In this document: one piece after another, positions 1-64,000 of the stretch
How positions within the stretch are numbered: position 1 is the stretch's first letter
How the letters are laid out: the number at the start of each line of letters is the position of its first letter
Origin: Ostreococcus lucimarinus
Lineage: Eukaryota
Assembly: GCA_000092065.1 (NCBI GenBank)
Contig: CP000591.1
Strand: one strand, 5' to 3'
DNA length: 64,000 nt
Made by a program: the position numbers and the translations under genes
The notes under the pieces: model-generated
Database searches by the model: none
The model's input: the letters and a program-made list of their open reading frames with translations, nothing else
Told to the model about the DNA's origin: nothing

Positions 1-2173
1 TGACTGCGTCCTCGTGCGCGGCGATGATCGCCAAACAGTTTGCCTCCGCTTCTTGAAGAATCTGAACCATCTTGCGCTCGGCGTATTGATAGTGATCGGG
101 GACTACCTCTCTGATCGGACCTGCAATCGTCAACAGTTCGTCCAAGGGCATCAACTCTCCAGATTTAGACACCGCACCTTGCAAGCGCGCCACTCGTCTC
201 TCCGACTTGTTCAAATGCTTCGGGTCGTATGTGTACGTCGTCATCATGCCGGGCTGCCCCAAGCCAAAGTTTACGATCATATTTCGAAGCAAATCATTCG
301 CTTCGCAAACATCTTCCGAACCGCGAGTGCTCGCCTCTCCAAACAACACTTTTTCGCAGGAGCGGCCCGCGAGCAAAACTTGCACGCGCTCGCACATTCG
401 CGCGCGCGTAGGATATCGGTAATCCTCGTCACGCTTTCTCTGGATCAGCGTAATCGCTGGCTCGAAACCTCGCGGAATGATGGAAATCATCTCGATGTCT
501 TCGATGAGACCGTTGCTCTTATGGAGCAAGTTCTGGACCAGGGCGTGGCCGACTTCGTGCGCCGCGAGTTTGCGCGTCGTCACGCTTTCCTTGGGGTGTG
601 CTGTAAGACGAATGCCGCTCACGACGCGCTCAACGGCATCCAAGACGTCGTGCTCTTCGATCTGTTCACCCTGGCGTCGCACGCAGTGCACCGCGGCTTC
701 GTTGCAAATGTTTGCAATCTCGGCGCCCGACAAACCGGGAAGGTTCTGCGCCAATCGCTTGGTGTCAATTTCTGGGTTGCAGTTTCGCTTGGACAAGTGA
801 ATCTGCAAAATCTTAGCCCGTGCCTCGACGTTTGGAAGGCCGACGCGAACTTTACGATCGAATCGACCTGGCCGCAACAGCGCGGGATCGAGTAAATCGG
901 CTCGGTTTGTCGCGCCGATGAAGACGACGCCAGTGTCTGGCGTGAAACCATCCATCTCCGTGAGAAGCTGATTCAGCGTTTGTTCGTGCTCTTCCGTGCC
1001 ACGCGTGCCAGCAGCGGCGCGTTTCGTGCCTAACGCATCGATTTCGTCGACGAATATCAAGCACGGCGCGTTGATGCGCGCGCGTTTAAATAAATCTCTC
1101 ACTCGAGCCGCGCCGACGCCGACGATGATTTCAACAAACTCAGAGCCAGACATGGAGTAGAACGGCACTTTGGCTTCACCCGCGATCGCCTTCGCGATCA
1201 GCGTCTTACCAACGCCCGGGCCTCCTTCCATGAGCAAACCCTTGGGGGGCCTAGCGCCAACCTTGGCGAAACGCTCGGGTTCCTTTAAAAAGGCGACGAC
1301 TTCCTCCAAATCTTCTATGATGTTCTCCAACCCACCAACGTCTTCCAAAGTCACGTCCACCGTGCCGTCTCGCCTCGCACCCGCGCGGGACTGCGCAAAC
1401 TGCATCGCCTGGAACTGATCTTGCGGCACCGACGTCCTACGGACGATGCCCAAGTAAATCGAACCGATCATAAACGCCAAGCCGCCGACGGAGTACGCCA
1501 AAAACTCCATCCCACTGTACGACGACGGTCGCCATTTCTGATGATACGTGTACCACGTCCCGAGTCTATCGCATTTGTCCAACAGCGCGGCGTCCATCGT
1601 GTTGGTCAGCGTGTTGAGGTAGTACTGCTTCCCCTTCGACCCCTTCATGGTGACCAAGTAATACCTCGATCGCGGAATCTTTCGCAACCTCTCCGGTGGG
1701 AACCACCCAAACTGCGGCGCGTCCCACACCTGAAACGACTTCACCAGTCCTTTATCCACCGCCCGCACGAATTCTTGCATCGTCATCTCATCGTACGACT
1801 TCCAATTCGGCTCCTCGTCGATCGGCGCTCCCAAGCTCTGCGTGCTCACGTAGTCGCTCGTCCCCTTCACGTCCCCCTCCATCGGCCCTTTCTTCGCCAT
1901 TCTCCGCTTCGCCTTCTCACTGAACAGCTTATACTGCTCATCCTGCTCGCGCTGCATCTGCTGAAACTCCTCGTCCGTCATCCCTCGCGGTTTCACCAAC
2001 CCTCTCGCGCGCGTCCTCTCGCCTCGCCGTCCGCTCGCCTCCGCGTCCCGTCCTCGCCCTCTCGCGCGCACCACTCGCCTCGTCACCGTTCCCGCGCCCA
2101 CCGCGCGCGCGAACGCCCGTCCATCGTCGTCTTCACCGCGCGCGTCCCCGCCGCCGTCCCGCGTCGTCGCCAT
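1..2173 (-). CDS. FtsH-like AAA+ zinc metalloprotease; C-terminus runs past the window start
   Basis: Minus-strand translation gives Walker A GPGVGKT (~1202-1222), Walker B IFVDEIDA (~1030-1055) and the HEVGHA zinc motif (542-559), all in one frame back to the ATG at 2171-2173. The stop lies beyond position 1, so the ORF track lists only its antisense plus-strand ORFs. Confidence 0.8.
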   Translation of the reverse strand, partial: MATTRDGGGDARGEDDDGRAFARAVGAGTVTRRVVRARGRGRDAEASGRRGERTRARGLVKPRGMTDEEFQQMQREQDEQYKLFSEKAKRRMAKKGPMEGDVKGTSDYVSTQSLGAPIDEEPNWKSYDEMTMQEFVRAVDKGLVKSFQVWDAPQFGWFPPERLRKIPRSRYYLVTMKGSKGKQYYLNTLTNTMDAALLDKCDRLGTWYTYHQKWRPSSYSGMEFLAYSVGGLAFMIGSIYLGIVRRTSVPQDQFQAMQFAQSRAGARRDGTVDVTLEDVGGLENIIEDLEEVVAFLKEPERFAKVGARPPKGLLMEGGPGVGKTLIAKAIAGEAKVPFYSMSGSEFVEIIVGVGAARVRDLFKRARINAPCLIFVDEIDALGTKRAAAGTRGTEEHEQTLNQLLTEMDGFTPDTGVVFIGATNRADLLDPALLRPGRFDRKVRVGLPNVEARAKILQIHLSKRNCNPEIDTKRLAQNLPGLSGAEIANICNEAAVHCVRRQGEQIEEHDVLDAVERVVSGIRLTAHPKESVTTRKLAAHEVGHALVQNLLHKSNGLIEDIEMISIIPRGFEPAITLIQRKRDEDYRYPTRARMCERVQVLLAGRSCEKVLFGEASTRGSEDVCEANDLLRNMIVNFGLGQPGMMTTYTYDPKHLNKSERRVARLQGAVSKSGELMPLDELLTIAGPIREVVPDHYQYAERKMVQILQEAEANCLAIIAAHEDAV

Positions 2174-2394
2174 CGCGCCCACCGTCCGTCGCCGCCCTTC
2201 GCGCCCTGACCTACGTCCCGCGCCTTCGTTCGCGCGTCGCGCTCGATCGCATCGCGTCGCCGCCGCGCGCGGTCGCGCAGTCGCGCGCGCGCTCGACATC
2301 GCGCGCGTCGGATCGCTCGGCGCCGCGCGTCGCGCGTCGCGCCGCGGTGCGCGCGCGTCGATCGAATCCGCGCGAGGTTTTCGACGGCGCGATG

Positions 2395-2463
2395 TGGTCC
2401 GTGTGTTTCATTAATGAGTCTCGCCGTGCTGGTCCGTGTGTTTCATTAATGAGTCTCGCCGCG
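2395..2463. repeat. Tandem duplication of a ~33-bp unit (tggtccgtgtgtttcattaatgagtctcgccg) with a 3-bp spacer, followed by (tgattt)3 at 2631-2648, upstream of the USP gene
   Basis: Two identical copies at 2395-2427 and 2431-2463, read directly from the sequence. Confidence 0.8.
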
Positions 2464-2696
2464 CGCGTCGTCGCGCGGCGTCGCCGACGCGCGCGGCGGA
2501 CGGCGGCGCGTCGAGACGACGGGCGCGATCGCGCGCGTGCGAACGTCGAGCGCGCGACGCGCGCGACGGCGCGGACGAACGATCGGATCGGAAAGGATTC
2601 GAATAGGACGTCGCGGACTTTGATTCGACGTGATTTGATTTGATTTCGAAACGGGACGGCGAGACAGACGACGCGCGCGACGAGGGCGCGGCGAGG

Positions 2697-4412
2697 ATGG
2701 ATTCGGTGACGTCGGTGTTTGGAAATTGGTTCTCGAGCGCGCGGGACGACGGGAGCGAGAGCGACGACGGGAGCGATGCGGCGGCGCGGGAGGCGGGATC
2801 AGAGAAGAGCGACGACGCGCGGGACGAGGACGGGGCGACGAGGGCGGACGAGGACGCGGAGGCGAGGGCGTTGCTGCCGCCGGCGACGACGCTGCATCCG
2901 TACGAGGACGTCAGACGATCGGTGGAGGGATTAGGGACGAGGAGACACGATCACGATTATCCGTCGGGGCTGACGAACGGGGGGAACACGTGCTTCGCGG
3001 CGTCGGCGTTGCAGTGCTTGCGACGGGCGACGCCGCTCACGGCGTGGTTCGACGGCGTGGAAAAGTTTCACGACGTCGCGCGGTGCGCGGAGACGAGGAA
3101 GTTTTGCGTGGTGTGCGAGTATTCGCAACATTTGGAACGCGCGATGGCGTCGAGGGACGCGCACAGCATAGGGAGGTTGACGAAGGACATTAGCAAGGTG
3201 GCGAGACAGTTTAGACGCGGGCGGCAGGAGGATTCGCACGAGTTCATCAACGCGCTGTTGGACGCGATGCACGTGATTTTTTTGAAGGATCTCGGAGGAG
3301 AGAAGAAGTACGATTTGCGCACGCGAGAGACGACGGTCATTTATCACGTCTTCGGTGGGTATACCCTGGGCACGGTGAAGTGCTTGGAGTGCGGGTACGT
3401 GAGCAAGAATTTTCAAAGCACGCTCGACATTCCGCTCGAGGTGACGGGAAAGATTGGCTCCGTCGAGGAGGCGCTTCGAGAAAACTTTTGCACGGAGGAA
3501 GTCCTCAGTGGTTCGAACAAGTACAAGTGCTCGAAGTGCAAGGCGTTGGTACGGGCGAAGAAGGGATCGAAAATCCACGTGTCGCCGAATATTTTAACCA
3601 TTCCTCTAAAACGGTACTCCACTGGACGGTTCAGCAAGATTACAAAGTACATCAAGTATCCGTCCAACTTTTCGCTGGCTGAGTTCATGAGCGATGATGC
3701 CCCGTATGAAGTCACGGCTCCAGAGTATGAGCTTTTCGGTGTATTGGTTCATCAAGACTTTTACGCCAGCGCGCACTCTGGACATTACGTGGCGTACGTA
3801 AAGTTGCGAGACGATTCCTGGGTGCTGTGCAACGATAGTCGCGTGTCGCCGTCTTCCGAAAAGGATGCGATGAAGCAAAAGGCGTACATATTGTTCTACG
3901 AGCGCGTGCACGCGAGAGGTGCACCACCATTGCGCCCGGCGGGATACTTGGACGAGCTCCGAGCGGCGCGCGACGCCGAACGTGCGGCGACGGCGATGAA
4001 GTGCGAAGACGCGGGGGAGGAACAGTTGACTTCTCGGTTCGATTCGATGAGTGTGAGCGCCACCGCGGTAGATACGGTGAGCGCTTCGTCGACGCGTCCT
4101 ACGAGATCTCCCGTCGTTGTCGCCGAGGAGGTCTCCGAGGAACCGTCAGTGCACATGGAAACGGTGAACGTCGAAAACGGTCGAGAGTTGCGCGTATCGG
4201 TCACTTTGCCTGGTTGTCGCAGCGCTCGCGATATCGAAGTCGAGCTCAGCATGGGGCAGCACGATGTGCCGTCATCGCTTATTATCAAGGCCCCAATGTT
4301 GTACGCGACGCCGGTGAAGGTTCACCTGCCGCCGAACGTGGAAGATCCCGTGAAGAGCTCGTTCGTGCGCAAGACGTCAGAGTATCGCGTGCGGTTTCCG
4401 GTTCGCGAGTGA
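2697..4412 (+). CDS. Ubiquitin carboxyl-terminal hydrolase (USP/UBP family deubiquitinase)
   Basis: Cys box GLTNGGNTCFAASALQCL and His box GHYVAYVK...WVLCNDSRVS. The track ORF 2640 starts on TTG; the first in-frame ATG is 2697. Confidence 0.85.
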   Translation: MDSVTSVFGNWFSSARDDGSESDDGSDAAAREAGSEKSDDARDEDGATRADEDAEARALLPPATTLHPYEDVRRSVEGLGTRRHDHDYPSGLTNGGNTCFAASALQCLRRATPLTAWFDGVEKFHDVARCAETRKFCVVCEYSQHLERAMASRDAHSIGRLTKDISKVARQFRRGRQEDSHEFINALLDAMHVIFLKDLGGEKKYDLRTRETTVIYHVFGGYTLGTVKCLECGYVSKNFQSTLDIPLEVTGKIGSVEEALRENFCTEEVLSGSNKYKCSKCKALVRAKKGSKIHVSPNILTIPLKRYSTGRFSKITKYIKYPSNFSLAEFMSDDAPYEVTAPEYELFGVLVHQDFYASAHSGHYVAYVKLRDDSWVLCNDSRVSPSSEKDAMKQKAYILFYERVHARGAPPLRPAGYLDELRAARDAERAATAMKCEDAGEEQLTSRFDSMSVSATAVDTVSASSTRPTRSPVVVAEEVSEEPSVHMETVNVENGRELRVSVTLPGCRSARDIEVELSMGQHDVPSSLIIKAPMLYATPVKVHLPPNVEDPVKSSFVRKTSEYRVRFPVRE

Positions 4413-4506
4413 CGCTGAGTAAAATATTTAGACTGTAACAACAAAGTACTGTATTGCAGTAACATTAAATGCAGCAAAACGTGGATAAAACGTGGATAAG
4501 ATGAAC

Positions 4507-5312
4507 CTACTTTTTCAAGAGCGCCAAAAACGCGTCGACGCACGCCTTGGACGATGCGGGATTTTGACCGGTGACGAGCTTGCCGTCGGTGACGGCGTTG
4601 GGCGTCCAGTCGGCGGCGCCGTTGAATTGCGCGCCCAATTTCTTGAACTCGGTCTCGAGCAAGACGGGCACCTTCTCCGCCAACCCAACCGCGGTTTCCT
4701 CGGCGTCCGTGAAGCACGTCGCGTTCGTCCCCTTCAGAATCGAGTCGCCGTTGGGCTTTTTACACGCCAACAGCGCCACCGGGCCGTGGCAATCCGCCGC
4801 CACCGGCTTATCCGCGGCCAGCGTCTCTTCGATCACGCGCGTCAACGTCGCGTTATTCAAGAAATCGACGCACGTCCCGTGACCACCGGCGAGATAAATC
4901 CCAGCGTAATGCCCGGATTTCACGCCCTTCAAAGCCTTGGCGTTCGCCAACGCCTTCTTCGCGTCCTCGTCGTCGTAAAACTTTTGACAATCCGCGGTAA
5001 AGAAATCCCCCGACTCGCTCGCGGAATCGATCGGCACCTTCCCGCCCTTCACGGACACGACGTCCACCGCGAATCCGGCGTCGAGCAGCGCGTAATACGG
5101 CGTCGCGATCTCCTCGAGCCACGCCCCCGTCGCGTGTCCATCCACTGTTCGATTCGCGCGCGCCGTCAGTCGTCGTCGTCGTCGCGTCGCGTCGCGTCGC
5201 ACGCACTGGAATCCGCGGACGTGCACACGATGGCGATCGTCCGCTCGCGTCGTTTCGATTGCTTCCCGCCCATGGCGCGCGCGACGAGTTTTGCGGGCGT
5301 CGGCATTCGCAT
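4507..5312 (-). CDS. DJ-1/PfpI (Hsp31-like class I glutamine amidotransferase-like) protein; two exons
   Basis: Exon 2 (4507-5144) carries TGAWLEEIATPYY...VKGG...CHGP. Exon 1 (5207-5312) encodes MRMPTPAK...RTIAIVCTSADS. Splicing out 5145-5206 joins them in frame as ...TSADSMDGHATGAWLEE... Confidence 0.65.
5145..5206 (-). other. 62-nt spliceosomal intron in the DJ-1-like gene (GTGCGTG donor, CTGAC branch ~22 nt before a CAG acceptor)
   Basis: The minus-strand sequence across 5206-5145 is gtgcgtgcgacg...ctgacggcgcgcgcgaatcgaacag. Without splicing, the conserved N-terminal and core DJ-1 segments fall in different frames. Confidence 0.6.
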
Positions 5313-5563
5313 CGCGATCGATCGCGAATCGCATCGAATTCCGACGTCGACGAGGTCGCGACGCGCGCGCCCGTCGGTCGCGCGACGTCGCGCGCGGGCG
5401 CGCGGGCGGGCGATTTTTTTAGGTTGAAACCTAACGCAAACTAGGTTTTCCACTCGTAGGATATTTTTCTCGGCGCGTCGTTCGAGGCGACGCGGTGTCG
5501 ACGGGACGCGAAACGACACAACGACCGCCCGTCACCTCGCGACGCGCGAAACGCTCGCGCGCG

Positions 5564-6091
5564 ATGACGCTCGCGGACGCGCGCGACGGGGACGCGGCGT
5601 TCGAAGCGAACAGAGTCGCCGGGAACGCGGCGTACGACCGCGAGGCGTTCGTCGAGGCGACGGCGCGCTACACGGAGTGCGTCGAAGCGCTGGAGAAACG
5701 CCTCGGTTCGGCGGAGGGCGAAGGCACGGCGCGGCGCGCGTGCGCGATTCGCGCGAACCGCGCGGCGTGTTTCGTGAAGCGCGGTAAGCACGCGCTCGCG
5801 ATGGAGGACGCGTCGTGGGTGATCGCGCGACCGCTCGAGGCGGGGGCGGGGATTCTCGCCAAGGCGCTGTACAGGCGCGCGCGCGCGCGCGAAGGCGTCG
5901 GCGACGTCGAGGCGGCGTTGGCCGATTTGCGGGCGGCGGAAAAGATCGATCCACACGATGCGTTGATTCAAAGCGCATTGAATAATTTCACGTCGGTGTT
6001 CCACATCGCCGTCGTTCTCGATAGAGCGTCGCCGGAGGTGCTCGCGAGACAGCCCGCGTGGCGAAATTTCAAGCCAGAGACGAGGCCGTAG
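5564..6091 (+). CDS. Small TPR-repeat protein
   Basis: Three TPR-like helical repeats (GNAAYDREAFVEATARY..., ANRAACFVKRGKHALAMEDASWVIA, AKALYRRARAREGVGDVEAALADLRAAEKIDP). The first ATG in the ORF 5495 frame is at 5564. Confidence 0.45.
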   Translation: MTLADARDGDAAFEANRVAGNAAYDREAFVEATARYTECVEALEKRLGSAEGEGTARRACAIRANRAACFVKRGKHALAMEDASWVIARPLEAGAGILAKALYRRARAREGVGDVEAALADLRAAEKIDPHDALIQSALNNFTSVFHIAVVLDRASPEVLARQPAWRNFKPETRP

Positions 6092-6124
6092 ATGAGCCGC
6101 GCTCGCAACTGCAGTTCGCTTAAA

Positions 6125-8581
6125 TTACAATCCCTCGCGATTCTTCGCTTGGTCATCCTCTTCTAGCGCCACGAGCGTGGCGTCCACGAGTCTCTCGAGG
6201 ACTTGGGATAGACGCGCGATGCGCCCGCCTTGCTCCGCGTTCTCCTTGACGGCGCTCGGCAACGTCTCCACCGTTTCCGCGATTTTCGTCGCCAGCGAGC
6301 TGATTTTCGATTCTATGATGGTTCGAATCGCTTTGCGTTCGCGCTCGAACGACGCGCACTTGGCCTCGAGCTGTTCGCATCTCGCGCTGGCGTCGTTTCG
6401 GCGTTGGGCGGTGAGCGCTTCCAATCGCAAGCGCACGTTATCGGCTTCAATCTCTTGTAAGGAATCTCGCTGCTCGTTGTTTTGCGTCTCAAGATACGCG
6501 ACTTTCGCACGCAGAAGTTTCAACTCCGACATCGCGTCGTCGCTTTTCCCGTTACCCGATTCCGATTCGCTTTCGCTCCCGACCCATCCGCCGAGCGCGG
6601 CGCGAAGACCGCCGCTCAACTGCGCGTGGAGTTGCGTCTCCTTCACCGCCGCGCGCTTGATACCGAATAGCTCCGCCGTTTTCGCATCTAGAGCATCCTC
6701 GAGTAGAGCTTTCTGCTCTTCGCACGCGCGAACTTGATCTTGCAATGCGTCGATGCGTTCGTCGCGTTCGCGCAGTCGAGCCGTGAGGCCGAGCATGATG
6801 TCGCGCTGCTTCAACAACACTCCCTTGTACCGTTCGACCTCGCGCGTGGAGTCACCAGCCTCGGCGCGCTCGGCTTCGATGCTTTTAAGCTTTCGCTCGT
6901 ATTCCGCGCGTATCGCAGCCACGCTCGAGGGGTCGTCGCCGCCGAGCAATTGACTCTGCATCTCGGAGATGCGCTTTTCTAAATTTCTCTTCTCTTGCTT
7001 TTCGATGAGAAATTCTTGCGATCGCATTTCGAGTTCGGTGATCGCGCGCAGCTTATCCGCCTCTGCGCGGCGTCGTTGCTCGTCCACCTCGAGTAATCGA
7101 CGTTTATCCACTAAATCTTTCGTACGTGTGTCCAACTCGGTGCGCAACTGCCTGAGCTCGCGCTCGTACTTGCGCAACAGCGACTTTTGATCTAAATCCT
7201 CATTCAGCGTCGCCGTATTCTTAATCTCCTTCGCACGACTGGCGAATTTCAACGTCGACAGCGACTCCGCGAAAGCTTCGAGCGCGGGCGAAACCATGGC
7301 GATGACGGTGGTTATGCAGTTACCGCCGAGTGAATCTTCCAAAATGCGCGTCAATTTGGAATCACGATACGGAATGTGCGATCGACCTTTGCTATCCGTC
7401 AAGGCGCTGATGACGTTGCCGAGCGCGCTCAGGCTTTGATTAATCTTTTTACTCTCGTCCAGCCGTTTTCCCGTGGCCCCGGTTAACGACACGCGCTCAG
7501 ATCCCGCCAAATCAACCAAGTTAAGTTTACCGACGGTGATGCTCTGTCGCTGCGCCGGAGCGCCCTCACCCACGTCCACACCGTCCACAGGTTCGTCATC
7601 CTCGGTCGTGCTGTGTTCTATGATGATGGTGAATACGGCGTGCGATCGCGACGAGAGCTCGTTCATCTTCGTCGACCCCGTCGCTCGAAGTTGCGCCCCG
7701 CGCTCGAGCAAACCGTAAATTTCACTCGGCGTCCGCACGACCCATTCCGATTGACCTTCCACGAACACGCCGCGCTTCTTGTCCTCGCGAATGTTCAAAT
7801 TCGTTCTCTCGGGTTTCAACAAATCGCTCACCGTCTCGTTGTAAATCTGCAAGTAACTCACGCGCACGAGATACTTTGACCGCGCGTGCGAGTCCTTGGC
7901 GATGTAATCGAAGATGTCCTCAATCGCGCGCGGAATGATCCCCCTTTCGCGCCCATCCGTCACCGGCGCGTTCCCCGGCAACCCAAACCGCTGTTGTCCA
8001 TACGCCAACATCGTTCCTCGATCACCCTCCATCGTGTACGTCTTCCCCGTCCCCGTCTGTCCGTACGCCAACACCGTGGCGTTGTATCCTCGCAGCGCGT
8101 TCAGCGTCGCCGGCTTCGCGCTTCTCGCGTACACCTCCTCCTGCGTCGCCCTCTCGTCGTACACCGCGTCGAATCCAAACTCATACGTCCTCTGTCGTTC
8201 GTGCGCGCCGTCATCCGCGAACGTCCCTCCCTCCCCGTTCCCCGCGAGCGCTCGCTCGCCGCCCGCGCTCGCCGCGCACGCCTTCCCGCCGCGCGTCGCC
8301 GCCACCGCGCGTTGATACGCCCCTCGCCCCTCGCGCGTCTCTCGCCGCAGCGCGGGTCGCACGCGTATCATCACCTCCACGTTCGACGTCGACGTCGACG
8401 TCCCTCGCGCCGCGTCGTCGTCCCCCGTCGCGCGTCGGTTCGAACGCGCGGCGTCGGCATCCGCATCCGCATCCGCATCCGCATCCGCATCGTCGTCGTC
8501 GTCGTCGTCGCGCGCGTCGTCGTCGCGATTCCGATCTCGCGCGTCGTCGAGCGCGCGACGCTCGACGTCGAGGGCGTCCAT
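6125..8581 (-). CDS. Kinesin motor protein: N-terminal motor domain and long coiled-coil tail
   Basis: Motor-domain motifs IRVRP, P-loop GQTGTGKT, SSRSHAVF and DLAGSE, followed by a coiled-coil tail. The start is taken at MDALDVE (ATG 8579-8581). The track ORF reads on through the upstream tandem repeat to 8947. Confidence 0.85.
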   Translation of the reverse strand: MDALDVERRALDDARDRNRDDDARDDDDDDDADADADADADADAARSNRRATGDDDAARGTSTSTSNVEVMIRVRPALRRETREGRGAYQRAVAATRGGKACAASAGGERALAGNGEGGTFADDGAHERQRTYEFGFDAVYDERATQEEVYARSAKPATLNALRGYNATVLAYGQTGTGKTYTMEGDRGTMLAYGQQRFGLPGNAPVTDGRERGIIPRAIEDIFDYIAKDSHARSKYLVRVSYLQIYNETVSDLLKPERTNLNIREDKKRGVFVEGQSEWVVRTPSEIYGLLERGAQLRATGSTKMNELSSRSHAVFTIIIEHSTTEDDEPVDGVDVGEGAPAQRQSITVGKLNLVDLAGSERVSLTGATGKRLDESKKINQSLSALGNVISALTDSKGRSHIPYRDSKLTRILEDSLGGNCITTVIAMVSPALEAFAESLSTLKFASRAKEIKNTATLNEDLDQKSLLRKYERELRQLRTELDTRTKDLVDKRRLLEVDEQRRRAEADKLRAITELEMRSQEFLIEKQEKRNLEKRISEMQSQLLGGDDPSSVAAIRAEYERKLKSIEAERAEAGDSTREVERYKGVLLKQRDIMLGLTARLRERDERIDALQDQVRACEEQKALLEDALDAKTAELFGIKRAAVKETQLHAQLSGGLRAALGGWVGSESESESGNGKSDDAMSELKLLRAKVAYLETQNNEQRDSLQEIEADNVRLRLEALTAQRRNDASARCEQLEAKCASFERERKAIRTIIESKISSLATKIAETVETLPSAVKENAEQGGRIARLSQVLERLVDATLVALEEDDQAKNREGL
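8457..8510. repeat. Compound microsatellite (gcatcc)6 then (gtc)n, inside the kinesin N-terminus; encodes a (DA)n/poly-D tract
   Basis: Read directly from the sequence. Confidence 0.85.
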
Positions 8582-8619
8582 CGCGCGCGCGCCGCGCGGC
8601 GCCGTGCCGCTGTGCCGCG

Positions 8620-8900
8620 CGCGACGGCCGACCGACCGACCGACCGACCGACCGACTGGTGTACAAACAGTGACACGCGAAATAACCATCGCCGCGACGC
8701 CACTGATGGGAATCTTCACGTATCGAAGAGCCGACCGACCGACTGGTGTACAAACAGTGACACGCGAAATACCCATCGCCGCGACGCCACTGATGGGAAT
8801 CTTCACGTATCGAAGAGCCGACCGACCGACTGGTGTACAAACAGTGACACGCGAAATAACCATCGCCGCGACGCCACTGATGGGAATCTTCACGTAATGA
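8620..8900. repeat. (ccga)n microsatellite followed by three near-identical 102-bp tandem repeats, in the kinesin/AsnRS divergent promoter
   Basis: The unit ccgaccgaccgactggtgtacaaacagtgacacgcgaaata[a/c]ccatcgccgcgacgccactgatgggaatcttcacgtatcgaagag repeats at ~8625, ~8727 and ~8829 with one or two SNPs. It is AT-richer than the surrounding coding DNA. Confidence 0.85.
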
Positions 8901-8945
8901 AGAGCCGCCGCCGGCACACCCCGACGCCGCGCGCGCGCGAGCGCC

Positions 8946-10637
8946 ATGGCGGACGCCCTTGCCTCGACGCTCGACGGCCTGACGCTCGACGGCGCGAGGC
9001 ACAGGTACTCGAAGATCTACGACCGCGTCCCGATCGAAAGCGTGCTCGCGACGGCGGAAAAAGACGCGATCGGACGGACGATCGTCGTCGGTGGCTGGGT
9101 GAAGACGGGACGCGAGGCGGAGCGAGGCGCGCTGCTGTTTCTCGCGGTGAACGACGGGAGCGGACCGGGAAACCTGCAGGTGGTGGTGAAATCCGAGACG
9201 TACGCCGAGCTGGGGGAGCTGAAGACGACGGGGACGAGCGTGGTGATCGAGGGCGAGCTGCGGGCGCCGCCGGAGAGCGCGAAGGGGCAGGCGATCGAGA
9301 TGCACGCGACGAGGGTGCTGATGGTCGGAAAGTGCGACGGCGCGACGTATCCGATCGCGAAGAAGAAGCAGACGCTGGAGTTCCTGCGGGAGAAGATTCA
9401 TCTGCGACCGAGGACGAACACGATCGCGAGCGTGGCGCGGGTGCGGAGCGCGCTCGCGTACGCGACGCATACGTTTTTTAACCAAAATGGGTTCTTGTAC
9501 GTGCACACGCCGTGCGTGACGCAGAGCGATTGCGAGGGAGCGGGAGAGATGTTTCAAGTGACGACGTTGCTGAGCGAGGCGGAGAAGCCGGAGGCGTTAG
9601 AGGCGACGGTGAAGCCGGAGGAGATTGAGGCAAAGCGCGCCGAGGTTTCCGCGTGCGGCGGAGAGATCAAGTCGATGAAGGAGAGTGGGGCGGATTCCAA
9701 GGAGGTGAAGAAGGCGGTGAAGACGTTAGATAAACTCAAGCAAGAGCTGTCGCAGATGGAATCGGCGGCGCGCAAGATTGGCGGGATTCAACGCGCCGAA
9801 GACGGTTCCATCGATTACTCCCGCGATTTCTTTGGCGGCAAGTCGTACTTGACCGTTTCCGGGCAGTTACAGGTGGAAACGTACGCGTGTGCGCTCTCTA
9901 ACGTGTACACTTTCGGTCCGACGTTCCGTGCGGAGAACTCGAACACCACCAGACACTTGGCTGAGTTCTGGATGATTGAACCCGAGCTCGCGTTTGCCGA
10001 CTTGAACGACGACATGCAGTGCGCGGAGGATTACGTCAGGTTCTGCTGCAACTACCTCCTCGAGAACTGCTACGGCGACTTGGAATTCTTTGCCAAGATG
10101 TACGACAGCACGTGCATCGATCGCGTGAAGGAAATTGCGACAACGCCGTTTGGTCGCGTCTCGTACACCGAAGCCATCGATCTCTTGGAAAAAGCCGTCG
10201 CCGACGGCAAGGAGTTCGTCTACCCAGTCTCTTGGGGTATCGACTTGGCCACCGAACACGAGCGCTGGCTCGCCGAGGAACACTTCAAGAAACCCGTGAT
10301 CGTTTACAACTACCCGAAGGACATCAAGGCTTTCTACATGCGCTTGAACGACGACAACAAAACCGTCGCCGCGATGGACGTCTTGGTGCCAAAGGTTGGC
10401 GAACTCATCGGCGGTAGTCAACGCGAGGAGCGATTGGACGTGTTGGAACGCCGAATGGTGGAATGTGACCTCGTGCCGGAAGAATATTCTTGGTACTTGG
10501 ACCTGCGTCGTTACGGCACCGTCACCCACGCCGGTTTCGGCCTCGGCTTTGAACGCCTGATTCTTTTGTGCACCGGGATGGAGAATATTCGCGACGTCAT
10601 TCCGTACCCGCGCTGGCCGAACAACTGCATTAGTTGA
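8946..10637 (+). CDS. Asparaginyl-tRNA synthetase (class IIb)
   Basis: Motif 2 FRAENSNTTRHLAEFWMIEPELAF and motif 3 GGSQREER...GFGLGFERL. An OB-fold N-terminal domain is present. A ~65-aa Lys/Glu-rich insertion between motifs 1 and 2 contains a WHEP-like helix. Confidence 0.9.
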   Translation: MADALASTLDGLTLDGARHRYSKIYDRVPIESVLATAEKDAIGRTIVVGGWVKTGREAERGALLFLAVNDGSGPGNLQVVVKSETYAELGELKTTGTSVVIEGELRAPPESAKGQAIEMHATRVLMVGKCDGATYPIAKKKQTLEFLREKIHLRPRTNTIASVARVRSALAYATHTFFNQNGFLYVHTPCVTQSDCEGAGEMFQVTTLLSEAEKPEALEATVKPEEIEAKRAEVSACGGEIKSMKESGADSKEVKKAVKTLDKLKQELSQMESAARKIGGIQRAEDGSIDYSRDFFGGKSYLTVSGQLQVETYACALSNVYTFGPTFRAENSNTTRHLAEFWMIEPELAFADLNDDMQCAEDYVRFCCNYLLENCYGDLEFFAKMYDSTCIDRVKEIATTPFGRVSYTEAIDLLEKAVADGKEFVYPVSWGIDLATEHERWLAEEHFKKPVIVYNYPKDIKAFYMRLNDDNKTVAAMDVLVPKVGELIGGSQREERLDVLERRMVECDLVPEEYSWYLDLRRYGTVTHAGFGLGFERLILLCTGMENIRDVIPYPRWPNNCIS

Positions 10638-10730
10638 TTCGCCCAGTCCGCAATTTTCGCCGCTACGATCAAACAAGCGCAACATATTAATACTACATAC
10701 GACACCAACATCACACCTCGCTACTTACTG

Positions 10731-11417
10731 CTACCCGCGTCGTCGAAACGCCGCGATGTTGGATTTCAGCGGCGGAAACTGAAAAATCACCACACCAGCG
10801 CGCTCATCGTAAAACAACACCGGAAACGTCGCGATTGCATCGACGAAGCCAAGCTTCCCCACCGCGTTGATCGCCTTATCCACCACACCAGAGCCGGGAC
10901 CCGCTCTCGGCTCATCCGCCGACGCTCCGGCGCCGACCCAAAATGTGTCGAACCCGATGCGACACGCCGGTCGAACCATCCCCTCGCAAACTCGCGACTC
11001 CGCCGCCTGTACCGTTCCGCTCGCGCTCAACCACCCATCCGGGACGAACCGCCCTCGATGTCGCACGTCCGAAGAAATCGTCCCGTCGCGTATCACGTAT
11101 CGCAGCGGGTGAAACAGAACCCCCAGCGGCGTCGCCAATCGAACGATGTGCGGCGCGGCAAACACCCTCCAGTCCCCATCCCCTCGCACCGCGTTATCGA
11201 TCCCACCGTCCACGCGCGCGCTCGCGATCAGAGCGTCGATATCGCGCTGGATTTCGCTCGGGACGCCGCGATGAAGTTCCCAACTCGACTCGTCTTCGGC
11301 GTACTCAACGACGCGTTGGAGCGGCGCGGCGACGTCAGGGCGCGGGGTCGATCGACAGCGACTTTTACGAGCGCGACGGGGCGCCGCGACGACGCGCGAG
11401 GGCGCGAGGGCGCGCAT
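10731..11417 (-). CDS. Hypothetical protein, no recognisable domain
   Basis: ORF with GC-rich codon usage. The start was chosen at the first ATG (11415-11417); the track start is TTG. It sits only 44 bp from the Sec16-like stop, so the gene model is uncertain. Confidence 0.3.
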   Translation of the reverse strand: MRALAPSRVVAAPRRARKSRCRSTPRPDVAAPLQRVVEYAEDESSWELHRGVPSEIQRDIDALIASARVDGGIDNAVRGDGDWRVFAAPHIVRLATPLGVLFHPLRYVIRDGTISSDVRHRGRFVPDGWLSASGTVQAAESRVCEGMVRPACRIGFDTFWVGAGASADEPRAGPGSGVVDKAINAVGKLGFVDAIATFPVLFYDERAGVVIFQFPPLKSNIAAFRRRG

Positions 11418-11460
11418 GACGCGACGAGTAATGATGGCTGGCACTCGCAAAGGCTAACTA

Positions 11461-14400
11461 TTATTGCAGTCTGAGGTCGGTGAAATCATCGGCGACGACG
11501 TCGACGGATGGAGCGGCGGAAGCGCTCGTGTGATGAATCACTGGGAGTGGTGCTGACGTCGCGAACGACGGGGCGAGGAGGGCGGGGTCGATGGTGGGCG
11601 GGCGAGGGATTGCGCCGGCGGGCGGCGGATGCGACGATTCGGATGCCGAGGCTTCGTAACCGTAAAATCCATCTTGCGAGGCGGTTCGTTCGTGTGCGGC
11701 GTACGACGCCGACGATTGACTCTCGCTGGATTCATTCCGGGAGTGCGCGGAATGGGCCGGCGCGACGGCGGACGGCATGAAGAATTGCGCAGGAGCTTGC
11801 GCGCACGCGCCGGCGTTAGGCGCGACGGGGACGAAGCCTTGAGGGGCGACAGTCGGCGTCGAAGTCGTGCTGAACGTCGACACATAACGCGTGTGTACGC
11901 CACCTTGCTGTTTTGCGTGCGTGCTTGGCGCCATGACTGGAGGCGGACCTGCAATTTCACTCGCCGCGCTTTGTTCTGATCGAAGCGGCGGAGCACCCAC
12001 GGGTGGGGCCTCTTTCGGTGGTGCTCGTCCTCTCTCGAGCCACATCTTGCGCTCGTCGTCGTAATAGAAGACATTCTCTTGGCTCATTGTCGGCTCGTTC
12101 GCGGGCTGAGGCTTTGGCGCAACGCCGCCGAAGAGGGACGACATCGATCGTAACAAGTTGCCCGAGGGCGTGCGCTCGTGGCGCGCCACGTGCGCCGGCG
12201 GCGGTTGCACGACCGGTGCAGCTTGTGAGTGCGCCGACGAAAGTGTGTGGTGCATTTGCACGGGCTGCTGCTGATACGCATCCGGTGGCGTGTGCGGTCG
12301 CGGCTCGTGCGGTGGACCCAGCGGCGAGGCTTGAAATTCACCGCCGTCGCCGAATAGGGAGCTGACGCTTCGATCGAGCAAGCCTTTGACGCCGCTCACC
12401 AACACCTTGGCAGCGCCAGCTGCGGCGTCAGCTAATCTGCCAGTTTTTCCGCGTAAACTATTGTGTAACCGATCTTCCATCTGCGCCGCCAACATTCCCA
12501 CGAGGGCGCCGTTCACTTCGGGAGAATTTCTATCCAGAGAACGAACGCTCTTCAACACAGACTCTACGTACGCCAGCGCTGGTTTCAATTTACCAACCTC
12601 AGCTAAAGCTCCGGCGTATAAGAGCTTGTAAGGCAACAGAGATGGAAGTTGCGCTTGTGGATTCGAACCTAACACCGCGAGTTCGAAAATCTCGGTGAGG
12701 TGCACGGCACGAGGCGTGACGTACGTCCTCGGGAACTTGCGATGATCCGCGCCGATGAGACACAACCGCGAATTGAATGAATACGGCGTCGGACGTTGCT
12801 TTGACAGTGCGTAGGCAACATGCGCGGCCGTGATGTCATTCTGACACCAGAGCTCGTCGCCGAGCGCTTTGAGCACGAAATCACTCCCTTTTGCTGGGTT
12901 TGAACAAAGAATAGCGATGTGCTCGCGCCATCTCGGGAGAAGTTCTCGAATTTGGGAAACTTCCGGCACTTGCATCCCGTGCACGTTCGGTGCAGCCTCG
13001 ACACCGCTTGTCGTGAGCTCTTGGGGTATCCCAGCCATGACTACTTCGAGCGTGTGGAGCGGCGAACCGACTCGGCACACGCTCTTTGCCATGATGGAGA
13101 CCGTTTCGTGATAGTGACGACCGCCCATGTGGCTGGCGAGAAGAAGCGCGTGTGGCCATAATTTCGCCGCTACAGCGGCCTGCAGCGCCTCACCGCGCCG
13201 ACCGGCGATGAGGAGATTCTCTATTTGCACGATTTGTTGCGCGTCGCCTTCGCCCGACGGATTCAGCGGCGACGCCGCGACGTTTGCCGACACCCAACCA
13301 CCGTCCGAGGCTGCCTGAGCGTCACCGGCGAGCACGGATGCAAGCTCGGCGACAGCGCCTTTTCTATTTTCGCCTAACAAATCACCAGGGGTTGAAATCT
13401 CACCCTTATGTCGTAACATCGTCTGTAACACGCGATATAATGTCACTTCGCTCTGTTGCCGTTCTCCCCCGGACGAGAGCGCCGAGTCCATCATCTTTGT
13501 CACGTCGGCTTGTCGTCGATTTCCCAACGGCCCGTCGAACGCCTCCATCGATCGTACGTAAGACATACCGAGTGTGTTACCATCCTTTAACATGGATCCA
13601 ACCGAATGCACGCGCAAGCTACAAGGTGGTATGCTCGTTCCGTGACTGATTCTACCGCCAGGATACCCAGGCCCGCTCAGTATGAGCGAGCCGCCAAAAC
13701 CGAAACTCATCGCCACGTGCTGCGGGCGGCCGTGCGGAGAACGATCAGTGTCGTCATAATTTGCGGGTTTGAGCGTCTCTGTTTCACTATATGCTGCATA
13801 CTCGAGCTGTTGCGTGGAGTGCGCCTCGTAAGACGGCGCATAGCCGCCATGATTCGCGCTCGGCGCAGGCACAGGCGGATACTCTGGCTGTGCCACGCGA
13901 GCGGGCTCGTACGTGTCGTAGCCCGCGCTCGCGCGAGGTGGTGGCGTAAATGGTACGGGCGACGCTGAAGCCAATGCATGCGGCACGGCATGCACGTACG
14001 CCATCGGGGAGTCTTCAATCGGCGTCGGCACCATGAACGTCGGCTTCGGCGGCGTCTGCGGCGGCGCCTGCATATCGGAGACGGAATTCGACGAGGACAC
14101 ACGGCTGTGCAAATTCTCGGAAGAATACGCCGGCACTATCGGTGGTGCGCTCAGGTCCGCGGTGACGTCGTTTTCTCGATAGTCTGCGTACGCTGATCTA
14201 GGCGGCTCTCGCAGTTCAAGCGCGCGATTCGGCTGGTCTTCGTGCGAAGCGCTCGCGAGCGGTTGGGAAAATCCCTGTCGCGCGTACTGTTCCGGAGCAT
14301 GTTGCTCGTACGCAGTGGCGTGAGCGTGTGACGTCATCCCCATCCCGAAGTCATCGCTCGTTTCGCGCTCGCCGACGAACTCTGCTTGCGGATACTCAGC

Positions 14401-15201
14401 CGCCGGCGCGTGCGTTTCCTCGTAAAACGCACGATCCGGCGCCGAATCCGTCGGCGCGAAGCTCGTCGCCTCGATAACTGGCGCGCGCGCCTCGGCCGCG
14501 ACGCTCGCGATCTCGTTCGCCTCCGCCACGTTCTCGCTCGCCGCGTACGTTTCGCGCGCCGGCGCCTCCGCCGCCCCGCTCGCCCGCGCCTCGAACGGAA
14601 TCACCGCCGGCGCGCTCACCGTCTCCTCCGCCGCGTCTAAATCGTCAAAGAATCCCATCCCATCGTCCCGCGACGCCGCGGGCGACGCGAACGGCGCGTT
14701 CGTCGCGTACGTCGCCGCCGCCGTCGCCGTCGCCGCCGCGCGAACCGCCCCCGCCGACGCCTCCGCCCCCGCCGACGCCGACGCCGACGCGCCGACCTCC
14801 CCCCCCCCCCCCGTCGGCGTCAACCAATCGTCGTCGCCCTCGCACCCCCCGAACAGCGCCCCCAAGTCGCCGTTCGCGACTTCCACGAACCCCGTCGGCG
14901 CGTCCTCGCGCGCGCGCGGCGTCGTCGGCGTCGTCGCGAACGCCGCCTCCTCCCGTCGCGTCGGCGTCGTCGCGCGCTCGCCCATCGTCGGCGTCGCGAC
15001 GCCGAACGGTCCGCGCGTCGTCGTCGTCGTCGCGTCGTCGCGCGCCGCGCCGTCGTCGCGCCGCGCGTCGTCGCCGCACGTCGTCGTCGCGACCGCGCGC
15101 TCGCCCGTCGTCGTCGCCTCGCGCGACGCCTCCGCGTCCGCGCGGCGCGGCGCCGGCGCGACGTCGTCGAGCCACGCGTCGTCGCTGTCCGACGACGCCA
15201 T
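11461..15201 (-). CDS. Sec16-like COPII/ER-exit-site scaffold protein: large Pro/Ser/Ala-rich disordered protein with a central conserved helical domain
   Basis: Central block ...IENLLIAGRRGEALQAAVAAKLWPHALLLASHMGGRHYHETV...LLYAGALAE... resembles the Sec16 central conserved (ACE1) domain, flanked by long low-complexity regions. The start is taken at MASSDSDD (ATG 15199-15201). The further upstream ORF is antisense to the U2AF-like RS-domain coding sequence. Confidence 0.5.
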   Translation of the reverse strand: MASSDSDDAWLDDVAPAPRRADAEASREATTTGERAVATTTCGDDARRDDGAARDDATTTTTRGPFGVATPTMGERATTPTRREEAAFATTPTTPRAREDAPTGFVEVANGDLGALFGGCEGDDDWLTPTGGGGEVGASASASAGAEASAGAVRAAATATAAATYATNAPFASPAASRDDGMGFFDDLDAAEETVSAPAVIPFEARASGAAEAPARETYAASENVAEANEIASVAAEARAPVIEATSFAPTDSAPDRAFYEETHAPAAEYPQAEFVGERETSDDFGMGMTSHAHATAYEQHAPEQYARQGFSQPLASASHEDQPNRALELREPPRSAYADYRENDVTADLSAPPIVPAYSSENLHSRVSSSNSVSDMQAPPQTPPKPTFMVPTPIEDSPMAYVHAVPHALASASPVPFTPPPRASAGYDTYEPARVAQPEYPPVPAPSANHGGYAPSYEAHSTQQLEYAAYSETETLKPANYDDTDRSPHGRPQHVAMSFGFGGSLILSGPGYPGGRISHGTSIPPCSLRVHSVGSMLKDGNTLGMSYVRSMEAFDGPLGNRRQADVTKMMDSALSSGGERQQSEVTLYRVLQTMLRHKGEISTPGDLLGENRKGAVAELASVLAGDAQAASDGGWVSANVAASPLNPSGEGDAQQIVQIENLLIAGRRGEALQAAVAAKLWPHALLLASHMGGRHYHETVSIMAKSVCRVGSPLHTLEVVMAGIPQELTTSGVEAAPNVHGMQVPEVSQIRELLPRWREHIAILCSNPAKGSDFVLKALGDELWCQNDITAAHVAYALSKQRPTPYSFNSRLCLIGADHRKFPRTYVTPRAVHLTEIFELAVLGSNPQAQLPSLLPYKLLYAGALAEVGKLKPALAYVESVLKSVRSLDRNSPEVNGALVGMLAAQMEDRLHNSLRGKTGRLADAAAGAAKVLVSGVKGLLDRSVSSLFGDGGEFQASPLGPPHEPRPHTPPDAYQQQPVQMHHTLSSAHSQAAPVVQPPPAHVARHERTPSGNLLRSMSSLFGGVAPKPQPANEPTMSQENVFYYDDERKMWLERGRAPPKEAPPVGAPPLRSEQSAASEIAGPPPVMAPSTHAKQQGGVHTRYVSTFSTTSTPTVAPQGFVPVAPNAGACAQAPAQFFMPSAVAPAHSAHSRNESSESQSSASYAAHERTASQDGFYGYEASASESSHPPPAGAIPRPPTIDPALLAPSFATSAPLPVIHHTSASAAPSVDVVADDFTDLRLQ
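14799..14812. repeat. C14 homopolymer (G14 on the coding strand) inside the Sec16-like CDS; encodes a GGGG stretch
   Basis: Read directly from the sequence. Confidence 0.9.
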
Positions 15202-16612
15202 GACGACGCGCGACGACGCGCGCGTCGCCGTCTGCCGCGTCGATCGTCGTCGAGCGATCACACCGACGCGCGCGATGTCGCGCGAGCGCTCGAGCGCGCG
15301 CGCGCGCGAGCGACGGTCGAGATCGCGATCGCGATCGCCCGCGCGACGGTGCGCGCGACGCGACGACGCGCGGTGGCGACGCGACGACGATCGGGACGCC
15401 GGGCGATCGCGAGGCGACGACGCGCGACGACGGTTCGACGACGACCGCGAGCGACGAGAGCGACGGGACGGGAGCGAACGGGAGTGGACGCGCGATCGCG
15501 GCGACGCGCGGTGGGACGCGCGGCGACGCGAGGACGGGCGAGGGTGGACGGGACGGGACGAGGACGCGCGCGCGAGCGCGGGACCGGGCGCGGGACCGGG
15601 ACCGAGGCGAGACGGATGGGGAAGGGATGGATGGGAACGCGAGCGAGGAAGGTTCGGAAACGATGGCGCGAGGCGGGAGGATCGAGGCGGGGAGCGGTTC
15701 GGGGGACACGCGCGAAGACCGGATCCGAGGGAAACGGCGACGCGGGAGGCGCTCGCGTCGCGGTGGTTGGAGAAGAACGCGAACGGGACGGCCAAGGTGA
15801 GCGATTATAACGCGGAGAAGTTGAGGCGGGAGATATACGTGGGGAATTTGGTGTCGGGACAGATCGGGGCGACGATGCTGTGCGAATTGTTGAACGATGT
15901 GTTGAAGAAGATCGTGCCCGAGGCGTGTCACGCGGTGGGGAAGTTGCCGCCGGTGCTGAGCATCGTGATGGATAGCGCGCAAAAGTACGCGTCTTTGGAG
16001 ATGCGAAGCTCGGCGTTGGCGACGGCGGCGCTTGGTTTGGATCAGATGCACGTGCTAGGGCGACCGCTGCACATCACTCGGCCGGCGGGATACTTTGACG
16101 ACCCGGACGCGAAGAGACAAGTTTTAAACGTCGAGCACGTGCTTCCCGCGCCGGAGAAACTGCAGCAAGTGTACGATTATTTGGACGCCCGCAAGATCGA
16201 AGAATCGAAATCGAAGGATGAAGCGATCGAACGCGCGAAGAAGATGGCGGTGAGTGTGTCTGAGAGTGTGGCTCACGCCGCCGCGCCGACGACGGCAGAG
16301 GCCACGGAGTATTTGTGCCTCGAAAACATGGTCGACGTCAAGACGTTGCTCAGCGCTCGCGAGCGCAAGGAATTGCGATACGATATCGAGGATGAGTGCG
16401 GAAAGTGTGGTAAAGTGGTTCGTGTGGTCGTTCCAACGCCGAGCGACGAAGAGGTCGAACGCAAGGCGGCGAGTCGTGCGTACGTTTACTTTGCGCGCGT
16501 CGGCAGCGCTGAGAGCGCGCACAAGGTGATGCACGGTCGAAAATTCGGTGGTCGCATAGTCCAGGCGCGATACATAGAGGCTAGTGAGTTCGAAGCCTTC
16601 GATAAGAAGTAG
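15200..16612 (+). CDS. U2AF large-subunit-like splicing factor (RS/RD domain, RRM, C-terminal UHM)
   Basis: N-terminal RS/RD dipeptide region. An RRM (REIYVGNLVSGQIGATMLCELLND...LGRPLHITRPAGY) closely resembles U2AF65 RRM1. The C-terminal UHM-like RRM is EYLCLENMVD...GKVVRVVVPTP...RAYVYFARVGSAESAHKVMHGRKFGGRIVQARYI. Confidence 0.7.
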   Translation: MTTRDDARVAVCRVDRRRAITPTRAMSRERSSARARERRSRSRSRSPARRCARRDDARWRRDDDRDAGRSRGDDARRRFDDDRERRERRDGSEREWTRDRGDARWDARRREDGRGWTGRDEDARASAGPGAGPGPRRDGWGRDGWERERGRFGNDGARREDRGGERFGGHARRPDPRETATREALASRWLEKNANGTAKVSDYNAEKLRREIYVGNLVSGQIGATMLCELLNDVLKKIVPEACHAVGKLPPVLSIVMDSAQKYASLEMRSSALATAALGLDQMHVLGRPLHITRPAGYFDDPDAKRQVLNVEHVLPAPEKLQQVYDYLDARKIEESKSKDEAIERAKKMAVSVSESVAHAAAPTTAEATEYLCLENMVDVKTLLSARERKELRYDIEDECGKCGKVVRVVVPTPSDEEVERKAASRAYVYFARVGSAESAHKVMHGRKFGGRIVQARYIEASEFEAFDKK

Positions 16613-16699
16613 TATAGTGCAATGAAATCGTGAGCCAGTGGAGTCTACAGAACAAATTTGTTTATCAGTTTACAAAGAGCTTTATCGGCGCGCAAATGA

Positions 16700-17719
16700 T
16701 CACTTTGACCAGTGCTTCTTATCGATCTCATCGCGCGTGTTGTCGCGGAGTAAAAATAATCTCGCAGCCCGCTCGCGCAATGTGCCTCCGCACTTTAATT
16801 TTTGCGCGGTGAGTTCAGCTTTCAGGCGCTCTAAACCGACCGCCTCGAGCGCCTCCGCGCTATCAAATCGCGTCAAATCTAATGGCCCTTCTTCCTTCTG
16901 CTCCATCACAGGCGGCGCCATCGTCGGCGCCAACGTCGGTGACTGCGAAGTGGACGCCTCCGGCTCGTTCGCGCGCGCGAGCGCGGGCGCGGGCGCCGCC
17001 GGAACGACTCTCGCCTTCTTCGCCGCCGGAAACAACAACGCAGAATCATCGAAATCTTCGTCACTCTCACTCTCACTCTCACTCTCGTCATCGTTCCCCA
17101 CCACCGCTTTTCCCTTTTTCGCCTTCTTGCGTTTCGCCGCTTCGATGGCCGCCGCATTCTTAAACCCACTCGCCACCGCGTCGTTCACGCTCTCGCTCAC
17201 CTTTGCGCTCTCCGCGTGATACGCCTCTCGCTCCTTCTCCTCTAACTCCCTCAGTCTCGCCGCTCCGCTTCCTCCGGCTTGCGATTTCAAGTATTTCTCC
17301 GCCTTCGCCTCGGCATCTCGCTCCGCTTTCTCCGCCTCCCACGCCGCGATCTTCTTCTCTCCGTTCACCGCCCGCAAGCGCCGACCGCTCAGGTCGCGAC
17401 AGGCGTCGAAATTCGTCGTCTGCGTCCCTCGTCGCGCCGACGCGCGCAGCTGCGTGCCGAAGCCGCCCTTGCCGCCGAGTAAGCCACACGTGACGTGCGC
17501 GATCAAGGCATCGCTCGCGCGAACCGTCGCGTCGCCGCGCGCGCGCGCGGAACGCGAAAATGCGACGCGCGCGCCGTAGGGCACGAGCGCGGCGTCGCGC
17601 GCGCGCAGGGCGTCGACGACGCGCGCGAGGTCGCGCGAGCGGTCGCGATCGTCGAGATCGCACTCGACGCATCGCGTGCGGCCGTCCAGGGCGCGCACGA
17701 GAACGTTGACGCGAGGCAT
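16700..17719 (-). CDS. SDE2: SDE2-like protein (ubiquitin-fold N-terminus with GGKGGFG processing motif, C-terminal SAP-like region)
   Basis: The diagnostic [14 protein letters not shown] motif sits after a ubiquitin-like N-terminus. Then a Lys/Glu-rich coiled region with an acidic [14 protein letters not shown] patch and the C-terminal [17 protein letters not shown]. The ATG at 17717-17719 was verified. Confidence 0.6.
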
Positions 17720-17867
17720 GACGACGCGCGCGTCGGATTCTGAGGCGCGCGCGCGCGCGGCGCGGACGCGACGCGCGAGATGGCGCCCGTGACGGTCGCG
17801 CGCTACGTTCTAACGATTTGAATGACTAATGCTACGATGTGCGCCTGCGAGCGACCCGAGTTCGGGA

Positions 17868-18908
17868 TCAGAGCGAGTACTCGCCGCGTCTTCCCGCGCG
17901 CACGCGATGGAAAAACGCTCGGATGTGGAGCGAACTCTCGGCCAAGACGCTGAGGAGGAAGAAGAACAAACCGTAGACGAAAAATCCAGCGAAAGGCTTG
18001 TCTTTGGGGAATAGGATGAAGGATGAGATCACCGTCAGGGCTTTGCGGACGGTGGTGACGGCGGTGGCGGAGGTGGCGCCGAAGTGCCTGGTGAGCGTCG
18101 AGAAGAAGTAGGCGCCGAAATAAAACGTCACCGAGCGAGCGAAGAGCAGGACGAACGCGCCCTTGACCGTGCGAAGGTACGTGATCGACCCCGAGCCTTC
18201 GAATATGACGACAAATAAGAACGCGAACACGGTACCGATGGCGTTCGTGTACAGGATATTTTCTCGCACGCCCGCTCCGTAGTTCCGCATCGCGTGCTCG
18301 GACACGTTCGTCTGCAGCGATCCCAAAAAGATCGCCACCACGGACAACCCGAATCCCAGAGCCAACTTCACGTCTTCCGACAACCCCAAAACCGCTTCCC
18401 CGTCGTTCGTCGTCGCCGTCGCCGGCGTGGGCATCGTCGCCTCGTTCGATCCCAACTCGCGCTCGGCGATTCCGAAGAACGCCACGGCGACGACGAGCAG
18501 CGACGCCGCCACCACCTGATGCGGCTTGTACGTCCGCCGCAACCAAACCGCGCTGATCGCCATCGTAAACACTAATTTAGACGATCGCAACACCGTCCCC
18601 GTGGCGTAATTAATCCATTTATAACACAGCTTCCCCACCGCGCTGTACGCCGCCAACAGCAACGCCTGCAGCGCGTACAGCTCTAAAGGCGCCTTCCGCT
18701 TCGCAAACAGCGTCCCGTCCGCGATCGAACTCGCGGACGATATCAGCGCGAACACCATCAACTCCGCCAGCGCCACCGTCCAGTAATAGTCAAAATTCGG
18801 CAGCGACTTGTACACGTATTCCTCAAAGTAGCACGACGCGCCGATGAAGACAATCGCGCACGTCCCCGCCACCGCGAACGCCGCGTTTTCCGACATCTCC
18901 GCCCCCAT
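17868..18908 (-). CDS. Nucleotide-sugar transporter, SLC35B/UAA family
   Basis: 346-aa polytopic membrane protein ending ...ATSATAVTTVRKALTVISSFILFPKDKPF..., typical of SLC35B transporters. The upstream Arg-rich part of the track ORF is discarded as spurious. Confidence 0.7.
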   Translation of the reverse strand: MGAEMSENAAFAVAGTCAIVFIGASCYFEEYVYKSLPNFDYYWTVALAELMVFALISSASSIADGTLFAKRKAPLELYALQALLLAAYSAVGKLCYKWINYATGTVLRSSKLVFTMAISAVWLRRTYKPHQVVAASLLVVAVAFFGIAERELGSNEATMPTPATATTNDGEAVLGLSEDVKLALGFGLSVVAIFLGSLQTNVSEHAMRNYGAGVRENILYTNAIGTVFAFLFVVIFEGSGSITYLRTVKGAFVLLFARSVTFYFGAYFFSTLTRHFGATSATAVTTVRKALTVISSFILFPKDKPFAGFFVYGLFFFLLSVLAESSLHIRAFFHRVRAGRRGEYSL

Positions 18909-19247
18909 GAGCGCGCCTCCGTACGCGCGTCCGCCGTCCGCGGCGCGCTCGACGCCCGGCGCGTCCCAGTCCGCCGTCGCCGTCGCGGGCGCGTCCCTCC
19001 GAACACCATCGTGGCCCGTCTGCGATCGCGCGAAACCGCGGCGCGCGTCAGTCGGCGAACGCGCTCGCGGTTCGCGCGATCGGCGCGTTTTCGCGCGTTT
19101 TCGCGCGCGTCCTCGCGCGCGCGCACCCCGAGCAGCAGCGTCTCGCGCTCGCTGCGGTCGCTCGACGACATCGCGCGACGCGCGCGACACAGAGTGACGC
19201 CGCGCGCGCGGCGTCGAGATCCGCTCGGCGCGGCGACGACGGCGTCG

Positions 19248-19491
19248 ATGACGTCCGCGTCGATGGTATCGACGCTCGCGGCGCGCGCGAGAGCGAACGT
19301 CGCGCTCGCGGTCGTCGCGATCGCGATCGCACTCGCGTTGTTCCCGCTGCTCGCGCCGCTCGCGCTGGGCGGTTTCGTCGTCGCGCGCGCGGTGCGCAGG
19401 GACGCGCGCGAGGAAGAGGACGTTTCGGTGAAGCCCGTCGCGGGGACGGGCGGGGACGTCGCGGTGCGAGAGAGGGCGCGGGTGGAGGTTG

Positions 19492-19551
<60 letters not shown>

Positions 19552-22133
19552 CGGTGGCGCTCACGGGCTCGGCGGCGATGCTGGCGAAGATGCGGAAGAG
19601 CAGCGCGTTGACTGGAGAAAAACGCGCGACCGCGGCGCAGGGTGCGAGCACGAGCGCGAAGGATGGTGTGGATGAGACGGCGACGAACGCGAAAGCGACC
19701 CGAACGTTTATATTGCACGGCGGCGAAGCGGCGTCGCAAATCGCGAAGGATTTGGCCGCGCAGGCGGAGAAAGAGCACGGAATTGCGTTGAATGTGATGA
19801 CAATGGATGATTTCAGAGACGTAGAGTTCGATAAAGAACCCTGCGCGGTGGTTTTCGTGGTCGAGACGGTAGAGAACGCGCAGCCGGCGGAAGCTGCGGG
19901 ATCTTGCGTGCGCTTCTTCAATCGGAAACGTAAGGAAGGGACGAATCAGGCTATGCTGGCGGGGAAGATGTCATACGCGGTTTTAGGACTCGGTGATACA
20001 AACTTGTTACTCGATCGCCAGACGACGACGGCGAAAGATTGTAACCAGGCTGCGCAGACGTTGGATTCGGCGCTCGCCGCTCTCGGCGGCGCTCGAATCG
20101 TCCCCCGCGGCGAGGCAAACGACGCCGTGGGTTTGGACGAAGACGTTGTACCGTGGGCCAAGTTGCTTTTCCCAAAATTGTCTGAAGTTCACAAAGGGAT
20201 TGAGGCGAAAAAAAACGCAAAGCTATGCTTCTTGTACGGCTCGCAGACCGGTAACGCGACGGAAATTTGCAAAAATCTCGCCGCCGAGGCGAGCGAGAAG
20301 GGGTACCCCGTGGAGGTGTGCGCGATGAATGAGGTCGAGCCAGAAGATGTCATCAAACCTGGCGCTGTGATTACGTTCGTCGTATCCAGCACCGGCGACG
20401 GTGACGCTCCGGATAACTGCGACACATTCTTCACTCGCCTCAAGCGCAAGGCAAAGAAGGAAAAAGGCGAGGGCGCCATCGGCGTCCAGTACGCCGTCCT
20501 AGGACTGGGTGATCAAAACTACAGCGCGTTCATGGCTGTGCCGCGTCAGTTCTCGCAAACGATGGAGAACTTGGGCGCGAAGTGTTTCGCTAAGCGCGGT
20601 GAATGCGACGACACACTTGGTTTGTACGAACAAGTTGACGCATGGACGAGCACGTTTTGGTCTCATCTCGAAGTCGCTCGAGGAAACTCACACAAGTTGC
20701 GCGAGGGTGAGACAATCGTGGAAGACGCTAATGCCGCCACTGAAGCTCCAAAAGGCGATTCGAAGCCACCGCAAGCGGCTGCGCCGGCGAAGAAAGTCGA
20801 AGGCGTGCCACCACTACCAATCTGCCGATCTGAAGTGCAGTGGCTGCCGAAAACGACAGAAGTGGTTGCTAATCGCGTCGCGCCCGGTCCAGATTCCGAA
20901 GGTGCATACACCGTCTCCTCGCCGTACATGGCGACTATTCACAAGCGTGAGGTACTCACAAACTTGAAATCCGATCGGCGAGTGTTGCACATGGAGTTTG
21001 ATCTCGGATCAAGTGGGATCTCTTACAAGCCGGGAGATTCCATTGGCATCGTACCGCAGAACGACGCCGAGCTGGTTCGAGCCATCGTCGATCGGCTGGG
21101 TCTCGATCAAGCCGCCATTTTCACGCTGAATTGGAAGAAAGGTGACACGAATGAACACGCGACTCATCCGTTGCCGCATATTCACACCCCGTGCACGGTA
21201 AAGAGTGTGTTCACGAATTATATCGACATCACGGGATGTCCGCGTAAGTCGCTCCTTCGCGTTCTCGCCGAACACTGCGGCAACGCGGAGGAAAAAGACG
21301 CCCTCTTGCACCTTTCATCGCGTGGTGGTCGAGCAGAATACGAAACACAGATTCGCGCGCAGTCACCGACGCTATTGACGCTCTTGAACAATTATCCGAG
21401 TTGTTGTCCTCCGTTAGCCGAGCTTTTAGATGCCCTCTCTCCGCTCGCGCCGAGACTGTATTCGATCACATGCGCGCCCGAGGTGGCACCAACAACGCCG
21501 TCGGTTGCCTTCAGTGTCGTGCGGTTCCAGGTACCCAGCGGTGAACATCGCCTCGGCGTCGCCACGAACTGGCTCGACGAGATATCGGTCGACGACAAGT
21601 GCGAGCACAAAGTCCCGGTGTACATCAAGCCAAGCTTGAAGTTCGGCCTGCCCGAAGACTCGAGCGCGCCGCTAGTGATGATTGGTCCGGGTACCGGCGT
21701 CGCACCATTCCGCGGTTTCCTCCAGTCCAGACGCGCTAAAGCACAAAAAGGCGGTCGATTATCTGAAGCTATGTTGTTCTTCGGCTGTCGCAAGGCAGAT
21801 GAGGACTTCCTGTACGAAGCCGACTGGAAGAGTTTCACCGCCGATGGCTCGCTGACAAAGCTCGTCTGCGCCTTTAGCCGCGAGACCGCAGAAAAGGTAT
21901 ACGTGCAGCACAAAATTGAAGAGCACGCCACCGAAGTCGCGCGCTTAATCTCTGAGGGCGCTTACGTCATGGTATGCGGCGACGGCGCGCACATGGCCAA
22001 GGATGTCCACGCCGCCCTCGTCCGCGTCGTCGCTCAAGCCGGCGTCTGCGGCGTCTCTGACGTCAAAGCCGCCGAGGCTCTCCTCGCCGACTTCACTAAA
22101 TCCGGTCGTTACGTCCGTGATATTTGGAGCTAA
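19248..22133 (+). CDS. NADPH-dependent diflavin oxidoreductase (CPR/MTRR/NDOR1 family) with an N-terminal TM anchor, poly-Thr tract and two tandem flavodoxin-like domains
   Basis: Hydrophobic N-terminus VALAVVAIAIALALFPLLAPLALGGFVVA, then (T)16. The first Fld-like domain (FILHGGEAAS...YAVLGLGDTN) is degenerate. The second is canonical (FLYGSQTGNATE...YAVLGLGDQNY). The FAD/NADPH domain carries RLYSITCAP, GPGTGVAPFRGFLQSR and a C-terminal RYVRDIWS. Confidence 0.8.
19501..19550. repeat. (acg)16 trinucleotide repeat encoding poly-Thr in the reductase N-terminal region
   Basis: Read directly from the sequence. Confidence 0.9.
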
Positions 22134-22356
22134 CGCACGCGCGTTCGTATTGTTTAGATTTTAATTTCTCATTTCATTTCATTTCATTCCACTCCACTCT
22201 CGTTCCGTTTCACCAAACTCCTGCGGGCGAGTTGGGTGTTACGCGTACACGCGCGCCCCTCAGACCCGCGCGCGCTTCGCCGCGGGCTAAAATGCGCCGT
22301 CGTGATCGAGGAAACGACCCTCCGATGGTGTCGTCGACGTTCGTCGTCGTCCTCGT
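20620..22356. repeat. Segmental duplication, copy A (1737 bp): 3' half of the reductase gene, the intergenic spacer and the first ~60 codons of the beta-glucosidase gene
   Basis: Near-identical to 27065-28801. The few differences include F>C in VAPFRGF and N>H on an antisense ORF. The six-frame ORFs are duplicated residue for residue (for example 20509..20967 vs 26993..27412, and 21009..21311 vs 27454..27756). Confidence 0.9.
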
Positions 22357-22381
22357 AGCAAGCAAGTTTAGAGCTTGCTAA

Positions 22382-22498
22382 CTTTTGACTGTAGAGGAAC
22401 ACGCCAAGTTCGTCGATGGACTTACGAAGCTGGGCAAAGGCAACTGGCGTGGGATCATTCAACACTTCGTTCAGTCTCGAACGCCGACGCAGGTCTAA
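22382..22498 (+). pseudogene. SHAQKYF-class MYB/SANT domain fragment (pseudogene remnant)
   Basis: Translates to [38 protein letters not shown] then a TAA stop. The next codons read SHA..., the start of the expected SHAQKYF motif. There is no start codon, and it sits immediately after the duplication junction. Confidence 0.5.
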
Positions 22499-22522
22499 TC
22501 ACACGCGATAGATCGGTCGAAC

Positions 22523-23386
22523 TTAAGTCTGGGGCATTTCAATCTCTCGGTCCAAAGCTTCCGCGCCCAACGCCGAATATCTACATCGTGAGCGTCGTGC
22601 ACGTGTTGAAACTGCCCACACTGACACCATGGTAGTCGCCAACAAGCCCAGCGTTACGTAGACAAGTGTCAAACAACTGAAGTAACTGTTTTGAGGCGAA
22701 CGCTCTGAGGCGAAACATAGAGCGCCGTGCAAATCTTCATCAGGTTCGAGCGTGATGTTACGTTGAAGAACGAATACGTATCGCTTGAAGGGCATTGATG
22801 CGCCACCTGAAGCTGTGATATGAAATTCCACCGTCTCAATCGAAGCAGATTTCTCAGGTGCGCACCAAATTAAGTTGTGGACGGTGGCTTTGCGCGTCGT
22901 GTACATGCGTCGACCAGAGCAGGCGGTGGCCGGCCTGTTCACGTTCCCATTCAAAAGCACGCCTTGATCGTGAAAGGATCCCGCAGAAGCGGTGATCAGC
23001 ATCATCGAATTCGGGTCTTCGTGCGATGCCGCGAGACCCAAGCGGCAGCCATCGCAATATTCTCGTTTACCGGGAGGGAACGTCCACGCAGCGGGGATCT
23101 GCCTCGTGGGTTCATTTTCGTCGTACTGCGCATCCTCAACATCAGTGTGGTTTGCCCAACTCAGCAGCACACTCGTGTTTGTGGCATCTATCGGTGCTCC
23201 GTGACCAGCAGCACGACGTGTGGGGTGTACGCGAGCCATCCCACCTTCGCAACGCGCGTCGAGGCGCAGTTCGGTCGGATACGACTCCACCAAAACCAGT
23301 CGCCAATCGAAGATTGCCACGGCGACGGCGGCGCATAGGCGCGCCGGATGCCGCAGACACATGTCGCCGCGTCGACATCGGTTCAT
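22523..23386 (-). CDS. Putative secreted/membrane protein with a reeler/DOMON-like domain and a C-terminal TM helix
   Basis: Signal-like N-terminus. Segments MMLITASAGSFHDQGVLLNG and TVHNLIWCAPEKSASIETVEFHITAS resemble the reeler fold. C-terminal TM YFSCLTLVYVTLGLLATTMVSVWAV. It lies in the low-GC island. Confidence 0.35.
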   Translation of the reverse strand: MNRCRRGDMCLRHPARLCAAVAVAIFDWRLVLVESYPTELRLDARCEGGMARVHPTRRAAGHGAPIDATNTSVLLSWANHTDVEDAQYDENEPTRQIPAAWTFPPGKREYCDGCRLGLAASHEDPNSMMLITASAGSFHDQGVLLNGNVNRPATACSGRRMYTTRKATVHNLIWCAPEKSASIETVEFHITASGGASMPFKRYVFVLQRNITLEPDEDLHGALCFASERSPQNSYFSCLTLVYVTLGLLATTMVSVWAVSTRARRSRCRYSALGAEALDREIEMPQT

Positions 23387-23456
23387 AGGGTTGTAGCGCC
23401 CGTCCTGGTCCTAGCCCGTCATGTAGCGTTGACGCGCGTGTTCTGCCCCACCCAAG

Positions 23457-23484
23457 TCGTCTGTCGTCTGTCGTCTGTCGTCTG
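23457..23484. repeat. (gtcgtct)4 heptamer microsatellite
   Basis: Read directly from the sequence. Confidence 0.85.
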
Positions 23485-24042
23485 TTGTCGGGGGGTGTCC
23501 GTTCGCGACGGACAACATACCAGCAAAGCTATGACTCAAAGGCTTTGTTCGGTCACGCGCGCGCACGCTCGCACGACTGAGCGCCGTCGACTCCTGATTC
23601 CACACGTTCAGCGTCGTCGGAATCATACGGGAAACCCGGCAGAGAAGCGCGGGGAAGTACGCATCGCGTTCGCGCGACACTGTCCGACGTAAAACGCGTA
23701 TAATGAGACATTTTCCAATCAAGTTTTGTAAGAAGGTTGAAATATACTTAGTAAATAATTATGCGAGGCCCAATAGTTCTTTTAAATTATCTAATACGAC
23801 GTGCGACCGACCAAATCCGACTAATGCACGCGGCAAGTATGGAGGAGATATTTACATGGAGGATTATCCACTAGATATTTTTTGGATATTTACTCCGCAT
23901 CGAACGAGTTACGACTCAACAATAGAGGGACCGTTGCGCGTGGCCGGCACGTGCCGGCCACGCGCCGCCACGTGCGCGAGGTCCCTACGCCCGTCTCTCC
24001 GCAAGCATCACACGACGACGCGAGGAATTCTACGCGAAGAAG

Positions 24043-25713
24043 ATGCAAATCGAACGAAGGAAACGAAATGCGCGAGCGCTCTGCGCACTTGTTGTTTCTG
24101 CGACGCTTGCGAACACCGCGAGCGCGCAATTAACATACATCGCAGGATACGAGCCACGCTCCAACGTCGTCCAACATTCCCAAGTCGACTTGGACATAAG
24201 GGATATCATTAGTTCTTTCCCGAAGTGGAAGGGTGGAGACAGCATTTACAATGGCGGACTTCTGAACGACTGCACCACAGTGGCAGGCGCGTGCAACTGG
24301 AATGGGACCAGTAGTCTATACCCAACATTGTGGGACGGCACTTGTACGCACACCTGCCCTGCTGCTGACTCGGCAAATCCGGGCCAAAAGTGCACTTTAA
24401 GCGCGGCGGATGCATGTTTGTCCACTTACGGTATTTATAAGTATGGTAAGGGATCGTTCAAGGGGAACAACAAGGATGACGCGGCGTCGATGCGGACGCT
24501 TCGCGGGTTTGCAACGAAACTTGGTGATAAGGGTGCCTCAGCGCGTGTTGCCGCGAAAAACAACCCGTTTATCAACAAAATGAATAAATACTGGGCGAAA
24601 CAGGGGCTGAATGAATTGACTTGGGGTCAAGATATCATCGAAGCTGCTTTCAAAGGTACTTGTGTCAAGAACGGTAACTCGTGTGTAAAATCAGGGGGAG
24701 TAAATCTTCTCGATTTTGGCACGGTCGGAAACGACTTCAGGGTGGAAGTGATAAAGAAAGGTATTATTTACTTGAACATCTTTCCTTACGTCATTTGGGA
24801 ATTTCAAGACGCTATCAACGACTGCCATGGTGGTGACTTGGGCGCGAACGATGAAATTCCCGGAGGAGGTTCAGTACACGCTTGGGATGAAGCCGTAGCC
24901 TTTTACACTGGTTCGCTCGAGGGCATCTTAAAAGGCGGTAACAATGGCCTCGCCTCATGCGATGACGGTAATTGTGAGTTGCAATTTCAACTGTCAGATT
25001 ATCGCTGCACGAACTTCGGTACCTGCACCGCCGATGCTGATGGTGACCCGTGGAGTGGATACTCAAAAAATAATGAAGAGATCTTCAAACTCTTTCAACA
25101 AGGTGAAGGTGAAATTACTGAAGCCGCTGCAAGCTCCAATACTGCGGCGACGAAATGTGACTTGCCGGATCGCACCCACGAAAAGGCTGTTACGAAAATG
25201 CTTGTTCCTTTCGTGCAAGGATGCATGAGGTACTTGTGGAAGACAAAAGATTCGCAGAAAGCTAAGGAAGCAGGCGAGCTCTTTGCGTTTGCATCCGCTG
25301 CACTTCCTTTTATCGATGCGGTAGACCCTGTCGCCGCTACTAAGTTGTTCACACGTGCGTGGAAACTAGATTTCACTACTTACACGTATGAAGAAACTAA
25401 GCAGGGCATCGAAGGCACCCTTTCGAGACTCGGTGCTGGTGAGGGCATTGGTACAATATCTTGCGCTGACATTGGCGACCTCGTTGACAGCAGTGATCAA
25501 CTGCTCGCTGCTGGCTGCACGGATCCCTCATCTCCCTCATCTTCCAATAATGACACCACTCTCGGGCTGGGTATTGGGATTCCACTGGGTGCCATCGCAA
25601 TCACCGCGTTGGTATTTGTCGTGCTTTTGTGGCGAAAGAGCTCAGCAAACAGCAAGCGAGTCGAAGAGTTAACCATGCAGCTGAGAGGTCCTGGTAAGGA
25701 CTTCTATCCGTGA
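24043..25713 (+). CDS. Cysteine-rich secreted type I membrane protein, unknown family
   Basis: Signal peptide MQIERRKRNARALCALVVSATLANTASAQ. A ~500-aa Cys-rich ectodomain, then a single C-terminal TM (IGIPLGAIAITALVFVVLLW) and a short cytoplasmic tail. Coding GC is ~45-50%, far below the genomic ~65%. Confidence 0.5.
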   Translation: MQIERRKRNARALCALVVSATLANTASAQLTYIAGYEPRSNVVQHSQVDLDIRDIISSFPKWKGGDSIYNGGLLNDCTTVAGACNWNGTSSLYPTLWDGTCTHTCPAADSANPGQKCTLSAADACLSTYGIYKYGKGSFKGNNKDDAASMRTLRGFATKLGDKGASARVAAKNNPFINKMNKYWAKQGLNELTWGQDIIEAAFKGTCVKNGNSCVKSGGVNLLDFGTVGNDFRVEVIKKGIIYLNIFPYVIWEFQDAINDCHGGDLGANDEIPGGGSVHAWDEAVAFYTGSLEGILKGGNNGLASCDDGNCELQFQLSDYRCTNFGTCTADADGDPWSGYSKNNEEIFKLFQQGEGEITEAAASSNTAATKCDLPDRTHEKAVTKMLVPFVQGCMRYLWKTKDSQKAKEAGELFAFASAALPFIDAVDPVAATKLFTRAWKLDFTTYTYEETKQGIEGTLSRLGAGEGIGTISCADIGDLVDSSDQLLAAGCTDPSSPSSSNNDTTLGLGIGIPLGAIAITALVFVVLLWRKSSANSKRVEELTMQLRGPGKDFYP

Positions 25714-26899
25714 GAGGTCCTGGTAAGGACTTGAGTCTTCTCTATGAGGTGCTGCTCCGATAGGCTACTACATTGAGCCCAGCACATTGAGCCCAAGAGC
25801 GAAGAGCTCGTTTAATTTAATGCACATACTACTTGAAATACCGTCTCACCATTTGCCGCCGTTTGCCGCCGCCGCGTTGATCGAGCATGACTTGGACGTG
25901 TTACCGAACGAAACGTAACGAGCCAGGTGGCGTTCGTAGGGTATTGAAATGCAGAAATTTGTATCCGTGAGTCGCAGCTAACTTTGAGCGCGACACGACG
26001 CGAGGTGCGCGCGAAGGCAAAAAGTTACATATTTTACCGTTTTTTTTCGAAATCACGTGTAGTGCATTATGGTACCACCTAAAACATGGTGGCTAATACA
26101 CACAGCACCACACTATAGATAAACACGACATATAATATGTACAGAACTACATTGAGCGGCTTGCCAAGCGTGGCCCACAGAAAGTTCTGGTTCGAGTCGC
26201 GCGTTTGTTGCGCGCAGCAGCTTTCCTTGCACTGCGAGCTCGAGTTTTCGCACGCTGGCTCAGTACTCTCTGTTCGTAAGGCGCGCGTGAAGGCTCTAAT
26301 CGAACGGAACTCCAGACGCGCGGCGTGTGGCATCGTTCGTCGCGCGCCGTAGGGCCACACACGTGCACTCCTCGCAGCAGAGACTACGCGTCTCCGCTCA
26401 CGTTCAGAGAACGAAGGGCGTGCGACGCAGTCTCGTCGGCACTGGAGCATTCTGAGGGCGCGCGCGAGGGTGACACTTGCTTACGCTGATGTTCTCGGCG
26501 GAGGTCCCGCGTACAGAGCGTCGCCGCGACGGCAAGTGACATGCAGCCACTCGAAGTCGTGCGACGAGCGGCGACGACGCGGTTGTAACGCACACGCGCC
26601 GGCCCCGGGCACGAGACGAAACCGAAAAGACGGTTCGTAGAAAAACGCGCGTGTTTGGCACGCGCCCGGTGAAACGTGAGCGAAAAACCGAAAAGTATAC
26701 CTATAGGGTGTAGCGCTTCGATGTATGATGCAAATGGAATTACGGTACTTTATACGAATGCCCCTAACGACGAGACGATACCGATTGGGTAAAGTTCTGG
26801 CGACCCGCCGCTACGCCCAACACAAATTGGTCCCACAGATGCATTCCCCAAAGTGAGGGACTGGAATCAAAGGCGGGCAAGAAAACCGCCGCATGGCTC

Positions 26900-27064
26900 G
26901 CACCCCGTGCACTGCCAGCGTCGCCCGAGGCCACGCTCCGCGTGAAAGTCGGCGCATCGCGTGCGAGCGCTGCCGCATAACTCACACCCCGTGTGCCGCC
27001 ATTATCGTCGCCTGAGGCCACGCCCCGCGAGAAAGTCGGCGGATCGCGTGCGAGTGCCGTCGCG
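26900..27064. repeat. Two ~85-bp imperfect tandem repeats directly abutting the start of duplication copy B
   Basis: caccccgtg[c/t]...cgtcgcc[c/t]gaggccacgc[t/c]ccgcg[t/a]gaaagtcggcg[c/g]atcgcgtgcgag[c/t]gc[t/c]g[c/t]cgc appears twice. Confidence 0.7.
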
Positions 27065-28801
27065 GTTTGTACGAACAAGTTGACGCATGGACGAGCACGT
27101 TTTGGTCTCATCTCGAAGTCGCTCGAGGAAACTCACACAAGTTGCGCGAGGGTGAGACAATTGTGGAAGACGCTAATGCCGCCACTGAAGCTCCAAAAGG
27201 CGATTCGAAGCCACCGCAAGCGGCTGCGCCGGCGAAGAAAGTCGAAGGCGTGCCACCACTACCAATCTGCCGATCTGAAGTGCAGTGGCTGCCGAAAACG
27301 ACAGAAGTGGTTGCTAATCGCGTCGCGCCCGGTCCAGATTCCGAAGGTGCATACACCGTCTCCTCGCCGTACATGGCGACTATTCACAAGCGTGAGGTAC
27401 TCACAAACTTGAAATCCGATCGGCGAGTGTTGCACATGGAGTTTGATCTCGGATCAAGTGGGATCTCTTACAAGCCGGGAGATTCCATTGGCATCGTACC
27501 GCAGAACGACGCCGAGCTGGTTCGAGCCATCGTCGATCGGCTGGGTCTCGATCAAGCCGCCATTTTCACGCTGAATTGGAAGAAAGGTGACACGAATGAA
27601 CACGCGACTCATCCGTTGCCGCATATTCACACCCCGTGCACGGTAAAGAGTGTGTTCACGAATTATATCGACATCACGGGATGTCCGCGTAAGTCGCTCC
27701 TTCGCGTTCTCGCCGAACACTGCGGCAACGCGGAGGAAAAAGACGCCCTCTTGCACCTTTCATCGCGTGGTGGTCGAGCAGAATACGAAACACAGATTCG
27801 CGCGCAGTCACCGACGCTATTGACGCTCTTGAACAATTATCCGAGTTGTTGTCCTCCGTTAGCCGAGCTTTTAGATGCCCTCTCTCCGCTCGCGCCGAGA
27901 CTGTATTCGATCACATGCGCGCCCGAGGTGGCACCAACAACGCCGTCGGTTGCCTTCAGTGTCGTGCGGTTCCAGGTACCCAGCGGTGAACATCGCCTCG
28001 GCGTCGCCACGAACTGGCTCGACGAGATATCGGTCGACGACAAGTGCGAGCACAAAGTCCCGGTGTACATCAAGCCAAGCTTGAAGTTCGGCCTGCCCGA
28101 AGACTCGAGCGCGCCGCTAGTGATGATTGGTCCGGGTACCGGCGTCGCACCATGCCGCGGTTTCCTCCAGTCCAGACGCGCTAAAGCACAAAAAGGCGGT
28201 CGATTATCTGAAGCTATGTTGTTCTTCGGCTGTCGCAAGGCAGATGAGGACTTCCTGTACGAAGCCGACTGGAAGAGTTTCACCGCCGATGGCTCGCTGA
28301 CAAAGCTCGTCTGCGCCTTTAGCCGCGAGACCGCAGAAAAGGTATACGTGCAGCACAAAATTGAAGAGCACGCCACCGAAGTCGCGCGCTTAATCTCTGA
28401 GGGCGCTTACGTCATGGTATGCGGCGACGGCGCGCACATGGCCAAGGATGTCCACGCCGCCCTCGTCCGCGTCGTCGCTCAAGCCGGCGTCTGCGGCGTC
28501 TCTGACGTCAAAGCCGCCGAGGCTCTCCTCGCCGACTTCACTAAATCCGGTCGTTACGTCCGTGATATTTGGAGCTAACGCACGCGCGTTCGTATTGTTT
28601 AGATTTTAATTTCTCATTTCATTTCATTTCATTCCACTCCACTCTCGTTCCGTTTCACCAAACTCCTGCGGGCGAGTTGGGTGTTACGCGTACACGCGCG
28701 CCCCTCAGACCCGCGCGCGCTTCGCCGCGGGCTAAAATGCGCCGTCGTGATCGAGGAAACGACCCTCCGATGGTGTCGTCGACGTTCGTCGTCGTCCTCG
28801 T
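27065..28801. repeat. Segmental duplication, copy B (1737 bp)
   Basis: See copy A. This copy is contiguous with the full-length beta-glucosidase gene. Confidence 0.9.
27067..28578 (+). pseudogene. 5'-truncated duplicate of the diflavin reductase (FAD/NADPH domains only, no flavodoxin domains or promoter)
   Basis: 503-aa ORF identical to the reductase C-terminus except F>C in GVAPCRGF. The track start is an alternative codon, and the fragment lacks the N-terminal 530 aa. Confidence 0.6.
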
Positions 28802-30515
28802 CGGCGTCGTCGCCCGCGCGAGCGCGCAGACCCACGCGCACCAACACCATCGAGGCGAAACGAGCCACGGCGACGGAAACTTTGTCACCTTCCCACCGTC
28901 GTTCGCGTTCGGCGTCGGAACGTCGGCGTGGCAGATCGAAGGAAACGGTGGTGATCGCCCGCGATCGGTGTGGGACGCGTTCGTGAGCGAACTAGGAGAG
29001 GAGAAGAGAGTGGAGGCGGAGCGCGGGATCGGCTTTCACGAGCGATACGCGGCGGATGCGCAAATGATGGCGGATGCGGGAGTGAAACATTTCAAAATGT
29101 CCCTGAGCTGGCCGAGGTTGATGCGCGCCGACGGGAGCGCGATCGATGAAGGGTTCGAGTATTATCAGAACGTTTTCGGGGCGCTACGCGAGCGAGGCGT
29201 GGAACCGCACGTGACGCTGTTTCACTGGGACACGCCGATGTGGTGCTGCGCCAACGAAACGATCGCGAGCGGGCGTGGGAGCGTGTGCGAAGGAGCTTGG
29301 GTGAAGGATGAAATCTTGAAAGATTTTGAGAAGTACGCGGATGCGGTGTTTAGTAGACTCGGGAAGGGGATAAAATATTGGACCACAATTAGTGAGCCAA
29401 AAACCGTCGCAGAGATGGGCTACGGTGCGGGCCTTCACGCGCCTGGGCGTCGGAGCGTGGAAGAACAACTTAAAGTGGGGCATAATATGTTGCGTGCACA
29501 CGCTTTGGCGGTGGCGCTCTATAGGGAGAAATATTCCCAGTTTGGAGGGAAACTTTCAATCAATTTGAATAGCGCTTGGGTCGAGCCGGCGTCGGATTCG
29601 CCGGACGACGTGCGTGCGGCGGCAAACGCGATGGATGAAGAGCTTGGATGGTTTGCCGATCCTATTTATAAAGGTGACTATCCGGCGAGCATGCGGGCGA
29701 GATTGGGGAGCTTTCTTCCGGAGTTCACCGAGGAGGAGCGCGTGCTCGTGAAAGGGAGCGTCGATTACTTTGCGCTCAATCACTACACGTCCTACTTCGC
29801 CAAGCATGTGACCGACGCGCAAGCTTCGTCGCAGCTTGGTTTGAGCGGCAGACCTCAGCCGTGGGAGATCACACTAGAGTCAGAAAAGAGCAAGAAACCA
29901 ATCGGCAAGGAGGCGCAAAGCGACTGGTTGCACATCGTGCCGTGGGGATTAGAAAAGGTTTTGCTGCACATCAAGGACAGATACGACGATCCAGCGATCA
30001 TGATCTCGGAGAATGGCGTCGATATCGCCGAGAGGGGCGATATCGCGGAAACTCTGGACGACACAACGAGAGTCAAGTTTATCGATGCCTATCTCGGAGC
30101 CGCTCGCGAGGCGATGCGTAAAGGCGCAAACGTTGTGGGGTACTTTTATTGGTCGATGTTCGACAACGTCGAGTGGGTGGATGGGCGATCGAAACGATTT
30201 GGTTTGGTTTATGTCGATTACGACGGCAAGTACGGCGAAAAGATGAAGCGCTATCCAAAGAAATCTCTCGAGCACTTCTCCTCCTACATGCGAGGAGAGC
30301 ACGCCGAAGAACCAACCCTCGGTGCCGCGCGCGTGCGACACTCGCTCGAAGACTCTTTCGTTCAAGTCGATCCGAGGCGTCAGGGCGAAATCTTCGCATT
30401 GCAAGGCATGGCGTTGACCATCGCCTGCGTCTACGCCGCGGCAGCGGCGTTCGCCGGCGGCGTCAAAATCGTCGAGCAAGACGTCGAGCAAGACGAACGC
30501 TCGTCCCTCGTCTGA
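28737..30515 (+). CDS. Glycoside hydrolase family 1 beta-glucosidase, secreted or membrane-anchored
   Basis: Signal peptide MRRRDRGNDPPMVSSTFVVVLVGVVARASA. GH1 motifs FPPSFAFGVGTSAWQIEG and TISEP (acid/base region), with the nucleophile in MISENGVD. Hydrophobic C-terminal segment ALQGMALTIACVYAAAAAFAGG. Confidence 0.8.
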   Translation: MRRRDRGNDPPMVSSTFVVVLVGVVARASAQTHAHQHHRGETSHGDGNFVTFPPSFAFGVGTSAWQIEGNGGDRPRSVWDAFVSELGEEKRVEAERGIGFHERYAADAQMMADAGVKHFKMSLSWPRLMRADGSAIDEGFEYYQNVFGALRERGVEPHVTLFHWDTPMWCCANETIASGRGSVCEGAWVKDEILKDFEKYADAVFSRLGKGIKYWTTISEPKTVAEMGYGAGLHAPGRRSVEEQLKVGHNMLRAHALAVALYREKYSQFGGKLSINLNSAWVEPASDSPDDVRAAANAMDEELGWFADPIYKGDYPASMRARLGSFLPEFTEEERVLVKGSVDYFALNHYTSYFAKHVTDAQASSQLGLSGRPQPWEITLESEKSKKPIGKEAQSDWLHIVPWGLEKVLLHIKDRYDDPAIMISENGVDIAERGDIAETLDDTTRVKFIDAYLGAAREAMRKGANVVGYFYWSMFDNVEWVDGRSKRFGLVYVDYDGKYGEKMKRYPKKSLEHFSSYMRGEHAEEPTLGAARVRHSLEDSFVQVDPRRQGEIFALQGMALTIACVYAAAAAFAGGVKIVEQDVEQDERSSLV

Positions 30516-31445
30516 CGCCATCGCCCACGATCGACACATAGCAAACAAATTCGCTTAAACGAGTAAACAGTTGAGACTTAGCGCGCGTTGAAACAATCAC
30601 ATGCACGGTATTGAACCATGGCGTGTACACGAGTCTCCGAAGACTCGCGTGCTTCGGGCGCTCCGCGCCATCGCGTCCACGTCGACGCGATGTGACCTTC
30701 GCCACGATCTCGCCCTCCTCGAGCGAGGTTTCGCGAACGCGCTTGCTCGCGACGAGCTCCGGCGCCGCGCAAAGCTTCGCGAGACGACTCGCAGCCGCGC
30801 GCGCACATATCGCTCGGTCGCCCGCGTCTTGACCGGGCGCGAGCGCGATTTGCGCGAGCCGCGCGAAATTTCGGTCCCCCGCGACGCGCGCGTTCTCCGC
30901 CACGCGTCGGTGGCGTCGCAGAAACTTTTTCACGTGCGTCTTCTTCGTCATGCCTCCATGTGACGTTTCGTCTCGGCGTCTCGACCTTGTGACGCGGCCT
31001 CGGACGCGCGCGAGGGCACCTCGGCACTCTGCGACGCGCGCGCGACTCGGCGCGGTCGTCGCGGACGCGTCGCGAAAGAAGAAAAAAAGTCGAGCATCGA
31101 ACCGCGCGTCGTTCGAGCGCCGCGCCGCGGCGCGCGCGACGCGCGGACGCGCGAGATGGGGCGCGTTGAAGCGGCGTTTCTCGGCGCCGGATCCCGCCTC
31201 GGGCGGCGCCTCGGGCGTCGCGCGCGCGACTAGCAAGACACGAAAACGAAGGAAAGAAAGCGCGTACGAATTCTTTTGAATCGATGTGCGCGGCGATGGA
31301 CGCGCGCGCGCGCGTTCGCGCGCCGACTCGCGCGATCGTCGTCTCCGAGACGGGCCGCGCAGACTGACCCTCGCGCAGAGGCCGACGCCAGAAGACACGC
31401 GAAACAAGGCGGCGATAGCGTCCAAACTATCGCTCGCCTGCGGCA

Positions 31446-31478
31446 GGTTAACCCAGGGTTGACCCAAGGTTGACCCAG
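31446..31478. repeat. Three tandem copies of ggtt(a/g)accca, ~130 bp upstream of the DUF829 gene ATG
   Basis: ggttaacccagggttgacccaaggttgaccca, read directly from the sequence. Confidence 0.7.
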
Positions 31479-31607
31479 CCGCAGTACTACACCCTCGCGG
31501 CGCGAGGACGCGAAGGAGGGACAGCTCGCTCGCGCGATCTCGTCGAACGACCTAGAGCCCTCGAAAGTAGCGATTGTAGTACGTCGCGTCACTCGCAGCC
31601 TCGCGCG

Positions 31608-32543
31608 ATGCTTCGAGTCGCCGCCGCGCGCGCGGTCGCGCGCACCCTCGCCCCCGCGAGCGTCCGCGCCGCCCGCCCGCGCGCGCGCGACGCGCGCCGG
31701 GCGCCGTCTCGTCGCGCGGCCGCCTCGTTCGCCGCGAACGACGACGTGCGCGCGATAAAACTCGCGCCGTACTGCGAACTCCTCACGCGGTCGAACGACG
31801 CCGAACGACCGCTCGCGATATGCGTCGGATGGTTTGGAGCGTCGTTGAAACACGTGAAGAAGTATGCGGCGATGTACGTCGACGCGAATTGCGACGCGGT
31901 GGCGATCGCGCCGCCGAGCGCGGCGATGCTCGTGCCGGCGGCGGTCGATGCGTACGCCGACGTAATCCTGCGAGCGCTCGCGCGGCACGTTCGCGGAAAG
32001 TGCGTCGTGCACGTGGCGTCGAACGGAGGGTTCATTTTCGCTGGAAATTTAATGCTCAAGGCGGCGAACGGCGACGCGACGGCGCGCACGATTTTTGAGC
32101 GGACGAAGGGCGTCGTGTTCGATTGCGCCCCTGGAAATTTGCGGCCCGATATCGTGGCGCGGGCGTTCGCGGCTGTCGTTGGAGGCGCGAGCGCGACGAG
32201 TGAGCCATCGCCGTATTTCGAGGTGTTTGCGTCGTGGTTGTTAGGGAGAAGGGTTCTCAGCGAACGTTTGCTGAGGATCGATGAGTTGTGGGGCAAGGCG
32301 GGAGCGCCAGAGTCAATCTTGTTGCGTTGCCCGTCGATGTTCATGTACAGCGAAGCCGACGTACTGATTTCCCCACGCGAGATCGAGGCTTTCGCGACGC
32401 TCAGACAAGACCAAACCGGTCACAGGAGCACTCTTCACAAGTACGACGACGCTGGGCACTGCGAAATTGGCCGCGACGACTACGAAGATTACAAGAGCAA
32501 GGTGACCGATTTCTTAGAGCGCGTCGTGCATTCGGCGGCGTAG
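31608..32543 (+). CDS. TMEM53/DUF829 family alpha/beta-hydrolase-fold protein with an organellar presequence
   Basis: PLAICVGWFGASLKHVKKYAAMY matches the DUF829 N-terminal motif. The presequence is Arg/Ala-rich (MLRVAAARAVARTLAPASVRAARPRARDARR). Confidence 0.55.
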   Translation: MLRVAAARAVARTLAPASVRAARPRARDARRAPSRRAAASFAANDDVRAIKLAPYCELLTRSNDAERPLAICVGWFGASLKHVKKYAAMYVDANCDAVAIAPPSAAMLVPAAVDAYADVILRALARHVRGKCVVHVASNGGFIFAGNLMLKAANGDATARTIFERTKGVVFDCAPGNLRPDIVARAFAAVVGGASATSEPSPYFEVFASWLLGRRVLSERLLRIDELWGKAGAPESILLRCPSMFMYSEADVLISPREIEAFATLRQDQTGHRSTLHKYDDAGHCEIGRDDYEDYKSKVTDFLERVVHSAA

Positions 32544-32585
32544 CATTTGTTGTATTATTTTCTAGATTTCTAGTCATCGCGGCGT

Positions 32586-35555
32586 CTAAGTTGATGTTGT
32601 TTGCGAGCGCACGCGCACGAGGTCTTTGATTTCTTTCACGAATGATGCGTTTGCGAGTAATTCTTCACACGCAACATGGATTCTGAACCGCCAGTAATGT
32701 TTGGGATTCGTTGGGTCGTTGATTGTTTCTTCCAGCGCTGGTCGCTTGGCGTATCGTTCGTCGAGCGCAAGAACGTCTTGAATCGGGAAAATAGCCAGCA
32801 CGCTCGGACTTTCGATGTGCTGGGTGAGAATTCGGCGCATCACACTCGGCGTGCACGCGTCGTCATTTCCGCACTGAAACATCTCGTCGTATCGCGCACG
32901 GCGTTCGGCGTCTTCTTCCCACCACGCTCGCGTGGTCATGGTGTCGTGACAAGAAGGCGAGCAAACCGTTAAGTATGAATACGTGTGCGGGCGACCGAAT
33001 TCTGAACTTTCGCCCACGGGAGGCATGCGCTGAATGCGTAAACCTAGAATACCAAGTTCATCCATCACAGGCGGCACGCACATCGGTGTGAAGCCGAGGT
33101 CTTCTCCACACACGAGCATTTCCGTCGATTTCAACAGCGCGGGTAACACTTTTCGTGCTTGCTTACGCCATGTGTTCGTTTGACGGCCGAAATAGTAATC
33201 GTTCGACAAATCTCTGAGCGCGTCTCGCATCCAGCCTTCGAGCGCTTGGAAAGACGTCGTCTCTTCGAGCCCGAACCGAGGATAGAAATGGTCGATATTC
33301 TCCACGTCTGTCAAGAGGCATCGGTTTTGAAACAGTTGCATCAATCCAGCGCGAACCAAGAGTTGTTCGTCGTTGAGATGCATCGGGAAATCTCCGCGAG
33401 GTTTCGTTGCGGCAAAAATAGCCTGTTCAGTGTCAAACTCACGTCTGAACTGCCATAATCCGCGCTGATCATCGACCTCGATCATGTATCGATACGCGAT
33501 TTCGTGCACGTTTTCTCCGAAAAGCACCTCTAACTCGTGCCATTGGATATAAGGCTGCGTCAGACGATTGAGATCCCACAACCCACGCGCCGCGAGCTCG
33601 TCGCGCGTGAGCGGTAGCGACGGCCTGAACCGACCCATGCGCCCAGTTGTAGCGCTCGCGGGAAGTTCCCATATTCGGAAGAATCCTAAGATATGATCGA
33701 TACGAATCGCGCTGAAGTACTGCTCCAAGTGTTGCATGCGAGCTCGCCACCAGGCGTAGTCGTCCTCAGCCATAGTTTCCCAGTTGTACGTCGGGAATCC
33801 CCAGTTCTGTCCGTTTGCATCAAAAGCATCGGGCGGCGCGCCCGTGGAAGTATCCATGCGGAACAAACGTGGGTGCATCCACGTATCGACGCTGCGTTTG
33901 TCCACGCCGACCGGAAGATCGCCTTTCAAAATGACACCCTTTGACTTGGCGTATTGCGCCGTCGTAACCAGTTGGGTGTGCAAATTGTACTGGAGGTAAA
34001 AAAAGAATCGTGTCGACTCGTACAAATCGCCTCCCGGGCAATCAATCTTGTCCAAAATTTCTTTCGAGAACGTGGCGAACACACCCCAACGCCAATGTTC
34101 AGCCGTACCGAACAAATCTCGAAGTACGCAAAAGACGCCGTACGGTCGCAGCCACGATTCATTGGCTTTATAAAACGTTTGAAAATCATCAGACGCGAGA
34201 ACCTTTTCGCCGTCGGTATAATAGGCTCGACGCGCGAACGAAAGTTTCTCCTTTACCGTTGCCTCGTAGTCGATCTCTTTCAAGTCCAACGCCACGCGCG
34301 CGGCTTCGATTTCCTCCGCGAGTTCCGCCGTGACGCCGGATAGCTCTTGCACGCGCAGATACATGACGTGAAGCGCGTGCACGGAGAGCGACGAGTACGG
34401 ATAAGAGTCCCAAAAAGTGCCGTACACGCACGTGTCATTTACCGGCAACACCTGCACCACGGACATCCCAGTCGTCGACGCAAAGTCCACCATTTGACGC
34501 AAATCCACAAAGTCGCCGCACCCGACGCTCTGCGCCGTGCGCACGGAGAAGACGGGAAGCGCCATTCCCGAACCTTTCCAAACCCCGCCGTGGGTGAAGA
34601 CGCCATCGCGATGAATCAATCGTCTTTCTACCGCGTTTGCGACGTCCCCGTCGTCGCTCAGCGAACACTCTCGCGCGCCTCGAGCGTCCTCCACGACGTC
34701 GTCGCCGTCCCGAAGGGCGTACGAGTACTCAAACGGCAACTCGGACGCGTCTACTTGGAACTCGATCGTCCACACGTCCGTTCCCGCGCGTTTGCCGAGC
34801 GAGCGCTCACTTTTCAAAGCCGCGCACGACCCACGCACGACGACGCGCTGGGATTTCGTCGCACGAGGCGCCTTAATCTCCAACCGCACGTCTACTCCGG
34901 CGCGCCCGCGCTTCGCCGGCGTCGTCTCCCCATTCGTCTCGCACCGATCTCCCACGACTTCGTGCGCCAAATCCCCGCGTCCCACGTACTCCGGCGTCAC
35001 CACGCTCGCGAACGCCTTGCGTTCGAACACGTGCTCCGCCGTGGCGCGCGAATTCCACTCGTCCGCGCACTCCACGCCTCGCTCGCCGCGCGTCCCGCGC
35101 CCGTCCTCCAACTCCAACGTCCGCACCTCCCCGTCCCACGCGATCACGTGTTCGCGCTCGTCGATCACCGCGTACCTATACTCGATCGTCCTCCTCCCGT
35201 TCGCGCTTTTCCCGCTCCCGAGCCCTCCGTCCTCCGCGCGCGTCTCCGCTCGCCACTCGAGCTCGCGTTCGCCGCGTCCCGCCCGACACCGCATCCGCAG
35301 CCCTCTCGCCGGGTTCCATCGTCCCAGCGCCGCGTCCGCGCCGCACACCACGAGATTCTCCCCCCAATTCGTCCAGTACGACGTTCGAAACGCGATCGTC
35401 GTCCCATCGCGCGCGCGCGTCGCCGTCGCGCCCGACGCCGTTAATCCGTCCGCGTCCTCGTCGGCGTCTTCGCGCCGTCGTTCCGTCGTCACCGTCGCGA
35501 GCGTCGCGTCGAGCGCGCGCGCGAGCGATGCGACGTCGTTCGGCGCGTCTCTCAT
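32586..35555 (-). CDS. DPE2: 4-alpha-glucanotransferase, DPE2-type (GH77) with two N-terminal CBM20 starch-binding domains
   Basis: GH77 motifs RIDHILGFFRIWELP and LVCGEDLGFTPMCV. The tandem CBM20-like N-terminal domains (TIAFRTSYWTNWGENLVVCG...; VRLEIKAPRATKSQRVVVRGSCAAL...WTIEFQV) and an insertion in the catalytic domain fit DPE2. The start ATG was verified at 35553-35555. Confidence 0.85.
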   Translation of the reverse strand: MRDAPNDVASLARALDATLATVTTERRREDADEDADGLTASGATATRARDGTTIAFRTSYWTNWGENLVVCGADAALGRWNPARGLRMRCRAGRGERELEWRAETRAEDGGLGSGKSANGRRTIEYRYAVIDEREHVIAWDGEVRTLELEDGRGTRGERGVECADEWNSRATAEHVFERKAFASVVTPEYVGRGDLAHEVVGDRCETNGETTPAKRGRAGVDVRLEIKAPRATKSQRVVVRGSCAALKSERSLGKRAGTDVWTIEFQVDASELPFEYSYALRDGDDVVEDARGARECSLSDDGDVANAVERRLIHRDGVFTHGGVWKGSGMALPVFSVRTAQSVGCGDFVDLRQMVDFASTTGMSVVQVLPVNDTCVYGTFWDSYPYSSLSVHALHVMYLRVQELSGVTAELAEEIEAARVALDLKEIDYEATVKEKLSFARRAYYTDGEKVLASDDFQTFYKANESWLRPYGVFCVLRDLFGTAEHWRWGVFATFSKEILDKIDCPGGDLYESTRFFFYLQYNLHTQLVTTAQYAKSKGVILKGDLPVGVDKRSVDTWMHPRLFRMDTSTGAPPDAFDANGQNWGFPTYNWETMAEDDYAWWRARMQHLEQYFSAIRIDHILGFFRIWELPASATTGRMGRFRPSLPLTRDELAARGLWDLNRLTQPYIQWHELEVLFGENVHEIAYRYMIEVDDQRGLWQFRREFDTEQAIFAATKPRGDFPMHLNDEQLLVRAGLMQLFQNRCLLTDVENIDHFYPRFGLEETTSFQALEGWMRDALRDLSNDYYFGRQTNTWRKQARKVLPALLKSTEMLVCGEDLGFTPMCVPPVMDELGILGLRIQRMPPVGESSEFGRPHTYSYLTVCSPSCHDTMTTRAWWEEDAERRARYDEMFQCGNDDACTPSVMRRILTQHIESPSVLAIFPIQDVLALDERYAKRPALEETINDPTNPKHYWRFRIHVACEELLANASFVKEIKDLVRVRSQTTST

Positions 35556-35732
35556 CTCGCGCGCGCGCGCGATCGACGCCGCGGCGGCGAGTGACGGACG
35601 CGATTCGCGCGCGCGCGATTCGCGATCGGTCGCGCGCGGTCGGTCGTCGTATGTGCAAACAGTGAGGAGTTGGTGTTTCGGTGCCGCCGCGCCCGCGCGC
35701 GACGGCACACGTCGACGCCTCGCGCGCGAGCG

Positions 35733-37616
35733 ATGCGCGCGACGACGGCGACGTGCGCGCGCGCGATGCGGTGCGGACTGTCCAGAGCGCTCGACGCGCG
35801 AGGGCCGGGCGCGACGCGCGCGGCGGGCGCGACGCGACGACGCGCGACGACGACGCGGCGCGCCGCCGGCGGCGGGACGACGACGGACGACGACGACGAC
35901 GACGCGCGCGCGCGGGCGAGCGGGACGTCGGCGATCGAGATGGAGCGCATGGACCGCGAGGCGCGGACGTACGCCACGGCGTGGGCGAACGAACTGGCGA
36001 GCACGCTGTCGGAGGACGCGAGGGCGCTGGAGCGAAGGCTGTTCGGCGACGAAGGCGGCGCGAGCGAGCGCGGCGAGGACGAAGACGAAGACGCGAGCGA
36101 GGAAGAGACGGTCGGGACGAGCGGGAGGAAGGGGAAGGCGCGCGCGGACGCGAGAGTGCGAAGGAAGACGCGACGAGATTGGAGTAAAGTGCCGGACGAG
36201 GCGCTGCCAAGAGTCGCCGTCGTGGGACGGCCAAACGTGGGGAAGAGCGCGTTGTTTAATAGACTCACTGGAACGAAACGGGCGATCGTGTACGACGAGC
36301 CGGGGGTGACGCGAGATCGGATGTATGTGCGCGCGTATTGGGGCGAACACGAGTTCATGATGGTGGACACGGGCGGGTTGGAAAATTTACCGGCCAATCC
36401 CGAGGGTGGGCCGAAGACGGACACCGTCGGCGGCGTCGAAATCTTACCTGGGATGATCGAGGCGCAGGCCGCGGAGGCTGTGCGAGAAGCGTCTGTGCTC
36501 ATTTTTGTCGTCGACGGTCAAGTTGGGCTGACGGCGGCGGATATGGATATTTTCGCCTGGTTGCGTCGCACGCACTCGAAAATACCGCTCCATCTGGCGG
36601 TGAACAAGTGCGAGAGCACGACGAAGGGGGAGGACCAAATCCTCGAGTTTTGGTCTTTAGGCGACGTTACCCCACTCGCTGTTTCCGCCATCAGCGGCAC
36701 CGGGACCGGGGAGCTTTTGGATAACATGTGCGCGACTTTGCCGCCGCCTCCGCAAGTCTCCGAGGATGAAAACGCAGAGGAGGAAGATATTCCCGTCACA
36801 GTCGCCATCATCGGCCGACCGAACGTGGGGAAGAGTTCGTTGTTGAATGGTTTGGCCGGTGAAGCGCGATCGATCGTGAGCGACTTTTCTGGTACCACAC
36901 GAGACAGCATCGATACCTTGGTCGAGGACAAGTACACGGGGCGAAAGTTTACACTCATCGATACGGCGGGCATTCGGCGACGAACTCAAGTGAAATCCGG
37001 CACGGATGGAGCCGAAAAACTCAGCGTCGGTCGCGCTTTGCAAGCGATGAAGCGTGCAGACGTAGTGGTGCTAGTTATAGATGGTACTGAAGGACCGAGC
37101 CAACAGGATTTTGTACTCGCCGAGCGCGCCACGCAAGAGGGCTGCGCCATCGTGTTGTGCATCAACAAGTGGGATTTGGTGGACAAGGATACGCACACGA
37201 TGAACAAGTATACGGACGATATGCGATTAAAGTTGCGTGTGTTTGAATATGCCGAAATTGTGTACACGTCTGCGCTCACTGGACAGAGAATCCAAAAGAT
37301 TTTAGACGCCGCGCAGGTGGCGAGCGAGAATCACCGCAAACGTCTCACCACGGCGACGCTCAACTCTGTCGTACAAGAGGCGACTTTGTGGAAGCTCCCG
37401 CCGTCGAGAAACAGCAGAAAGGGTAAGATTTATTACATCACGCAAGCGTCGATACGTCCACCGACGTTCGTCTTTTTCGTGAACGACCCCAAGCTGTTTC
37501 CGGACACGTACCGTCGGTACATGGAGCGCCAACTGAGAGAGAACATCGGCTTCCCGGGAACTCCGATTCGCTTGCTGTGGAGAGGAAAGGGCGTCGAAAA
37601 AGGGCCGAGGAAATAA
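35733..37616 (+). CDS. EngA/Der double-GTPase (organellar ribosome assembly), with an N-terminal presequence and acidic linker
   Basis: GD1 has GRPNVGKSALFNRL, DTGG and NKCE. GD2 has GRPNVGKSSLLNGL, DTAG and NKWD. A KH-like C-terminus follows. The first ATG in frame is at 35733; the track start 35670 is TTG. Confidence 0.85.
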   Translation: MRATTATCARAMRCGLSRALDARGPGATRAAGATRRRATTTRRAAGGGTTTDDDDDDARARASGTSAIEMERMDREARTYATAWANELASTLSEDARALERRLFGDEGGASERGEDEDEDASEEETVGTSGRKGKARADARVRRKTRRDWSKVPDEALPRVAVVGRPNVGKSALFNRLTGTKRAIVYDEPGVTRDRMYVRAYWGEHEFMMVDTGGLENLPANPEGGPKTDTVGGVEILPGMIEAQAAEAVREASVLIFVVDGQVGLTAADMDIFAWLRRTHSKIPLHLAVNKCESTTKGEDQILEFWSLGDVTPLAVSAISGTGTGELLDNMCATLPPPPQVSEDENAEEEDIPVTVAIIGRPNVGKSSLLNGLAGEARSIVSDFSGTTRDSIDTLVEDKYTGRKFTLIDTAGIRRRTQVKSGTDGAEKLSVGRALQAMKRADVVVLVIDGTEGPSQQDFVLAERATQEGCAIVLCINKWDLVDKDTHTMNKYTDDMRLKLRVFEYAEIVYTSALTGQRIQKILDAAQVASENHRKRLTTATLNSVVQEATLWKLPPSRNSRKGKIYYITQASIRPPTFVFFVNDPKLFPDTYRRYMERQLRENIGFPGTPIRLLWRGKGVEKGPRK

Positions 37617-37770
37617 ATAGAAGCGATTGCGTAAATGTATTAAGATGAGAAGCTATGATAATTTTGAATAACCTGACGCGCGCGGCGGTGTTGAGCGCTT
37701 TGCGTTGTACAACAAGAATTGAATCGAAGTCGCCGTCTCGTCGCGCGACGACGCGACGAATCTTCCCTCC

Positions 37771-38349
37771 TCAGATGACCAGTAAGCACACGATCACCAG
37801 GGTTCCGATGGCGAGCAGATATCGCGATAGCAGCAACTGACTCGCCTGTTCCGTGCTCAATTCGTCGCTGCTCCTCAAACCCAGCAACGTCGCCAGTCCC
37901 GCCGCCGATTCCAGCGGCGGCGCGCCGCCTCCCTCGCGCTTCGCCCCCCCCCTCGCGGTGTTCGCCCCGAACCCGTACAGCGGGATCAACATATCCTTCG
38001 TCATCTCTCCCTTGCACACCGGGCACGCCACGTTATCGCCGACGCTCAGCCACGTGTTGATGCATCGCCAGCAGTACAAGTGCCCGCACGGCGTCACCAC
38101 CGGCTCCCGCGCGACTTCGAAGCACACGTTGCACTCAAATTTTTCCTTCGTTCCTCCCTCCCCATCGCCTCGCGCGACGTCCGAATCGAACGACGCGCGC
38201 GACGTTCGCCTCACCGCGCCCGCGCTACGTCTCCGCGCGCCCTCGTCCTCGCCCGCGTCTCGCGTCGTCGTCGCCCCGTCGCCGCGCCCTCGTCCCCGCG
38301 CCGACGTCGTCGCTCGCCCCGACGTCGTCGCGCTCGCGTCCGCGTCCAT
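37771..38349 (-). CDS. RNF5/RNF185-like RING (C3HC4) E3 ubiquitin ligase with a C-terminal TM anchor
   Basis: FECNVCFEVAREPVVTPCGHLYCWRCINTWL...CPVCKGEMTKDMLIPLYGFG aligns closely with RNF5. C-terminal TM LLAIGTLVIVCLLVI. The upstream part of the track ORF is Arg-rich antisense of the MFS gene. Confidence 0.7.
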   Translation of the reverse strand: MDADASATTSGRATTSARGRGRGDGATTTRDAGEDEGARRRSAGAVRRTSRASFDSDVARGDGEGGTKEKFECNVCFEVAREPVVTPCGHLYCWRCINTWLSVGDNVACPVCKGEMTKDMLIPLYGFGANTARGGAKREGGGAPPLESAAGLATLLGLRSSDELSTEQASQLLLSRYLLAIGTLVIVCLLVI

Positions 38350-38977
38350 CGTCCCCGTCGACGCGCTCCGTCGCGACGTTTTTCTCGCCGTCGCGCGCGC
38401 CATGTCGTCGGCGTCGTCGCCGCGCGGCGCGTTCGCGACGCTTCGGATCGCGACGCTTCGGCGCGCGCCGATCGACGCGCCTCGGCGATCCGTCGCGTCG
38501 CGCGTCGCGCGCGCCGATCGAGGTCGACGCGCGGCGATCGCGCGTCGTCGCGCGCGCGCTCGTCGCGCGCGCGCGTGTGTGGACGCGCGCGACGGATTCG
38601 ATTCGCCGCGTCGGACGAGCGTCGCGGCGCGGCGACGCGACAAGGCGACGCGCGACGCGCGCGCATCCTCGATGACGCCGACGACGGCGACGCGCGTCGC
38701 GACGCCGGCGACGCGCGCGACGGACGCGACGCGCGCGCGAGCGACGACGAGGCGCAGAGGCGAGACGGCGCGACGACGCGCGAGCGACGCGCGCGCGCGA
38801 ACGACGACGGCGCGCGGCGCGAGACGCGAGAGCTCGGACGCGCGCGCGACGACGGGGACGGCGGCGAACGACGCGCGCGAAACGGCGGCGCGGCGAGGGA
38901 CGACGCGCGCGAGGGCGAACGCGAGGGCGAACGCGGCGACGACGCGCGAGGACGAGACGACGACGACGAGGTATCGA

Positions 38978-40255
38978 ATGGTGGTGGTGTCGCTCGTGGC
39001 GTTCGCGCTGATGCTGTGCAACGCGGATCGGGTGATCATGGCGGTGGCGGGGGTGCCGCTGGCGGCGGCGAACGGGTGGGGCGAACGCGCCGTCGGGTTG
39101 GTGCAGAGCTCGTTCCTGTGGGGGTACGCGCTGACGCCGCTCGTCGGCGGGATGTTGGCGGATAGATACGGTGGGAAGGTGGTGCTCGGGGCGGGTATCG
39201 CGGTTTGGTCGCTGGCGACCGTGGCGACGCCGTTCGCGGCGACGAGCGGAGGCTTGGCGCCGCTGCTCGTCGCGCGCGCGGTCATGGGGCTGGGGGAGGG
39301 CGTGGCGTTGCCGTGCATGAATAACGTCATCTCCCGGTGGGTGCCGAGGACCGAGCGTTCGCGCGCGGTGGCGATTTCTATGGGAGGATTTCAAAGCGGT
39401 TCGATGATTGGCTTGCTCGCGGCGCCCGCGCTCCTGGCGAGAGGCGGCGTTCCCGGACCGTTCATCCTCTTCGGCGCGCTCGGTTTGGCGTGGGCGGCGA
39501 TTTGGCACTTCGCCGCGACGACGTATCCCAAAGATTGCAAAATGGTGGGCGCCCGCGAGTTGAATTACATCGTCGACTCTCCCGGAGGCGCGCTCACGTC
39601 GTCGTCGTCGACGCTCAAGGACGCGGCGCCTCCGCCCTTTAAATTATTGCTGTCCAAAGCCCCGACCTGGGCGTGCATCATCGCCAACTTTGTCAATAAC
39701 TGGGGTTTTTTCATCCTTCTGGCGTGGATGCCGCTCTATTTCAAGCAAGTCGTCGGTCTTAACCTCAGAGAAGCCGCGTGGTTTAGCGCGCTTCCGTGGG
39801 CCACCATGGCGGCGAGCGGCGTCGTCGCGGGAACATTGGCGGATAACTTGATCAACTCTCGCGGTTGGTCGGTGACTGCGACGCGCAAATTCATTCAAGG
39901 CGTCGGTTTCATCGGTCCTGCGATTTGTTTGATCATTCTGGCCGCGTATGGAGCGCAGATGACGGCGGCGCGCGCGGTGACGACGCTCACCGTCGCGTGC
40001 GGGTGCACGGCGTTTACGCAAGCGGGATTTTTGGTCAACTTTCAAGAGATCGGCCCGAAATACGCAGGCGTGCTGCACGGCATGGCGAACACCGCGGGGA
40101 GTATCGCGGGAATGGTTGGAACGTACGCCACCGGCGCCGTGTTGGAGGCCACGGGTGGGAACTGGAGCGCCGTACTCTACATAACCGCCGTCGTCTACGC
40201 CTTGGGCGCGGCGACGTGGTTGACGATGAGCACGGGCGAGCGCGTATTTGATTGA
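38978..40255 (+). CDS. MFS transporter, SLC17/anion:cation symporter family (ANTR/sialin-like)
   Basis: Polytopic MFS protein. The N-terminal TM region MVVVSLVAFALMLCNADRVIMAVAG...WGYALTPLVGGMLADRYGGK is typical of SLC17/ANTR. An in-frame upstream ATG at 38672 could add a transit-peptide-like Ala/Arg/Thr-rich extension. Confidence 0.7.
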   Translation: MVVVSLVAFALMLCNADRVIMAVAGVPLAAANGWGERAVGLVQSSFLWGYALTPLVGGMLADRYGGKVVLGAGIAVWSLATVATPFAATSGGLAPLLVARAVMGLGEGVALPCMNNVISRWVPRTERSRAVAISMGGFQSGSMIGLLAAPALLARGGVPGPFILFGALGLAWAAIWHFAATTYPKDCKMVGARELNYIVDSPGGALTSSSSTLKDAAPPPFKLLLSKAPTWACIIANFVNNWGFFILLAWMPLYFKQVVGLNLREAAWFSALPWATMAASGVVAGTLADNLINSRGWSVTATRKFIQGVGFIGPAICLIILAAYGAQMTAARAVTTLTVACGCTAFTQAGFLVNFQEIGPKYAGVLHGMANTAGSIAGMVGTYATGAVLEATGGNWSAVLYITAVVYALGAATWLTMSTGERVFD

Positions 40256-40820
40256 TTTAGTAATAATGCAAACAATGTGATAATATTATCATAAAGTACA
40301 ACATTTGCCGAAGACCGCAAAAATCGCGCGCTGAGCCAACCGTTTACGAGCGCGCCGCGTCGTCGCGCGCGCCATCGTCGATTCCCATCGGCCGAGTTGA
40401 TGAAGCGATAGATCGTGTCACGATCGCACTCGTCCGAGGCGTTCGCGCCGGATCGTCGCGCGTCGAGACGTGACGATTGCAGCGCGTCGCTTTGATCGGC
40501 GGCGCCACGTCAGACACATGGGTTATGGGCGCCTATTTAGCCTATTTACGTGCCGGTGCGCGCGTTTGACGATCGGTTGGTTGACGATTGATGGCGAGCG
40601 CGCGTTCGATTGATTCGAAGTAGTGATGCTCGTTATTTTCGTTCGAAGGGACATGGATCTTTCGCTGGGAGGTGGTGTTGAATGAACACCAATTTTGCGC
40701 GGTTGACCCGCACAATTGGTTTAAAGACAACCGAGTTTAAAGCTCAGCGGTCTATACTTTTTCTTTTTTGATTGTTTGTTTGAGAGTGAAACACCTTAGA
40801 AAGGATACGTCACCGGGCGC

Positions 40821-41973
<1,153 letters not shown>

Positions 41974-41990
41974 GCGTTTTTTTAAAACGC
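41974..41990 (+). other. Perfect 7-bp stem, 3-nt loop hairpin (gcgtttt-ttt-aaaacgc) starting at the first base after the H4 stop codon; a possible histone mRNA 3' stem-loop analogue
   Basis: Seen in the sequence. It is not the metazoan consensus GGCYCTTYTNAGRGCC. Confidence 0.3.
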
Positions 41991-42209
41991 CGACCGACGT
42001 CTACGTACGCGCAAGCGAAACAAACTCAAGACGCGTCTCTCGACGCGTCTCGAAAACACTGGTGTTCAAAAAATTAACACCACCAATTCTAAAAGGTTCC
42101 TTCGTCTCGGCTAAAATCGCGCGTCTCGTTCGTCGCTCGCGTTCTGTCGTTCGCGCTTGAAATTTGAAAATTTGAAATCACCCGACAGCCGGTCGCGTGG
42201 ACGCGCTCC

Positions 42210-42860
42210 ATGGCGCCGCGCGCGTCCGCCGCGGTCGCGACCGTCGCGGTCGTCGCGGCCGCGACGACGATTTGGTATTACCGTCGCCATCGCCGACGCG
42301 AGCGAAGCGACGACGGGCGCGCGTTCGAGCGCGAGCAAATTCGTCTCAAGAGTGCGTTGGCGAAACTCGCGCGCGATGGCAACCTCGCGCGCGCGTCCGA
42401 CACCGGTGCGATGGTGTCGTTGACGAAAGAACAATGCGGTGGAACGACCGCGAGGTACGCTTGGACGCAGAGCGAAGATGAGATCGTCGTGAGCTTCGCC
42501 GCGCCCGCGGACGCGACGTCCCGCGAGTGCGAGGTGACGCTGACGTCCACCGCGGCGACGGTTCGCGTGCGAGGACAGACGCTGCTGGACGGGGAGTTGA
42601 CTCGGGCAATAGTGAAGGATGATTCGTATTGGGAGCTGGAAAGCGACGGTTCGCAGAAGGTGCTGCGACTTTCGCTGACCAAGCTTCGGCGGACGTGCGC
42701 CAAGTTTCACTGGCCGAGCGTGTGCGTCGGGGAACCGGAGATCGACGTCGCCGCGTTCGGCGATCCCGTGATGGGGGTGACGGGAAATTTGAACGGCGAT
42801 GCGATGAAGACGATGATGGAGGACGTGGCGGCGATGCGACGCGACGCCGAGAAAAATTAG
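42210..42860 (+). CDS. CS-domain (p23/NudC/Sgt1-like) protein with an N-terminal hydrophobic anchor
   Basis: N-terminal TM-like AAVATVAVVAAATTIWYY. The CS-like beta-sandwich segment is YAWTQSEDEIVVSF...VRVRGQTLLDGELTRAIVKDDSYWELE. Confidence 0.45.
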   Translation: MAPRASAAVATVAVVAAATTIWYYRRHRRRERSDDGRAFEREQIRLKSALAKLARDGNLARASDTGAMVSLTKEQCGGTTARYAWTQSEDEIVVSFAAPADATSRECEVTLTSTAATVRVRGQTLLDGELTRAIVKDDSYWELESDGSQKVLRLSLTKLRRTCAKFHWPSVCVGEPEIDVAAFGDPVMGVTGNLNGDAMKTMMEDVAAMRRDAEKN

Positions 42861-42905
42861 CGTTAGACGACTCAATAGAAATTTTTTAATACATAGGCGG
42901 ATCGA

Positions 42906-43712
42906 TCAATCGTCGCTCGTTATCGTAGTCACGGGCACCGGAACCGTCTCGCGAAGCGAAACGTTCATCGCGTCATCGAGCCCATCCGCCGCCGACGCGT
43001 GCGCGGCGGCGTATTGTCGTTTCCGCGCGTCTAGCGCGTCGCACGCGCGCCAGACGACGTCGTCGCCCACGAATCTCGCTCCCGCGATCGCGAGCGCCAC
43101 GAACGCGACGCAGACGCAAATCATCCCCAGTGACTGTCTCGGAATCTCCCCAAACTTCCCCGCCGCGAAGAGCGGCTGCACCTCGACGTCGTACGTCACG
43201 TACTCTGGCGCCGTCGCGCCCGCCCAATACACCCCCTCCCGCTCCGCTCGCACCACGACGCGCGCGCGCGTCATCCCCTCCCCGAGCGTCCGTCTGCTCA
43301 ACACTAACTTTTCCACGTTCAGCAGCCTCCTCCGTAGCTCCGTGCGTCCATCCGACGTCGTCCCGCCGACCCAACCGCCGCCGCCGCCGAACCACCCGCC
43401 GCCGCCGAGCCATCCCGAGTCCAACTCCACCGCGATCGCCGCCGCGCTCGTCGCTCGGTACGACACCTTCACCTCGTACGCCGTGTTTGCTTTCAGATCT
43501 CGCACGTCGTACGCGTGCGCGCGTCCGAACGCCAGCTCGACGTCCCGCGCGCGCGTCCCCGGCGTGAGCGTCGTCGGTCGTCGCGCCGTCGCGCGCGCCT
43601 CGGCGCGCGTCACCGCGCGCGCGACGACCGCCGCGAGCAGCGCGAGCAGGCGCGTCGCGCGCGCGCGACGCCGCGCGCGACGCCGCGCCGTCGGCGTCGG
43701 CGGCGTCGACAT
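42906..43712 (-). CDS. Hypothetical type I membrane protein with a Gly-rich repeat (signal peptide plus C-terminal TM)
   Basis: Signal-like [34 protein letters not shown] and GWLGGGGWFGGGGGWVGG. TM GMICVCVAFVALAIAG. ATG verified at 43710-43712. Confidence 0.4.
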   Translation of the reverse strand: MSTPPTPTARRRARRRARATRLLALLAAVVARAVTRAEARATARRPTTLTPGTRARDVELAFGRAHAYDVRDLKANTAYEVKVSYRATSAAAIAVELDSGWLGGGGWFGGGGGWVGGTTSDGRTELRRRLLNVEKLVLSRRTLGEGMTRARVVVRAEREGVYWAGATAPEYVTYDVEVQPLFAAGKFGEIPRQSLGMICVCVAFVALAIAGARFVGDDVVWRACDALDARKRQYAAAHASAADGLDDAMNVSLRETVPVPVTTITSDD

Positions 43713-43916
43713 CGCCGCGACGCGCTCGACAGTGACGCAGACGCAGACGCAGACCGACGCGACGCGACGCGACGCCGGACGCGACGCGACGTCGGACGCG
43801 CGCGACGCTTCGCGCGTCGCATGCTCGCGCGCGCGCGCGTCGCGGCGTCGTCGAGCGCGAGCGCGCGTCGTCGCGGTGCGTCGACGAAGGCGGAGCGACG
43901 ACGCGACGCGTGCGTC

Positions 43917-45389
43917 ATGCGCGCCGAAAGCGCGCGCGCGACGTTCGAACGTGGACAAGACACCCTGCGCGTGTCGTATGAATTACATCGCGAGAACCGC
44001 GCGCGCGCGGTGGAGGCGATGCGGGCGCGCGGCGACGGCGACGGCGTCGTCGCGATGACGGGCGGCCGGCAGACGCGACGATACTCGACGGATAACGAAC
44101 CGTTGTTTCGACAGGAGTCGTACTTTCACTGGATGTTCGGAGTGCTGGAGGGCGATTGTCACGGCGCGTTGGACGCGAGGACGGGGAAGTCGACGCTGTT
44201 CGTGCCGAGACTACCACAGGAGTACGCGATTTGGATGGGCGCCATCGAGACGCGCGAATCGTTCGCGGAACGGTATCTCGTGGACGAGGTGATGTACGCG
44301 GACGAGTTCGAGGGGTACTTGAAGGCGTTAGACACCAAGATATACGTGTTAAAAGGGGTGAACTCGGACAGTGGGGACGTGACGGACGGTTTGGGGGCGG
44401 AATTGGAAGCCGCGCTGGGGGCGACGAAGATCGACGCCACAGACGCTTTGTTCAACGTCATCACCGAGCTTCGCACGGTGAAGACGGCGCGCGAGCAAGA
44501 GGTTTTGAAATACGCGAGCAAGATTAGTTCCATGGCGCACGTGGAGGTGATTCGCTCGTTAAAGCCGGGAATGATGGAGTATCAACTCGAATCGTTGTTC
44601 AAGCACACGTGTTACAGTCGAGGCGGGATGCGGAACGAATCGTACACGTCGATTTGCGCCGCGGGTAAAAACGGGGCAACGTTGCATTACGGTCACGCTG
44701 GCGCCCCGAACTCGGCGCAAATCAAAGAAGGCGATTTAGTGTTGATGGACATGGGCGCGGAGTACCACTGCTACGCCGCCGACATCACGACGACGGTTCC
44801 GGCTGGTGGAAAGTTCACCCCGGACGCGAAGATCATCTACGAGGGCGTTTTGGCCGCGCATCAAGCGGTGTTGAAAGCGTTGAAGCCTGGATGCGCGTGG
44901 CTCGACTTGCAGCGTCTCGCGGAAACGCATATTCTGCGCGCGTTGGTCGATGGCGGCTTTCTCGTCGGCGACATCGACGAGATGATGGCGAAACGAGTGA
45001 GCGCCACGTTCATGCCGCACGGTCTCGGCCATCACCTCGGCGTGGACACGCACGATGTTGGTGGTTACGGGCTCCCGGGAACACCCGCGCGGAGCACCGA
45101 GCCTGGATTGAAGAATTGCAGAACAGCATCCTTGATGAAGGAAGGCAACGTCATGACGATCGAGCCGGGATGCTATTTCATCGACGTTTTGCTCGACAGG
45201 GCTCTCGCCGACGGATCCGACATCAAGCAATATTTTGTTGCCGATCGCGTGAACGCGTGTCGATCGATGGGTGGCGTACGATTAGAAGATAACGTCGTCG
45301 TCACCGCCGACGGTTGCCAGTCTTGGACGAGCGTTCCTCGCACCGTCGCCGAAGTCGAAGCCGTCATGGCTGGCGCGTCTTGGCCGTGA
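43917..45389 (+). CDS. Xaa-Pro dipeptidase (prolidase, M24B)
   Basis: Prolidase N-terminal domain (FRQESYFHWMFGV) and pita-bread metal-binding motifs HYGHAG, DMGAEYHCYAADIT, HGLGHHLGVDTHDVGG, GNVMTIEPGCYF and VRLEDNVVVT. 490 aa from the ATG at 43917. Confidence 0.85.
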   Translation: MRAESARATFERGQDTLRVSYELHRENRARAVEAMRARGDGDGVVAMTGGRQTRRYSTDNEPLFRQESYFHWMFGVLEGDCHGALDARTGKSTLFVPRLPQEYAIWMGAIETRESFAERYLVDEVMYADEFEGYLKALDTKIYVLKGVNSDSGDVTDGLGAELEAALGATKIDATDALFNVITELRTVKTAREQEVLKYASKISSMAHVEVIRSLKPGMMEYQLESLFKHTCYSRGGMRNESYTSICAAGKNGATLHYGHAGAPNSAQIKEGDLVLMDMGAEYHCYAADITTTVPAGGKFTPDAKIIYEGVLAAHQAVLKALKPGCAWLDLQRLAETHILRALVDGGFLVGDIDEMMAKRVSATFMPHGLGHHLGVDTHDVGGYGLPGTPARSTEPGLKNCRTASLMKEGNVMTIEPGCYFIDVLLDRALADGSDIKQYFVADRVNACRSMGGVRLEDNVVVTADGCQSWTSVPRTVAEVEAVMAGASWP

Positions 45390-45708
45390 GCTCATCTCTC
45401 GCGCGCATCGTCGCCATCAAATCACAAAAATTTCTACTAGTTTTACACGTCATCGTTATTGCTAATCACCATCGTACACAGTTCACTTTGTCTCCTTTGT
45501 CTCCTTTGTCTCCTTCGTCGACGTCGGCGCCAATCGATCCTCTCGAAAGTTCGGCGCCGGCGTCGTCCTCGGCAGATGTCTGTAATCGTACAGCAAACTA
45601 TCCGCCACGTGTTCCTCCTCCTCATCGTTCTTCCGTTCGCTGTACGTGCGCCACCACGTCTTCAAACTCTCGTCGTACCGCGCCGCTTTCGTCGCCGTCT
45701 CAACCACC

Positions 45709-45715
45709 GTCGTCT

Positions 45716-45756
<41 letters not shown>
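45709..45756. repeat. (gtc)n trinucleotide repeat (~14 units) ending 6 bp before the methyltransferase ATG; an antisense ORF reads it as poly-Thr
   Basis: Read directly from the sequence. Confidence 0.9.
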
Positions 45757-45762
45757 CCGTAG

Positions 45763-47022
45763 ATGGCCTCCAACACGTGCGCCGGCACCGCGGTTCCGCC
45801 TCGCGCCGTCGCGGGCGCGCGCGTCTCGGCGTCGCGCGCCGACATCGTCGCGAAGTGTCGCGGCGTCCCCGCCGGGACACCGCGCCGCGACGCCATGACG
45901 CGCGCGCAGGCGTCGATCGGCGTCGATCGCGCCGTCGCGCGCGCGCGCGCGACGACGCGAACGCCGCGGTGCGCGCGCGCGGCGTTCGCGTCGCGCTCGG
46001 ACGACGCGCCGTGCGTCGTCGACGACGAAGACGCCGAGGCGAAGCGAATAAAACAGCGCGCGCACCGAAAACGGAACCGCGCGCGGTGCAGGACCCGCGC
46101 GAACGAGCGCGTGGACGCGTTGCTCGAGAAGTTTCGCGCGCTGCGACCGCTCGAACGCGCGAACGACGATGGATCGTGGGAGACGGTGTACGCGGAGGAG
46201 GAGGAAGACCGGGACGACGGCGTCGACTGGGACGGGCTGCCGCCGGGCGCGGACCCGTTCGGGACGAATAAGAAGGGTGGACGAGAGCGAGGGATGCGGA
46301 AGCGGAATCAAGTGATGACGTTCGTGAAACACTTGCGAGCGCTACTTTCGCTGCGAGGGCGAAGGGAGATAAAGAGGTGCGTCGATTTTGGATGCGGTAC
46401 GGGGAACGTTTTGATGACGTGCGCGGCGACGTTTCCGGAAATCGACTTCGTCGGCGTCGATTTGAACGCGACGAGCATTGAGATTTTAAACTCGAGGATT
46501 CGGAAATCGGGGTTGACAAACGTCAGCGCGGTGGTCGGATTGATCGAAGACGGCGATACGTTCGGGGCGGACTGCGCGTTGGCGCTGCACGTGTGCGGGA
46601 GCGCAACGGATCGAGTGTTAAACAGCGCGGTGCGAGCGAGAATCCCGTTCGTCATCGCGCCTTGTTGCGTGGGCAAAGTTCAAGAGGGTGGGATGCGAAG
46701 CTTGAATCGCATGCGTAACGATTTGATTTCGCTCGATAAAATAGAAGACATCGAGCGGCCGAGGTCGAGGCTGATGCGAGCCGCGGGTTTCGATTTCGAA
46801 GCGTACATGTCTGCCGCGACTTTGGCCGATTGGAGCGGGCACCAGGGCGTGGATCCGAGCGATCCGAACGAGCCTCTCGCCGCGCTTCCGAGACGCGCGA
46901 AGAGCGCCATCGAGGCGGATCGTGGGGAGTTTGCACGAGAGCACGCTTACGACGTGACGTTGCACAAGATGCCCGCGCAAAGCGGCATTCGCGATGACGT
47001 CTTGGTCGGGATCCCACTTTGA
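45763..47022 (+). CDS. SAM-dependent methyltransferase, METTL25/Methyltransf_32-like
   Basis: Motif I VDFGCGTGNVLM, plus ALHVCGSATDRVLN...PFVIAPCCVG typical of the METTL25 family. The start could instead be 45895. Confidence 0.55.
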   Translation: MASNTCAGTAVPPRAVAGARVSASRADIVAKCRGVPAGTPRRDAMTRAQASIGVDRAVARARATTRTPRCARAAFASRSDDAPCVVDDEDAEAKRIKQRAHRKRNRARCRTRANERVDALLEKFRALRPLERANDDGSWETVYAEEEEDRDDGVDWDGLPPGADPFGTNKKGGRERGMRKRNQVMTFVKHLRALLSLRGRREIKRCVDFGCGTGNVLMTCAATFPEIDFVGVDLNATSIEILNSRIRKSGLTNVSAVVGLIEDGDTFGADCALALHVCGSATDRVLNSAVRARIPFVIAPCCVGKVQEGGMRSLNRMRNDLISLDKIEDIERPRSRLMRAAGFDFEAYMSAATLADWSGHQGVDPSDPNEPLAALPRRAKSAIEADRGEFAREHAYDVTLHKMPAQSGIRDDVLVGIPL

Positions 47023-47181
47023 GCGCTCGCGTGTATTCTTTGTCTAATTGTTTGTCTATTGTTTCTATAGCTAGTCTACGTTGTCATGATTCTTGGTCGG
47101 GATCCCACTTTGAGCGCTCGCGTGTATTCTTTGTCTAATTGTTTGTCTATTGTTTCTATAGCTAGTCTACGTTGTCATGAT
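47000..47181. repeat. Perfect tandem duplication of a 91-bp unit covering the whole stop-to-stop spacer between the convergent methyltransferase and RluA genes
   Basis: tcttggtcgggatcccactttgagcgctcgcgtgtattctttgtctaattgtttgtctattgtttctatagctagtctacgttgtcatga occurs at 47000-47090 and 47091-47181. Copy 1 contains the methyltransferase stop; copy 2 ends in the RluA stop. Confidence 0.9.
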
Positions 47182-48079
47182 GACTCATCAGTCATCGCCT
47201 CGAGCGTCGACCGCAGCAGCGGTTGATCGTCAAACCAGGCGCCCGAATCTTTCGCCAACGCGCTCGGAAAGTGCCGCTCGAACGCCTCGAGATCCCACGC
47301 CTCGCCCTCATCTGGGCTACATATTATCTGAATCGCCGGTCCCAGGCCTAAAGATTCGGGAATGCGTATCGCGCACGCGTGCAAGTAGCATCGTTCCGCG
47401 ACGGCCCCCGAATACACGTCGTCGCCCAACAGCGGCGCGCCGAGCGATTTCGCGCACACTCGCAACTGATGCGTCTTCCCAGTCAGCGGTCGAAATATGA
47501 ACATTCGTCGCCCTTTCGCTCCGAAGCTCACGAATTTCGTCACCGCCGGATTATCTTTCGTGTTCGTCAGTTTGTACGCCTTTCGCCGCGCTCGCGCCAT
47601 GTCCCCCGTCACCGTCCCCATCTTCTTCTTCGGCTTTTTCCCCGAAATCCCGACGTAATACTTGACGATCGCCCGCGTCGCGAACCCATCGCTCAGTTTC
47701 TTCGCCGCGTCCGCCGTCTTCGCGAACACTAGCGTCCCGCTCGTGCCCTTGTCCAACCTGTGCACGGCGCGAAGGCGCTCTTCGCGCGCGTCGCGACTCG
47801 CGCGCAGCCGCGCCAGCGCCCCAGGTTCGAATTCGCTGTGAAACGACACCCCCGGCGGTTTATTCACGATCACCACCGCGTCGTTTTCGTACAGCACGCG
47901 CGGCGTCTTCGCGTTTTCGCGCGTTGTCCCGCTCGAGGTCGTTACCTCGTCGTCGTCGTCGTCGTCGTCGCGCGCGAGCGCGCGCGCGCGCCGCGGCGCG
48001 CCGACCGCGCGCGACGGTCCAACGAACCCTCGACGATGGACCCGCGCGGCGCGCGCGGCGCGGCGCGGCCCCGCGACGG

Positions 48080-48118
<39 letters not shown>

Positions 48119-48119
48119 T
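47175..48119 (-). CDS. RluA-family pseudouridine synthase (RPUSD-like) with a poly-Thr/poly-Asp presequence
   Basis: Motifs VLYENDAVVIVNKPPGV, HRLDKGTSGTLVFAKT (catalytic Asp) and HQLRVCAKSLGAPLLGDDVY. The first ATG is at 48117-48119; the track start is TTG. Confidence 0.8.
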
Positions 48120-48189
48120 CGCAACGCGCGCGTCTGACGCCAGTTCGCGCCGCGTCGTCGAGTCGTCTCGACGCGCGGCGCGCGCGCCG

Positions 48190-49977
48190 ATGGCGTCGCA
48201 AACGGGCGCGATCAAGCGACTCGCGAGCAAGGCGTTTCGAGGCGTGAACGTGGACGGATTCGCGTTCCAATCGCCCGACGTGCGATGCTACGTGCTGACG
48301 CACTTTCACGCGGATCATTACTGCGGCCTGAGCGGCTCGTTCGGTAAGGACGGCGATGAGGCGAAGATATACTGCTCTGAAATAACCGCGCGATTGGTGG
48401 TGGAATTCCTGGGCGTGAAGCGCGAGCGCGTGGTCGGGTGCGAGCTGGGACGGGGGACGACGCTGCGAGGCGCCGGGACGCGCGGGGACGACGTGGAGGC
48501 GACGTTCGTGGACGCGAATCATTGCCCGGGCGCGTGTTTGGTGTTTTTTAGAAATAAAATAACGGGGGAGACGCTGTTGCATACCGGAGATTTTCGAGCG
48601 GCGGCGCGCGTGCGGAACGATGGGACGCTGAGAGAGTTGTTGACGACGTGTCGGGACGGATCGGTGGATGAGGTGATGCTGGATACGACGTATTGCGAAA
48701 AGAAGTGGACGTTTCCCGATCAAGACGTGGTGCTGAATAAGATGAGACAGATCGCGCGGGATGAACTCGCGCGAGAACCGCGGACGCTGTTCTTGTGTGG
48801 GTCGTATTCGATCGGGAAGGAGCGGGCGATTCAAGCCGTGTGTCAGGGGGCGCAGAGTCGAGCGAGCGTCACGGCGAGACGAAAGAAATCGCTCGAATTG
48901 AGCGGGTGGTGGCGCGATGATGCGTTTGTGTGCGAAGACGATGACGCCGAAGAAGCCGCACGATGCCAAGTGCGCGTGTGTGGCCTCGGAAAAGGCTCAA
49001 ATCATCGCGCGATGATGGAAATTATGGCAAAGGAGGCACCGCGATGGCGCGCCGCCGTCGCGTTTTCGCCCACCGGCTGGAGTTATACGAAGAAAATGGA
49101 CGAAGACGGGTTTAACGTGAACCCCTGGATAGAAAACGAAGGACGCACGCGCACGTATGCGATTCCGTACAGCGAGCATTCGAGCTACACCGAGTTGCGG
49201 GAATTTATAAAATTCTTAAAGCCGAAGAAAATCACCCCGACGGTGAACGCGATCACGCCCAAGGATAGAGAAAAGTTGGTGAACAAACACTTTTTGGACT
49301 TGGTGGATTTGAAGCAGGACGTCAATAGGTTGGACTATTACTTCAAAAACAGCGCGTCGTCGATGTTGCGGGCGAAGAAGCAGAAAAAGACGGAGAATGT
49401 CGTCGTAATCATTGATAGCGAAGACGAACGAGACGACGACGTTAAAGTGGAGGCGGAAATCATCTCTGCTCTCGACGGGGACGTCGAAACCGTTCGAAGA
49501 CAGCGCGAGATGTGGAATCAAATAGGTCGCGTGGAGACAAAAAAGCCGCCGAAACCGCTGGAACCTTTCCCTCTCGAGTGCATCGCCGTCGTGCGAAACG
49601 GCGAGTACGACCAGTTTCGTTCTCGAGCGCACGTCGAACAACGACTCAAAGAGCTCGGCGCGACGATCATGTCCCGCGTGACGCCCAACGTCACGCACAT
49701 AATCGTTCCGAACCGAGGTGAGCTCGCGAACGAGGCCAATCGCCTGAGCGCGCTTCGCGAAATGGACGAGTACAAGAACCATCCCACTGCGCTTCGCGTC
49801 ACCGAGGCTTGGTTGATGCGCCACGTGCGCGCGCGCGCCAATGACGTCGCCCCCTCACACAGCGAGGCCGCCGTCGCCGCGTTCGAGGCGAAGAAGCGCG
49901 AAGAAAAACTCGCTCGCCTCGCCGACGCCAAGCGAAAGCGCGACGAGAAGAAGACATTAGCATTAGAAACGCGTTAG
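48190..49977 (+). CDS. SNM1/PSO2-family DNA cross-link repair nuclease (metallo-beta-lactamase plus beta-CASP) with a C-terminal BRCT-like domain
   Basis: LTHFHADHY, DANHCPG and YSEHSS motifs. The C-terminal ~90 aa (THIIVPNRG...ALRVTEAWLMRHV) look BRCT-like. Confidence 0.8.
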   Translation: MASQTGAIKRLASKAFRGVNVDGFAFQSPDVRCYVLTHFHADHYCGLSGSFGKDGDEAKIYCSEITARLVVEFLGVKRERVVGCELGRGTTLRGAGTRGDDVEATFVDANHCPGACLVFFRNKITGETLLHTGDFRAAARVRNDGTLRELLTTCRDGSVDEVMLDTTYCEKKWTFPDQDVVLNKMRQIARDELAREPRTLFLCGSYSIGKERAIQAVCQGAQSRASVTARRKKSLELSGWWRDDAFVCEDDDAEEAARCQVRVCGLGKGSNHRAMMEIMAKEAPRWRAAVAFSPTGWSYTKKMDEDGFNVNPWIENEGRTRTYAIPYSEHSSYTELREFIKFLKPKKITPTVNAITPKDREKLVNKHFLDLVDLKQDVNRLDYYFKNSASSMLRAKKQKKTENVVVIIDSEDERDDDVKVEAEIISALDGDVETVRRQREMWNQIGRVETKKPPKPLEPFPLECIAVVRNGEYDQFRSRAHVEQRLKELGATIMSRVTPNVTHIIVPNRGELANEANRLSALREMDEYKNHPTALRVTEAWLMRHVRARANDVAPSHSEAAVAAFEAKKREEKLARLADAKRKRDEKKTLALETR

Positions 49978-50058
49978 GACTGTTAAAACGTAGAGACATT
50001 CAACATTCGCTCGCTTGATTCATTTCCTTTTCCTTCACACCGCGGCGCGTCGCCCGAG

Positions 50059-51102
50059 ATGTCCGACGCCGAGCGCGCGGACGACGTGTCGAGCGATGCG
50101 TCGAGCGAGCTCGCGCGCCTTCGCGACGTTGCCGCGCGCGATGATTGGCTCGTCGAGGTCCCATCGTCGAGCTGTGCGTTGGAACGCTCGCTCGGCTGCG
50201 GATCGTCCGGTGAAGCGTTTCTGGCGTCCTGGCGCGGCGCGCGCGTGGTGGTGAAGACCATGAAACTATTACACGACGATGACGCCGCGAGAAGGGCGCT
50301 GGCGCGAAGAGCGTTCGTGAGAGAGTGCGAAATCATGGCGAGGCTGAGACACCCAAACGTGTTGGCGTTTTACGGGGCGAACGCGAACGGGAGAGACGCG
50401 AGCGTGGTGTGCGAGTACGCCCCGGGCGGGACGCTGAAGCAGTGGTTGCACGAAAATAAAGGGAAGAAACGGTCGCTAAGCGCGCGGTTGGGGATGGCGT
50501 TGGATATCGCGAGAGCGTTCGCGTATTTGGAGTCGCGAACGCCTCGCGTGATGCATCGAGATTTGAAACCGAGCAACGTGTTCGTGAGCGTCGATGGACG
50601 AGCGCTCGTGGCGGATTTCGGGTTGGCACGATTTGTTGCGCCAAGAGGAGAAGATCTCACAGGAGAGACCGGGACGTACATATACATGGCGCCGGAGGTG
50701 ATTAAGAGTCAACATTACGACGAACGCGCTGACGTGTTCTCGTATGGGATTTTACTTTACGAGCTGGTCACGGGAATAGAACCGTACCAACCGCATCATT
50801 TCACGGGGATTCAAATCGCAACGGCCGTCGCAGATCGCGCGTTTCGGCCGAAGATTCCGGATTCCACGCACGCCGGATTAACAGCCATCATTGAGATGTG
50901 TTGGCAACAAGACGCAAGCAATCGGCCGTCATTCGAACGTGTTCGTGAATCGATGGAAACCATGGTTCCGGACATTCTCAAAGAGGAAGAGACAAAACTC
51001 GCAGAACAACGTGAGAATCCAAGTTTTCAAGCGAAGACGCTCCAAAATTTATCGAGTACGCTCGCCGATTGGTCGAAAAAGATGTCCGATTTAGCTTCGT
51101 AG
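50059..51102 (+). CDS. Protein kinase (TKL-like Ser/Thr kinase)
   Basis: GCGSSGEAFLASWRGARVVVK (G-loop and VAVK lysine), HRDLKPSNVFV, DFGLAR and YMAPEV. Confidence 0.85.
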   Translation: MSDAERADDVSSDASSELARLRDVAARDDWLVEVPSSSCALERSLGCGSSGEAFLASWRGARVVVKTMKLLHDDDAARRALARRAFVRECEIMARLRHPNVLAFYGANANGRDASVVCEYAPGGTLKQWLHENKGKKRSLSARLGMALDIARAFAYLESRTPRVMHRDLKPSNVFVSVDGRALVADFGLARFVAPRGEDLTGETGTYIYMAPEVIKSQHYDERADVFSYGILLYELVTGIEPYQPHHFTGIQIATAVADRAFRPKIPDSTHAGLTAIIEMCWQQDASNRPSFERVRESMETMVPDILKEEETKLAEQRENPSFQAKTLQNLSSTLADWSKKMSDLAS

Positions 51103-51167
51103 CGCGATTAACAAAGTTTGGTTTCCACACAAAACCACTTCCCTGCGCGCGTCAAACAGCGACGGAC

Positions 51168-52148
51168 ATGCGTCGTCGACACAAACGTATAATATCCCAT
51201 GTGATTGCGACACTCATGCTTAATTGTAGGGGAACGGTGCTCGCCGCGGACGTTCGACCTCGAGACGAAACCGACGCCATCGTCGGTGCGCGAGGCGCAA
51301 TGTCGAGCCGCATCATAGGTGGAGTCATACCTGACTCTCCGTTATCAAAATACGCGCATGTTGTGGCTATTTTTGTTCAATCTGGGATGAGCGAGTACTT
51401 TCGTTGCGGTGGAACGCTCATCTCCAACGTGCACGTCATGTCTGCCGCGCACTGTTTCTTTGACCGCGCCGGCGTGTCGAACGTTGGAGCGTATTCATCG
51501 GTGGTCGTCAGATTCGGCGCACACGCCGACGTGAATGCGGGTGCGATGACGGCGAGCGTTGTCCGCATAGATGGACATCCTGAGTTCAGTGATATTACCT
51601 GGGACAACGACGTTTCAGTCCTCACGCTTTCGTCTCCCGTCGACGTCGCATCGTACCCGCCCGTTGTACTAGCTTGGAATCCGGCCGACATCAACGTCGG
51701 CCAGATCGCACACGTCGTCGGTTGGGGCACTCGAGACGATAACATGTTAAGCAAAGTGATGATGGAAGGTACGGTGCCCATTGTGTCACACGCGCAGTGC
51801 ACCGCCGCCGGCAGTTACGCCCCGAGTGAAATTCTGCCTTCGATGGTCTGCGCCGGTTACGCCCAAGGCGGCGTCGACGCGTGCCAGGGAGATTCCGGCG
51901 GTCCGTTGATTCAGAATTCAAAGCAAATCGGGATCGTCAGTTGGGGCGAAGGATGCGCGCTCCCACAAAAGTACGGCGTGTACTTCGCCGTGCGCGCCGC
52001 GCAAGGCTTTCTGGCTCTCGCCACGGATTCGTCGGTGTATCAATTTTCGCCTTCCGACGACCAAGCATCGCCGCCGCCATCGCCGACGCCGACGCCGACC
52101 CCGCAATTTCCCATTTTCAGTGGACTCTTCGCCTGGCTCTCGGCGTGA
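51168..52148 (+). CDS. Trypsin-like (S1) serine protease, secreted
   Basis: IIGG activation site, catalytic His in SAAHCF, Asp in DNDVSVLTL and Ser in CQGDSGGPL. Signal peptide, Pro/Thr-rich and hydrophobic C-terminus. The first ATG is at 51168. Confidence 0.8.
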   Translation: MRRRHKRIISHVIATLMLNCRGTVLAADVRPRDETDAIVGARGAMSSRIIGGVIPDSPLSKYAHVVAIFVQSGMSEYFRCGGTLISNVHVMSAAHCFFDRAGVSNVGAYSSVVVRFGAHADVNAGAMTASVVRIDGHPEFSDITWDNDVSVLTLSSPVDVASYPPVVLAWNPADINVGQIAHVVGWGTRDDNMLSKVMMEGTVPIVSHAQCTAAGSYAPSEILPSMVCAGYAQGGVDACQGDSGGPLIQNSKQIGIVSWGEGCALPQKYGVYFAVRAAQGFLALATDSSVYQFSPSDDQASPPPSPTPTPTPQFPIFSGLFAWLSA

Positions 52149-52444
52149 ATAACTAAACTAGAGAAATAATTTTGTCGTCGCGTCGCCACCGCTGGGCGGC
52201 GCACCGCGCCACCGCTGGGCGCTGGTCCGCCCGCGCGTCACCGCACACCCCGACGCTCGCGTCGACCGCCCGTCCACGGATCGCCGGTCGGTACATGCGC
52301 GTCGCCCGCGCCGTCGCTCGCATCAGCGTCGTCGTACGCCCCCCCGCGCGACAAACAGCGCGACGACACGCGGTGCCCGCGACTCGTCCACGCGCGACGA
52401 ATTTCTTCTTCAACGCCTCGCGAGGCGTCGCCGCGAGCGCCGCG

Positions 52445-52802
52445 ATGGGGAACGACGACGTCACGGTGACGTTTAGTCACAACTGAGGTGCGTCGGCGCG
52501 TCACGACGGACGAAGGCTCGAGACGAGGGGAAAGATGGGCGACGCGTGGGTTTTGAGACTGACTGAACGACGCTCGACGCGCAGACGGAGGGATGCAAGA
52601 ATTCGAAGCCGCGAAGTCGGCGATTCTTAAGGTGAAACCCAGCGCGAATGTGATCGCGAATCGCGTGGACGCGTATCCGATCACCGTCAGGGTAAGCGTG
52701 GGCGAACGCGAAGTGTGGAGCGGGAGACAACAGCTGTTGTTCCGGAAAAATGGAAGACCGGCGATGAAGGATATCGAGGAAGCGATGCGAAAGCTCGGTT
52801 GA
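52445..52802 (+). CDS. Candidate SelW/Rdx-like selenoprotein: exon 1 52445-52487 containing an in-frame TGA (52484-52486), a 97-nt intron 52488-52584, and exon 2 52585-52802
   Basis: Spliced product MGNDDVTVTFSHN-U-DGGMQEFEAAKSAILKVKPSANVIANRVDAYPITVRVSVGEREVWSGRQQLLFRKNGRPAMKDIEEAMRKLG is 86 aa, matching SelW in length and rough pattern (VxVxF..xU near the N-terminus; xxVxVxGxxVxS...G.P C-terminal half). The intron has a GTGCGT donor, a CTGAC branch 21 nt before a CAG acceptor, the same signals as the DJ-1 intron. The track sees only exon 2 as ORF 52593..52802. Confidence 0.45.
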
Positions 52803-52860
52803 TGCCGGGATGAGATTCCGCGAGATAGGTGTGAAGGCGGCGCGCGACGGGGCGAAGGTG

Positions 52861-52913
52861 ATGACGAAGGATTCAACAAACTTGCTCTACGAGCGGGGAG
52901 AATTCTTTTGATG
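52861..52913 (+). promoter_or_regulatory. SECIS-like element candidate in the 3' UTR of the putative selenoprotein
   Basis: ATGA-c-GAAGGATT-caacAAA-cttgctc-tac-gagcggg-gag-AATTCTTT-t-GA-tg. A 5' ATGA and a 3' GA flank an 8-bp helix (2 G-U pairs), an unpaired AAA, and a distal 7-bp mini-helix: a Form-2-like layout. Folded by eye only. Confidence 0.3.
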
Positions 52914-53151
52914 ATGCTCGTTTCTTCGCGCGATACCGCGCTTTGCGTCTGGTTATGATTTTTACTGTACCGGTACTATTGTAAGAGTACTCCGTTAGAC
53001 CATATTTATTACTCAACGATGAAGCGTTATACCGAGACGCTCGCGCGGTGCCTTCTCGAACGAAAACACGCGCATCGCGGCTACGAAGAATGTGAATAAT
53101 GCCAAATGTACGACATCGGTATTAAAAAATCGCTCTAACGCGCGCTCGCAC

Positions 53152-54389
53152 TTACACTCCCGTTACCTTGCCCTGAATGGAGTCTTCATCGGGCAAATCC
53201 TCGAACAGCTTCATCCAGTTCGGAATCCCAGCTCCAGACTTCCAAATCGTACCGTTCTTCGCCACGCCGAAGAAGACGTCGCGAACCGTTGGATCAAAAC
53301 CGGACGATTCGATTTGATTGATGATCCAGCGCTTCCAAGCTCCATTGTCCACAGGCATGAGCTTCAGCTTCTTGTCACCGCCGAGCAGCGCAGCCGCCGC
53401 ACTAGCGGTGAGCTCGGTGGTCTTTGAAGTCTTCGCTTTGCGTCTTCGCTGACCAAACGGCAACTCGTCTCCGGATTCTTCGCCGCTCTCGTCCATGGCC
53501 ACCGGTAAGATGACAATCTTATTCTTCGTCAACTTTTCCTTGAACCTCTCCAAACTTTCGAGGGTTTTTGTGATATGCTCTTCGCTCCCCGCGACGATGA
53601 AGACGCGATACGATCCGCGCAAGCGCGAAAACAACACATTCTTATCGCCGTCGCCGAGCGTCACGCCCAAGCGCCCCAACTCTTCCTCGCGCTCAACTTT
53701 CTGAATGATTTTCTCGCGCCCTTGAAGTTCACCGCGCAATAACACCGAGAACGCGAGGAGCCCGACGGTATTGATTCCTAAATTCGTCACCGTCTCGGTC
53801 AAATCGGGCGCGCCCTCGCCCCCCTGCACCGCCTTGATCAGACGCGTGCCGATGATGAACAAACCCAAACCCGCCCCCGCGGCTAATCCTCCGAATAAAT
53901 AAAGCTTGAAGAATCGAAACGGTTCTTGCGCCTCCGCGCGCAAATTCACCATCGTCGACGCGCCTCGACCTCCCTTCACCGCCGCCGCGACTTCTCCGTA
54001 CTGCGTCGACGCTCGAAACGCGTCCAAATCCGGGTCGCTCGTCAGCACCTTGAACTTCAAATTATGCACGTTCACCGCCGCGATGAGATCGTCCTTCGCC
54101 TCGTCGTACATGTTCATCTTGACGTATCCACACGCTCGATTATAACTCGCCGCCCTGGCCTCGTCTTCGTTCGGTTTCATCTCCAGCGCTCGCGTGAACG
54201 CCCGCGTCGCCGCCTCGTGTTCGCCCCTCTCGAACAATCGCAGTCCCTCGTTCACCGCCGTCGCCGCGTCCGCGTACGACGCGCGCGTCGTCGTCGACGA
54301 CGATTCGTCCGACGCGCGCGTTCGAGTCGCCGTTCGCACGCTCCCCGCGCGTCGTCGTCGCCTCGCGCCCGCGTCGTCCATCGTCGTCG

Positions 54390-54422
<33 letters not shown>

Positions 54423-54531
54423 CGCGCGTCGCGCCGGCGCGTCCCGCGTCGCGCGACGTCGCGCGCGCGCGTCGCCCCGCGCGCGTCGCGACGACCCGCG
54501 GCGCGCTCGCGCGGACGCGCGCCGTCGACAT
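53152..54531 (-). CDS. LPA1-like protein (N-terminal TPR plus DUF3493-type two-TM region), plastid-targeted-looking
   Basis: Transit-peptide-like N-terminus with poly-Thr. TPR region EGLRLFERGEHEAATRAFTRALEMKPNEDEARAASYNRACGYVKMNMYDEA. Hydrophobic segments FKLYLFGGLAAGAGLGLFIIG and NTVGLLAFSVLL. First ATG at 54529-54531. Confidence 0.45.
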
Positions 54532-54717
54532 CGCGCGATGGGCGACGCGATAAGGCGCGGTGTGACGCCGAGGACGGCGATTTCGTCTTCGTATGGGCAA
54601 ACAGTGTGATTCCTAAACCCCAGGACGGACGCGACGTCCGGACGCGCCGTCGCCGACCGCGCGCGACGCGCCGCAGGTGGCGACGCGCGCGAACGCGTCG
54701 GCGCGAGAAAGCGCGCG

Positions 54718-55692
54718 ATGGCGGCGCGAGCGACGCGCGCGCGACCGGGACGCGCGGTCGAGCGCGCGAGACGCGACGACGCGCGGAAAGGATGGCGAGG
54801 CAGAGGACGCGCGCGGGGCGCGACGAGGACGAAGACGACGACGACGACGACGACGACGGAGACGAGCGAGGAAGAGGAAGCGACGTGGACGCGAGCGAAA
54901 ATCGCGGTGCGACGACGGATCGAGGGCGGGGACGAAGACGTGTACGCGAACGCGCTGGCGAGCGAGGAGGCGACGACGCGGGACGACGACGAGACGCGAG
55001 CGACGACGTCGACGTCGAGCGCGACGCACGCGATGGATGTGTTGGCGTTCAGACGTCTGAGCGCGATGATGAATACGTTTGAGAAGAATGTGGAGACGCA
55101 CGGGATCGCGAGACAGGTGGTGGTGATCACGGCTGGGGCGGATACGCGGGCGTTTCGATTGCCGTTTCCGAGCGGAACGGCGATTTTCGAGTGCGCGGAC
55201 GGGACGGTGCACACGAAAGCGGCAGCCGTGATGAAGAAAGTTGGGGCGAAACCTTCGAAGGGGTGCTCGCACAGGCGCGTGCCGGTGGATGCGACCGCGA
55301 CAGACGCGGCTTATGGTGATTTAGAGGAACGTTTGGAACGCGCGGGATACCGCCCAGACGTGCGCTCGTTGTGGTTGGTGCAAGACGTACACGCGTGGGA
55401 TCACTCGCGGTTGTCGAATTTCATCACCGAAAGTGCGGATTTGATGACAACCGGGAGCGAACTCATCATAGACGCCAGCGCGTTGACGTCGACGGACGAC
55501 ATCATTCGTCGAGAATTTGCGTCAAACGGCGTCATGCCCGAAGTCGTGCGCATCCCCGCCGACGAAGGTCGAGAGCCCATTCGTTTAGTCTTAGGATGCG
55601 CCCAGCGAGTGTCGCTGAAGGAGTCGGAGTATTATCGTGAGCAATTGCGCGCCGCCGAGGACGAGGCTGACGAAGACGGCTTTGAGGACTGA
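54718..55692 (+). CDS. LCM-type (leucine carboxyl methyltransferase-like) SAM-dependent methyltransferase
   Basis: QVVVITAGADTRAFRLPFP matches the LCM family VVxLGAGxDTRxxRL motif. N-terminal presequence with poly-Thr. Confidence 0.5.
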   Translation: MAARATRARPGRAVERARRDDARKGWRGRGRARGATRTKTTTTTTTTETSEEEEATWTRAKIAVRRRIEGGDEDVYANALASEEATTRDDDETRATTSTSSATHAMDVLAFRRLSAMMNTFEKNVETHGIARQVVVITAGADTRAFRLPFPSGTAIFECADGTVHTKAAAVMKKVGAKPSKGCSHRRVPVDATATDAAYGDLEERLERAGYRPDVRSLWLVQDVHAWDHSRLSNFITESADLMTTGSELIIDASALTSTDDIIRREFASNGVMPEVVRIPADEGREPIRLVLGCAQRVSLKESEYYREQLRAAEDEADEDGFED

Positions 55693-55735
55693 TCAGCTTT
55701 TCACGAGCTTCATTAATGTACAACACGAAATTTGA

Positions 55736-58700
55736 TTACAACTTTGACTTCTTCCCGTCCTTTTCCTTCTTCTCCTTCTTCTCTTTCTTCTCTTTCTTCG
55801 CCTTCTTCGCCTTCTTCTCTTTCTTAAATTCATGCGTTTTACGCTTTTTGTCTTTCACCTCAGCCTCTGGCGCGTCTTCGTCCGCTTCGGAATCCTCGAA
55901 GACCACTTTTTTGCCTTGCGAGTCGCCGCCGCCTTGCTCCATCCAATCGATCGCCGTGTGATCGCTCGTGGAGTCGAGTGGTGAACTTATAGCTTCAGTT
56001 TCGATCAAATCATCTAGCCCTCTCGGATCAGATGCATTTTGAGCGCCGATACCCTTCTCCCGAAGCACTCGAAGCGTCTTTTGCATGTCAAATTCAGCTT
56101 CTCGTTGCGCTTTGCGCGCGGGCTGCAGCGCGAGCGGACTGTGCATCTCTTTCGCCTTTTCGCGCGATCCAACCACCATTCGTGATGAACGACTGAGCAT
56201 TTTTTGCTCAAATATCGGTAGAGCAAAGTCAAATCCAGAGTTTGGGCCGTGCTTTCGTACTCCATCAACCAAGGTGTCGGCAAGAAGGACGGCGTCACTC
56301 ATGGCTTGATTCGCACCTTGCGCCTTGAATGGAGTCATCGGGTGAGCGGCGTCACCAATCAACGTGACGCGACGCTTTGATTCATCAGTAGGGCGGAGTA
56401 ATACCGGATCGAGCAATTCCCTGTCGTACACTGGGTAGCCCGACATACAATCCAGCGGCGTGTTGCGAAGCAAATCTGGAACAGGGTCATGCCACTGCGC
56501 ACAACGCCGAACTATTTCCTCCTTTAGCGTCGTCGCATCTTTCGTGTATTGACGCGCTGTTTCTTCAGAGCATGGAAAAGATAGCTGCCACATAGTCGAA
56601 GTAGTCGTGAAGGGCATGGCATACAACCGTGTGGCGCCGTCGACCGTCTCAAAAATACGTCGATGCGCGAGCGGTACGTTCATTATCTTCTCATCCACGA
56701 TTCCTAGCACGACACACAATCCAACATAGTTCAGACGATCTCCTGGGAGGTCTAAATGACGTCGCACGGTTGAGAATATCCCGTCCGACCCCACGAGTAG
56801 AGCTCCATCGAGCTCGGTACCATCCGTGGACGCGACGGAGACTCCATTTTCGCGAGCCACAAAGCTCTTGAGCTTGCTATTCCAGCGAATAGTTCCCGGT
56901 TGCACAGCTTCGATGATGCGAGATCGAAGCACTTGACGGGGTATATGAATGAATCGTCCAGAATTTTGCACCTCGCGACGTTCACGCGACTTTGCTCCAA
57001 AAGCCTCTCCGAAAAATCCAATAATGTGCCCCTCTGCGTCAAAGGTGTAATGTGACGTCGAAGGAGCATCGTCTTGAGATATGTCAACGCCCATGGCTTG
57101 TATAGCGTCTTGGGCTTGCACAGTGAGCCCATATCCTTGAGCGCGCGCGTCAAAGCTTTCATCTGACTCCAACACGATGACATCGAATCCTTTGCTCTGC
57201 AATGCCACGGCTGCCGCCGCGCCTCCTATGCCCCCACCAGCGATTATAACTCGTCCACATTTCGAAACGTCGACGGGAGGACCGTATTTTTCATTGTTCG
57301 CGCCGTGTCGTTGCTGCTTGAGATGCTTCACCACACTATGCTGTCCAGCCGTCGTAAACGCCCACTCCAAATTGTTCAACTCTTCATCACTGAACTCATC
57401 CATGAGTCTCTTCACTGATCGAGCCAGCGCGGTAAACAACGCATCGTTTACTTGTCCGGAGTTTGCAAACGTCCAAGCGACGTTAACCAGATCTTGAGCG
57501 TTGAAATTATCCGCTTGGTGCTCGGCCGCGGATGCCAATGCGACAAAGAGAGCCTCGCTGAGTTGGCTTGCTTGGTCAAACGTCCAAACTATGTTGGCGA
57601 TATTCGGCGCATCTAAATCGTTCAGTCGATGATCCAATATCGATTTTCGCGCTGCAACAAAAAGTTTGGCATCATATCGACCGAGTTTTGCAAACGCCCA
57701 CGTGGTATTCACGAGGTCTTGGGTGTTGAAATCAGCCAAGCACCGTTCTGACAGGCTCGCCAACGAAGTGAATAACTTTTCGTCGTGATGACACGCCTTC
57801 CCGAAAGCCCAGGCGGTATTGGCAATATCCTGAGAATTAAACTCACTCGCATTCGCGGTCATTCTGCGCTCGATAGAACGACCGAACTTGGAAAAAAGTT
57901 CGGCGTCCAGATGCCCACATTTGGAAAAAGACCAAACCGTGTTCGTCAAGCCTTGCGCGTTCAAGGCGCTCAGGTGCCGCTCTGCGTGCTTGGCGAGCGT
58001 CGTAAACAATTTTGCGTCGTATTGTCCCGCCTTAGCGAACGCGTAGATGAGATTTGAAAAGTCTTGCGCGTTGAAATCATCCAAGCGTTCTTGCGCCTTC
58101 TGCGACATTGCGCGAAACAAACCAACGTCGACAAAGCCCGACTTTGCGAACCCCCAAGCCGTGTTCGACAAACCTTGCGTGTTGAACTCCCCCAAACGTC
58201 TCTCCACACACCGCGCCAGAGCTTTAAACAGCCTCGCGTCGGCGTGTCCCACCGAGGCGAACGCCCAGCAAGTATTCGTGAGCTCTTGCGAATTAAATCG
58301 CTCCGCGTGTCGCTCCGCCATCCTCGCCAACGCGCTAAACAATCGTTCACACTTGTAATCCGCCTTGGCGAACGCCCACGCAATGTTCGCCAACTCTTGC
58401 CCTCGATCGATCCCTCCCAAGTGTCGCTCTATCGCCTTCGCGAGCGCGGCGAACAACTCCTCGCTCCCTCCTCCCTTGGCCGCGCCGTGCGCCACGTTCG
58501 CCAGCTCCCGTCCCCCCATCTTCGATCGCTCATCCCTCACGAATTCGATCGTGTGCGCGATCAATCGTTCGTGCGCATCATTCATCCCGTCCCCATCGCT
58601 CGAGCTCGCCCGTTCACCGTCGCATCGCATCCGTCCGACGCTCGTCCACACCGCCGACAGGTGAATGTGATTCATCCGTCCCGCGCTCTCGTCTCGCAGC

Positions 58701-59008
58701 GCGTACACCTCGCGCAACGATCGCGCGTTCTTCACGTTCGCCGTCAGCAACGCCGGCGAGGGCGCGTTCCCGCGTCTCGCTCCTCCGCTCCCCCCCGTCG
58801 TCGTTCCCATCGTCGTCATCGCGTTCGTTTTCCTCGCCGCCGGCGCCGGCGTCGCGCCCAGTCCGCACGCCGCCCGCGCGTCCGCGCGCGACATCCCTCC
58901 GACCTCGAGCGCGCGCGCGCGCGCCTTCGCGCGCTCCTTCTTCCCCATCTTCTTTTTCTTCGCCGTCGCCGTCGTCGTCGCGTCGCCGTCGCCGTCGCCG
59001 TCGCCCAT
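55736..59008 (-). CDS. Fusion protein: ~12 OPR/HPR (FAST-kinase-like) repeats followed by a FAD-dependent monooxygenase domain and a Lys-rich tail
   Basis: The repeats are ~38 aa, of type FN[ST]Q[ED]L[TS]NTxWAFAKxGxxDxxLFxALA. In the same ORF come the FAD-binding GRVIIAGGGIGGAAAAVALQSKGFDVIVLE, RVTLIGDAAHPMTPFKAQGANQAMSDA and a C-terminal KKEKKAKKAKKEKKEKK. There is no stop codon between the repeat array and the monooxygenase domain. ATG at 59006-59008. Confidence 0.7.
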   Translation of the reverse strand: MGDGDGDGDATTTATAKKKKMGKKERAKARARALEVGGMSRADARAACGLGATPAPAARKTNAMTTMGTTTGGSGGARRGNAPSPALLTANVKNARSLREVYALRDESAGRMNHIHLSAVWTSVGRMRCDGERASSSDGDGMNDAHERLIAHTIEFVRDERSKMGGRELANVAHGAAKGGGSEELFAALAKAIERHLGGIDRGQELANIAWAFAKADYKCERLFSALARMAERHAERFNSQELTNTCWAFASVGHADARLFKALARCVERRLGEFNTQGLSNTAWGFAKSGFVDVGLFRAMSQKAQERLDDFNAQDFSNLIYAFAKAGQYDAKLFTTLAKHAERHLSALNAQGLTNTVWSFSKCGHLDAELFSKFGRSIERRMTANASEFNSQDIANTAWAFGKACHHDEKLFTSLASLSERCLADFNTQDLVNTTWAFAKLGRYDAKLFVAARKSILDHRLNDLDAPNIANIVWTFDQASQLSEALFVALASAAEHQADNFNAQDLVNVAWTFANSGQVNDALFTALARSVKRLMDEFSDEELNNLEWAFTTAGQHSVVKHLKQQRHGANNEKYGPPVDVSKCGRVIIAGGGIGGAAAAVALQSKGFDVIVLESDESFDARAQGYGLTVQAQDAIQAMGVDISQDDAPSTSHYTFDAEGHIIGFFGEAFGAKSRERREVQNSGRFIHIPRQVLRSRIIEAVQPGTIRWNSKLKSFVARENGVSVASTDGTELDGALLVGSDGIFSTVRRHLDLPGDRLNYVGLCVVLGIVDEKIMNVPLAHRRIFETVDGATRLYAMPFTTTSTMWQLSFPCSEETARQYTKDATTLKEEIVRRCAQWHDPVPDLLRNTPLDCMSGYPVYDRELLDPVLLRPTDESKRRVTLIGDAAHPMTPFKAQGANQAMSDAVLLADTLVDGVRKHGPNSGFDFALPIFEQKMLSRSSRMVVGSREKAKEMHSPLALQPARKAQREAEFDMQKTLRVLREKGIGAQNASDPRGLDDLIETEAISSPLDSTSDHTAIDWMEQGGGDSQGKKVVFEDSEADEDAPEAEVKDKKRKTHEFKKEKKAKKAKKEKKEKKEKKEKDGKKSKL

Positions 59009-59046
59009 CGTCGCCACTGCGCGTCGCGCACTGCGCGTTCGGCGTC

Positions 59047-59763
59047 ATGGCGCCGGGCGTCGAGATGGTGCGCGTCGAGCGCGCCGAGCGCGCGTACGAT
59101 CGAGAGAAAGCGCTCGGTCGAGACGCCGCGAGCGTGTTCCCGTCGCTCGCGCGCGACGGCGACGGCGCCGCCGACGGAGACGCGCGAAAAGACGACGACG
59201 ACGCGACGCGCAAAAAGTTTGTCACCGAGAGCGAGCTCGAACGACTTCGCGCGCTCGGCGGGAGCGACGGCGGGGACGCGAGCGGCGCGAGCGACGCGCG
59301 AAACGACGACGCGAACGCGGGTAAACCGCTGTATCAAATCCTGGCCGAGCGCCGGGAAGAGAAAGATCGCGAGTTTCAAGAGCAGTGGGCGTCGATGAAG
59401 GTTGGGAAGAATAAACCGCTGGACGAGGAGGAGGTGGAATTTTTAGATGAAATCGAGAGCGAACGACGGGCGGCGGAGACGAAGAGGAAGCGCGAGGAAG
59501 ACGGTGAGTTAGAGGCGTTTAAACGGGCGCAGCGAGGGGACGATCAGGGAGGGATGACGACGACGAAGGGCGACGGAGAGACGGCGACGACGAGCGCGCC
59601 GGCGGCGGTGGTGGCGAGGAAGCGACCGTCCGCGGGCGTGCGAGCGAAACCGAAGACGGCGATCGCGAGCGAGACGAAGGAGACGGACGATGCGAGCGAG
59701 GGGCTCGGCGGTCTTTTGGGCGATTACGGCTCCGATTCGGACGACGACATCGCGGACTCGTAG
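59047..59763 (+). CDS. FAM192A/NIP30 (PIP30)-like protein
   Basis: KKFVTESELERLRAL, KPLYQILAERREEKDREFQEQWASMKVGKN and LDEEEVEFLDEIE, with an acidic Ser/Asp C-terminus, parallel the FAM192A domain layout. Confidence 0.55.
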   Translation: MAPGVEMVRVERAERAYDREKALGRDAASVFPSLARDGDGAADGDARKDDDDATRKKFVTESELERLRALGGSDGGDASGASDARNDDANAGKPLYQILAERREEKDREFQEQWASMKVGKNKPLDEEEVEFLDEIESERRAAETKRKREEDGELEAFKRAQRGDDQGGMTTTKGDGETATTSAPAAVVARKRPSAGVRAKPKTAIASETKETDDASEGLGGLLGDYGSDSDDDIADS

Positions 59764-59874
59764 TTCGGCGGCGCAAAGGCGGCGCGTCGAATTCGCTTCA
59801 TGTTATTTTGATGAACCAATCAAGCCTCATTCGCGCGCGCGCGTCGTCGTCAGCGTCGTCGACGTCGCGAAGAC

Positions 59875-62874
59875 ATGATCGCATCCTCGCTTGGCGTCGC
59901 CCGAACGTCGTTCGAGCCGCGTCAGAGCGCCGCGGAACGACGAATACGACGCGTTTCTGCGCACCAGTCCACAACCCCCGAAGGCGTTCGCGGATGCGTC
60001 GTCGTGCGACGCCACCGCGGGCGTTCGAGCTCGCGTTGCGTCGCGCGCGCGGTGCATTACGCATGTGATGACGCCACGCCGTCGTGCGTCGCGCGCGATG
60101 CGCACGCGTGCGGACGAAATGGTGCGAGATACGATCCACTCAGGTTGTTGCTTCGGGACGGGACGTCCACGCGCGAGACGACGCGGCGACTGGTGCGATG
60201 TGTGCGATGCGGCGCCGCGGGCGAGAGTCGCGAAAAGAATGAGATGGTAGCGTCGAGCTGTGGGAAAGCGGACGAACGCGTGCGAGGGAAGGTGCGGCGA
60301 GCGTTGCTCGCGAGCGCGGCGAGCGCGGGCGGGTTCGCGGGACGCGCGGGAGCGTTATCGGGAGACGGCGGTTCTGGAGGCGCGGTGGGCGATGGTGGTG
60401 GGGGCGACGACGGTGGTTCGTTCGGTTCAAGTGGAGATAAACCCATATTTGCGTCCAGTGGTCGAAGTGGAGATGGAATTTTGGAGGAAGTGGTGATGCT
60501 TGACGTGCACGGCATGCACTGCGGCGGATGCGCGGCGAGCGTGCGGAAAATCTTGGAGGGCGATGACGCCGTGCGAAGCGCGTCGGTGAATTTGGCCAAT
60601 GAGTCCGCCATGGTACGCATTAATTTAGCGATGGGCAAGCTTGAGGGAGGTGAATTTGAAAATGCCGTGAAGGAGGCGGCAAAGAGTGTCGGCACCAAGT
60701 TGGCTGAGCTCGTCACTGCCGCAGGGTTCCCGACGTCTCTGCGCGACGCTGGTGGAGTCGCTGTTGCGGGAGTTACGGGTGCCGAGGCGACGAAACTAAA
60801 GAGAGACGAACGTTTGCGACGGATTAAAGAAAGCACGCAGCGCGTGATCGTGGCTTGGGCTCTCGCGAGCGCGTGCTTGTTGGGACACGTTTCACATTTT
60901 TTCCACGCGAGCGCGCCGTGGCTCAGAGTCTTGCACAGTAATCCCGTTCACATCACGCTCTCGCTCTTTGCCATGGCAGGACCAGGGCGTCAGATTTTGA
61001 TTGATGGCTGGCAAAGTTTGCGACGAGGAGGTCCGAATATGAACACGTTGGTATCCCTCGGAGCCATGGCATCTTTTTCGATGAGCACGGCGGCCATGAT
61101 GCTCCCAGGCTTAGGTTGGCCCACGTTCTTCGAGGAGCCCGTCATGTTACTAGCATTCGTACTTCTTGGGAGAGCAGTCGAGGAACGTGCCAAGCTTCAA
61201 GCAACGAGTGATATGTCTGCGCTACTGAATCTAGTGCCAGAGACCGCTCGCTTGGTGTCATCGACTTCCACGGCAAACGGAGATGAGCCATACTATCGTA
61301 CAGTTCCGACGTCTGTCATCGAAGTAAAGGATAAAATCATCGTTTTACCTGGAGATAGAATTCCCATCGATGGCACGGTAGTGAGTGGATGCAGTACGGT
61401 GGATGAAGCCGCCATCACTGGCGAGCCAATCCCTCGGCCGAAAAAAGCCGGCGACACGGTAGCGGCGGGAACAGTGAACTGTGATGGCGTTTTGACGATT
61501 GAAGTCGTGTCTTCAGGAGAAGAAACGCAAGTAGCTGGTATCGTTCGCATGGTGGAGTCAGCGCAACAACGCGAAGCGCCAGTGCAGCGACTTGCAGATC
61601 AAGTCTCTGGCAAGTTTGTGTACGGTGTGATGGCAGCGAGCGCGGCGACGTTCACGTTTTGGAGCACCGTCGGCACGAAAGTCTTCCCCGGTGTTCTTGC
61701 GACAGCTGCTTCGGCAACTAATGCACCAATTTTGATTGCACTTCAAATGACGGCGTCAGTCTTAGTCGTTGCGTGCCCGTGTGCTCTTGGTTTGGCGACG
61801 CCGACGGCGGTACTCGTCGGCACGGCGCTCGGCGCCCGCCATGGCCTTCTCATTCGCGGTGGAGACATCTTAGAAAAAGCCAACAATTTAGACACCGTTA
61901 TTTTCGACAAAACTGGAACGTTGACTATTGGTAAACCAGTATTGACGGAAACGCGCACAAGCGGGGGCTTTAGCGACGCTGAAATCATCGCTCTTGCGGG
62001 AGCGGTCGAGCGAAACTGTCGCCACCCGTTGGCGTTAGCCATCACCGAAGCGGCTGATAAGCAAGGAATTCCCCGGCATTCAGTTGATGAAGGAACGTTC
62101 AAGCAGGAGCCCGGCGCTGGAGCGAGTGCTGTGGTGAATAAGAAGCTGGTTTCCGTCGGCACAACCTTCTACATTCAAGGCAACAATACCGTGCCGATGG
62201 AGCTGATCAATGCCGTGGACAACCCAGGTCGCACGCCGGTGTACGTCGGAATCGATGGCAAAATCGTGGGTGTTTTAGAGATGCAAGACGAAATTCGTAA
62301 GGACGCGGCCGAAACCATCAAGCGACTTCATGCGAAGAATATACAAACTATCATGATTTCGGGCGACAGGCTTGAAACGGCCCAAGCAGTAGGCAAACTC
62401 GTGGGCATCGATGAAAAGTACGTATACGGGGATGTACGACCCGAGGGAAAAGCTGAACTCGTACAAGACTTTCAGTCGAAGGGCAAATGCGTCGCAATGG
62501 TCGGTGATGGTATCAACGACGCCGCAGCTTTGGCACAGGCAGACATCGGCATCGCCATGGCGGGCGGCGTCGGCGCCGCAAGCGAAGTCGCTTCCATCGT
62601 CTTGCTCGGCGATAGATTACCGCAAGTCGGCGATGCGATCGACTTGAGCAGAGCAACGTTTAACAAAATTAAGCAGAATCTGTGTTGGGCTTTTGGGTAC
62701 AACCTGATCGGTATTCCGATAGCCGCTGGCGCTTTATTGCCAGCATATGGATTGTCGCTCACGCCATCCGTGGCGGGCGCCATCATGGGATTTTCATCCC
62801 TTGGTGTCATGGGGAACTCTTTACTTTTGAAACTAAAAGGTCGAGAGCTTTCGAAGGCCGAGGAAGATGATTAA
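59875..62874 (+). CDS. Copper-transporting P1B-type ATPase (HMA/PAA-like) with an N-terminal presequence and one HMA domain
   Basis: HMA motif GMHCGGCAASV, CPC in CPCALGLATP, DKTGTLT, GDGINDAAALAQADIGIAMAGG. The true start may be the downstream ATG at 60244 (876 aa), since only 111 bp separate it from the upstream gene. Confidence 0.85.
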   Translation: MIASSLGVARTSFEPRQSAAERRIRRVSAHQSTTPEGVRGCVVVRRHRGRSSSRCVARAVHYACDDATPSCVARDAHACGRNGARYDPLRLLLRDGTSTRETTRRLVRCVRCGAAGESREKNEMVASSCGKADERVRGKVRRALLASAASAGGFAGRAGALSGDGGSGGAVGDGGGGDDGGSFGSSGDKPIFASSGRSGDGILEEVVMLDVHGMHCGGCAASVRKILEGDDAVRSASVNLANESAMVRINLAMGKLEGGEFENAVKEAAKSVGTKLAELVTAAGFPTSLRDAGGVAVAGVTGAEATKLKRDERLRRIKESTQRVIVAWALASACLLGHVSHFFHASAPWLRVLHSNPVHITLSLFAMAGPGRQILIDGWQSLRRGGPNMNTLVSLGAMASFSMSTAAMMLPGLGWPTFFEEPVMLLAFVLLGRAVEERAKLQATSDMSALLNLVPETARLVSSTSTANGDEPYYRTVPTSVIEVKDKIIVLPGDRIPIDGTVVSGCSTVDEAAITGEPIPRPKKAGDTVAAGTVNCDGVLTIEVVSSGEETQVAGIVRMVESAQQREAPVQRLADQVSGKFVYGVMAASAATFTFWSTVGTKVFPGVLATAASATNAPILIALQMTASVLVVACPCALGLATPTAVLVGTALGARHGLLIRGGDILEKANNLDTVIFDKTGTLTIGKPVLTETRTSGGFSDAEIIALAGAVERNCRHPLALAITEAADKQGIPRHSVDEGTFKQEPGAGASAVVNKKLVSVGTTFYIQGNNTVPMELINAVDNPGRTPVYVGIDGKIVGVLEMQDEIRKDAAETIKRLHAKNIQTIMISGDRLETAQAVGKLVGIDEKYVYGDVRPEGKAELVQDFQSKGKCVAMVGDGINDAAALAQADIGIAMAGGVGAASEVASIVLLGDRLPQVGDAIDLSRATFNKIKQNLCWAFGYNLIGIPIAAGALLPAYGLSLTPSVAGAIMGFSSLGVMGNSLLLKLKGRELSKAEEDD

Positions 62875-62949
62875 GACAAGTAGAACTCTTAGGATACTGT
62901 TGTAGCAGCAATCAATTGAAATTATTTCTAAGTTGGTGAGCAAACTCCA

Positions 62950-63816
62950 CTACTTTTGCGCTTGAGCGAAGAACTCCTTTCCGCGATCTTCGATCTCCTT
63001 CAAGTATTCCGCCTGCACGCGCTGCGCGTACGATCCGTTCGGAAGATTCAGCACCACACCCTCCATGCGTCGCTGCAGATCCTTCGCGAACGCCGTCTCG
63101 TTGTAGCCTTCATTGGAAATTTCGGCAAAGCTTGTCGGCCACGCCTCGGCATTGGAGCGAATCACCTTGTCGAGCGCGGAAGACTTCTCATCCAGCTCGC
63201 GCGCGGCGTACAATTGCAACAATCTTTGCAAAATATGCACCATACCATCGAGTCCGTTCTCGTCAGACTTACGAATCCACGCGTAGAGCGTGTTCAACGT
63301 GCGCTCATCCACCGTCACCGCTTGGAGCTCATTGCGCATGCGCTCCAACGCGTCGGCTCGCAGAGGCACGTCGAATTCCCCCGAAGACGGGTCCGCGGCC
63401 GCCCCGACGACTCTTTGCAAGCTCTCGCTCGCCTCCTCCATCGTGCTCTCGGTCTTCTCAACCATAGCCTCGATGAGTTTCATGCACTTGGTCGCCGTGT
63501 CCATGATTTTCGTCTTCGTCGCGCTCTCCGTCGCCGTGTCGCTCCTCGACGCGAATCGCATCCACATCTTTTGATCAAACATCAGCACGTTCTCGACGAC
63601 AATCTTCCCTAACTCCTCTTCGCTCGCGCTCGCGAGCATGAGATCGATCACGGCGTCCATCGCCGCGAGTTCGCTCACCGCGTTGTCCTTCCCGGCGGCG
63701 TGCGCGACGACGAACCGTTTCGTCGTCTTCGTTCGCATCGCGCGCGCCGCGCCCCGTCTCGCGCGCGTCGCCGTCGCCGTCGGCGTCTTCACCGCGCGCG
63801 TCGCCATCGTCGTCAT
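62950..63816 (-). CDS. Hypothetical protein with an organellar-looking Ala/Arg/Thr-rich presequence
   Basis: ORF with no recognised domain; mature part ...FVVAHAAGKDNAVSELAAMDAVIDLMLASASEEEL...; helical and acidic. First ATG at 63814-63816; the track start is an alternative codon. Confidence 0.35.
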   Translation of the reverse strand: MTTMATRAVKTPTATATRARRGAARAMRTKTTKRFVVAHAAGKDNAVSELAAMDAVIDLMLASASEEELGKIVVENVLMFDQKMWMRFASRSDTATESATKTKIMDTATKCMKLIEAMVEKTESTMEEASESLQRVVGAAADPSSGEFDVPLRADALERMRNELQAVTVDERTLNTLYAWIRKSDENGLDGMVHILQRLLQLYAARELDEKSSALDKVIRSNAEAWPTSFAEISNEGYNETAFAKDLQRRMEGVVLNLPNGSYAQRVQAEYLKEIEDRGKEFFAQAQK

Positions 63817-64000
63817 CGCGCGTCGCGTCGCGCGGCGCCTTCTGACGTCCGGCGGCGTCGCTTTATCCGCAGCGACGTCGACGCGCGAGGCGCGGCGCGG
63901 CGAGCGCACAGCGCGACGCGACGCGACGCGGGCGAGCGAGCGCACAGCGCGCGCGACGGACGGACCCGACGCGCGGCCGTCGACGACGAAGGAAGGCAAG

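Follow-up and report, generated by a model that had tools for sequence, protein, structure and literature searches.

The window analysed here is the whole 64-kb (64,000-nucleotide) stretch of Ostreococcus lucimarinus contig CP000591.1. A minus-strand ORF of 940 aa (6125-8947) carries a kinesin motor domain (Pfam PF00225, E 2.7e-110), whose closest match of solved structure is KIF3B (3.5e-79). The neighbouring plus-strand gene encodes asparaginyl-tRNA synthetase (AsnRS), and its 563-aa product is identical to XP_001420326.1 of O. lucimarinus CCE9901. Exact protein look-up returned no record for either the 940-aa kinesin product or the 818-aa product that begins at Met 8581. The Pfam domains (PF00225 versus PF00152/PF01336) confirm the identities of the two flanking genes given in the initial annotation. 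The genes are head to head, and this order is conserved in all Ostreococcus loci that were fetched. Measured from the kinesin Met at 8581 (minus strand) to the AsnRS ATG at 8946 (plus strand), the spacer is 364 bp, i.e., less than 1 kb, as in a bidirectional arrangement. Such pairs are the norm in Ostreococcus, with 2288 bidirectional pairs reported for O. tauri (PMC4035068). The main features are as follows:

6125..8581, minus strand: kinesin (kinesin-2-like) CDS, 818 aa, with the initiating Met at 8581..8579 (MDALDVE...) and the Pfam motor domain
8582..8945, no strand: 364-bp head-to-head spacer that separates the start codons of kinesin and AsnRS and presumably holds a bidirectional promoter and both 5′ UTRs
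8946..10637, plus strand: AsnRS CDS, 563 aa, with Pfam domains PF00152, PF01336 and PF00458

The AsnRS ATG (8946-8948) overlaps the ATG of the spurious 940-aa ORF (8947-8945) within a CCATGG palindrome at 8943-8950. Because the palindrome holds both ATGs, the false minus-strand ORF seems to begin exactly at the AsnRS start.

Anatomy of the Repeat

A large part of the spacer (261 of 364 bp) is a tandem array. TRF reported a repeat at 8644-8907 with a period of 87, 3.0 copies, 97% matches and a score of 507, and a repeat search of the window placed the starts of the copies at 8644, 8731 and 8818, i.e., with a spacing of 87 and 87, as in a head-to-tail array. The array proper (8644-8904) thus consists of three head-to-tail copies of an 87-bp unit, each equal to 29 codons. 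The initial annotation had correctly recognised three nearly identical tandem copies in the head-to-head spacer, but several of its figures have to be revised: the unit is 87 bp according to both TRF and the repeat search, not 102 bp (or 34 codons); the CCGA run next to it has 7.2 copies rather than six; and the number of positions that differ between copies is three (8772, 8897 and 8898) instead of two. The elements of the array and its flanks are:

8628..8656, plus strand: (CCGA)7.2 microsatellite (TRF, 100% matches), the last three units of which are the first 12 nt of copy 1
8644..8730, plus strand: copy 1 (87 bp), made of (CCGA)3, an invariant 58-nt core, the variable tail TTCACGTATC and GAAGAG
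8731..8817, plus strand: copy 2 (87 bp), with a single change relative to copy 1, 8772 A>C, which converts the AAATAA box to AAATAC
8818..8904, plus strand: copy 3 (87 bp), in which 8897-8898 TC>AT creates TAA and a reference-specific ATG (8897-8899)
8905..8914, plus strand: right flank CCGCCGCCGG, with a CCG-N-CCG microhomology in common with the (CCGA)n left flank, as read from the sequence

The GC content of the array is 0.55, versus 0.88 for the remaining spacer (0.646 for the spacer overall), and the unit is the only AT-richer island of the spacer. The AT-rich character ascribed to the unit is therefore real in its local context. Throughout the window, the GC pattern is reversed relative to the usual one, with 0.70-0.75 in spacers (1-kb windows) and ca. 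0.55-0.60 in genes. AT-richer islands are few in the spacers, and it is these that get tandemly duplicated.

Copy Number and Junctions in Wild Relatives

About 30 orthologous loci were retrieved from Tara, JGI and other marine metagenome assemblies through exact-protein look-ups with AsnRS and near-identical cluster members, and a DNA pattern scan of metagenomes yielded three further orthologous loci. Copies were counted in complete, gap-free spacers; four loci (L013, L024, L026 and L029) have N gaps exactly at this position. The unit was present once in 10 assemblies (L005, L007, L012, L020-L023, L028, L033 and L034) and twice in 9 assemblies (L004, L006, L008-L011, L019, L025 and L027), some of these one- and two-copy counts coming from short-read metagenome assemblies, in which repeats may be collapsed or mis-resolved. 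Three copies are found in the window and at least three in L030. Four chromosome-sized contigs of 550-620 kb (L006 and L009-L011) contain two copies each. The spacer is 189-195 bp long in one-copy alleles and 275-289 bp long in two-copy alleles. Variation in copy number, which had been raised as a question in the initial annotation, is thus demonstrated, with 1-3 copies among orthologous assemblies.

In most alleles, adjacent copies are joined by the standard junction GAAGAG-(CCGA)3-CTGG, that is, GAAGAG-CCGACCGACCGA-CTGG, and in all alleles the last copy is followed by GAAGAG-CCGCCGCCGG. Other junctions were observed in L027, where the copies are joined by (CCGA)6, and in L030, whose first junction has a 98-bp period and contains extra left-flank sequence GCGCGCGACGC. 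Even assemblies with identical flanking variants do not always agree in copy number, and such differences are seen on more than one flanking haplotype. The existence of at least three junction types points to recurrent duplication, and the junction differences, taken together with differences in copy number on the same flanking variants, indicate that gain and loss occurred more than once.

Repeats are common sites of assembly errors, and several metagenome scaffolds are gapped here, as one would expect if the three copies were an artefact of the reference assembly. Against this, independent assemblies, including the chromosome-sized contigs, contain two copies with the same junction, L030 has at least three, and individual copies carry private substitutions. 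In addition, in each of three Logan read-set contigs with the exact reference AsnRS (L001-L003), the first base is exactly 30 nt ahead of the copy-3 variant. With k=31, a branch at this point is to be expected when the reads contain both variant and non-variant copies. The two-copy contigs and the breaks in the read-set contigs argue that the repeat is not a reference-assembly artefact, and we consider the probability of such an artefact to be close to negligible.

The 58-nt core of the unit was nearly invariant over the ca. 45 unit copies compared. In contrast to the core, the 10-11 nt between GGGAATC and GAAGAG (8895-8899 in the window and the equivalent terminal-copy tail in L004-L034) are hypervariable among alleles. 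The variants of this tail are TTCACGTATC, CAATACGTATT, CATACGTATT, TTCACGTAAT, TTCACGTATT, TTCACGTATA, TTCGCGCATT, CACT and a 5-nt deletion. In the majority of wild terminal copies, a perfect 12-bp palindrome, CAATACGTATTG, is formed.

The Array Is Not Part of the Kinesin Coding Sequence

The 940-aa ORF does stay open through the repeat, as had been noticed earlier, the length of the unit is divisible by 3, and several metagenome gene callers report extended kinesin products of 851-884 aa. These observations favour the view that the array encodes an N-terminal extension of kinesin, with 29 residues per copy. This view was confronted with frame statistics from 18 complete orthologous assemblies. 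The distance between an anchor in conserved kinesin coding sequence and Met 8581 is 204-216 nt, varying through GCATCC and TCG repeats, and is divisible by 3 in 17 of the 18, as befits a true coding part. The length of the spacer upstream of Met 8581, on the other hand, falls into all classes modulo 3 (class 0 in two assemblies, class 1 in six and class 2 in ten). Tested as a coding tandem repeat, the spacer did not preserve the reading frame across alleles. The (CCGA)n run has 4, 7 or 8 units among assemblies, a 4-nt step that would shift any reading frame (for instance, between (CCGA)7 and (CCGA)8), and 1-, 5- and 6-nt indels occur within the tail of the unit.

The composition of the array leads in the same direction. 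Its GC1/GC2/GC3 values in the kinesin frame are 0.58/0.55/0.52, with no codon periodicity, and the low GC3, which the initial annotation had also pointed to, is unlike the values of kinesin (0.72) and AsnRS (0.80). Stop codons are absent from four of the six frames of the unit, the chance being ca. 0.32 per frame for random sequence of this composition. No Pfam match was found for the repeat peptide, and the four open frames gave no significant protein match among cluster representatives, the only sequences searched. Kinesin orthologues from other species cover only ca. 79-81% of the 940-aa query. The kinesin ATG and its upstream context, CATCGCGCGCGCGCCGCG, are kept in sister lineage L014, and gene callers picked the start equivalent to Met 8581 in many assemblies, with products of 815-818 aa. 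Taken together, the frame statistics, the variation in the CCGA run and in indels, and the chance-open frames indicate that the 940-aa ORF is accidental and that kinesin starts at 8581. It is thus strongly supported that the array is non-coding spacer DNA, as the initial annotation had proposed, and the probability that it extends the kinesin N-terminus is negligible.

A repeat that is coding lies nearby, at 8457-8525 on the minus strand (kinesin codons ca. 19-42), where (GCATCC)5.8 and (TCG)n encode Asp/Ala and Asp runs. The lengths of this microsatellite differ between wild assemblies by multiples of 3 in 17 of 18 cases, in contrast to the non-coding CCGA run. The exception is L011 (a 620-kb contig, positions 5600-5640), with 209 nt in the Asp-repeat region and a called gene split into 748 and 67 aa; this 1-nt anomaly is probably an assembly indel or frameshift error and not a real frameshift.

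The Unit in the Sister Lineage and Beyond

In the sister lineage L014-L018, whose AsnRS has 97% amino acid identity and 91.5% identity at 4-fold sites, a single diverged copy of the unit is located between the same CCG-rich flanks. The presence of a diverged orthologous copy with the same flanks argues that a single copy is the ancestral state of the spacer and not an insertion. Three blocks, AAATAACCA, CCACTGATGGGA and CGTATCGAAGAGCCGCCGCCG, are conserved between the two lineages; with 9-21 consecutive identical bases where the background identity is 70%, they make a footprint that is only suggestive. In more distant Ostreococcus (L035, L039 and L040), the unit is not recognisable, and the gene pair is still head to head. 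Deep conservation of the unit is thus not observed in these lineages.

The initial annotation had also raised the possibility of a dispersed or introner-like family; a mobile element of this kind would have inserted into the spacer and been amplified there. For a 44-nt piece of the unit, the number of matches expected by chance is 0. No copy was found outside the array in the 64-kb window with up to three mismatches. A scan of metagenomes with a lineage-tolerant pattern gave three matches, all of them at this same locus, and two scans of viral contigs gave none. Neither terminal inverted repeats nor target-site duplications were detected at the array; the flanking CCG repeats are also present in the outgroup, and relatives have a diverged copy at this position, not an empty site. 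From the 64-kb window and the metagenome and viral contigs searched, we regard a dispersed element as very unlikely.

When the window was scanned with k-mers from the unit, the matches outside the array were only to generic CG-rich words, such as CGCCGCGACGC, and to isolated 10-mers. The motif CAAACAGTGACACGCG had been claimed to occur upstream of other genes here as well. This claim does not hold: within the window, the motif is confined to the three copies, even when three mismatches are allowed, and the one 10-mer that recurs outside of the array, CAAACAGTGA at 35656, is at chance level.

RNA Structure and Non-Coding RNA Searches

The imperfect palindrome that had been noticed in the unit is present, with 5 + 4 bp formed by 8668-8672/8701-8705 and 8676-8679/8693-8696. 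No significance could be attached to it, since its folding does not stand out from that of shuffled sequence (z between −0.86 and +0.42).

Each unit might also be a small ncRNA gene, e.g., for a snoRNA or a medium-sized ncRNA, the array then being a tandem cluster. In O. tauri, 138 snoRNA candidates and 116 medium-sized ncRNAs have been described, some of them intergenic (bioRxiv 10.64898/2026.07.10.737489), and the near invariance of the 58-nt core would be in line with such a function. However, this invariance is expected, because the haplotypes concerned are ca. 99.8% identical overall. The folds of the unit on both strands were indistinguishable from those of shuffled sequences (z from +0.42 to −1.38). 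A search of 8300-9100 against Rfam produced no match in the array even at E <= 10, and there was none window-wide at gathering thresholds; ARAGORN found no tRNA, and inspection of the unit revealed no proper C/D or H/ACA boxes. An ncRNA cluster is thus a very unlikely explanation.

Candidate Promoter Elements

From its position and the weak phylogenetic footprint, the spacer, with its array, is presumed to serve as a bidirectional promoter. The sequence features that may be relevant are:

8680..8685, no strand: AAATAA/TTATTT box in copy 1, a candidate TATA-like element in both directions and the most AT-rich element of the spacer
8687..8689, minus strand: ATG in copy 1 (MVISRV...), located before the TTATTT box when read towards kinesin and in frame with kinesin only if (CCGA)n = 7
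8880..8882, plus strand: ATG in copy 3 (CTGATGGG) that precedes AsnRS and, in most alleles, does not share its frame, as read from the sequence

Equivalents of the box are found at 8767-8772 in copy 2, as AAATAC, and at 8854-8859 in copy 3. The box is part of the AAATAACCA block that is conserved in sister lineage L014. It is located 92 nt upstream of the AsnRS ATG in copy 3 and ca. 100 nt upstream of the kinesin Met in copy 1. The change to AAATAC is a single event and is compatible with redundancy of the middle copy.

In each direction, an upstream ATG is found just behind the box (8880-8882 on the plus strand and 8689-8687 on the minus strand). In the P0008/P0010 allele, a 5-nt deletion brings the ATG at 8880-8882 in frame; AsnRS is called 22 aa longer there, and products of 585-626 aa have been called in the allele with this deletion. 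The placement of transcription start sites was deduced from the positions of the upstream ATGs and from a Tara unigene label. In the label for P0003, the ORF starts at nt 49, which corresponds to a 5′ UTR of at least 48 nt and would put the 5′ end of the AsnRS transcript near 8898. The ATG at 8880-8882 suggests that AsnRS transcription may start downstream of it. Start sites ca. 30 nt on either side of the box would fit a shared core promoter.

Assignments of transcription factor sites (an ACGT core, the CAATACGTATTG palindrome of wild terminal copies, TAACCA and GAAnnTTC) were dropped as unsupported. Among the candidates considered, none is kept in the sister lineage except for the AAATAACCA block.

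Another repeated motif was noticed elsewhere in the window. At 31446-31478, an 11-bp motif, GGTTGACCCAG (aggttaacccagggttgacccaaggttgacccag), is present three times in tandem near the boundary of ORFs 30463-31467 (minus strand) and 31470-32543 (plus strand); it could be a triplicated binding site.

Discussion

The array has the properties of a minisatellite or VNTR: its units are arranged head to tail, the unit length of 87 bp is within the 10-100 bp range, and the copy number varies. We consider it likely that this non-coding, copy-number-polymorphic minisatellite arose by duplication driven by CCG microhomology and that what was duplicated is the AT-richer, putative promoter core of the spacer. 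At its start, the unit has CCGACCGACCGA, which is part of the CCGA run upstream, and the array ends against CCGCCGCCGG.

The following sequence of events can be envisioned. The ancestral spacer would have contained one AT-richer core of ca. 75 nt, with (CCGA)n to its left and CCGCCGCCGG to its right. Slippage in replication, or unequal exchange, between the CCGA and CCGCCG microhomologies would then have duplicated the core together with three CCGA units. Joint duplication of the core and three CCGA units would account for both the 87-bp period and the GAAGAG-(CCGA)3-CTGG junction. The duplication has recurred: one, two or three copies are found in wild populations, with at least three junction types. 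The unit may hold the shared promoter core, i.e., the AAATAA/TTATTT box with two start regions ca. 30 nt on either side of it. Where several copies are present, kinesin would mainly rely on copy 1 and AsnRS on copy 3, the nearest one in each case. Additional copies would increase the distance between the core promoters as well as the number of binding sites, and their effect on expression may be modest or neutral.

One can also imagine that duplication of the promoter core has been both recurrent and selected, either uncoupling kinesin from AsnRS or tuning dosage, and that the alleles are maintained in the ocean for this reason. Three observations are compatible with selection, without demonstrating it: there are at least three junction types, copy-number differences are not restricted to a single flanking haplotype, and the spacer of L040 has a 119-bp duplication of unrelated sequence. 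We find this scenario unlikely.

The L040 duplication (3635-3882; 119 bp x 2.1, 86% matches) is in the kinesin/AsnRS spacer of an Ostreococcus lineage whose AsnRS is 83% identical. Homology of its unit with the 87-bp unit was considered, and the comparison was not convincing. Since ca. three such duplications are present per 35 spacers of the window, the finding of a duplication in the same spacer of L040 is not a significant coincidence. Two duplications of this type in the window are perfect. One (2395-2461; 35 bp x 1.9) affects an AT-richer island (TGGTCCGTGTGTTTCATTAATGAGTCTCGCCGTGC) of a GC-rich spacer that precedes a ubiquitin-hydrolase-like ORF (2640-4412). The other (47000-47181; 91 bp x 2.0) is located in a tail-to-tail spacer, duplicates the last ca. 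23 nt of ORF 45763-47022, including its TGA, and extends up to the stop of ORF 47175-48230, which is convergent. Like the kinesin/AsnRS array, these duplications and that of L040 are near-perfect local copies of AT-richer islands in GC-rich spacers, although the sequences of their units are unrelated to the 87-bp unit. The location of the 91-bp duplication in a 3′-3′ spacer indicates that such duplications are not specific to promoters.

Minisatellites are defined by units of 10-100 bp, and tandem repeats are enriched promoter-proximally in the plants surveyed (PMC3887541). The array described here is an ordinary instance of this well-known class of promoter-proximal minisatellites or VNTRs, not a new kind of element. 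In yeast promoters, variable tandem repeats change expression, and the human INS VNTR is another promoter VNTR. As in promoter VNTRs, 10-100 bp units are arranged head to tail just upstream of genes, their copy number depends on the individual, they probably originate through slippage or unequal exchange, and spacing and the number of binding sites could tune expression. Unlike in promoter VNTRs, there are only 1-3 copies, and the unit corresponds to what is presumably the whole core of a very short bidirectional spacer, not to a low-complexity motif. The locus resembles bidirectional promoters of compact genomes in that the start codons are 189-364 bp apart and synteny is conserved across Ostreococcus lineages. 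It differs from other bidirectional promoters in that the putative shared core is duplicated, so that kinesin and AsnRS may each have come to rely on a physical core of their own.

The analysis corrects an annotation trap, into which kinesin has fallen repeatedly, being over-extended by 30-120 residues, and AsnRS in one allele, by 22. The practical value of the array is modest. With 1-3 copies of 87 bp and a variable CCGA run, it makes a PCR-sized marker that separates O. lucimarinus-like haplotypes in cultures and in metagenomes. Its alleles also form a natural series with which the influence of core-promoter spacing on divergent transcription could be studied, in a eukaryote whose genome is among the most compact.

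Follow-up and report, generated by a model that had tools for sequence, protein, structure and literature searches.

Why does an asparaginyl-tRNA synthetase (AsnRS) carry, within its catalytic domain, a segment of about 85 residues at a point where the bacterial enzyme has about 20? The question is raised by a gene in the 64,000-nucleotide stretch of DNA analyzed here (referred to below as the window). An initial annotation of this gene had proposed that the additional segment includes a helix-turn-helix of the WHEP type, and that such domains were not known as insertions into the active-site domain of AsnRS.

The gene and its enzyme core

The reading frame consists of 563 uninterrupted codons without introns (Table 1), and Pfam assigned to its product the tRNA_anti-codon and tRNA-synt_2 (class II Asp/Lys/Asn core) domains. 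The architecture is that of a class IIb AsnRS, with an OB-fold (PF01336), motifs 1 to 3 (PF00152, which spans amino acids [aa] 294 to 557 at an E value of 2.6e-61) and an AsnRS-like fold. In the AlphaFold2 (AF2) model, which has a mean pLDDT of 76.6 and for which Foldseek recovered AsnRS structures (6pqh; E = 1.5e-38), the OB-fold region is made up of beta strands with a pLDDT of about 90. The catalytic residues and motifs are invariant across 38 orthologues, and the same holds for D195, C196, E197, G198, A199, G200, E201, F203, T206 and T207 in the stretch directly ahead of the insertion point. Since the catalytic motifs are both intact and invariant, the protein is predicted to be a working synthetase that carries an extra surface hairpin.

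When the protein was searched against PDB sequences with phmmer, the closest solved protein was Elizabethkingia AsnRS 6pqh (E = 5e-138), followed by the Thermus and Pyrococcus enzymes and then by cytosolic AsnRS of opisthokonts and parasites, of which those of human, Brugia and Entamoeba reached E values of 1e-46 to 2e-55. This ranking points to a core of the bacterial/organellar type rather than of the opisthokont cytosolic type. Over the core, structural alignment with 6pqh gives about 42% identity, and the two proteins have the loop 'GxxRxEDGxIDYxxDFFG' in common. About 26 acidic residues (MADALASTLDGLTLDG…) lie ahead of the conserved core, and this short acidic N terminus suggests that the enzyme has no transit peptide.

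Position and parts of the insert

The phmmer alignment with 6pqh fell into two blocks, in which query residues 27 to 207 correspond to chain residues 11 to 187 and query residues 279 to 561 to chain residues 191 to 488. From the gap between these blocks it follows that the 71 residues from aa 208 to 278, located between motif 1 and motif 2, replace about 3 residues of the bacterial protein. Upstream of the gap, the stretch from aa 194 to 207 can be aligned with 6pqh residues up to 187; downstream of it, the loop from aa 279 to 294 pairs with 6pqh residues 191 to 206, 'nIPRNEDGAIDYTQDFFG'.

Counted from the end of GAGEMFQVTT (aa 207) to the start of FFGG (aa 295), the distance is 87 residues, compared with 19 in Elizabethkingia 6pqh and about 1 in Thermus 5zg8, so that the sizes given in the initial annotation are borne out. 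The WHEP-like peptide that had been noticed between nucleotides 9530 and 9800 is likewise found there, with EVSACGGEIKSMKESGADSKEVKKAVKTLDKLKQEL occupying aa 232 to 267 (nucleotides 9639 to 9746). Confidence in the AF2 model is poor at the junctions of the insertion, where the pLDDT drops below 50 (aa 188 to 209 and 295 to 311).

Table 1. Features of the AsnRS gene, in nucleotide positions of the window
Feature	Residues (aa)	Nucleotides	Strand	Basis or remark
Intronless CDS, plant-type (bacterial-like) cytosolic asparaginyl-tRNA synthetase, 563 aa		8946..10637	+	ORF list, Pfam, best PDB match
N-terminal OB-fold anticodon-binding domain	47-124	9084..9317	+	Pfam PF01336, E 1.1e-8, 35.3 bits (cut-off 27)
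End of motif-1 region, loop and strand SDCEGAGEMFQVTT	194-207	9525..9566	+	Directly upstream of insertion point
Lineage-specific insert of 71 residues, lead-in linker plus WHEP domain	208-278	9567..9779	+	phmmer gap versus 6pqh
Lead-in linker of insert, acidic, Pro-containing	208-223	Part of 9567..9779	+	
WHEP-TRS helix-turn-helix core	224-275	9615..9770	+	PF00458, AF2, Foldseek, conservation
WHEP helix 1	224-246	9615-9683	+	AF2
WHEP turn (four residues)	247-250	9684-9695	+	AF2
WHEP helix 2	251-275	9696-9770	+	AF2
Loop GGIQRAEDGSIDYSRD, common to bacterial-type AsnRS, outside the WHEP insertion	279-294	9780..9827	+	Alignment to 6pqh 191-206
Remainder of class II catalytic core; motif 2 (FRAENSNTTRHLAEFWMIEPE) and motif 3 (GFGLGFERL...IRDVIPYPR) intact	295-557	9828..10616	+	Pfam PF00152

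Assignment of the insert to the WHEP family

The Pfam WHEP-TRS profile (PF00458) has a gathering cut-off of 32.5 bits. The isolated insert scored above this value, at 33.4 to 33.6 bits (E = 4e-8), whereas the whole protein scored slightly below it, at 29.3 bits (E = 8.9e-7); the profile check proposed in the initial annotation was thus passed by the insert taken by itself and narrowly missed by the full-length protein. The match extends from aa 232 to 272 and covers profile positions 3 to 43 of 53. It is borderline on the curated score, yet clearly significant. When the inserts of 38 orthologues were scanned singly, PF00458 was detected at E < 0.01 in 26.

A profile made from the alignment of these 38 inserts was searched against the sequences of all PDB chains, and the best nine matches were all solved WHEP domains. 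They were headed by that of human MetRS (2djv; E = 9.4e-12), with HisRS (1x59; 1.1e-5), EPRS (1d2d and 1fyj; about 2e-5) and further HisRS entries behind it. Lower matches to GlyRS (5e-3) and TrpRS (0.02) were mixed with three de novo designed proteins (E values of 0.005 to 0.014). Every match at E < 1e-3 was a bona fide WHEP domain, and the first unrelated protein appeared at an E value of 0.005. The positions conserved among the orthologues (G238, V/I241, K245, V258, L261, K265, L268 and E272) are positions of the WHEP consensus, with G238, K245, L261, K265 and E272 reaching 90 to 100% conservation.

These results bear directly on whether the segment could be a charged coiled-coil linker, rich in Ala, Lys and Glu, that resembles a WHEP domain in composition without being homologous to it. 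Such a linker would fit the bias toward K, E and A, as well as the failure of many core-chlorophyte, cryptophyte and SYNC2-like orthologues to reach PF00458 detection and the similar Foldseek scores of generic helical hairpins (see below). However, the isolated insert exceeds the Pfam gathering score, the insert profile separates WHEP domains at E < 1e-3 from unrelated proteins at 0.005 and beyond, and the conservation of G238, K245, L261, K265 and E272 tracks the WHEP consensus, not composition. The profile scores thus largely refute a purely compositional resemblance, which we regard as very unlikely. The same matches to solved WHEP domains speak against the lineage-common low-complexity linker that the initial annotation had named as a possible refutation of its own reading.

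The predicted structure agrees with the WHEP assignment. Both helices (aa 224 to 246 and 251 to 275) have a pLDDT of about 87 to 93 in the AF2 model, far above the values at the junctions, and the insert modeled alone gave the same two-helix hairpin. A helix-turn-helix of about 50 residues, as anticipated in the initial annotation, is therefore predicted by the full-length and the insert-only model alike. In Foldseek, the top PDB match of the insert-only model was MetRS WHEP 2djv (rmsd of 1.4 A over 49 columns, 35% identity), and the WHEP domains of HisRS and EPRS were also among the matches. The Foldseek E value for the hairpin was nevertheless 0.44, which is not significant, and numerous unrelated helical hairpins matched equally well, because a two-helix hairpin is too simple a fold. 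We thus take the ranking of a WHEP domain in first place as consistency, not as proof.

The Foldseek matches also contained arms of SerRS, and weak Pfam matches to Seryl_tRNA_N were obtained (E values of 0.046 to 0.34), as would be expected if the hairpin were a relative or a convergent analogue of the N-terminal coiled-coil arm with which SerRS grips the tRNA elbow/variable arm. Three Pseudomonas SerRS matches had probabilities of 0.63 to 0.85 and an rmsd of about 1.1 A, with E values above 1.8 for all SerRS matches. However, the SerRS arm profile (PF02403) scored 11.6 to 14.4 bits against a cut-off of 28.2, several of the structural matches had probabilities of 0.2 to 0.28 at an rmsd of about 5 A, and the WHEP sequence matches are better by orders of magnitude. 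Kinship or analogy with the SerRS arm is thus rejected on the scores and is, in our estimate, highly improbable.

The presence of a WHEP-type helix-turn-helix inside the AsnRS catalytic domain is therefore borne out by PF00458, the insert profile and the AF2 model, and we are very confident in identifying the insert as a WHEP-TRS domain typical of plant-type cytosolic AsnRS.

Distribution of the insert

A GAGEMF-LTVSGQL segment of matching size was present in all 120 of the closest homologues. Its length was 94 to 109 residues in 114 of the 115 homologues in which both anchors were matched, and the insert was also present in the remaining five, which were read directly; an outlier with 152 residues between the anchors, P0231, belongs to the later search with cluster representatives. 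The homologues that bear the insert come from Mamiellales (including Bathycoccus), Pyramimonas, core chlorophytes, Chara, Closterium, Mesotaenium and land plants. In the alignment, the insert columns match those of Selaginella, Arachis, Chara, Closterium and others, and the comparison with other algae and plants called for in the initial annotation thus places the insert at the same site throughout the green-lineage orthologues examined.

The AsnRS (60% GC) is 69% identical to that of Bathycoccus and 59 to 62% identical to land-plant cytosolic AsnRS. In a rough neighbor-joining (NJ) tree, computed without the insert columns, it falls within the Mamiellales clade with 100% bootstrap support, and we infer from the sequence that the gene is a Mamiellales (Ostreococcus-like) orthologue. 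In core chlorophytes the turn of the hairpin is 7 to 9 residues longer and the Pfam signal is mostly lost; the window AsnRS has kept the short canonical WHEP turn.

An insert at the same site was also found in cryptophyte AsnRS, namely in the genome of Guillardia theta and in the transcriptomes of Hemiselmis and Rhodomonas. Cryptophytes and prasinophytes group together in the NJ tree (75% bootstrap), which hints that the cryptophyte AsnRS may stem from a green-algal source. The distribution of the insert is therefore wider than published, which is a modestly useful addition.

Transcriptome-derived orthologues also bear on whether the insert might be an artefact, arising from an assembly error or from an in-frame intron that had stayed unspliced. 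In favor of an artefact there is the abstract possibility alone, the earlier reading having been made from raw genomic DNA. The segment is, however, found in orthologues derived from transcriptomes (MMETSP Pyramimonas, Hemiselmis, Rhodomonas and Chlamydomonas), the identical protein is encoded on three independent assemblies, and orthologous proteins have preserved the segment, which also matches a known domain. The transcript-derived orthologues and the independent assemblies exclude an artefact, the chance of which we put as vanishingly small.

A wider search was made with one representative per 50%-identity cluster. Most of the bacterial-type representatives in which both anchors were matched have roughly 13 to 50 residues at the site. 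A WHEP-like insert is carried by one further clade (P0233, P0249 and P0255), and a plant-type AsnRS from the transcriptome of the choanoflagellate Diaphanoeca grandis (P0232) has a K/E-rich segment of 98 residues at the site, with no WHEP match. Several further representatives have unrelated inserts of 55 to 180 residues at the same place. Given these varied inserts and the non-plant carriers, the site is permissive for insertions, and the term "plant-specific" is slightly too narrow. Orthologues from Pyramimonas and cryptophytes have helical extensions at the N terminus; neither in these nor in the Diaphanoeca insert did a scan reveal a second or degenerate WHEP domain.

Relation to known WHEP domains

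That WHEP domains were not known as insertions into the AsnRS active-site domain, as the initial annotation had it, is outdated. Saga et al. 2020 (Genes 11:1056, PMC7564348) described a WHEP insertion in plant cytosolic AsnRS, with Arabidopsis SYNC1-3 as examples. They reported that the insertion is conserved among plants, that it was the first WHEP domain found in an AsnRS and the first within a catalytic domain, and that plant cytosolic AsnRS is of organellar origin. The initial interpretation is thus partly supported, being right about structure and homology and wrong in its premise of novelty.

Existing annotation points the same way. PF00458 is precomputed for many plant orthologues and for a database protein, P0001, that is 99% identical to the window protein, the exact protein on the three assemblies already has PF00458 annotated, and some GenBank entries for such proteins are named 'WHEP-TRS domain'. 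A WHEP domain in AsnRS is an already known hallmark of the plant-type cytosolic enzyme and is ordinary for this lineage. Since the feature has been published and is annotated by Pfam on this protein family, it carries little weight as a discovery. In the AARS Online 2024 domain table, AsnRS is missing from the WHEP-bearing families, which indicates that the AsnRS WHEP domain is under-recognized. The enzyme also offers a neat case of a eukaryotic appended domain that lies within the catalytic core rather than at a terminus.

The closest known systems are Arabidopsis SYNC1 and SYNC3 (At5g56680 and At1g70980) and their land-plant orthologues, which belong to the same family and have the insertion at the same site, between motifs 1 and 2. 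In proteins of this type, GAGEMF and LTVSGQL are about 100 residues apart, compared with 98 in the window AsnRS, and these proteins share with it both the PF00458 signature and the bacterial/organellar-type core. In contrast to the land-plant SYNC type, the window protein has a lead-in linker without the 'NPPPSE' motif and is encoded by an intronless gene of a Mamiellales picoalga. No SYNC2-like divergent paralogue was seen within the 64,000 nucleotides of the window.

Among other synthetases, the best match in both sequence and structure is the C-terminal WHEP domain of human MetRS (2DJV), likewise a helix-turn-helix of roughly 50 residues. MetRS, however, is a class I synthetase to which the domain is appended terminally, with a Lys-rich tail behind it, whereas the WHEP domain of the window AsnRS is internal to a class II catalytic domain, lacks a Lys-rich tail and has a net charge of about -1. 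The WHEP repeats of Glu-ProRS (1FYJ and 1D2D) and the N-terminal WHEP domains of HisRS, GlyRS and TrpRS belong to the same Pfam family and have the consensus G..V+.LK…K..V…V..LL.LK in common with the window protein (profile E values of 1e-5 to 2e-2). In the metazoan enzymes these domains are linkers or terminal appendages with known non-canonical roles, and none of them is located inside the catalytic core.

Possible roles of the WHEP domain

We propose that a class IIb AsnRS of bacterial or organellar derivation came to work in the eukaryotic cytosol, and that it would have gained, in an organism ancestral to green plants and algae, a helix-turn-helix of about 50 residues together with a short linker. 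The site of acquisition would have been the hairpin between the strand that follows motif 1 (…GAGEMFQVTT) and the strand that precedes motif 2 (…YLTVSGQL). The WHEP hairpin would then project from the surface of the catalytic domain on flexible connections, as an auxiliary binding arm. Given the Pro- and acid-rich lead-in (aa 208 to 223) and the direct return to the bacterial-type loop, the WHEP domain is probably a semi-independent protruding arm.

Such an arm may assist in tRNA capture or retention, a function served in human MetRS by the C-terminal WHEP domain. Native eukaryotic class IIb synthetases carry a Lys-rich N-terminal extension that binds tRNA, and the WHEP arm could make up for the lack of this extension in the window enzyme. 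For the MetRS WHEP domain a part in tRNA capture is documented, and when it is deleted the acceptor stem of tRNA is bound with a much higher Kd (PMC8216282). The overall explanation, a plant-type cytosolic AsnRS with an internal WHEP domain, including the proposed role, is the best that we can offer, and we hold it with confidence. On the more specific point of tRNA capture, which is argued by analogy, our assignment is plausible but tentative.

Conserved basic residues occur in the WHEP domain at positions 231, 242, 245, 255, 265 (an invariant K) and 276, and would be compatible with tRNA capture. The WHEP core as a whole has a net charge of about -1 and a pI of 5.4 (mean charge of -0.8 over the 38 orthologues), and being non-basic it lends weaker support to non-specific RNA binding than Lys-rich WHEP domains do.

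Because the domain is neutral to acidic overall, a docking or regulatory role remains a serious rival. The hairpin could alternatively dock a protein partner and serve mainly as a protein-protein or regulatory module that contacts another synthetase, EF-1/ribosomal factors or a non-translational partner, with no binding of tRNA. Its net charge suits protein as well as RNA, the WHEP domains of TrpRS, HisRS and EPRS engage in protein interactions and non-canonical functions (PMC7564348, PMC7373986), and Saga et al. lean toward a non-canonical function (PMC7564348). On the other hand, no partner of the AsnRS WHEP domain is known, and the nearest solved WHEP domain by sequence is the tRNA-capturing one of MetRS. 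Retention of the domain in all green-lineage orthologues, streamlined picoalgae included, also points to a core housekeeping role. On balance we consider a purely partner-binding hairpin possible but rather unlikely.

A more far-reaching version of the tRNA-capture proposal would combine two claims. The AsnRS WHEP domain would be older than the green lineage or horizontally mobile, as its presence in cryptophytes and in the P0233/P0249/P0255 clade and a putative degenerate version in the choanoflagellate might suggest, and it would be an essential, cis-acting tRNA-capture arm through which an AsnRS of bacterial type could take the place of the ancestral eukaryotic cytosolic enzyme. We regard this combination as doubtful. 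For deletion and complementation work on the WHEP domain, a single compact gene from a tiny, intron-poor picoalga is a convenient object.

Codon usage along the gene

Codon usage switches near nucleotide 9795, directly after the insert. Threonine is encoded by ACG in 22 of 22 cases upstream of this point and by ACC in 9 of 15 cases downstream of it, and leucine codons shift from CTG to TTG across the same position. A chimeric or recently converted gene was considered as an explanation and rejected, since nearly every long open reading frame of the window declines in G3 from a rich 5' to a poorer 3' part. The codon switch thus reflects a genome-wide gradient that is unrelated to the insert.

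Distribution of the insertion among other lineages

The cryptophytes Hemiselmis, Guillardia theta and Rhodomonas (homologues P0071 and P0189-P0195) indicate that the WHEP insertion in AsnRS is not exclusive to plants and may have been passed on by gene transfer. Their enzymes have a segment of 106-108 residues that carries the same helix-turn-helix insert as the window protein, at the same site, and in a rough neighbor-joining (NJ) tree they cluster with prasinophyte green algae (75% bootstrap). The turn of the cryptophyte insert is longer, and the Guillardia insert had no match to Pfam WHEP. A third clade of WHEP-bearing AsnRS consists of the metagenomic, eukaryote-like representatives P0233, P0249 and P0255 (Pfam WHEP E-values of 6e-8 for P0233 and 1e-3 for P0255), and the NJ tree places it outside the group formed by green and cryptophyte sequences.

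More generally, bacterial-type AsnRS has an insertion hot spot at the hairpin that links motif 1 to the LTVSGQL strand (cluster representatives P0232, P0242, P0246, P0248, P0251, P0257, P0259, P0271 and others). Unrelated inserts of 55-180 residues, either low-complexity or structured, were observed at this hairpin in the AsnRS of other lineages. The representative from a transcriptome of the choanoflagellate Diaphanoeca grandis (P0232) is a plant-type AsnRS with 54% identity, in which the insert comprises 98 K/E-rich residues and a WHEP match is no longer present.

The WHEP domain of plant AsnRS is evidently under-recognised despite its description in 2020 (Saga et al., PMC7564348), since AsnRS is missing from the WHEP-bearing families in the 2024 domain table of AARS Online (PMC11580382, Table 2).

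An additional N-terminal extension of ∼40 residues, predicted to be helical (e.g., ELQLSELKTQLAQIQAGIDAKEAEVAGLR) and without a Pfam match, was found in the Pyramimonas orthologues P0027, P0035 and P0040 and in Hemiselmis P0071; the window AsnRS lacks it.

Composition and repeats around the AsnRS gene

Third-position composition follows a strong 5'-to-3' gradient along the AsnRS ORF and the majority of the window's long ORFs (examples are tabulated below), with G3 falling from 0.5-0.7 over the first 600-900 nt of the genes to ∼0.3 further downstream. In AsnRS, this gradient resembles an abrupt switch in codon usage near nt 9795: upstream of this point all 22 Thr codons are ACG, while downstream they are mostly ACC, and Leu codons change from CTG to TTG. 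The gradient is genome-wide and does not single out AsnRS; a possible cause is transcription-associated mutation, or else biased gene conversion close to promoters.

Three almost identical 87-bp units are repeated in tandem in the intergenic region that separates the AsnRS start codon from a divergently oriented kinesin-like gene; the array ends ∼40 bp upstream of the AsnRS ATG and may represent a repeated promoter element. Within the kinesin-like ORF itself, two microsatellites encode Asp/Ala-rich repeats.

Coordinates of ORFs and repeats in the window
Feature	Position	Strand	Remarks
Kinesin-like ORF	6125..8947 (as listed)	-	
(GCATCC)x5.8 and (TCG)x13 microsatellites	8457-8549		Inside 5' part of kinesin-like ORF
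(CCGA)7 run	8628-8656		Precedes 87-bp copies
Tandem repeat, 3 copies x 87 bp	8644-8907		Unit CCGACCGACCGACTGGTGTACAAACAGTGACACGCGAAATAACCATCGCCGCGACGCCACTGATGGGAATCTTCACGTATCGAAGAG; 97% matches
AsnRS ORF	8946-10637	+	G3 gradient
ORF	11461-15201	-	G3 gradient
ORF	19248-22133	+	G3 gradient
ORF	32586-35555	-	G3 gradient
ORF	55736-59008	-	G3 gradient

What the first reader, a model, noticed from the sequence alone, without database searches (positions are those of the whole stretch)
20620..28801. 1.74-kb near-identical direct duplication splits a reductase/beta-glucosidase gene pair around a ~4.7-kb low-GC insertion
20620-22356 and 27065-28801 are ~99.7% identical. Each copy spans the reductase 3' half, the intergenic spacer and the first ~60 codons of the GH1 beta-glucosidase. 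Copy A is attached to the full reductase and copy B to the full glucosidase. The result is a truncated reductase fragment (27067-28578) and a truncated glucosidase 5' stub, with foreign-looking DNA between them. The layout looks like an insertion into the reductase/glucosidase spacer with a very long target duplication, or a repair or recombination event. The identity implies it is recent, unless it is an assembly artefact.
Basis: seen in the sequence. Interest (0 to 1): 0.75.

Follow-up and report, generated by a model that had tools for sequence, protein, structure and literature searches.

The report
Polymorphic duplication-insertion carrying iron-uptake genes
In the tiny marine alga Ostreococcus lucimarinus, a 4.7-kb pair of iron-uptake-type genes from another locus sits between two near-identical 1.7-kb copies of its insertion site. 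The structure is real and recent, only part of the wild population carries it, and in some samples it is amplified in tandem.

Summary
Window 20619-22356 equals 27064-28801 (1,738 bp, 2 mismatches), flanking a 4,707-bp, lower-GC insert. The window is Ostreococcus lucimarinus CCE9901, a eukaryote.

It is not an assembly artefact. Both novel junctions recur exactly in 16-18 independent contigs from at least 17 samples, including four chromosome-scale contigs.

Ten contigs encode an identical neighbouring protein. Six have the empty site (reductase directly followed by GH1) and four have the filled site. Other Ostreococcus lineages are empty.

All eight repeat copies in the four environmental filled haplotypes compared in full are identical, while empty alleles are diverse. 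So the event happened once, recently, on one allele.

The insert is a sub-segment of a conserved locus elsewhere. It carries a Myb relic, a reeler-like membrane protein (ORF287) and a Fea1 iron-assimilation homolog. Junctions share at most 1 nt, and there are no transposon features.

A second 962-bp ectopic insertion lies 1.8 kb downstream. It is present in all 9 filled contigs that reach it and absent from all 6 empty ones.

Best reading: one non-homologous repair or replication accident. Afterwards the repeat-flanked unit was amplified (contig L052, at least 2.4 units) and the Fea1 interior was exchanged among divergent alleles.

The parts
19011..22133 (+). Full-length diflavin (CPR / methionine-synthase-reductase-like) reductase ORF. 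The probable ATG lies further in, at 19248 or later.
   Evidence: Pfam Flavodoxin_1, FAD_binding_1 and NAD_binding_1. It clusters with the CCE9901 protein XP_001420328.1.
20619..22356 (+). Repeat copy A (R_A): reductase 3' half from codon 537, the 158-bp spacer, and the first 65 nt of GH1.
   Evidence: It has a private synonymous C at 20717.
22292..22381 (+). GH1 5' stub: 22 GH1 codons reading into the insert, giving a 29-aa peptide and then a stop.
22357..27063 (.). Insert X (4,707 bp, GC 0.535): a sub-segment of a conserved cassette locus found elsewhere.
22390..22497 (+). Relic exon of a SHAQKYF-type Myb domain. It has no continuation and is also a relic at the native locus.
22523..23386 (-). 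ORF287 (XP_001420500.1): a single-pass membrane protein with a beta-sandwich ectodomain. Distant homologs are fused to cytochrome b561.
23936..23965 (.). Perfect 30-nt palindrome centred on CACGTG, in the divergent ORF287/Fea1 promoter, 78 bp upstream of the Fea1 ATG.
24043..25713 (+). Fea1-family protein (556 aa). The tract 24107-24857 is hypervariable among filled haplotypes.
   Evidence: Pfam PF07692. 100% match to a CCE9901 predicted protein. Variation.
25714..27063 (.). Conserved non-coding tail of the cassette, ending in two 87-bp repeat units (26888-27063).
   Evidence: 98-100% identical to the native locus.
27064..28801 (+). Repeat copy B (R_B). It contains the truncated reductase fragment 27067-28578 (FAD+NAD domains only) and the native upstream region plus start of the intact GH1.
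   Evidence: It has a private Phe->Cys change at 28154.
28737..30515 (+). Intact GH1 beta-glucosidase.
30617..31580 (.). Second insertion Y (962 bp plus a 2-nt AC duplication, GC 0.675) in the GH1-DUF829 spacer. It is found only on filled haplotypes.

Best explanation
This is a single, recent, non-homologous rearrangement in an O. lucimarinus lineage. It was a DNA-repair or replication-restart accident, not the work of a mobile element.

A 1,738-bp stretch was duplicated in tandem. It runs from reductase codon 537 through the spacer to GH1 codon 22. A 4,707-bp piece of another locus was joined in between the two copies. That piece is the low-GC cassette of Myb relic, ORF287 and Fea1, plus a tail that ends inside an 87-bp repeat array.

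Because the target was duplicated, both host genes stayed intact. The by-products are a 29-aa GH1 stub and an FMN-less reductase fragment.

The same haplotype carries a second ectopic insertion (962 bp, 2-bp duplication) 1.8 kb downstream. Either both arose in one complex event or they are tightly linked.

Shown here:
- the structure itself;
- the ancestral empty site;
- the single recent origin;
- the origin of the insert from another locus;
- junctions with at most 1-2 nt of shared sequence;
- segregation of the variant in wild populations.

Inferred, not shown: the molecular route. I favour replication template switching (FoSTeS/MMBIR-like: copy to 22356, switch to the donor, switch back to 20619) at about 45%. 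End-joining of breaks at different positions on sister chromatids, or of staggered breaks, with capture of a free fragment, I put at about 35%.

Since the event, the 1.74-kb direct repeats have served as recombination substrates. They produced (R+X)n tandem arrays or circles. Separately, the Fea1/ORF287 interior has been swapped with divergent alleles or paralogs.
For: - Structure and limits.
- Independent support for both junctions: Logan contig L001 equals X plus exactly 30 bp of R at each end, which are k=31 branch points. Environmental contigs L008, L015, L020, L031-33. Chromosome-scale contigs of 550-620 kb, L030/L040-44/L048-51. Exact junction 40-mers occur in 16-18 loci.
- Ancestral empty site: other lineages L003/L004 and six haplotypes 97.5-99.4% identical to the window.
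- Single recent origin: all 8 R copies of the 4 environmental filled haplotypes compared in full are identical. Each CCE9901 copy has one private SNP. Empty alleles show 42 variable columns. Filled haplotypes cluster in the flank at 0.3-0.7 substitutions per kb next to R.
- Donor-type locus: L009/10/11/13/14/34-37 share one flank (u447, alpha/beta-hydrolase, LSD1, Myb). Their homology to X stops at X's ends, and L011 continues with a third 87-bp unit exactly where R starts.
- No TIRs, tRNA or Rfam hits, and no transposase.
- Second insertion Y is fully associated: 9 of 9 filled, 0 of 6 empty. Its alternative flank matches a CCE9901 gene on another chromosome.
- Amplified form: L052 has 3 X|R and 2 R|X junctions, a period of 6,460 bp and non-identical units. 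L031 has the same topology.
Against: - The molecular route cannot be read from the product. Junction microhomology is only 0-2 nt, which is low for classical MMBIR.
- Whether the donor copy survives in CCE9901 is unresolved. The L001 unitig runs 30 bp past X's right end without branching. That argues against a second copy with an identical tail in that read set, and so favours relocation or later loss over simple copying.
- No CCE9901 member was seen in the native-flank protein clusters, but only 40 members per cluster were read.
- Most comparison sequences are metagenome contigs. Some interior mosaics, L031 and L055 could be assembler chimeras.
Confidence: 0.8

Rival explanations
1. Campbell-type integration. 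A circular molecule carrying R plus X recombined by a single homologous crossover with the chromosomal R. That automatically yields R-X-R.
For: Ostreococcus is proficient in homologous recombination (my own knowledge, not checked here). Contigs with circular or tandem topology of exactly the R+X unit exist: L031 and L052.
Against: The circle would first have to be built by joining R to X at both ends by non-homologous joining. So this only moves the accident one step back. Circles and arrays are equally expected as products of R-X-R. The linked second insertion Y is not explained.
Confidence: 0.1
2. An ancient duplication whose two copies are kept near-identical by gene conversion (concerted evolution).
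For: The interior of X shows old allelic divergence (dS about 0.1). Exchange between copies clearly operates at this locus.
Against: R is identical not only between copies but among all filled haplotypes, while single-copy empty alleles of the same segment are diverse. Flank diversity next to R is very low among filled haplotypes. Other Ostreococcus lineages and six conspecific haplotypes are empty.
Confidence: 0.04
3. Insertion of a mobile genetic element (a transposon or a virus-derived element) that generates a long target-site duplication.
For: The insert has low GC and a discrete 4.7-kb size, and related cassettes are multi-copy or tandem in some relatives (L007, L049).
Against: There are no terminal inverted or long terminal repeats, no transposase, integrase or RT domain, and no tRNA. 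X's ends are arbitrary points inside a larger conserved locus: a relic intron and the middle of an 87-bp array. Only one insertion site was found. No viral relatives of ORF287 or Fea1 were found.
Confidence: 0.03
4. Assembly artefact (a false duplication or a chimeric join) in the CCE9901 reference.
For: Near-identical repeats longer than a Sanger read are classic sites of misassembly.
Against: The two copies differ at two sites. Both junctions and the full A-R-X and X-R-B paths recur in independent short-read and chromosome-scale assemblies from at least 17 samples.
Confidence: 0.01

Closest known systems
Tandem duplication with a templated (ectopic) insertion at the breakpoint: FoSTeS/MMBIR-type complex rearrangements and the 'templated insertion' class of structural variants (from my own knowledge of the human and cancer genomics literature)
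   Same: A host segment is duplicated head-to-tail with a stretch copied from another locus in between. Several ectopic pieces are inserted close together on one haplotype. No transposon machinery is involved.
   Different: Junction microhomology here is only 0-2 nt. The insert is long (4.7 kb) and carries two intact genes. Retention of the donor was not verified. This is a germline-equivalent variant segregating in a wild unicellular alga.
Double-strand-break repair by end joining with capture of filler DNA (NUMT/NUPT insertions, T-DNA filler, genomic-fragment capture in Chlamydomonas insertional mutants; from my own knowledge)
   Same: Blunt or 1-2-nt junctions. The captured fragment has arbitrary ends. 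The second insertion Y has a 2-bp target duplication.
   Different: A 1,738-bp target duplication is far longer than the few bases produced by filling in staggered ends. It needs sister-chromatid or replication involvement.
Campbell-type single-crossover integration, and amplifiable units flanked by direct repeats (for example yeast CUP1 arrays and bacterial gene amplification)
   Same: The R-X-R topology. Its expected products, (R+X)n arrays or R+X circles, are seen in L052 and L031.
   Different: No engineered or plasmid vector is involved. The origin of the first R-X joints must be non-homologous.
Ot-Fea1 / Chlamydomonas FEA1 / diatom ISIP2a iron-assimilation proteins (PMC4855317)
   Same: The insert's 556-aa protein hits Pfam Fea1 (PF07692). 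Like Ot-Fea1, its sequence ends in a hydrophobic stretch consistent with a C-terminal membrane anchor, and its N-terminus looks like a signal peptide (read from the sequence; no predictor was run).
   Different: It has one Fea1 region instead of the duplicated domains of Ot-Fea1 (about 47-50% identity to the ~950-aa double-domain proteins). Its N-terminal half is hypervariable. Its role in iron uptake is untested.
Reeler/DOMON-cytochrome b561 ferric reductases (FRRS1/CYBDOM type)

Membership tests
Tandem duplication with ectopic (filler/templated) insertion | Two same-orientation copies of a host segment that is single-copy in the ancestral allele | tested here: met
   empty alleles.
Tandem duplication with ectopic (filler/templated) insertion | The DNA between the copies is homologous to a different genomic locus, and its ends are arbitrary points of that locus | tested here: met
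   The native locus has the u447/hydrolase/LSD1 flank, and the right breakpoint lies inside an 87-bp array.
MMBIR/FoSTeS specifically | Microhomology (typically 2 nt or more) at the template-switch junctions, and a retained donor copy | tested here: inconclusive
   Junctions share 1 nt, 1 nt and 2 nt. Donor retention in CCE9901 was not determinable. The L001 unitig argues against an identical second tail.
Transposable element insertion | Terminal inverted or long terminal repeats, a transposase/integrase/RT gene, a short fixed-length target-site duplication, and multiple insertion sites with the same ends | tested here: not met
   Only one site was found among about 50 related loci.
Campbell-type integration of a circle | Existence of a circular R+X intermediate that predates the chromosomal structure | tested here: inconclusive
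   L031 and L052 have circular or tandem topology, but neither the direction of causality nor circularity itself can be read from contigs.
Fea1 family (PF07692) | Score above the Pfam gathering threshold | tested here: met
   42.1 bits against a cut-off of 25, E = 7.6e-11.
Diflavin reductase (CPR/MTRR type) | FMN (flavodoxin), FAD-binding and NAD(P)H-binding domains in that order | tested here: met
   for 19011-22133. Copy B (27067-28578) lacks the flavodoxin domain, so it is a fragment, not a member.
Reeler/DOMON-cytochrome b561 ferric reductase | A cytochrome b561 transmembrane domain | tested here: not met
   ORF287 has no Pfam hit and a single predicted C-terminal helix. Only distant homologs carry b561.

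The most novel reading that the evidence does not exclude
The repeat-flanked R+X unit may be a naturally amplifiable and excisable gene-dosage module for iron acquisition in a picoeukaryote. Recombination between the 1.74-kb repeats would expand it into arrays, or release 6.4-kb circles, in some populations. Its two surface proteins (Fea1 N-terminal half and ORF287) would be diversified by cassette exchange with paralogous loci, under selection from iron supply or from viruses that use them as receptors.
Probability: 0.2. Interest if true: 0.7.

Novelty: new member of a known kind. Interest (0 to 1): 0.5.

Why it matters
This is a cleanly resolved case of how a compact eukaryotic genome gains genes at a new site without a transposon and without damaging its neighbours. 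The ancestral allele, the donor-type locus and the exact junctions are all in hand.

The cargo is a relative of Ot-Fea1, described in O. tauri as a strongly iron-induced, iron-loaded candidate for iron uptake (PMC4855317). The variant is a common presence/absence and copy-number polymorphism in wild O. lucimarinus.

That makes two things directly testable in existing ocean metagenomes. One is whether iron availability selects on the dosage of this cassette. The other is what drives the extreme allelic diversity of its surface domain.

Tried and rejected
- Bacterial reading of the window: dropped once the Fea1 ORF matched O. lucimarinus at 100%.
- Myb fragment as evidence that the insertion truncated a live gene: rejected. 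The same relic, without upstream exons, is present at the native locus.
- 'Defined ends shared by many contexts means a mobile element': rejected. L009/10/11/13/14 all share one flank, so they are one locus, and the homology ends only because X is a sub-segment of it.
- L007 as a circular element: its ends overlap at only 95%, so it is read as adjacent diverged units.
- L012/L016-18/L021 as native-locus cassettes: L012 and L018 turned out to be 99-100% identical to the interior of a filled-site haplotype.
- Viral origin: no relatives of ORF287 or Fea1 in viral contigs.
- Does CCE9901 still hold the native locus? Not settled. The hydrolase homology search returned no hit above 72% identity. Cluster look-ups showed no CCE9901 member, but only 40 members per cluster were read. 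The native flank is not in the window.
- Pfam on the ORFs of the second insertion and of the insert tail: nothing.
- The afdb50 fold library was unavailable.
- Literature searches found no description of this locus.
Full report
**Observation.** A direct comparison at the offset of 6,445 bp shows that 20619-22356 and 27064-28801 are collinear without gaps. They are 1,738 bp long with two mismatches, at copy-A positions 20717 and 21709. A self-comparison of the whole window finds no other long repeat.

Pfam assigns 19011-22133 to a diflavin reductase (flavodoxin, FAD-binding and NAD-binding domains). It assigns 27067-28578 to the FAD and NAD part only, 28569-30515 to GH1, and 24043-25713 to Fea1.

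The probable GH1 start is at 22292/28737. Each copy therefore contains the reductase from ORF codon 537, the 158-bp spacer and 65 nt of GH1. Copy A ends in a 29-aa GH1 stub.

The insert X (22357-27063) has GC 0.535 against 0.602 for the window. Its GC3 is 0.52-0.57, against 0.68-0.75 in neighbouring genes.

**Organism.** The Fea1 ORF is 100% identical to a predicted protein of Ostreococcus lucimarinus CCE9901, on a 593,542-bp contig. ORF287 is XP_001420500.1. The window is therefore a chromosome of a picoeukaryotic green alga.

**Not an artefact.** A Logan assembly of an unrelated run (SRR23274481) yields a contig equal to window 22327-27093 at 100%. That is X plus exactly 30 bp of R on each side. 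This is what a k=31 graph produces when R has two predecessors and two successors.

Metagenome contigs cross the junctions. L020 runs from the reductase through all of R_A into X at 99.7%. L008, L015, L032 and L033 cross R|X.

Four chromosome-scale contigs (550,261, 553,713, 607,933 and 619,552 bp) and several of 15-80 kb show the full architecture. Exact 40-mers of R|X and X|R occur in 18 and 16 fetched loci respectively. The 115-aa ORF that straddles X|R is indexed in 269 blocks of the collection.

**Ancestral state and age.** In other Ostreococcus lineages (L003, L004), the reductase 3' end is directly followed by GH1, DUF829 and GH77.

More decisively, ten 21-kb loci encode an identical UAA-transporter protein just upstream of the reductase, and they fall into two classes. 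Six are empty (L038, L039, L043, L045, L046, L047). Four are filled (L040, L041, L042, L044). Both classes are 97.5-99.4% identical to the window in the flanks.

All eight R copies of the four environmental filled haplotypes are identical. CCE9901 has one private change in each copy. The change in the full-length gene is synonymous. The change in the truncated fragment is Phe->Cys. The single-copy R of the empty haplotypes varies at 42 alignment columns.

Filled haplotypes form a tight group in the flank, at 0.3-0.7 substitutions per kb next to R. The empties L043, L045 and L046 are their nearest relatives. The event therefore happened once, on one allele, much more recently than the coalescence of alleles at this locus. 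The empty alleles are ancestral, not pop-out derivatives.

With a mutation rate of about 5e-10 per site per generation (recalled from the Mamiellophyceae mutation-accumulation literature, not checked here), 0-2 differences per 1.74-kb pair put the event at roughly 1e6 generations or fewer.

**Origin of the insert.** Nine environmental contigs (L009, L010, L011, L013, L014, L034-L037) carry an X-like block next to one and the same flank. That flank holds a 447-aa protein, an alpha/beta-hydrolase, an LSD1-type demethylase and a Myb protein.

Homology to X ends at X's own ends. On the left it ends within about 10 nt of 22357, in what looks like the 3' end of an intron before a relic Myb exon. The exon is a relic there too. 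On the right it ends exactly at 27063/27064, where L011 continues with a third 87-bp unit.

Identity to X varies along its length:

| X segment | Identity to native locus |
|---|---|
| Myb relic and ORF287 (22357-23357) | 94-98.5% |
| Promoter and Fea1 (23557-25557) | 57-70% |
| Last ~1.3 kb of non-coding tail | 98-100% |

X is thus a recent copy or relocation of a sub-segment of that locus, with a swappable middle. Each junction shares at most 1 nt.

X has no terminal repeats, no tRNA or Rfam hits, and no transposase-like domains. No viral relatives were found.

**Cargo.** Fea1 relatives include Ot-Fea1. In O. tauri that protein is strongly iron-induced and iron-loaded, and it is proposed to mediate non-reductive iron uptake (PMC4855317).

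The two genes are divergently oriented around a promoter that contains a perfect 30-nt palindrome centred on CACGTG.

**A second linked insertion.** All six empty haplotypes and the other lineages lack window 30617-31580. This is a 962-bp GC-rich segment with a 2-nt AC duplication, lying in the otherwise ~126-bp GH1-DUF829 spacer. Every filled contig that reaches this point has it: 9 of 9, against 0 of 6 empties.

In L055 the segment's right end continues into a different flank. That flank's PCIF1 gene clusters with CCE9901 XP_001421800.1, which lies on a 468,366-bp contig. So this piece also has a home on another chromosome. Alternatively, the L055 scaffold is a chimera formed through that repeat, which implies the same thing.

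**Mechanism.** The product is A-R-X-R-B with arbitrary donor ends and near-blunt joints, plus a second ectopic piece nearby. That is the signature of a non-homologous repair or replication accident.

I favour serial template switching during replication restart. It explains the target duplication, the copying, and two insertions in cis by one process.

The alternative is end-joining between breaks at different positions on sister chromatids, with capture of free fragments. It fits the minimal microhomology and the hint that CCE9901 lacks a second identical tail.

A Campbell-type integration of an R+X circle gives the same product. It still requires the two non-homologous joints to form first.

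**After the event.** L052 reads X-tail-R-X-R-X-R, with a period of 6,460 bp. It contains three X|R and two R|X junctions and no junction to unique flanks, and its units differ by one SNP and one indel. L031, from Tara, has the same X-tail-R-X-head topology. The repeat-flanked unit is therefore amplified in tandem, or exists as a multimeric circle, in some samples. For the short-read contig L031, an assembler mis-path cannot be excluded.

Among filled haplotypes, R and most of X are invariant, but 24107-24857 carries 10-34 substitutions per 250 bp. In this tract dS is about 0.09-0.10 and dN/dS about 0.75-0.96, against dS of about 0.01 in the rest of the gene.

Other filled haplotypes (L049, L056, and contigs L012/L018) carry a different interior. 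It has a 504-aa Fea1, which is tandemly duplicated in L049. Variation that old inside a structure that young must have been imported by recombination or gene conversion from other cassette copies. The alternative is that it reflects metagenome chimeras.

**Verdict.** The structure is a real, recent, single-origin duplication-insertion that segregates in wild O. lucimarinus. It belongs to a known class of rearrangement. It is unusually well documented, and it carries ecologically relevant cargo together with evidence of later amplification and allele exchange.

Noticed in passing
window 30617-31580: A second insertion (962 bp plus a 2-nt AC duplication, GC 0.675) lies between GH1 and DUF829. 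It is present on all filled haplotypes that reach it and absent from all six empty ones. In L055 its right end joins a PCIF1-gene flank that corresponds to another CCE9901 chromosome (468,366-bp contig).
   Followed up: partly
L052 (whole locus) and L031: These contigs consist only of repeated R+X units. L052 holds about 2.4 units with a period of 6,460 bp and non-identical units, and its record name ends in '_2x_c'. L031 reads X-tail-R-X-head. They represent a tandem array or a circular multimer of the unit.
   Followed up: partly
window 24107-24857 (Fea1 codons ~20-275): This tract is hypervariable among otherwise near-identical filled haplotypes. dS is about 0.1, dN/dS is about 0.75-0.96, and the amino-acid differences fall in patchy blocks. 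Fea1 is frameshifted in L040 and L044, and L044 also lacks 25186-25545.
   Followed up: partly
L049 (window-orientation positions 1-5900), L056, L012, L018: The filled site carries an alternative cassette interior with a 504-aa Fea1. In L049 this gene is duplicated in tandem with a period of 3,040 bp.
   Followed up: partly
window 23936-23965: A perfect 30-nt palindrome, GCGCGTGGCCGGCACGTGCCGGCCACGCGC (CACGTG core, flanked by CACGCG), lies 78 bp upstream of the Fea1 ATG in the divergent promoter. It is conserved in L005. It resembles iron-responsive elements reported for Chlamydomonas (from memory, not checked).
   Followed up: no
L007 1-336 and 4172-4214: In a more distant relative, the cassette tail is followed by ~200 bp of native flank and then the next Myb-relic/ORF287/Fea1 unit. 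The contig ends overlap at 95%. So the cassette is tandemly repeated at or near its native locus in that genome.
   Followed up: partly
window 19488-19586: A long (ACG)n run encodes a poly-Thr stretch in the N-terminal extension of the reductase ORF. Similar ACG-rich stretches occur at 45704-45759 and 54355-54428.
   Followed up: no
window 8644-8913 and 47000-47181: Short tandem repeats: units of about 87 bp at 96-97% identity, and a 91-bp unit repeated twice at 100%. They are unrelated to the finding.
   Followed up: no
place without DNA (ENA ERZ23491652, contig of 104,430,999 bp): The truncated-reductase ORF and the 115-aa junction ORF are listed on a 104-Mb record, surrounded by bacterial-type genes (GST, enoyl-CoA hydratase, luciferase-like). 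This is probably a concatenated or chimeric record.
   Followed up: no

What the first reader, a model, noticed from the sequence alone, without database searches (positions are those of the whole stretch)
55736..59008. Single ORF fusing an OPR/HPR repeat array to a FAD-dependent monooxygenase
OPR/HPR/FAST-like repeat proteins are organellar RNA-binding factors and normally end in a RAP domain. Here ~12 repeats (type F-N-S/T-Q-E/D-L-T/S-N-T-x-W-A-F-A-K-x-G) run straight, with no stop, into a canonical class A flavoprotein monooxygenase (GGGIGG ... GDAAHPMTPFKAQGANQAMSDA) and then a poly-Lys tail. I do not know of this domain combination.
Basis: partly seen in the sequence, partly recalled or inferred. 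Interest (0 to 1): 0.65.

Follow-up and report, generated by a model that had tools for sequence, protein, structure and literature searches.

The report
Helical-repeat array fused to flavin monooxygenase
This is a real, strongly conserved algal gene that joins an RNA-binding-type helical-repeat array to an intact flavin monooxygenase; no paper found here describes it, and it may be a new kind of RNA-modifying enzyme that works outside the organelles.

Summary
Window 55736-59008 (- strand) is one uninterrupted 1090-codon ORF. It encodes 11 canonical 37-residue repeats (Pfam FAST_1 E=3.9e-21; RESC6-like), then a complete group A FAD monooxygenase (FAD_binding_3 E=3.2e-20; all three cofactor motifs invariant) and a Lys/Glu-rich tail.

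The fusion is not an artefact. The same architecture occurs in about 60 protein clusters at 45-95% identity. These come from green algae, cryptophytes, haptophytes, bolidophytes, dinoflagellates and the plastid-less parasite Amoebophrya, and include transcript-derived complete ORFs and a syntenic independent assembly.

N-termini are RGG/GKG- or Lys-rich, lack signal-peptide-like hydrophobic stretches, and the family survives where the plastid is lost.

The same monooxygenase clade is fused elsewhere to a Bmt2-type (25S rRNA m1A methyltransferase family) domain. It is fused once to a DDX21-type helicase, and in bacteria and diatoms to a basic CxxCxGxG zinc knuckle.

Best reading (inferred, about 45%): a protein-guided RNA, probably rRNA, base oxidase acting in the nucleus or cytosol. 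The main rival is a small-molecule hydroxylase tethered by the repeats. I found no paper on this fusion. Interest 0.72.

The parts
55736..59008 (-). Whole CDS (1090 codons plus TAA stop) of the HPR-monooxygenase fusion protein
   Evidence: The same uninterrupted ORF is found in the syntenic contig L008.
58754..59008 (-). N-terminal tail, aa 1-85. It has an acidic start, a basic motif KKKKMGKKERAKARARAL (helix aa 23-47, pLDDT about 90) and a vestigial RG motif (GGARRGN).
   Evidence: The motif is conserved among the closest relatives. Most other orthologues have RGG/GKG repeats at this position.
58523..58753 (-). Conserved N-cap helical block, aa 86-162 (SPALLTxxIKNA...NHIHLSAxW), forming two degenerate hairpins
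57284..58522 (-). Array of 11 heptatricopeptide (37-aa) FAST/RESC6-like repeats, aa 163-575. The B helix of the last repeat is the basic junction helix (VKHLKQQRH; consensus VKxLRQRRKR).
57254..57283 (-). Short conserved linker, aa 576-585 (VDVSKCG), leading into the Rossmann fold with no Met and no stop
   Evidence: The distance from EWAF to GGGIGG is 44-51 aa in most orthologues.
56231..57253 (-). Group A FAD-dependent monooxygenase core, aa 586-926
   Evidence: FAD_binding_3; NicC E=2.2e-23; TetX TM-score 0.83.
57221..57238 (-). GxGxxG dinucleotide-binding motif GGGIGG (aa 591-596)
   Evidence: G591, G593 and G596 are invariant; G592, I594 and G595 are at least 90% conserved across the 56 sequences.
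56759..56791 (-). DG motif GSDGIFSTVRR (aa 740-750), the FAD/NAD(P)H fingerprint of class A monooxygenases
   Evidence: D742, G743, S746 and R749 are invariant.
56291..56356 (-). GD motif GDAAHPMTPFKAQGANQAMSDA (aa 885-906)
55979..56230 (-). Family-specific conserved C-terminal helical extension, aa 927-1010 (FExKMLxRSxxxVxGSREKAKEMHS..ALQPARKxQRE...GIGA..DPRGLD)
   Evidence: The first half is shared with the bacterial, diatom and Bmt2-type relatives; the second half is specific to the HPR-fused group.
55739..55978 (-). Disordered acidic then Lys/Glu-rich tail, aa 1011-1090 (22 K in the last 41 aa)

Best explanation
The ORF is a genuine nuclear gene of a GC-rich, intron-poor green picoalga. 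It belongs to a strongly conserved, undescribed protein family.

The polypeptide has seven parts in order:
1. A basic N-terminal tail.
2. A helical N-cap.
3. A register-conserved array of 11 heptatricopeptide (FAST/RESC6-type) repeats.
4. A short basic junction.
5. A cofactor-competent group A FAD/NAD(P)H monooxygenase.
6. A family-specific helical extension.
7. A Lys/Glu-rich tail.

Proposed mechanism: the repeat array, together with the basic tails, binds one conserved RNA that is encoded in the nucleus. This is most likely (pre-)ribosomal RNA in the nucleolus or cytosol, not an organellar transcript. Binding positions one flipped-out base in the monooxygenase pocket. There, reduced flavin plus O2 oxidises (hydroxylates) the base. 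In logic this is a protein-guided RNA base oxidase, analogous to PPR-DYW editing factors.

Shown: the architecture, its conservation, the intact cofactor motifs, single-transcript orthologues, the non-organellar-looking termini, and the recurrent fusion of this monooxygenase clade to RNA-related modules.

Inferred: RNA binding, RNA as the substrate, the chemistry, and the location.
For: The fusion is real.
- One ORF with no Met or stop at the junction.
- About 60 clusters share the architecture at 45-95% identity.
- Transcript-derived complete ORFs exist in Teleaulax amphioxeia and Gymnodinium smaydae.
- Syntenic contig L008, non-syntenic L009 and L007 all carry uninterrupted ORFs.

The two halves look like one unit.
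- The junction length is constant at 44-51 aa in most orthologues, with a conserved basic helix.
- The AlphaFold2 model has pLDDT 82.6 and pTM 0.76 even though about 130 residues are disordered.

The repeats are RNA-binding-type and conserved in register.
- FAST_1 E=3.9e-21.
- The best solved relative is RESC6: E=1.7e-23 and TM-score 0.75. The RESC5/6 crevice holds the 3' end of the guide RNA (PMC12936278).
- HPR proteins bind RNA, not DNA (PMC12691811).
- Orthologous repeats are 45-56% identical across lineages, against 29-38% for non-orthologous repeats. Position 6 varies between repeats yet is 84% conserved between orthologues. This suggests one conserved ligand read repeat by repeat.

The enzyme looks active.
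- The GxGxxG, DG and GD motifs and many pocket residues are invariant in 56 sequences.
- The nearest characterised relatives act on substrates the size of a nucleobase: NicC on 6-hydroxynicotinate and HpxO on urate, which is a purine.

Termini point to RNA-protein complexes.
- Most orthologues have an RGG/GRG/GKG-rich N-terminus.
- The window protein has Lys-rich N- and C-terminal tails.

The same monooxygenase clade (35-46% identity, shared invariant motifs) is fused to other nucleic-acid-related modules.
- A Bmt2 domain, from the 25S rRNA m1A2142 methyltransferase family, in at least 20 clusters including Ochromonas danica.
- A DDX21/DDX50-type DEAD-box helicase, in one uninterrupted 1845-codon ORF.
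- A basic CxxCxGxG zinc knuckle in marine bacteria and diatoms.

There is precedent for this kind of repeat array guiding an RNA-modifying enzyme.
- PseudoU_synth_2 fusions, including an MMETSP complete transcript (P0110).
- A Peptidase_U32 plus RAP fusion. To my knowledge U32 is the family of the RNA hydroxylases RlhA and TrhP.

The target is probably not organellar.
- All but one N-terminus lack a signal-peptide-like hydrophobic stretch; that one gene model reaches 2.9 on the same score.
- The protein is present in Amoebophrya sp. [quoted passage not shown]
Against: - To my knowledge, no class A flavoprotein monooxygenase is known to act on RNA. A literature search found none.
- The repeat array is net acidic: -4 in the window protein and a mean of -8.8 across 56 orthologues. 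That is unusual for an RNA-binding solenoid, so affinity for the RNA backbone would have to come from the basic tails and the junction helix.
- To my knowledge, the Pfam Bmt2 family also includes the human SAM sensor SAMTOR. A methyltransferase plus monooxygenase pair is also typical of small-molecule tailoring pathways. The Bmt2 fusions are therefore suggestive, not decisive.
- The DDX21-type helicase fusion rests on one metagenome scaffold.
- DnaJ-type CxxCxGxG fingers usually bind proteins.
- No localisation predictor could be run.
- Bacterial gene neighbourhoods gave no functional hint.
- No target RNA or modified nucleoside has been identified.
Confidence: 0.45

Rival explanations
1. The protein is a small-molecule hydroxylase with a helical-repeat scaffold. 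The monooxygenase oxidises a soluble aromatic or heteroaromatic metabolite, as every characterised relative does. The repeat array only tethers, oligomerises or regulates the enzyme, for example by docking it on a protein complex or RNA-protein particle, or by coupling its activity to RNA binding.
For: - All nearest characterised homologues are small-molecule enzymes: NicC, HpxO, TetX, PhzS, 3HB6H and tropone monooxygenase.
- The repeat array is net acidic.
- OPR/HPR-like folds also serve as purely structural subunits, for example Polytomella ATP synthase ASA2/ASA3 and mitoribosomal proteins.
- Bare members of the monooxygenase clade exist with no N-terminal module (P0238, P0241, P0246).
- Methyltransferase plus monooxygenase pairings are common in metabolite tailoring (my own knowledge).
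Against: - It does not explain why the same monooxygenase clade repeatedly acquires nucleic-acid-type modules: HPR, a Bmt2-family domain, a DDX21-type helicase and a basic zinc knuckle.
- It does not explain the RGG N-termini.
- It does not explain the repeat-by-repeat conservation across major eukaryotic lineages.
- The catalytic His47 of NicC is replaced by Leu.
- No curated enzyme model is passed.
- Bacterial relatives sit in no conserved catabolic or biosynthetic operon.
Confidence: 0.3
2. The protein is a MICAL-like oxidase of a macromolecule. The repeat array docks on a protein or RNA-protein partner. The flavin domain then oxidises a protein side chain, or releases H2O2 locally, as a regulatory switch.
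For: - MICAL is a class A monooxygenase fused to targeting domains that oxidises actin methionines (my own knowledge), so there is precedent for a macromolecular substrate.
- The bacterial and diatom sister clade carries a DnaJ-type CxxCxGxG knuckle, a motif usually associated with binding polypeptides.
- The acidic repeat surface would suit a basic protein partner.
- Many orthologues carry a C-terminal SH3/Tudor-like module.
Against: - There is no sequence relationship to MICAL beyond the common fold, and no CH or LIM domains.
- The closest solved relative of the repeat array is part of an RNA-binding crevice.
- The links to rRNA methyltransferase-family and RNA helicase domains favour RNA.
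Confidence: 0.1
3. The protein is an organellar (plastid or mitochondrial) OPR/HPR-type gene-expression factor that happens to carry an enzyme domain.
For: - Almost all characterised FAST, HPR and OPR proteins are organellar (PMC6212722, PMC12691811).
- Most named carriers of the fusion are plastid-bearing algae.
- If translation began at Met21, the window N-terminus would be rich in Ala, Arg, Thr and Gly.
Against: - There is no RAP or FAST_2 domain.
- The first 10 residues include four Asp, and the KKKKxGKKER motif upstream of Met21 is conserved in relatives.
- Orthologues from algae with secondary plastids lack the obligatory signal peptide and start with RGG/GKG repeats. One transcript-derived complete ORF (P0045) starts 9 residues before the conserved block.
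- The family is retained in plastid-less Amoebophrya, whose mitochondrial genome is vestigial or absent.
Confidence: 0.08
4. The fusion is an artefact: two adjacent genes merged by a sequencing or assembly error, or by chance read-through in a GC-rich genome.
For: GC-rich genomes give long spurious ORFs; many overlapping ORFs appear. GC at the third codon position falls along the gene from 0.91 to 0.44.
Against: - Both halves are in one frame, the linker is only 10 residues, and the second half has no Met.
- The junction is conserved in sequence and length in about 50 orthologues.
- Independent assemblies and transcriptomes show the same fusion.
- The fall in third-position GC is gradual, with no step at the junction.
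Confidence: 0.02

Closest known systems
HPR/FAST-type helical-repeat RNA-binding proteins (human FASTK/FASTKD1-5, apicomplexan HPR and RAP proteins, trypanosome RESC6, mitoribosomal mL115/mL157/mL162)
   Same: The repeat is the same 37-residue two-helix unit. Pfam FAST_1 is passed at 75 bits. RESC6 is the best solved match by sequence (E=1.7e-23) and by fold (TM-score 0.75).
   Different: There is no FAST_2 or RAP domain; a flavin monooxygenase takes their place. The termini look nuclear or cytosolic rather than organellar. Sequence conservation across major eukaryotic lineages is far higher than is usual for this fast-evolving class.
PPR-DYW (PLS-class) RNA editing factors of plant organelles
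   Same: The design logic is the same. An N-terminal alpha-solenoid would read an RNA sequence, and a C-terminal catalytic domain in the same polypeptide would chemically change one base.
   Different: There is no homology: no PPR or DYW hit. The catalytic domain is a flavin monooxygenase rather than a zinc deaminase. The compartment is probably different. RNA binding and the site of action are not shown here.
Group A flavoprotein monooxygenases: NicC (6-hydroxynicotinate 3-monooxygenase), HpxO (urate hydroxylase), TetX, PhzS, 3-hydroxybenzoate 6-hydroxylase
   Same: The fold is shared (TetX TM-score 0.83; HpxO, NicC and PhzS 0.74-0.83). So are the GxGxxG, DG and GD fingerprints and sequence similarity (NicC E=2.2e-23).
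   Different: Identity is only 20-24%. No curated equivalog cut-off is reached, for example HpxO 102 bits against 500 and PRK06753 119 against 365. NicC His47 aligns with Leu. The protein also has a roughly 580-residue N-terminal repeat module and a family-specific C-terminal extension.
Sister monooxygenases of the same clade with other N-terminal modules: Bmt2-domain fusions (Ochromonas danica and at least 20 clusters) and CxxCxGxG zinc-knuckle fusions (Tenacibaculum, Moritella, Flavobacterium, Opitutaceae, diatoms)
   Same: The monooxygenase domains are 35-46% identical. They share invariant motifs: QGY(G/A)LT.Q, HI.RQ.LR, DGI.S, MWQLS(F/Y)P, SG(Y/H)PVYDR and GDAAHPM.PFK.QGANQA.
   Different: The N-terminal module differs. 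All of these proteins are uncharacterised, and none passes an NCBIfam cut-off.
MICAL (class A monooxygenase fused to CH/LIM targeting domains, oxidises F-actin)
   Same: It is a precedent for a group A flavin monooxygenase attached to a targeting module and acting on a macromolecule (my own knowledge).
   Different: The targeting domains are unrelated, the substrate is a protein, and no specific sequence similarity was seen.
Known RNA base hydroxylases RlhA (ho5C2501 of 23S rRNA) and TrhP/TrhO (ho5U34 of tRNA)
   Same: The predicted outcome, hydroxylation of a base in a stable RNA, would be the same (papers listed). A Peptidase_U32 (RlhA/TrhP-family) domain is also found fused to HPR repeats plus RAP in Chrysophaeum (P0064).
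   Different: The enzyme families are entirely different: peptidase U32 and rhodanese-like, not flavin monooxygenases.

Membership tests
HPR / FAST-like helical-repeat proteins | Tandem two-helix repeats of about 37 residues | tested here: met
   There are 11 anchors with spacings 37,37,37,37,37,41,37,38,37,37. AlphaFold2 shows 13 helical hairpins over aa 85-575.
HPR / FAST-like helical-repeat proteins | Profile match to FAST_1 / RESC6-type models | tested here: met
   FAST_1 scores 75.2 bits against a cut-off of 27.4, E=3.9e-21. RESC6 chain 8fn4_6 scores E=1.7e-23. Foldseek against 8fni_6 gives TM-score 0.75.
FASTK / HPR-RAP / OPR-RAP subclass | C-terminal RAP domain (and FAST_2 in the FASTK family) | tested here: not met
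   There is no RAP or FAST_2 hit at E<=1. The same tool does find RAP in P0064.
HPR / OPR organellar trans-acting factors | Organellar targeting (transit peptide or presequence; signal peptide in algae with secondary plastids) | tested here: inconclusive
   No predictor was available. A heuristic check finds RGG/GKG- or Lys-rich N-termini and a maximum 10-residue hydropathy of 1.4 or less in all but one gene model, which reaches 2.9. The family is present in plastid-less Amoebophrya A120. This leans against organellar targeting.
HPR / FAST-like helical-repeat proteins | Sequence-specific RNA binding | not testable with these tools
   Only indirect evidence is available: register-conserved repeats and the role of the RESC5/6 crevice in holding RNA.
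OPR (octotricopeptide) proteins of Chlamydomonas type | Period of 38-40 residues with a PPPEW-like motif | tested here: not met
   The period is 37 and the consensus is FNAQ(E/D)LANTAWAFAKAG with no PPPEW. The criterion comes from PMC6212722.
Group A (class A) flavoprotein monooxygenases | GxGxxG, DG and GD sequence fingerprints | tested here: met
   GGGIGG at 591-596, GSDGIFSTVRR at 740-750 and GDAAHPM...QGANQA at 885-906. Their core residues (G591/G593/G596, D742/G743/S746/R749) are invariant and the rest at least 90% conserved in 56 orthologues.
Group A (class A) flavoprotein monooxygenases | FAD_binding_3 profile and PHBH-type fold | tested here: met
   FAD_binding_3 scores 73.1 bits against a cut-off of 22. 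Foldseek gives TM-score 0.83 for TetX and 0.74-0.83 for HpxO, NicC and PhzS.
Group A (class A) flavoprotein monooxygenases | NAD(P)H- and O2-dependent hydroxylation activity | not testable with these tools
   Needs biochemistry.
Specific enzymes: HpxO, NicC-like PRK06753, 3HB6H, UbiH/COQ6, Tet(X), and AuaG (the label on Symbiodinium orthologues) | Score above the curated equivalog or subfamily cut-off; conserved catalytic residues | tested here: not met
   Scores against cut-offs: PRK06753 118.6 vs 365, HpxO 102.4 vs 500, 3HB6H 107.5 vs 459, Ubi-OHases 74.3 vs 224.65, Tet(X) 48.9 vs 750. NicC His47 aligns with Leu.
PPR-DYW RNA editing factors | PPR motifs and a DYW cytidine deaminase domain | tested here: not met
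   There is no PPR or DYW hit in Pfam at E<=1. The resemblance is architectural only.
MICAL family | Monooxygenase domain followed by CH and LIM domains | tested here: not met
   There is no CH or LIM hit.

The most novel reading that the evidence does not exclude
This family would be the first class A flavoprotein monooxygenase that works on RNA. It would be a self-guided enzyme acting in the nucleolus or cytosol. Its conserved 11-repeat heptatricopeptide array would select a site in (pre-)ribosomal RNA, and its flavin domain would hydroxylate or otherwise oxidise one base there. If so, there is a previously unknown oxidised nucleoside in the cytosolic ribosomes of many marine algae. The Bmt2-fused and zinc-knuckle-fused sister enzymes would make the same kind of mark in other eukaryotes, organelles and bacteria.
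Probability: 0.3. Interest if true: 0.88.

Novelty: new variant of a known kind. Interest (0 to 1): 0.72.

Why it matters
- It would add an oxidative, flavin-dependent activity to the enzymes that alpha-solenoid RNA readers are known to deliver: deaminase, nuclease and pseudouridine synthase.
- It would take FAST/HPR repeats out of the organelles, where nearly all known members work.
- It points to an undiscovered RNA modification in ecologically dominant marine phytoplankton: Mamiellophyceae, haptophytes, cryptophytes, dinoflagellates including coral symbionts, and the parasite Amoebophrya.
- The repeat array stays in register at about 50% identity across major eukaryotic lineages. That makes it an unusually good system for working out the unknown HPR recognition code.
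- Even if the substrate turns out to be a small molecule, the family is large, conserved and entirely uncharacterised. Its current database labels ('auaG', 'salicylate hydroxylase', 'UbiH-like') are unsupported.

Tried and rejected
1. Gene-merge or frameshift artefact: rejected.
2. Assignment to a named enzyme (HpxO, NicC, 3HB6H, UbiH/COQ6, TetX, AuaG): no curated cut-off is met and NicC His47 is not conserved.
3. Operon context of the bacterial relatives (Moritella L001-L003, Tenacibaculum L004, Opitutaceae L005, Flavobacteriaceae L006): there are no conserved neighbours, so this is uninformative. P0278 was not on record.
4. Literature: searches for HPR or OPR with monooxygenase, FAST with FAD, flavin monooxygenase with RNA modification, CxxCxGxG with monooxygenase, and HPR with nucleolus all found nothing on this fusion. 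A 2026 alpha-solenoid catalogue and two HPR papers do not mention it.
5. Identity of the extra C-terminal module in orthologues: there are only sub-threshold SH3, Agenet and Tudor_3 hits and no PDB match.
6. AFDB50 fold search for named full-length matches: the library was unavailable.
7. OPR classification: rejected in favour of HPR, because the period is 37 and there is no PPPEW motif.
8. Apparent stand-alone monooxygenases at 60% identity or more: all are truncated gene calls of the fused type.
9. A step in third-position GC at the junction as a sign of recent fusion: the gradient is smooth.

Full report
**1. The observation**

On the minus strand the window holds one ORF, 55736..59017. The only in-frame ATG upstream of the conserved N-terminal motif is at 59008. 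This gives 1090 codons and a TAA stop at 55736-55738.

Pfam finds FAST_1 (E=3.9e-21, 75.2 bits, four stretches) and FAD_binding_3 (E=3.2e-20, aa 587-926). It also finds weak DUF1601, a repeat typical of apicomplexan HPR/RAP proteins. There is no RAP and no FAST_2.

A simple anchor search finds 11 repeats with spacings 37,37,37,37,37,41,37,38,37,37. The last repeat runs through a basic helix and 'VDVSKCGRVIIAGGGIGG' into the Rossmann fold, with no stop and no methionine. The three class A fingerprints (GGGIGG, GSDGIFSTVRR, GDAAHPM...QGANQA) are present. The tail has 22 Lys in its last 41 residues.

**2. The fusion is real and widespread**

A search of about 5.8 billion proteins returned about 60 clusters with the same architecture (RESC6/RESC8/FAST_1 plus FAD_binding_3). 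They are 45-95% identical over 80-97% of the query.

Named members are:
- Cymbomonas tetramitiformis and Pycnococcus provasolii (green algae).
- Triparma laevis (bolidophyte).
- Three Symbiodinium species, labelled 'auaG'.
- Chrysochromulina and Emiliania (haptophytes; truncated gene models).
- Teleaulax amphioxeia (cryptophyte).
- Gymnodinium smaydae.

The Teleaulax and Gymnodinium entries, and P0045, are transcript-derived 'complete' ORFs. One mRNA therefore carries both halves.

Further support comes from independent DNA:
- A 196-kb metagenome contig is syntenic with the window (HMA ATPase, Fyv6, this gene, LCM, DUF3493/LPA1, kinase). It has the same uninterrupted ORF at 95% identity.
- A 63%-identical relative in a different neighbourhood is also one ORF.
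- Shorter hits at 60% identity or more are all truncated calls of the fused type.

The exhaustive scan of 50%-identity representatives collapses the whole family into a handful of clusters (P0050, P0328, P0329, P0330). That is striking for a helical-repeat protein. The same scan adds Amoebophrya sp. A120 (CAD7956004.1, with FAST_1 plus FAD_binding_3) and strain AT5.2.

**3. Anatomy**

In a 56-sequence alignment (A1), mean column conservation by region is:

| Region | Conservation |
|---|---|
| Repeats | 0.65 |
| Linker | 0.54 |
| Monooxygenase core | 0.78 |
| C-terminal extension (aa 927-1005) | 0.75 |
| N- and C-terminal tails | about 0.2 |

The distance from EWAF to GGGIGG is 44-51 residues in most orthologues. 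It includes a conserved basic helix, VKxLRQRRKR.

Orthologous repeats are 45-56% identical between the window protein and cryptophyte, dinoflagellate, bolidophyte or other green-algal proteins. Non-orthologous repeats are 29-38% identical. Repeat position 6 differs between repeats (E/E/E/G/D/G/D/D/H/D/E) but is 84% conserved between orthologues. The array has therefore kept its register since before these lineages diverged or exchanged the gene. This is what one expects if each repeat reads a fixed part of one conserved ligand.

AlphaFold2 with this alignment gives pLDDT 82.6 and pTM 0.76. Disorder is confined to residues 1-18, 56-79 and 1012-1090. The model has 13 helical hairpins (aa 85-575) followed by the alpha/beta monooxygenase.

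Foldseek against the PDB matches the C-terminal half to TetX (TM-score 0.83), HpxO, NicC, PhzS and 3HB6H. It matches the N-terminal half to RESC6 (0.75). No solved chain covers both halves. By sequence, the best solved relatives are RESC6 (E=1.7e-23) and NicC (E=2.2e-23).

**4. Which enzyme?**

No curated NCBIfam model is passed: PRK06753 119 bits against 365, HpxO 102 against 500, Ubi-OHases 74 against 225. The catalytic His47 of NicC aligns with Leu in the invariant 'QGYGLT.Q'. The 'auaG', 'salicylate hydroxylase' and 'UbiH-like' labels on orthologues are therefore unsupported. The nearest characterised enzymes act on substrates the size of a nucleobase, including the purine urate.

**5. Not organellar, as far as sequence can tell**

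In the 56 orthologues, the segment before the conserved 'SPALLT..IKNA' block is mostly Gly/Arg- or Gly/Lys-rich. Examples are GGGRGRGRGRGSGRGG, GRGGRGRGG and GKGGYGKGGYGKGG. In the window protein and its close relatives it is a conserved KKKKxGKKERxKxKA helix instead.

Hydrophobic signal-peptide-like stretches are absent in all but one gene model. One transcript-derived complete ORF (P0045) starts 9 residues before the block. The window protein begins MGDGDGDGD. Proteins of secondary plastids need a signal peptide, and these orthologues have none.

Amoebophrya A120 keeps the protein. [quoted passage not shown]

RGG boxes and Lys/Glu-rich tails are typical of nucleolar and other RNA-protein-complex proteins (my own knowledge). 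The organellar framing is therefore unlikely. No localisation predictor could be run.

**6. Guilt by fusion**

Searching with the monooxygenase half alone shows that its closest non-HPR relatives are about 40% identical. They are roughly 480-residue proteins of marine bacteria (Tenacibaculum, Moritella, Flavobacterium, Opitutaceae) and roughly 530-residue diatom proteins.

At exactly the position of the HPR array, these relatives carry an approximately 85-residue basic extension with two CxxCxGxG-type zinc knuckles. Sixty of 117 hits carry it. DnaJ_CXXCXGXG is sub-threshold, E about 1e-5.

The exhaustive scan then revealed clade members with long N-terminal extensions. In three of them this is a Bmt2 domain, from the Pfam family named for the yeast 25S rRNA (adenine2142-N1)-methyltransferase. 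A search with one of these found at least 20 clusters of Bmt2 plus FAD_binding_3 proteins of 840-1150 residues, including Ochromonas danica.

Monooxygenase domains of all four architectures are 35-46% identical to the window's and share about 70 invariant positions.

One relative (P0007, 60% identical) is a single uninterrupted 1845-codon ORF. In it a DEAD-box helicase with the DDX21/DDX50 dimerisation domain precedes the HPR-monooxygenase.

HPR arrays close to this one are also found fused to PseudoU_synth_2, including an MMETSP complete transcript. They are also fused to Peptidase_U32 plus RAP. To my knowledge U32 is the family of the RNA hydroxylases RlhA and TrhP. Repeat arrays delivering RNA-modifying enzymes are therefore not unprecedented in marine protists.

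**7. Mechanism**

These lines converge on an enzyme that is brought to RNA. The most likely substrate is ribosomal RNA during or after nucleolar assembly, and the likely chemistry is flavin-dependent oxidation of a base.

Points that support this reading:
- The RESC5/6 crevice, the nearest structural relative of the array, holds the 3' end of guide RNA (PMC12936278).
- HPR proteins bind RNA, not DNA (PMC12691811).

Points against it:
- To my knowledge, no class A monooxygenase is known to act on RNA, and a search found none.
- The array is net acidic, with a mean of -8.8.
- To my knowledge, the Bmt2 family also contains the SAM sensor SAMTOR, and methyltransferase plus monooxygenase pairs are common in metabolite tailoring.
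- The helicase fusion rests on one scaffold.
- Bacterial neighbourhoods are uninformative.

My estimates are:

| Reading | Probability |
|---|---|
| RNA-oxidase | about 0.45 |
| Tethered small-molecule hydroxylase | about 0.30 |
| MICAL-like protein oxidase | about 0.10 |
| Organellar factor | about 0.08 |
| Artefact | about 0.02 |

**8. Comparison with what is known, and novelty**

The protein works like a PPR-DYW editing factor, with a solenoid reader joined to a base-modifying enzyme, but it is not a member of that family. It is a member of the HPR/FAST repeat class and of the group A flavoprotein monooxygenases. It fails the tests for the FASTK/RAP subclass, for OPR, and for every named monooxygenase.

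I found no paper on the fusion. I class it as a new variant of a known kind. The family is already present, unrecognised, in public databases.

**9. Source organism (inference only)**

The window averages about 60% GC. It has long intron-free ORFs with only tens of bases between some genes, and it includes a green-lineage LPA1/Rep27-type gene. The closest relatives come from marine metagenomes. A more divergent branch (P0061-P0063) has long insertions. This fits a picoalga of the Mamiellophyceae, but no tool named the organism.

Noticed in passing
Orthologues P0020, P0022, P0023 (two copies), P0026, P0028-P0030, P0039, P0043 (C-termini); absent from window 55739-55978: Many orthologues outside the window's close relatives end in an extra module of about 45 residues, 'LWGYxxDxWHKCVLLKxKKSGKHKVxWxDGTxSxLxxDCIQPRxKK'. 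The window protein has only a K/E-rich tail there ('GKKVVFEDSE' may be a remnant). The module gives only sub-threshold SH3-C_UBE2O, Agenet and Tudor_3 hits and no PDB match, so it may be a small SH3/Tudor-like barrel. To my knowledge Tudor domains bind methylated RG motifs, and the RGG N-termini might supply such motifs.
   Followed up: partly
P0287, P0290, P0266, P0255, P0295 (bacteria); P0303, P0248, P0412, P0416, P0419 (diatom-like eukaryotes): The sister clade of the monooxygenase carries an N-terminal basic extension with two CxxCxGxG zinc knuckles (60 of 117 hits). The eukaryotic versions have additional long N-terminal extensions that look like organellar presequences. All are uncharacterised, and there is no conserved operon context.
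   Followed up: partly
P0382, P0430, P0436, P0371, P0457-P0477 (e.g. Ochromonas danica P0461): There is a conserved family of fusion proteins joining a Bmt2-type methyltransferase domain to the monooxygenase, 840-1150 aa long, in at least 20 clusters. It appears undescribed and is labelled 'salicylate hydroxylase' or left unnamed.
   Followed up: partly
L007:64-5658 (metagenome scaffold, protein P0007): One uninterrupted ORF joins a DEAD-box helicase that has the DDX21/DDX50 dimerisation domain, and apparently no GUCT domain, to a full HPR-monooxygenase. This is either a real triple fusion in one Mamiellophyceae-like lineage or an assembly error. Only one contig carries it.
   Followed up: partly
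P0328 (Amoebophrya sp. AT5.2 gene model, 2871 aa): The gene model combines zf-C2HC5/TRIP4, an AlkB-like 2OG-Fe(II) oxygenase domain, HPR repeats and the monooxygenase. It may be a merged gene model; I did not check it.
   Followed up: no
P0064 (Chrysophaeum taylorii), P0086, P0110, P0115: HPR/FAST repeat arrays are fused to other RNA-modifying-type enzymes. P0064 combines Peptidase_U32, DUF3656, HPR and RAP. P0086 combines HPR, PseudoU_synth_2 and SAP. P0110 and P0115 combine HPR and PseudoU_synth_2, and P0110 is an MMETSP complete transcript.
   Followed up: partly
window 55739-59008 (-): GC at the third codon position falls steadily along the gene: N-tail 0.91, N-cap 0.79, repeats 0.63, monooxygenase 0.51, C-extension 0.44. 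It then rises to 0.71 in the tail. Neighbouring genes range from 0.52 to 0.79. There is no step at the domain junction.
   Followed up: partly
window 55692-55736 and 59008-59047: Gene packing is extremely tight. Only 43 bp separate the stop codons of this gene and the convergent LCM-methyltransferase gene. Only 38 bp separate its ATG from the ATG of the divergent FAM192A/Fyv6 gene. The same spacing is seen in the syntenic contig L008, so the untranslated regions must overlap neighbouring genes.
   Followed up: partly
window 48190-62874: Neighbouring genes are ordinary nuclear genes of a green alga: an SNM1/DRMBL plus BRCT repair nuclease, a protein kinase, an LPA1/Rep27-like protein (TPR plus DUF3493) with long poly-Thr runs, an LCM-family methyltransferase, Fyv6, and a heavy-metal P-type ATPase (HMA). 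There is no functional link to the finding.
   Followed up: partly
L009:1823-4915: In the 63%-identical relative, the gene immediately upstream encodes an LRR plus A_deamin (adenosine deaminase acting on RNA/tRNA family) protein, and a Utp12 gene lies nearby. This is probably coincidental.
   Followed up: no
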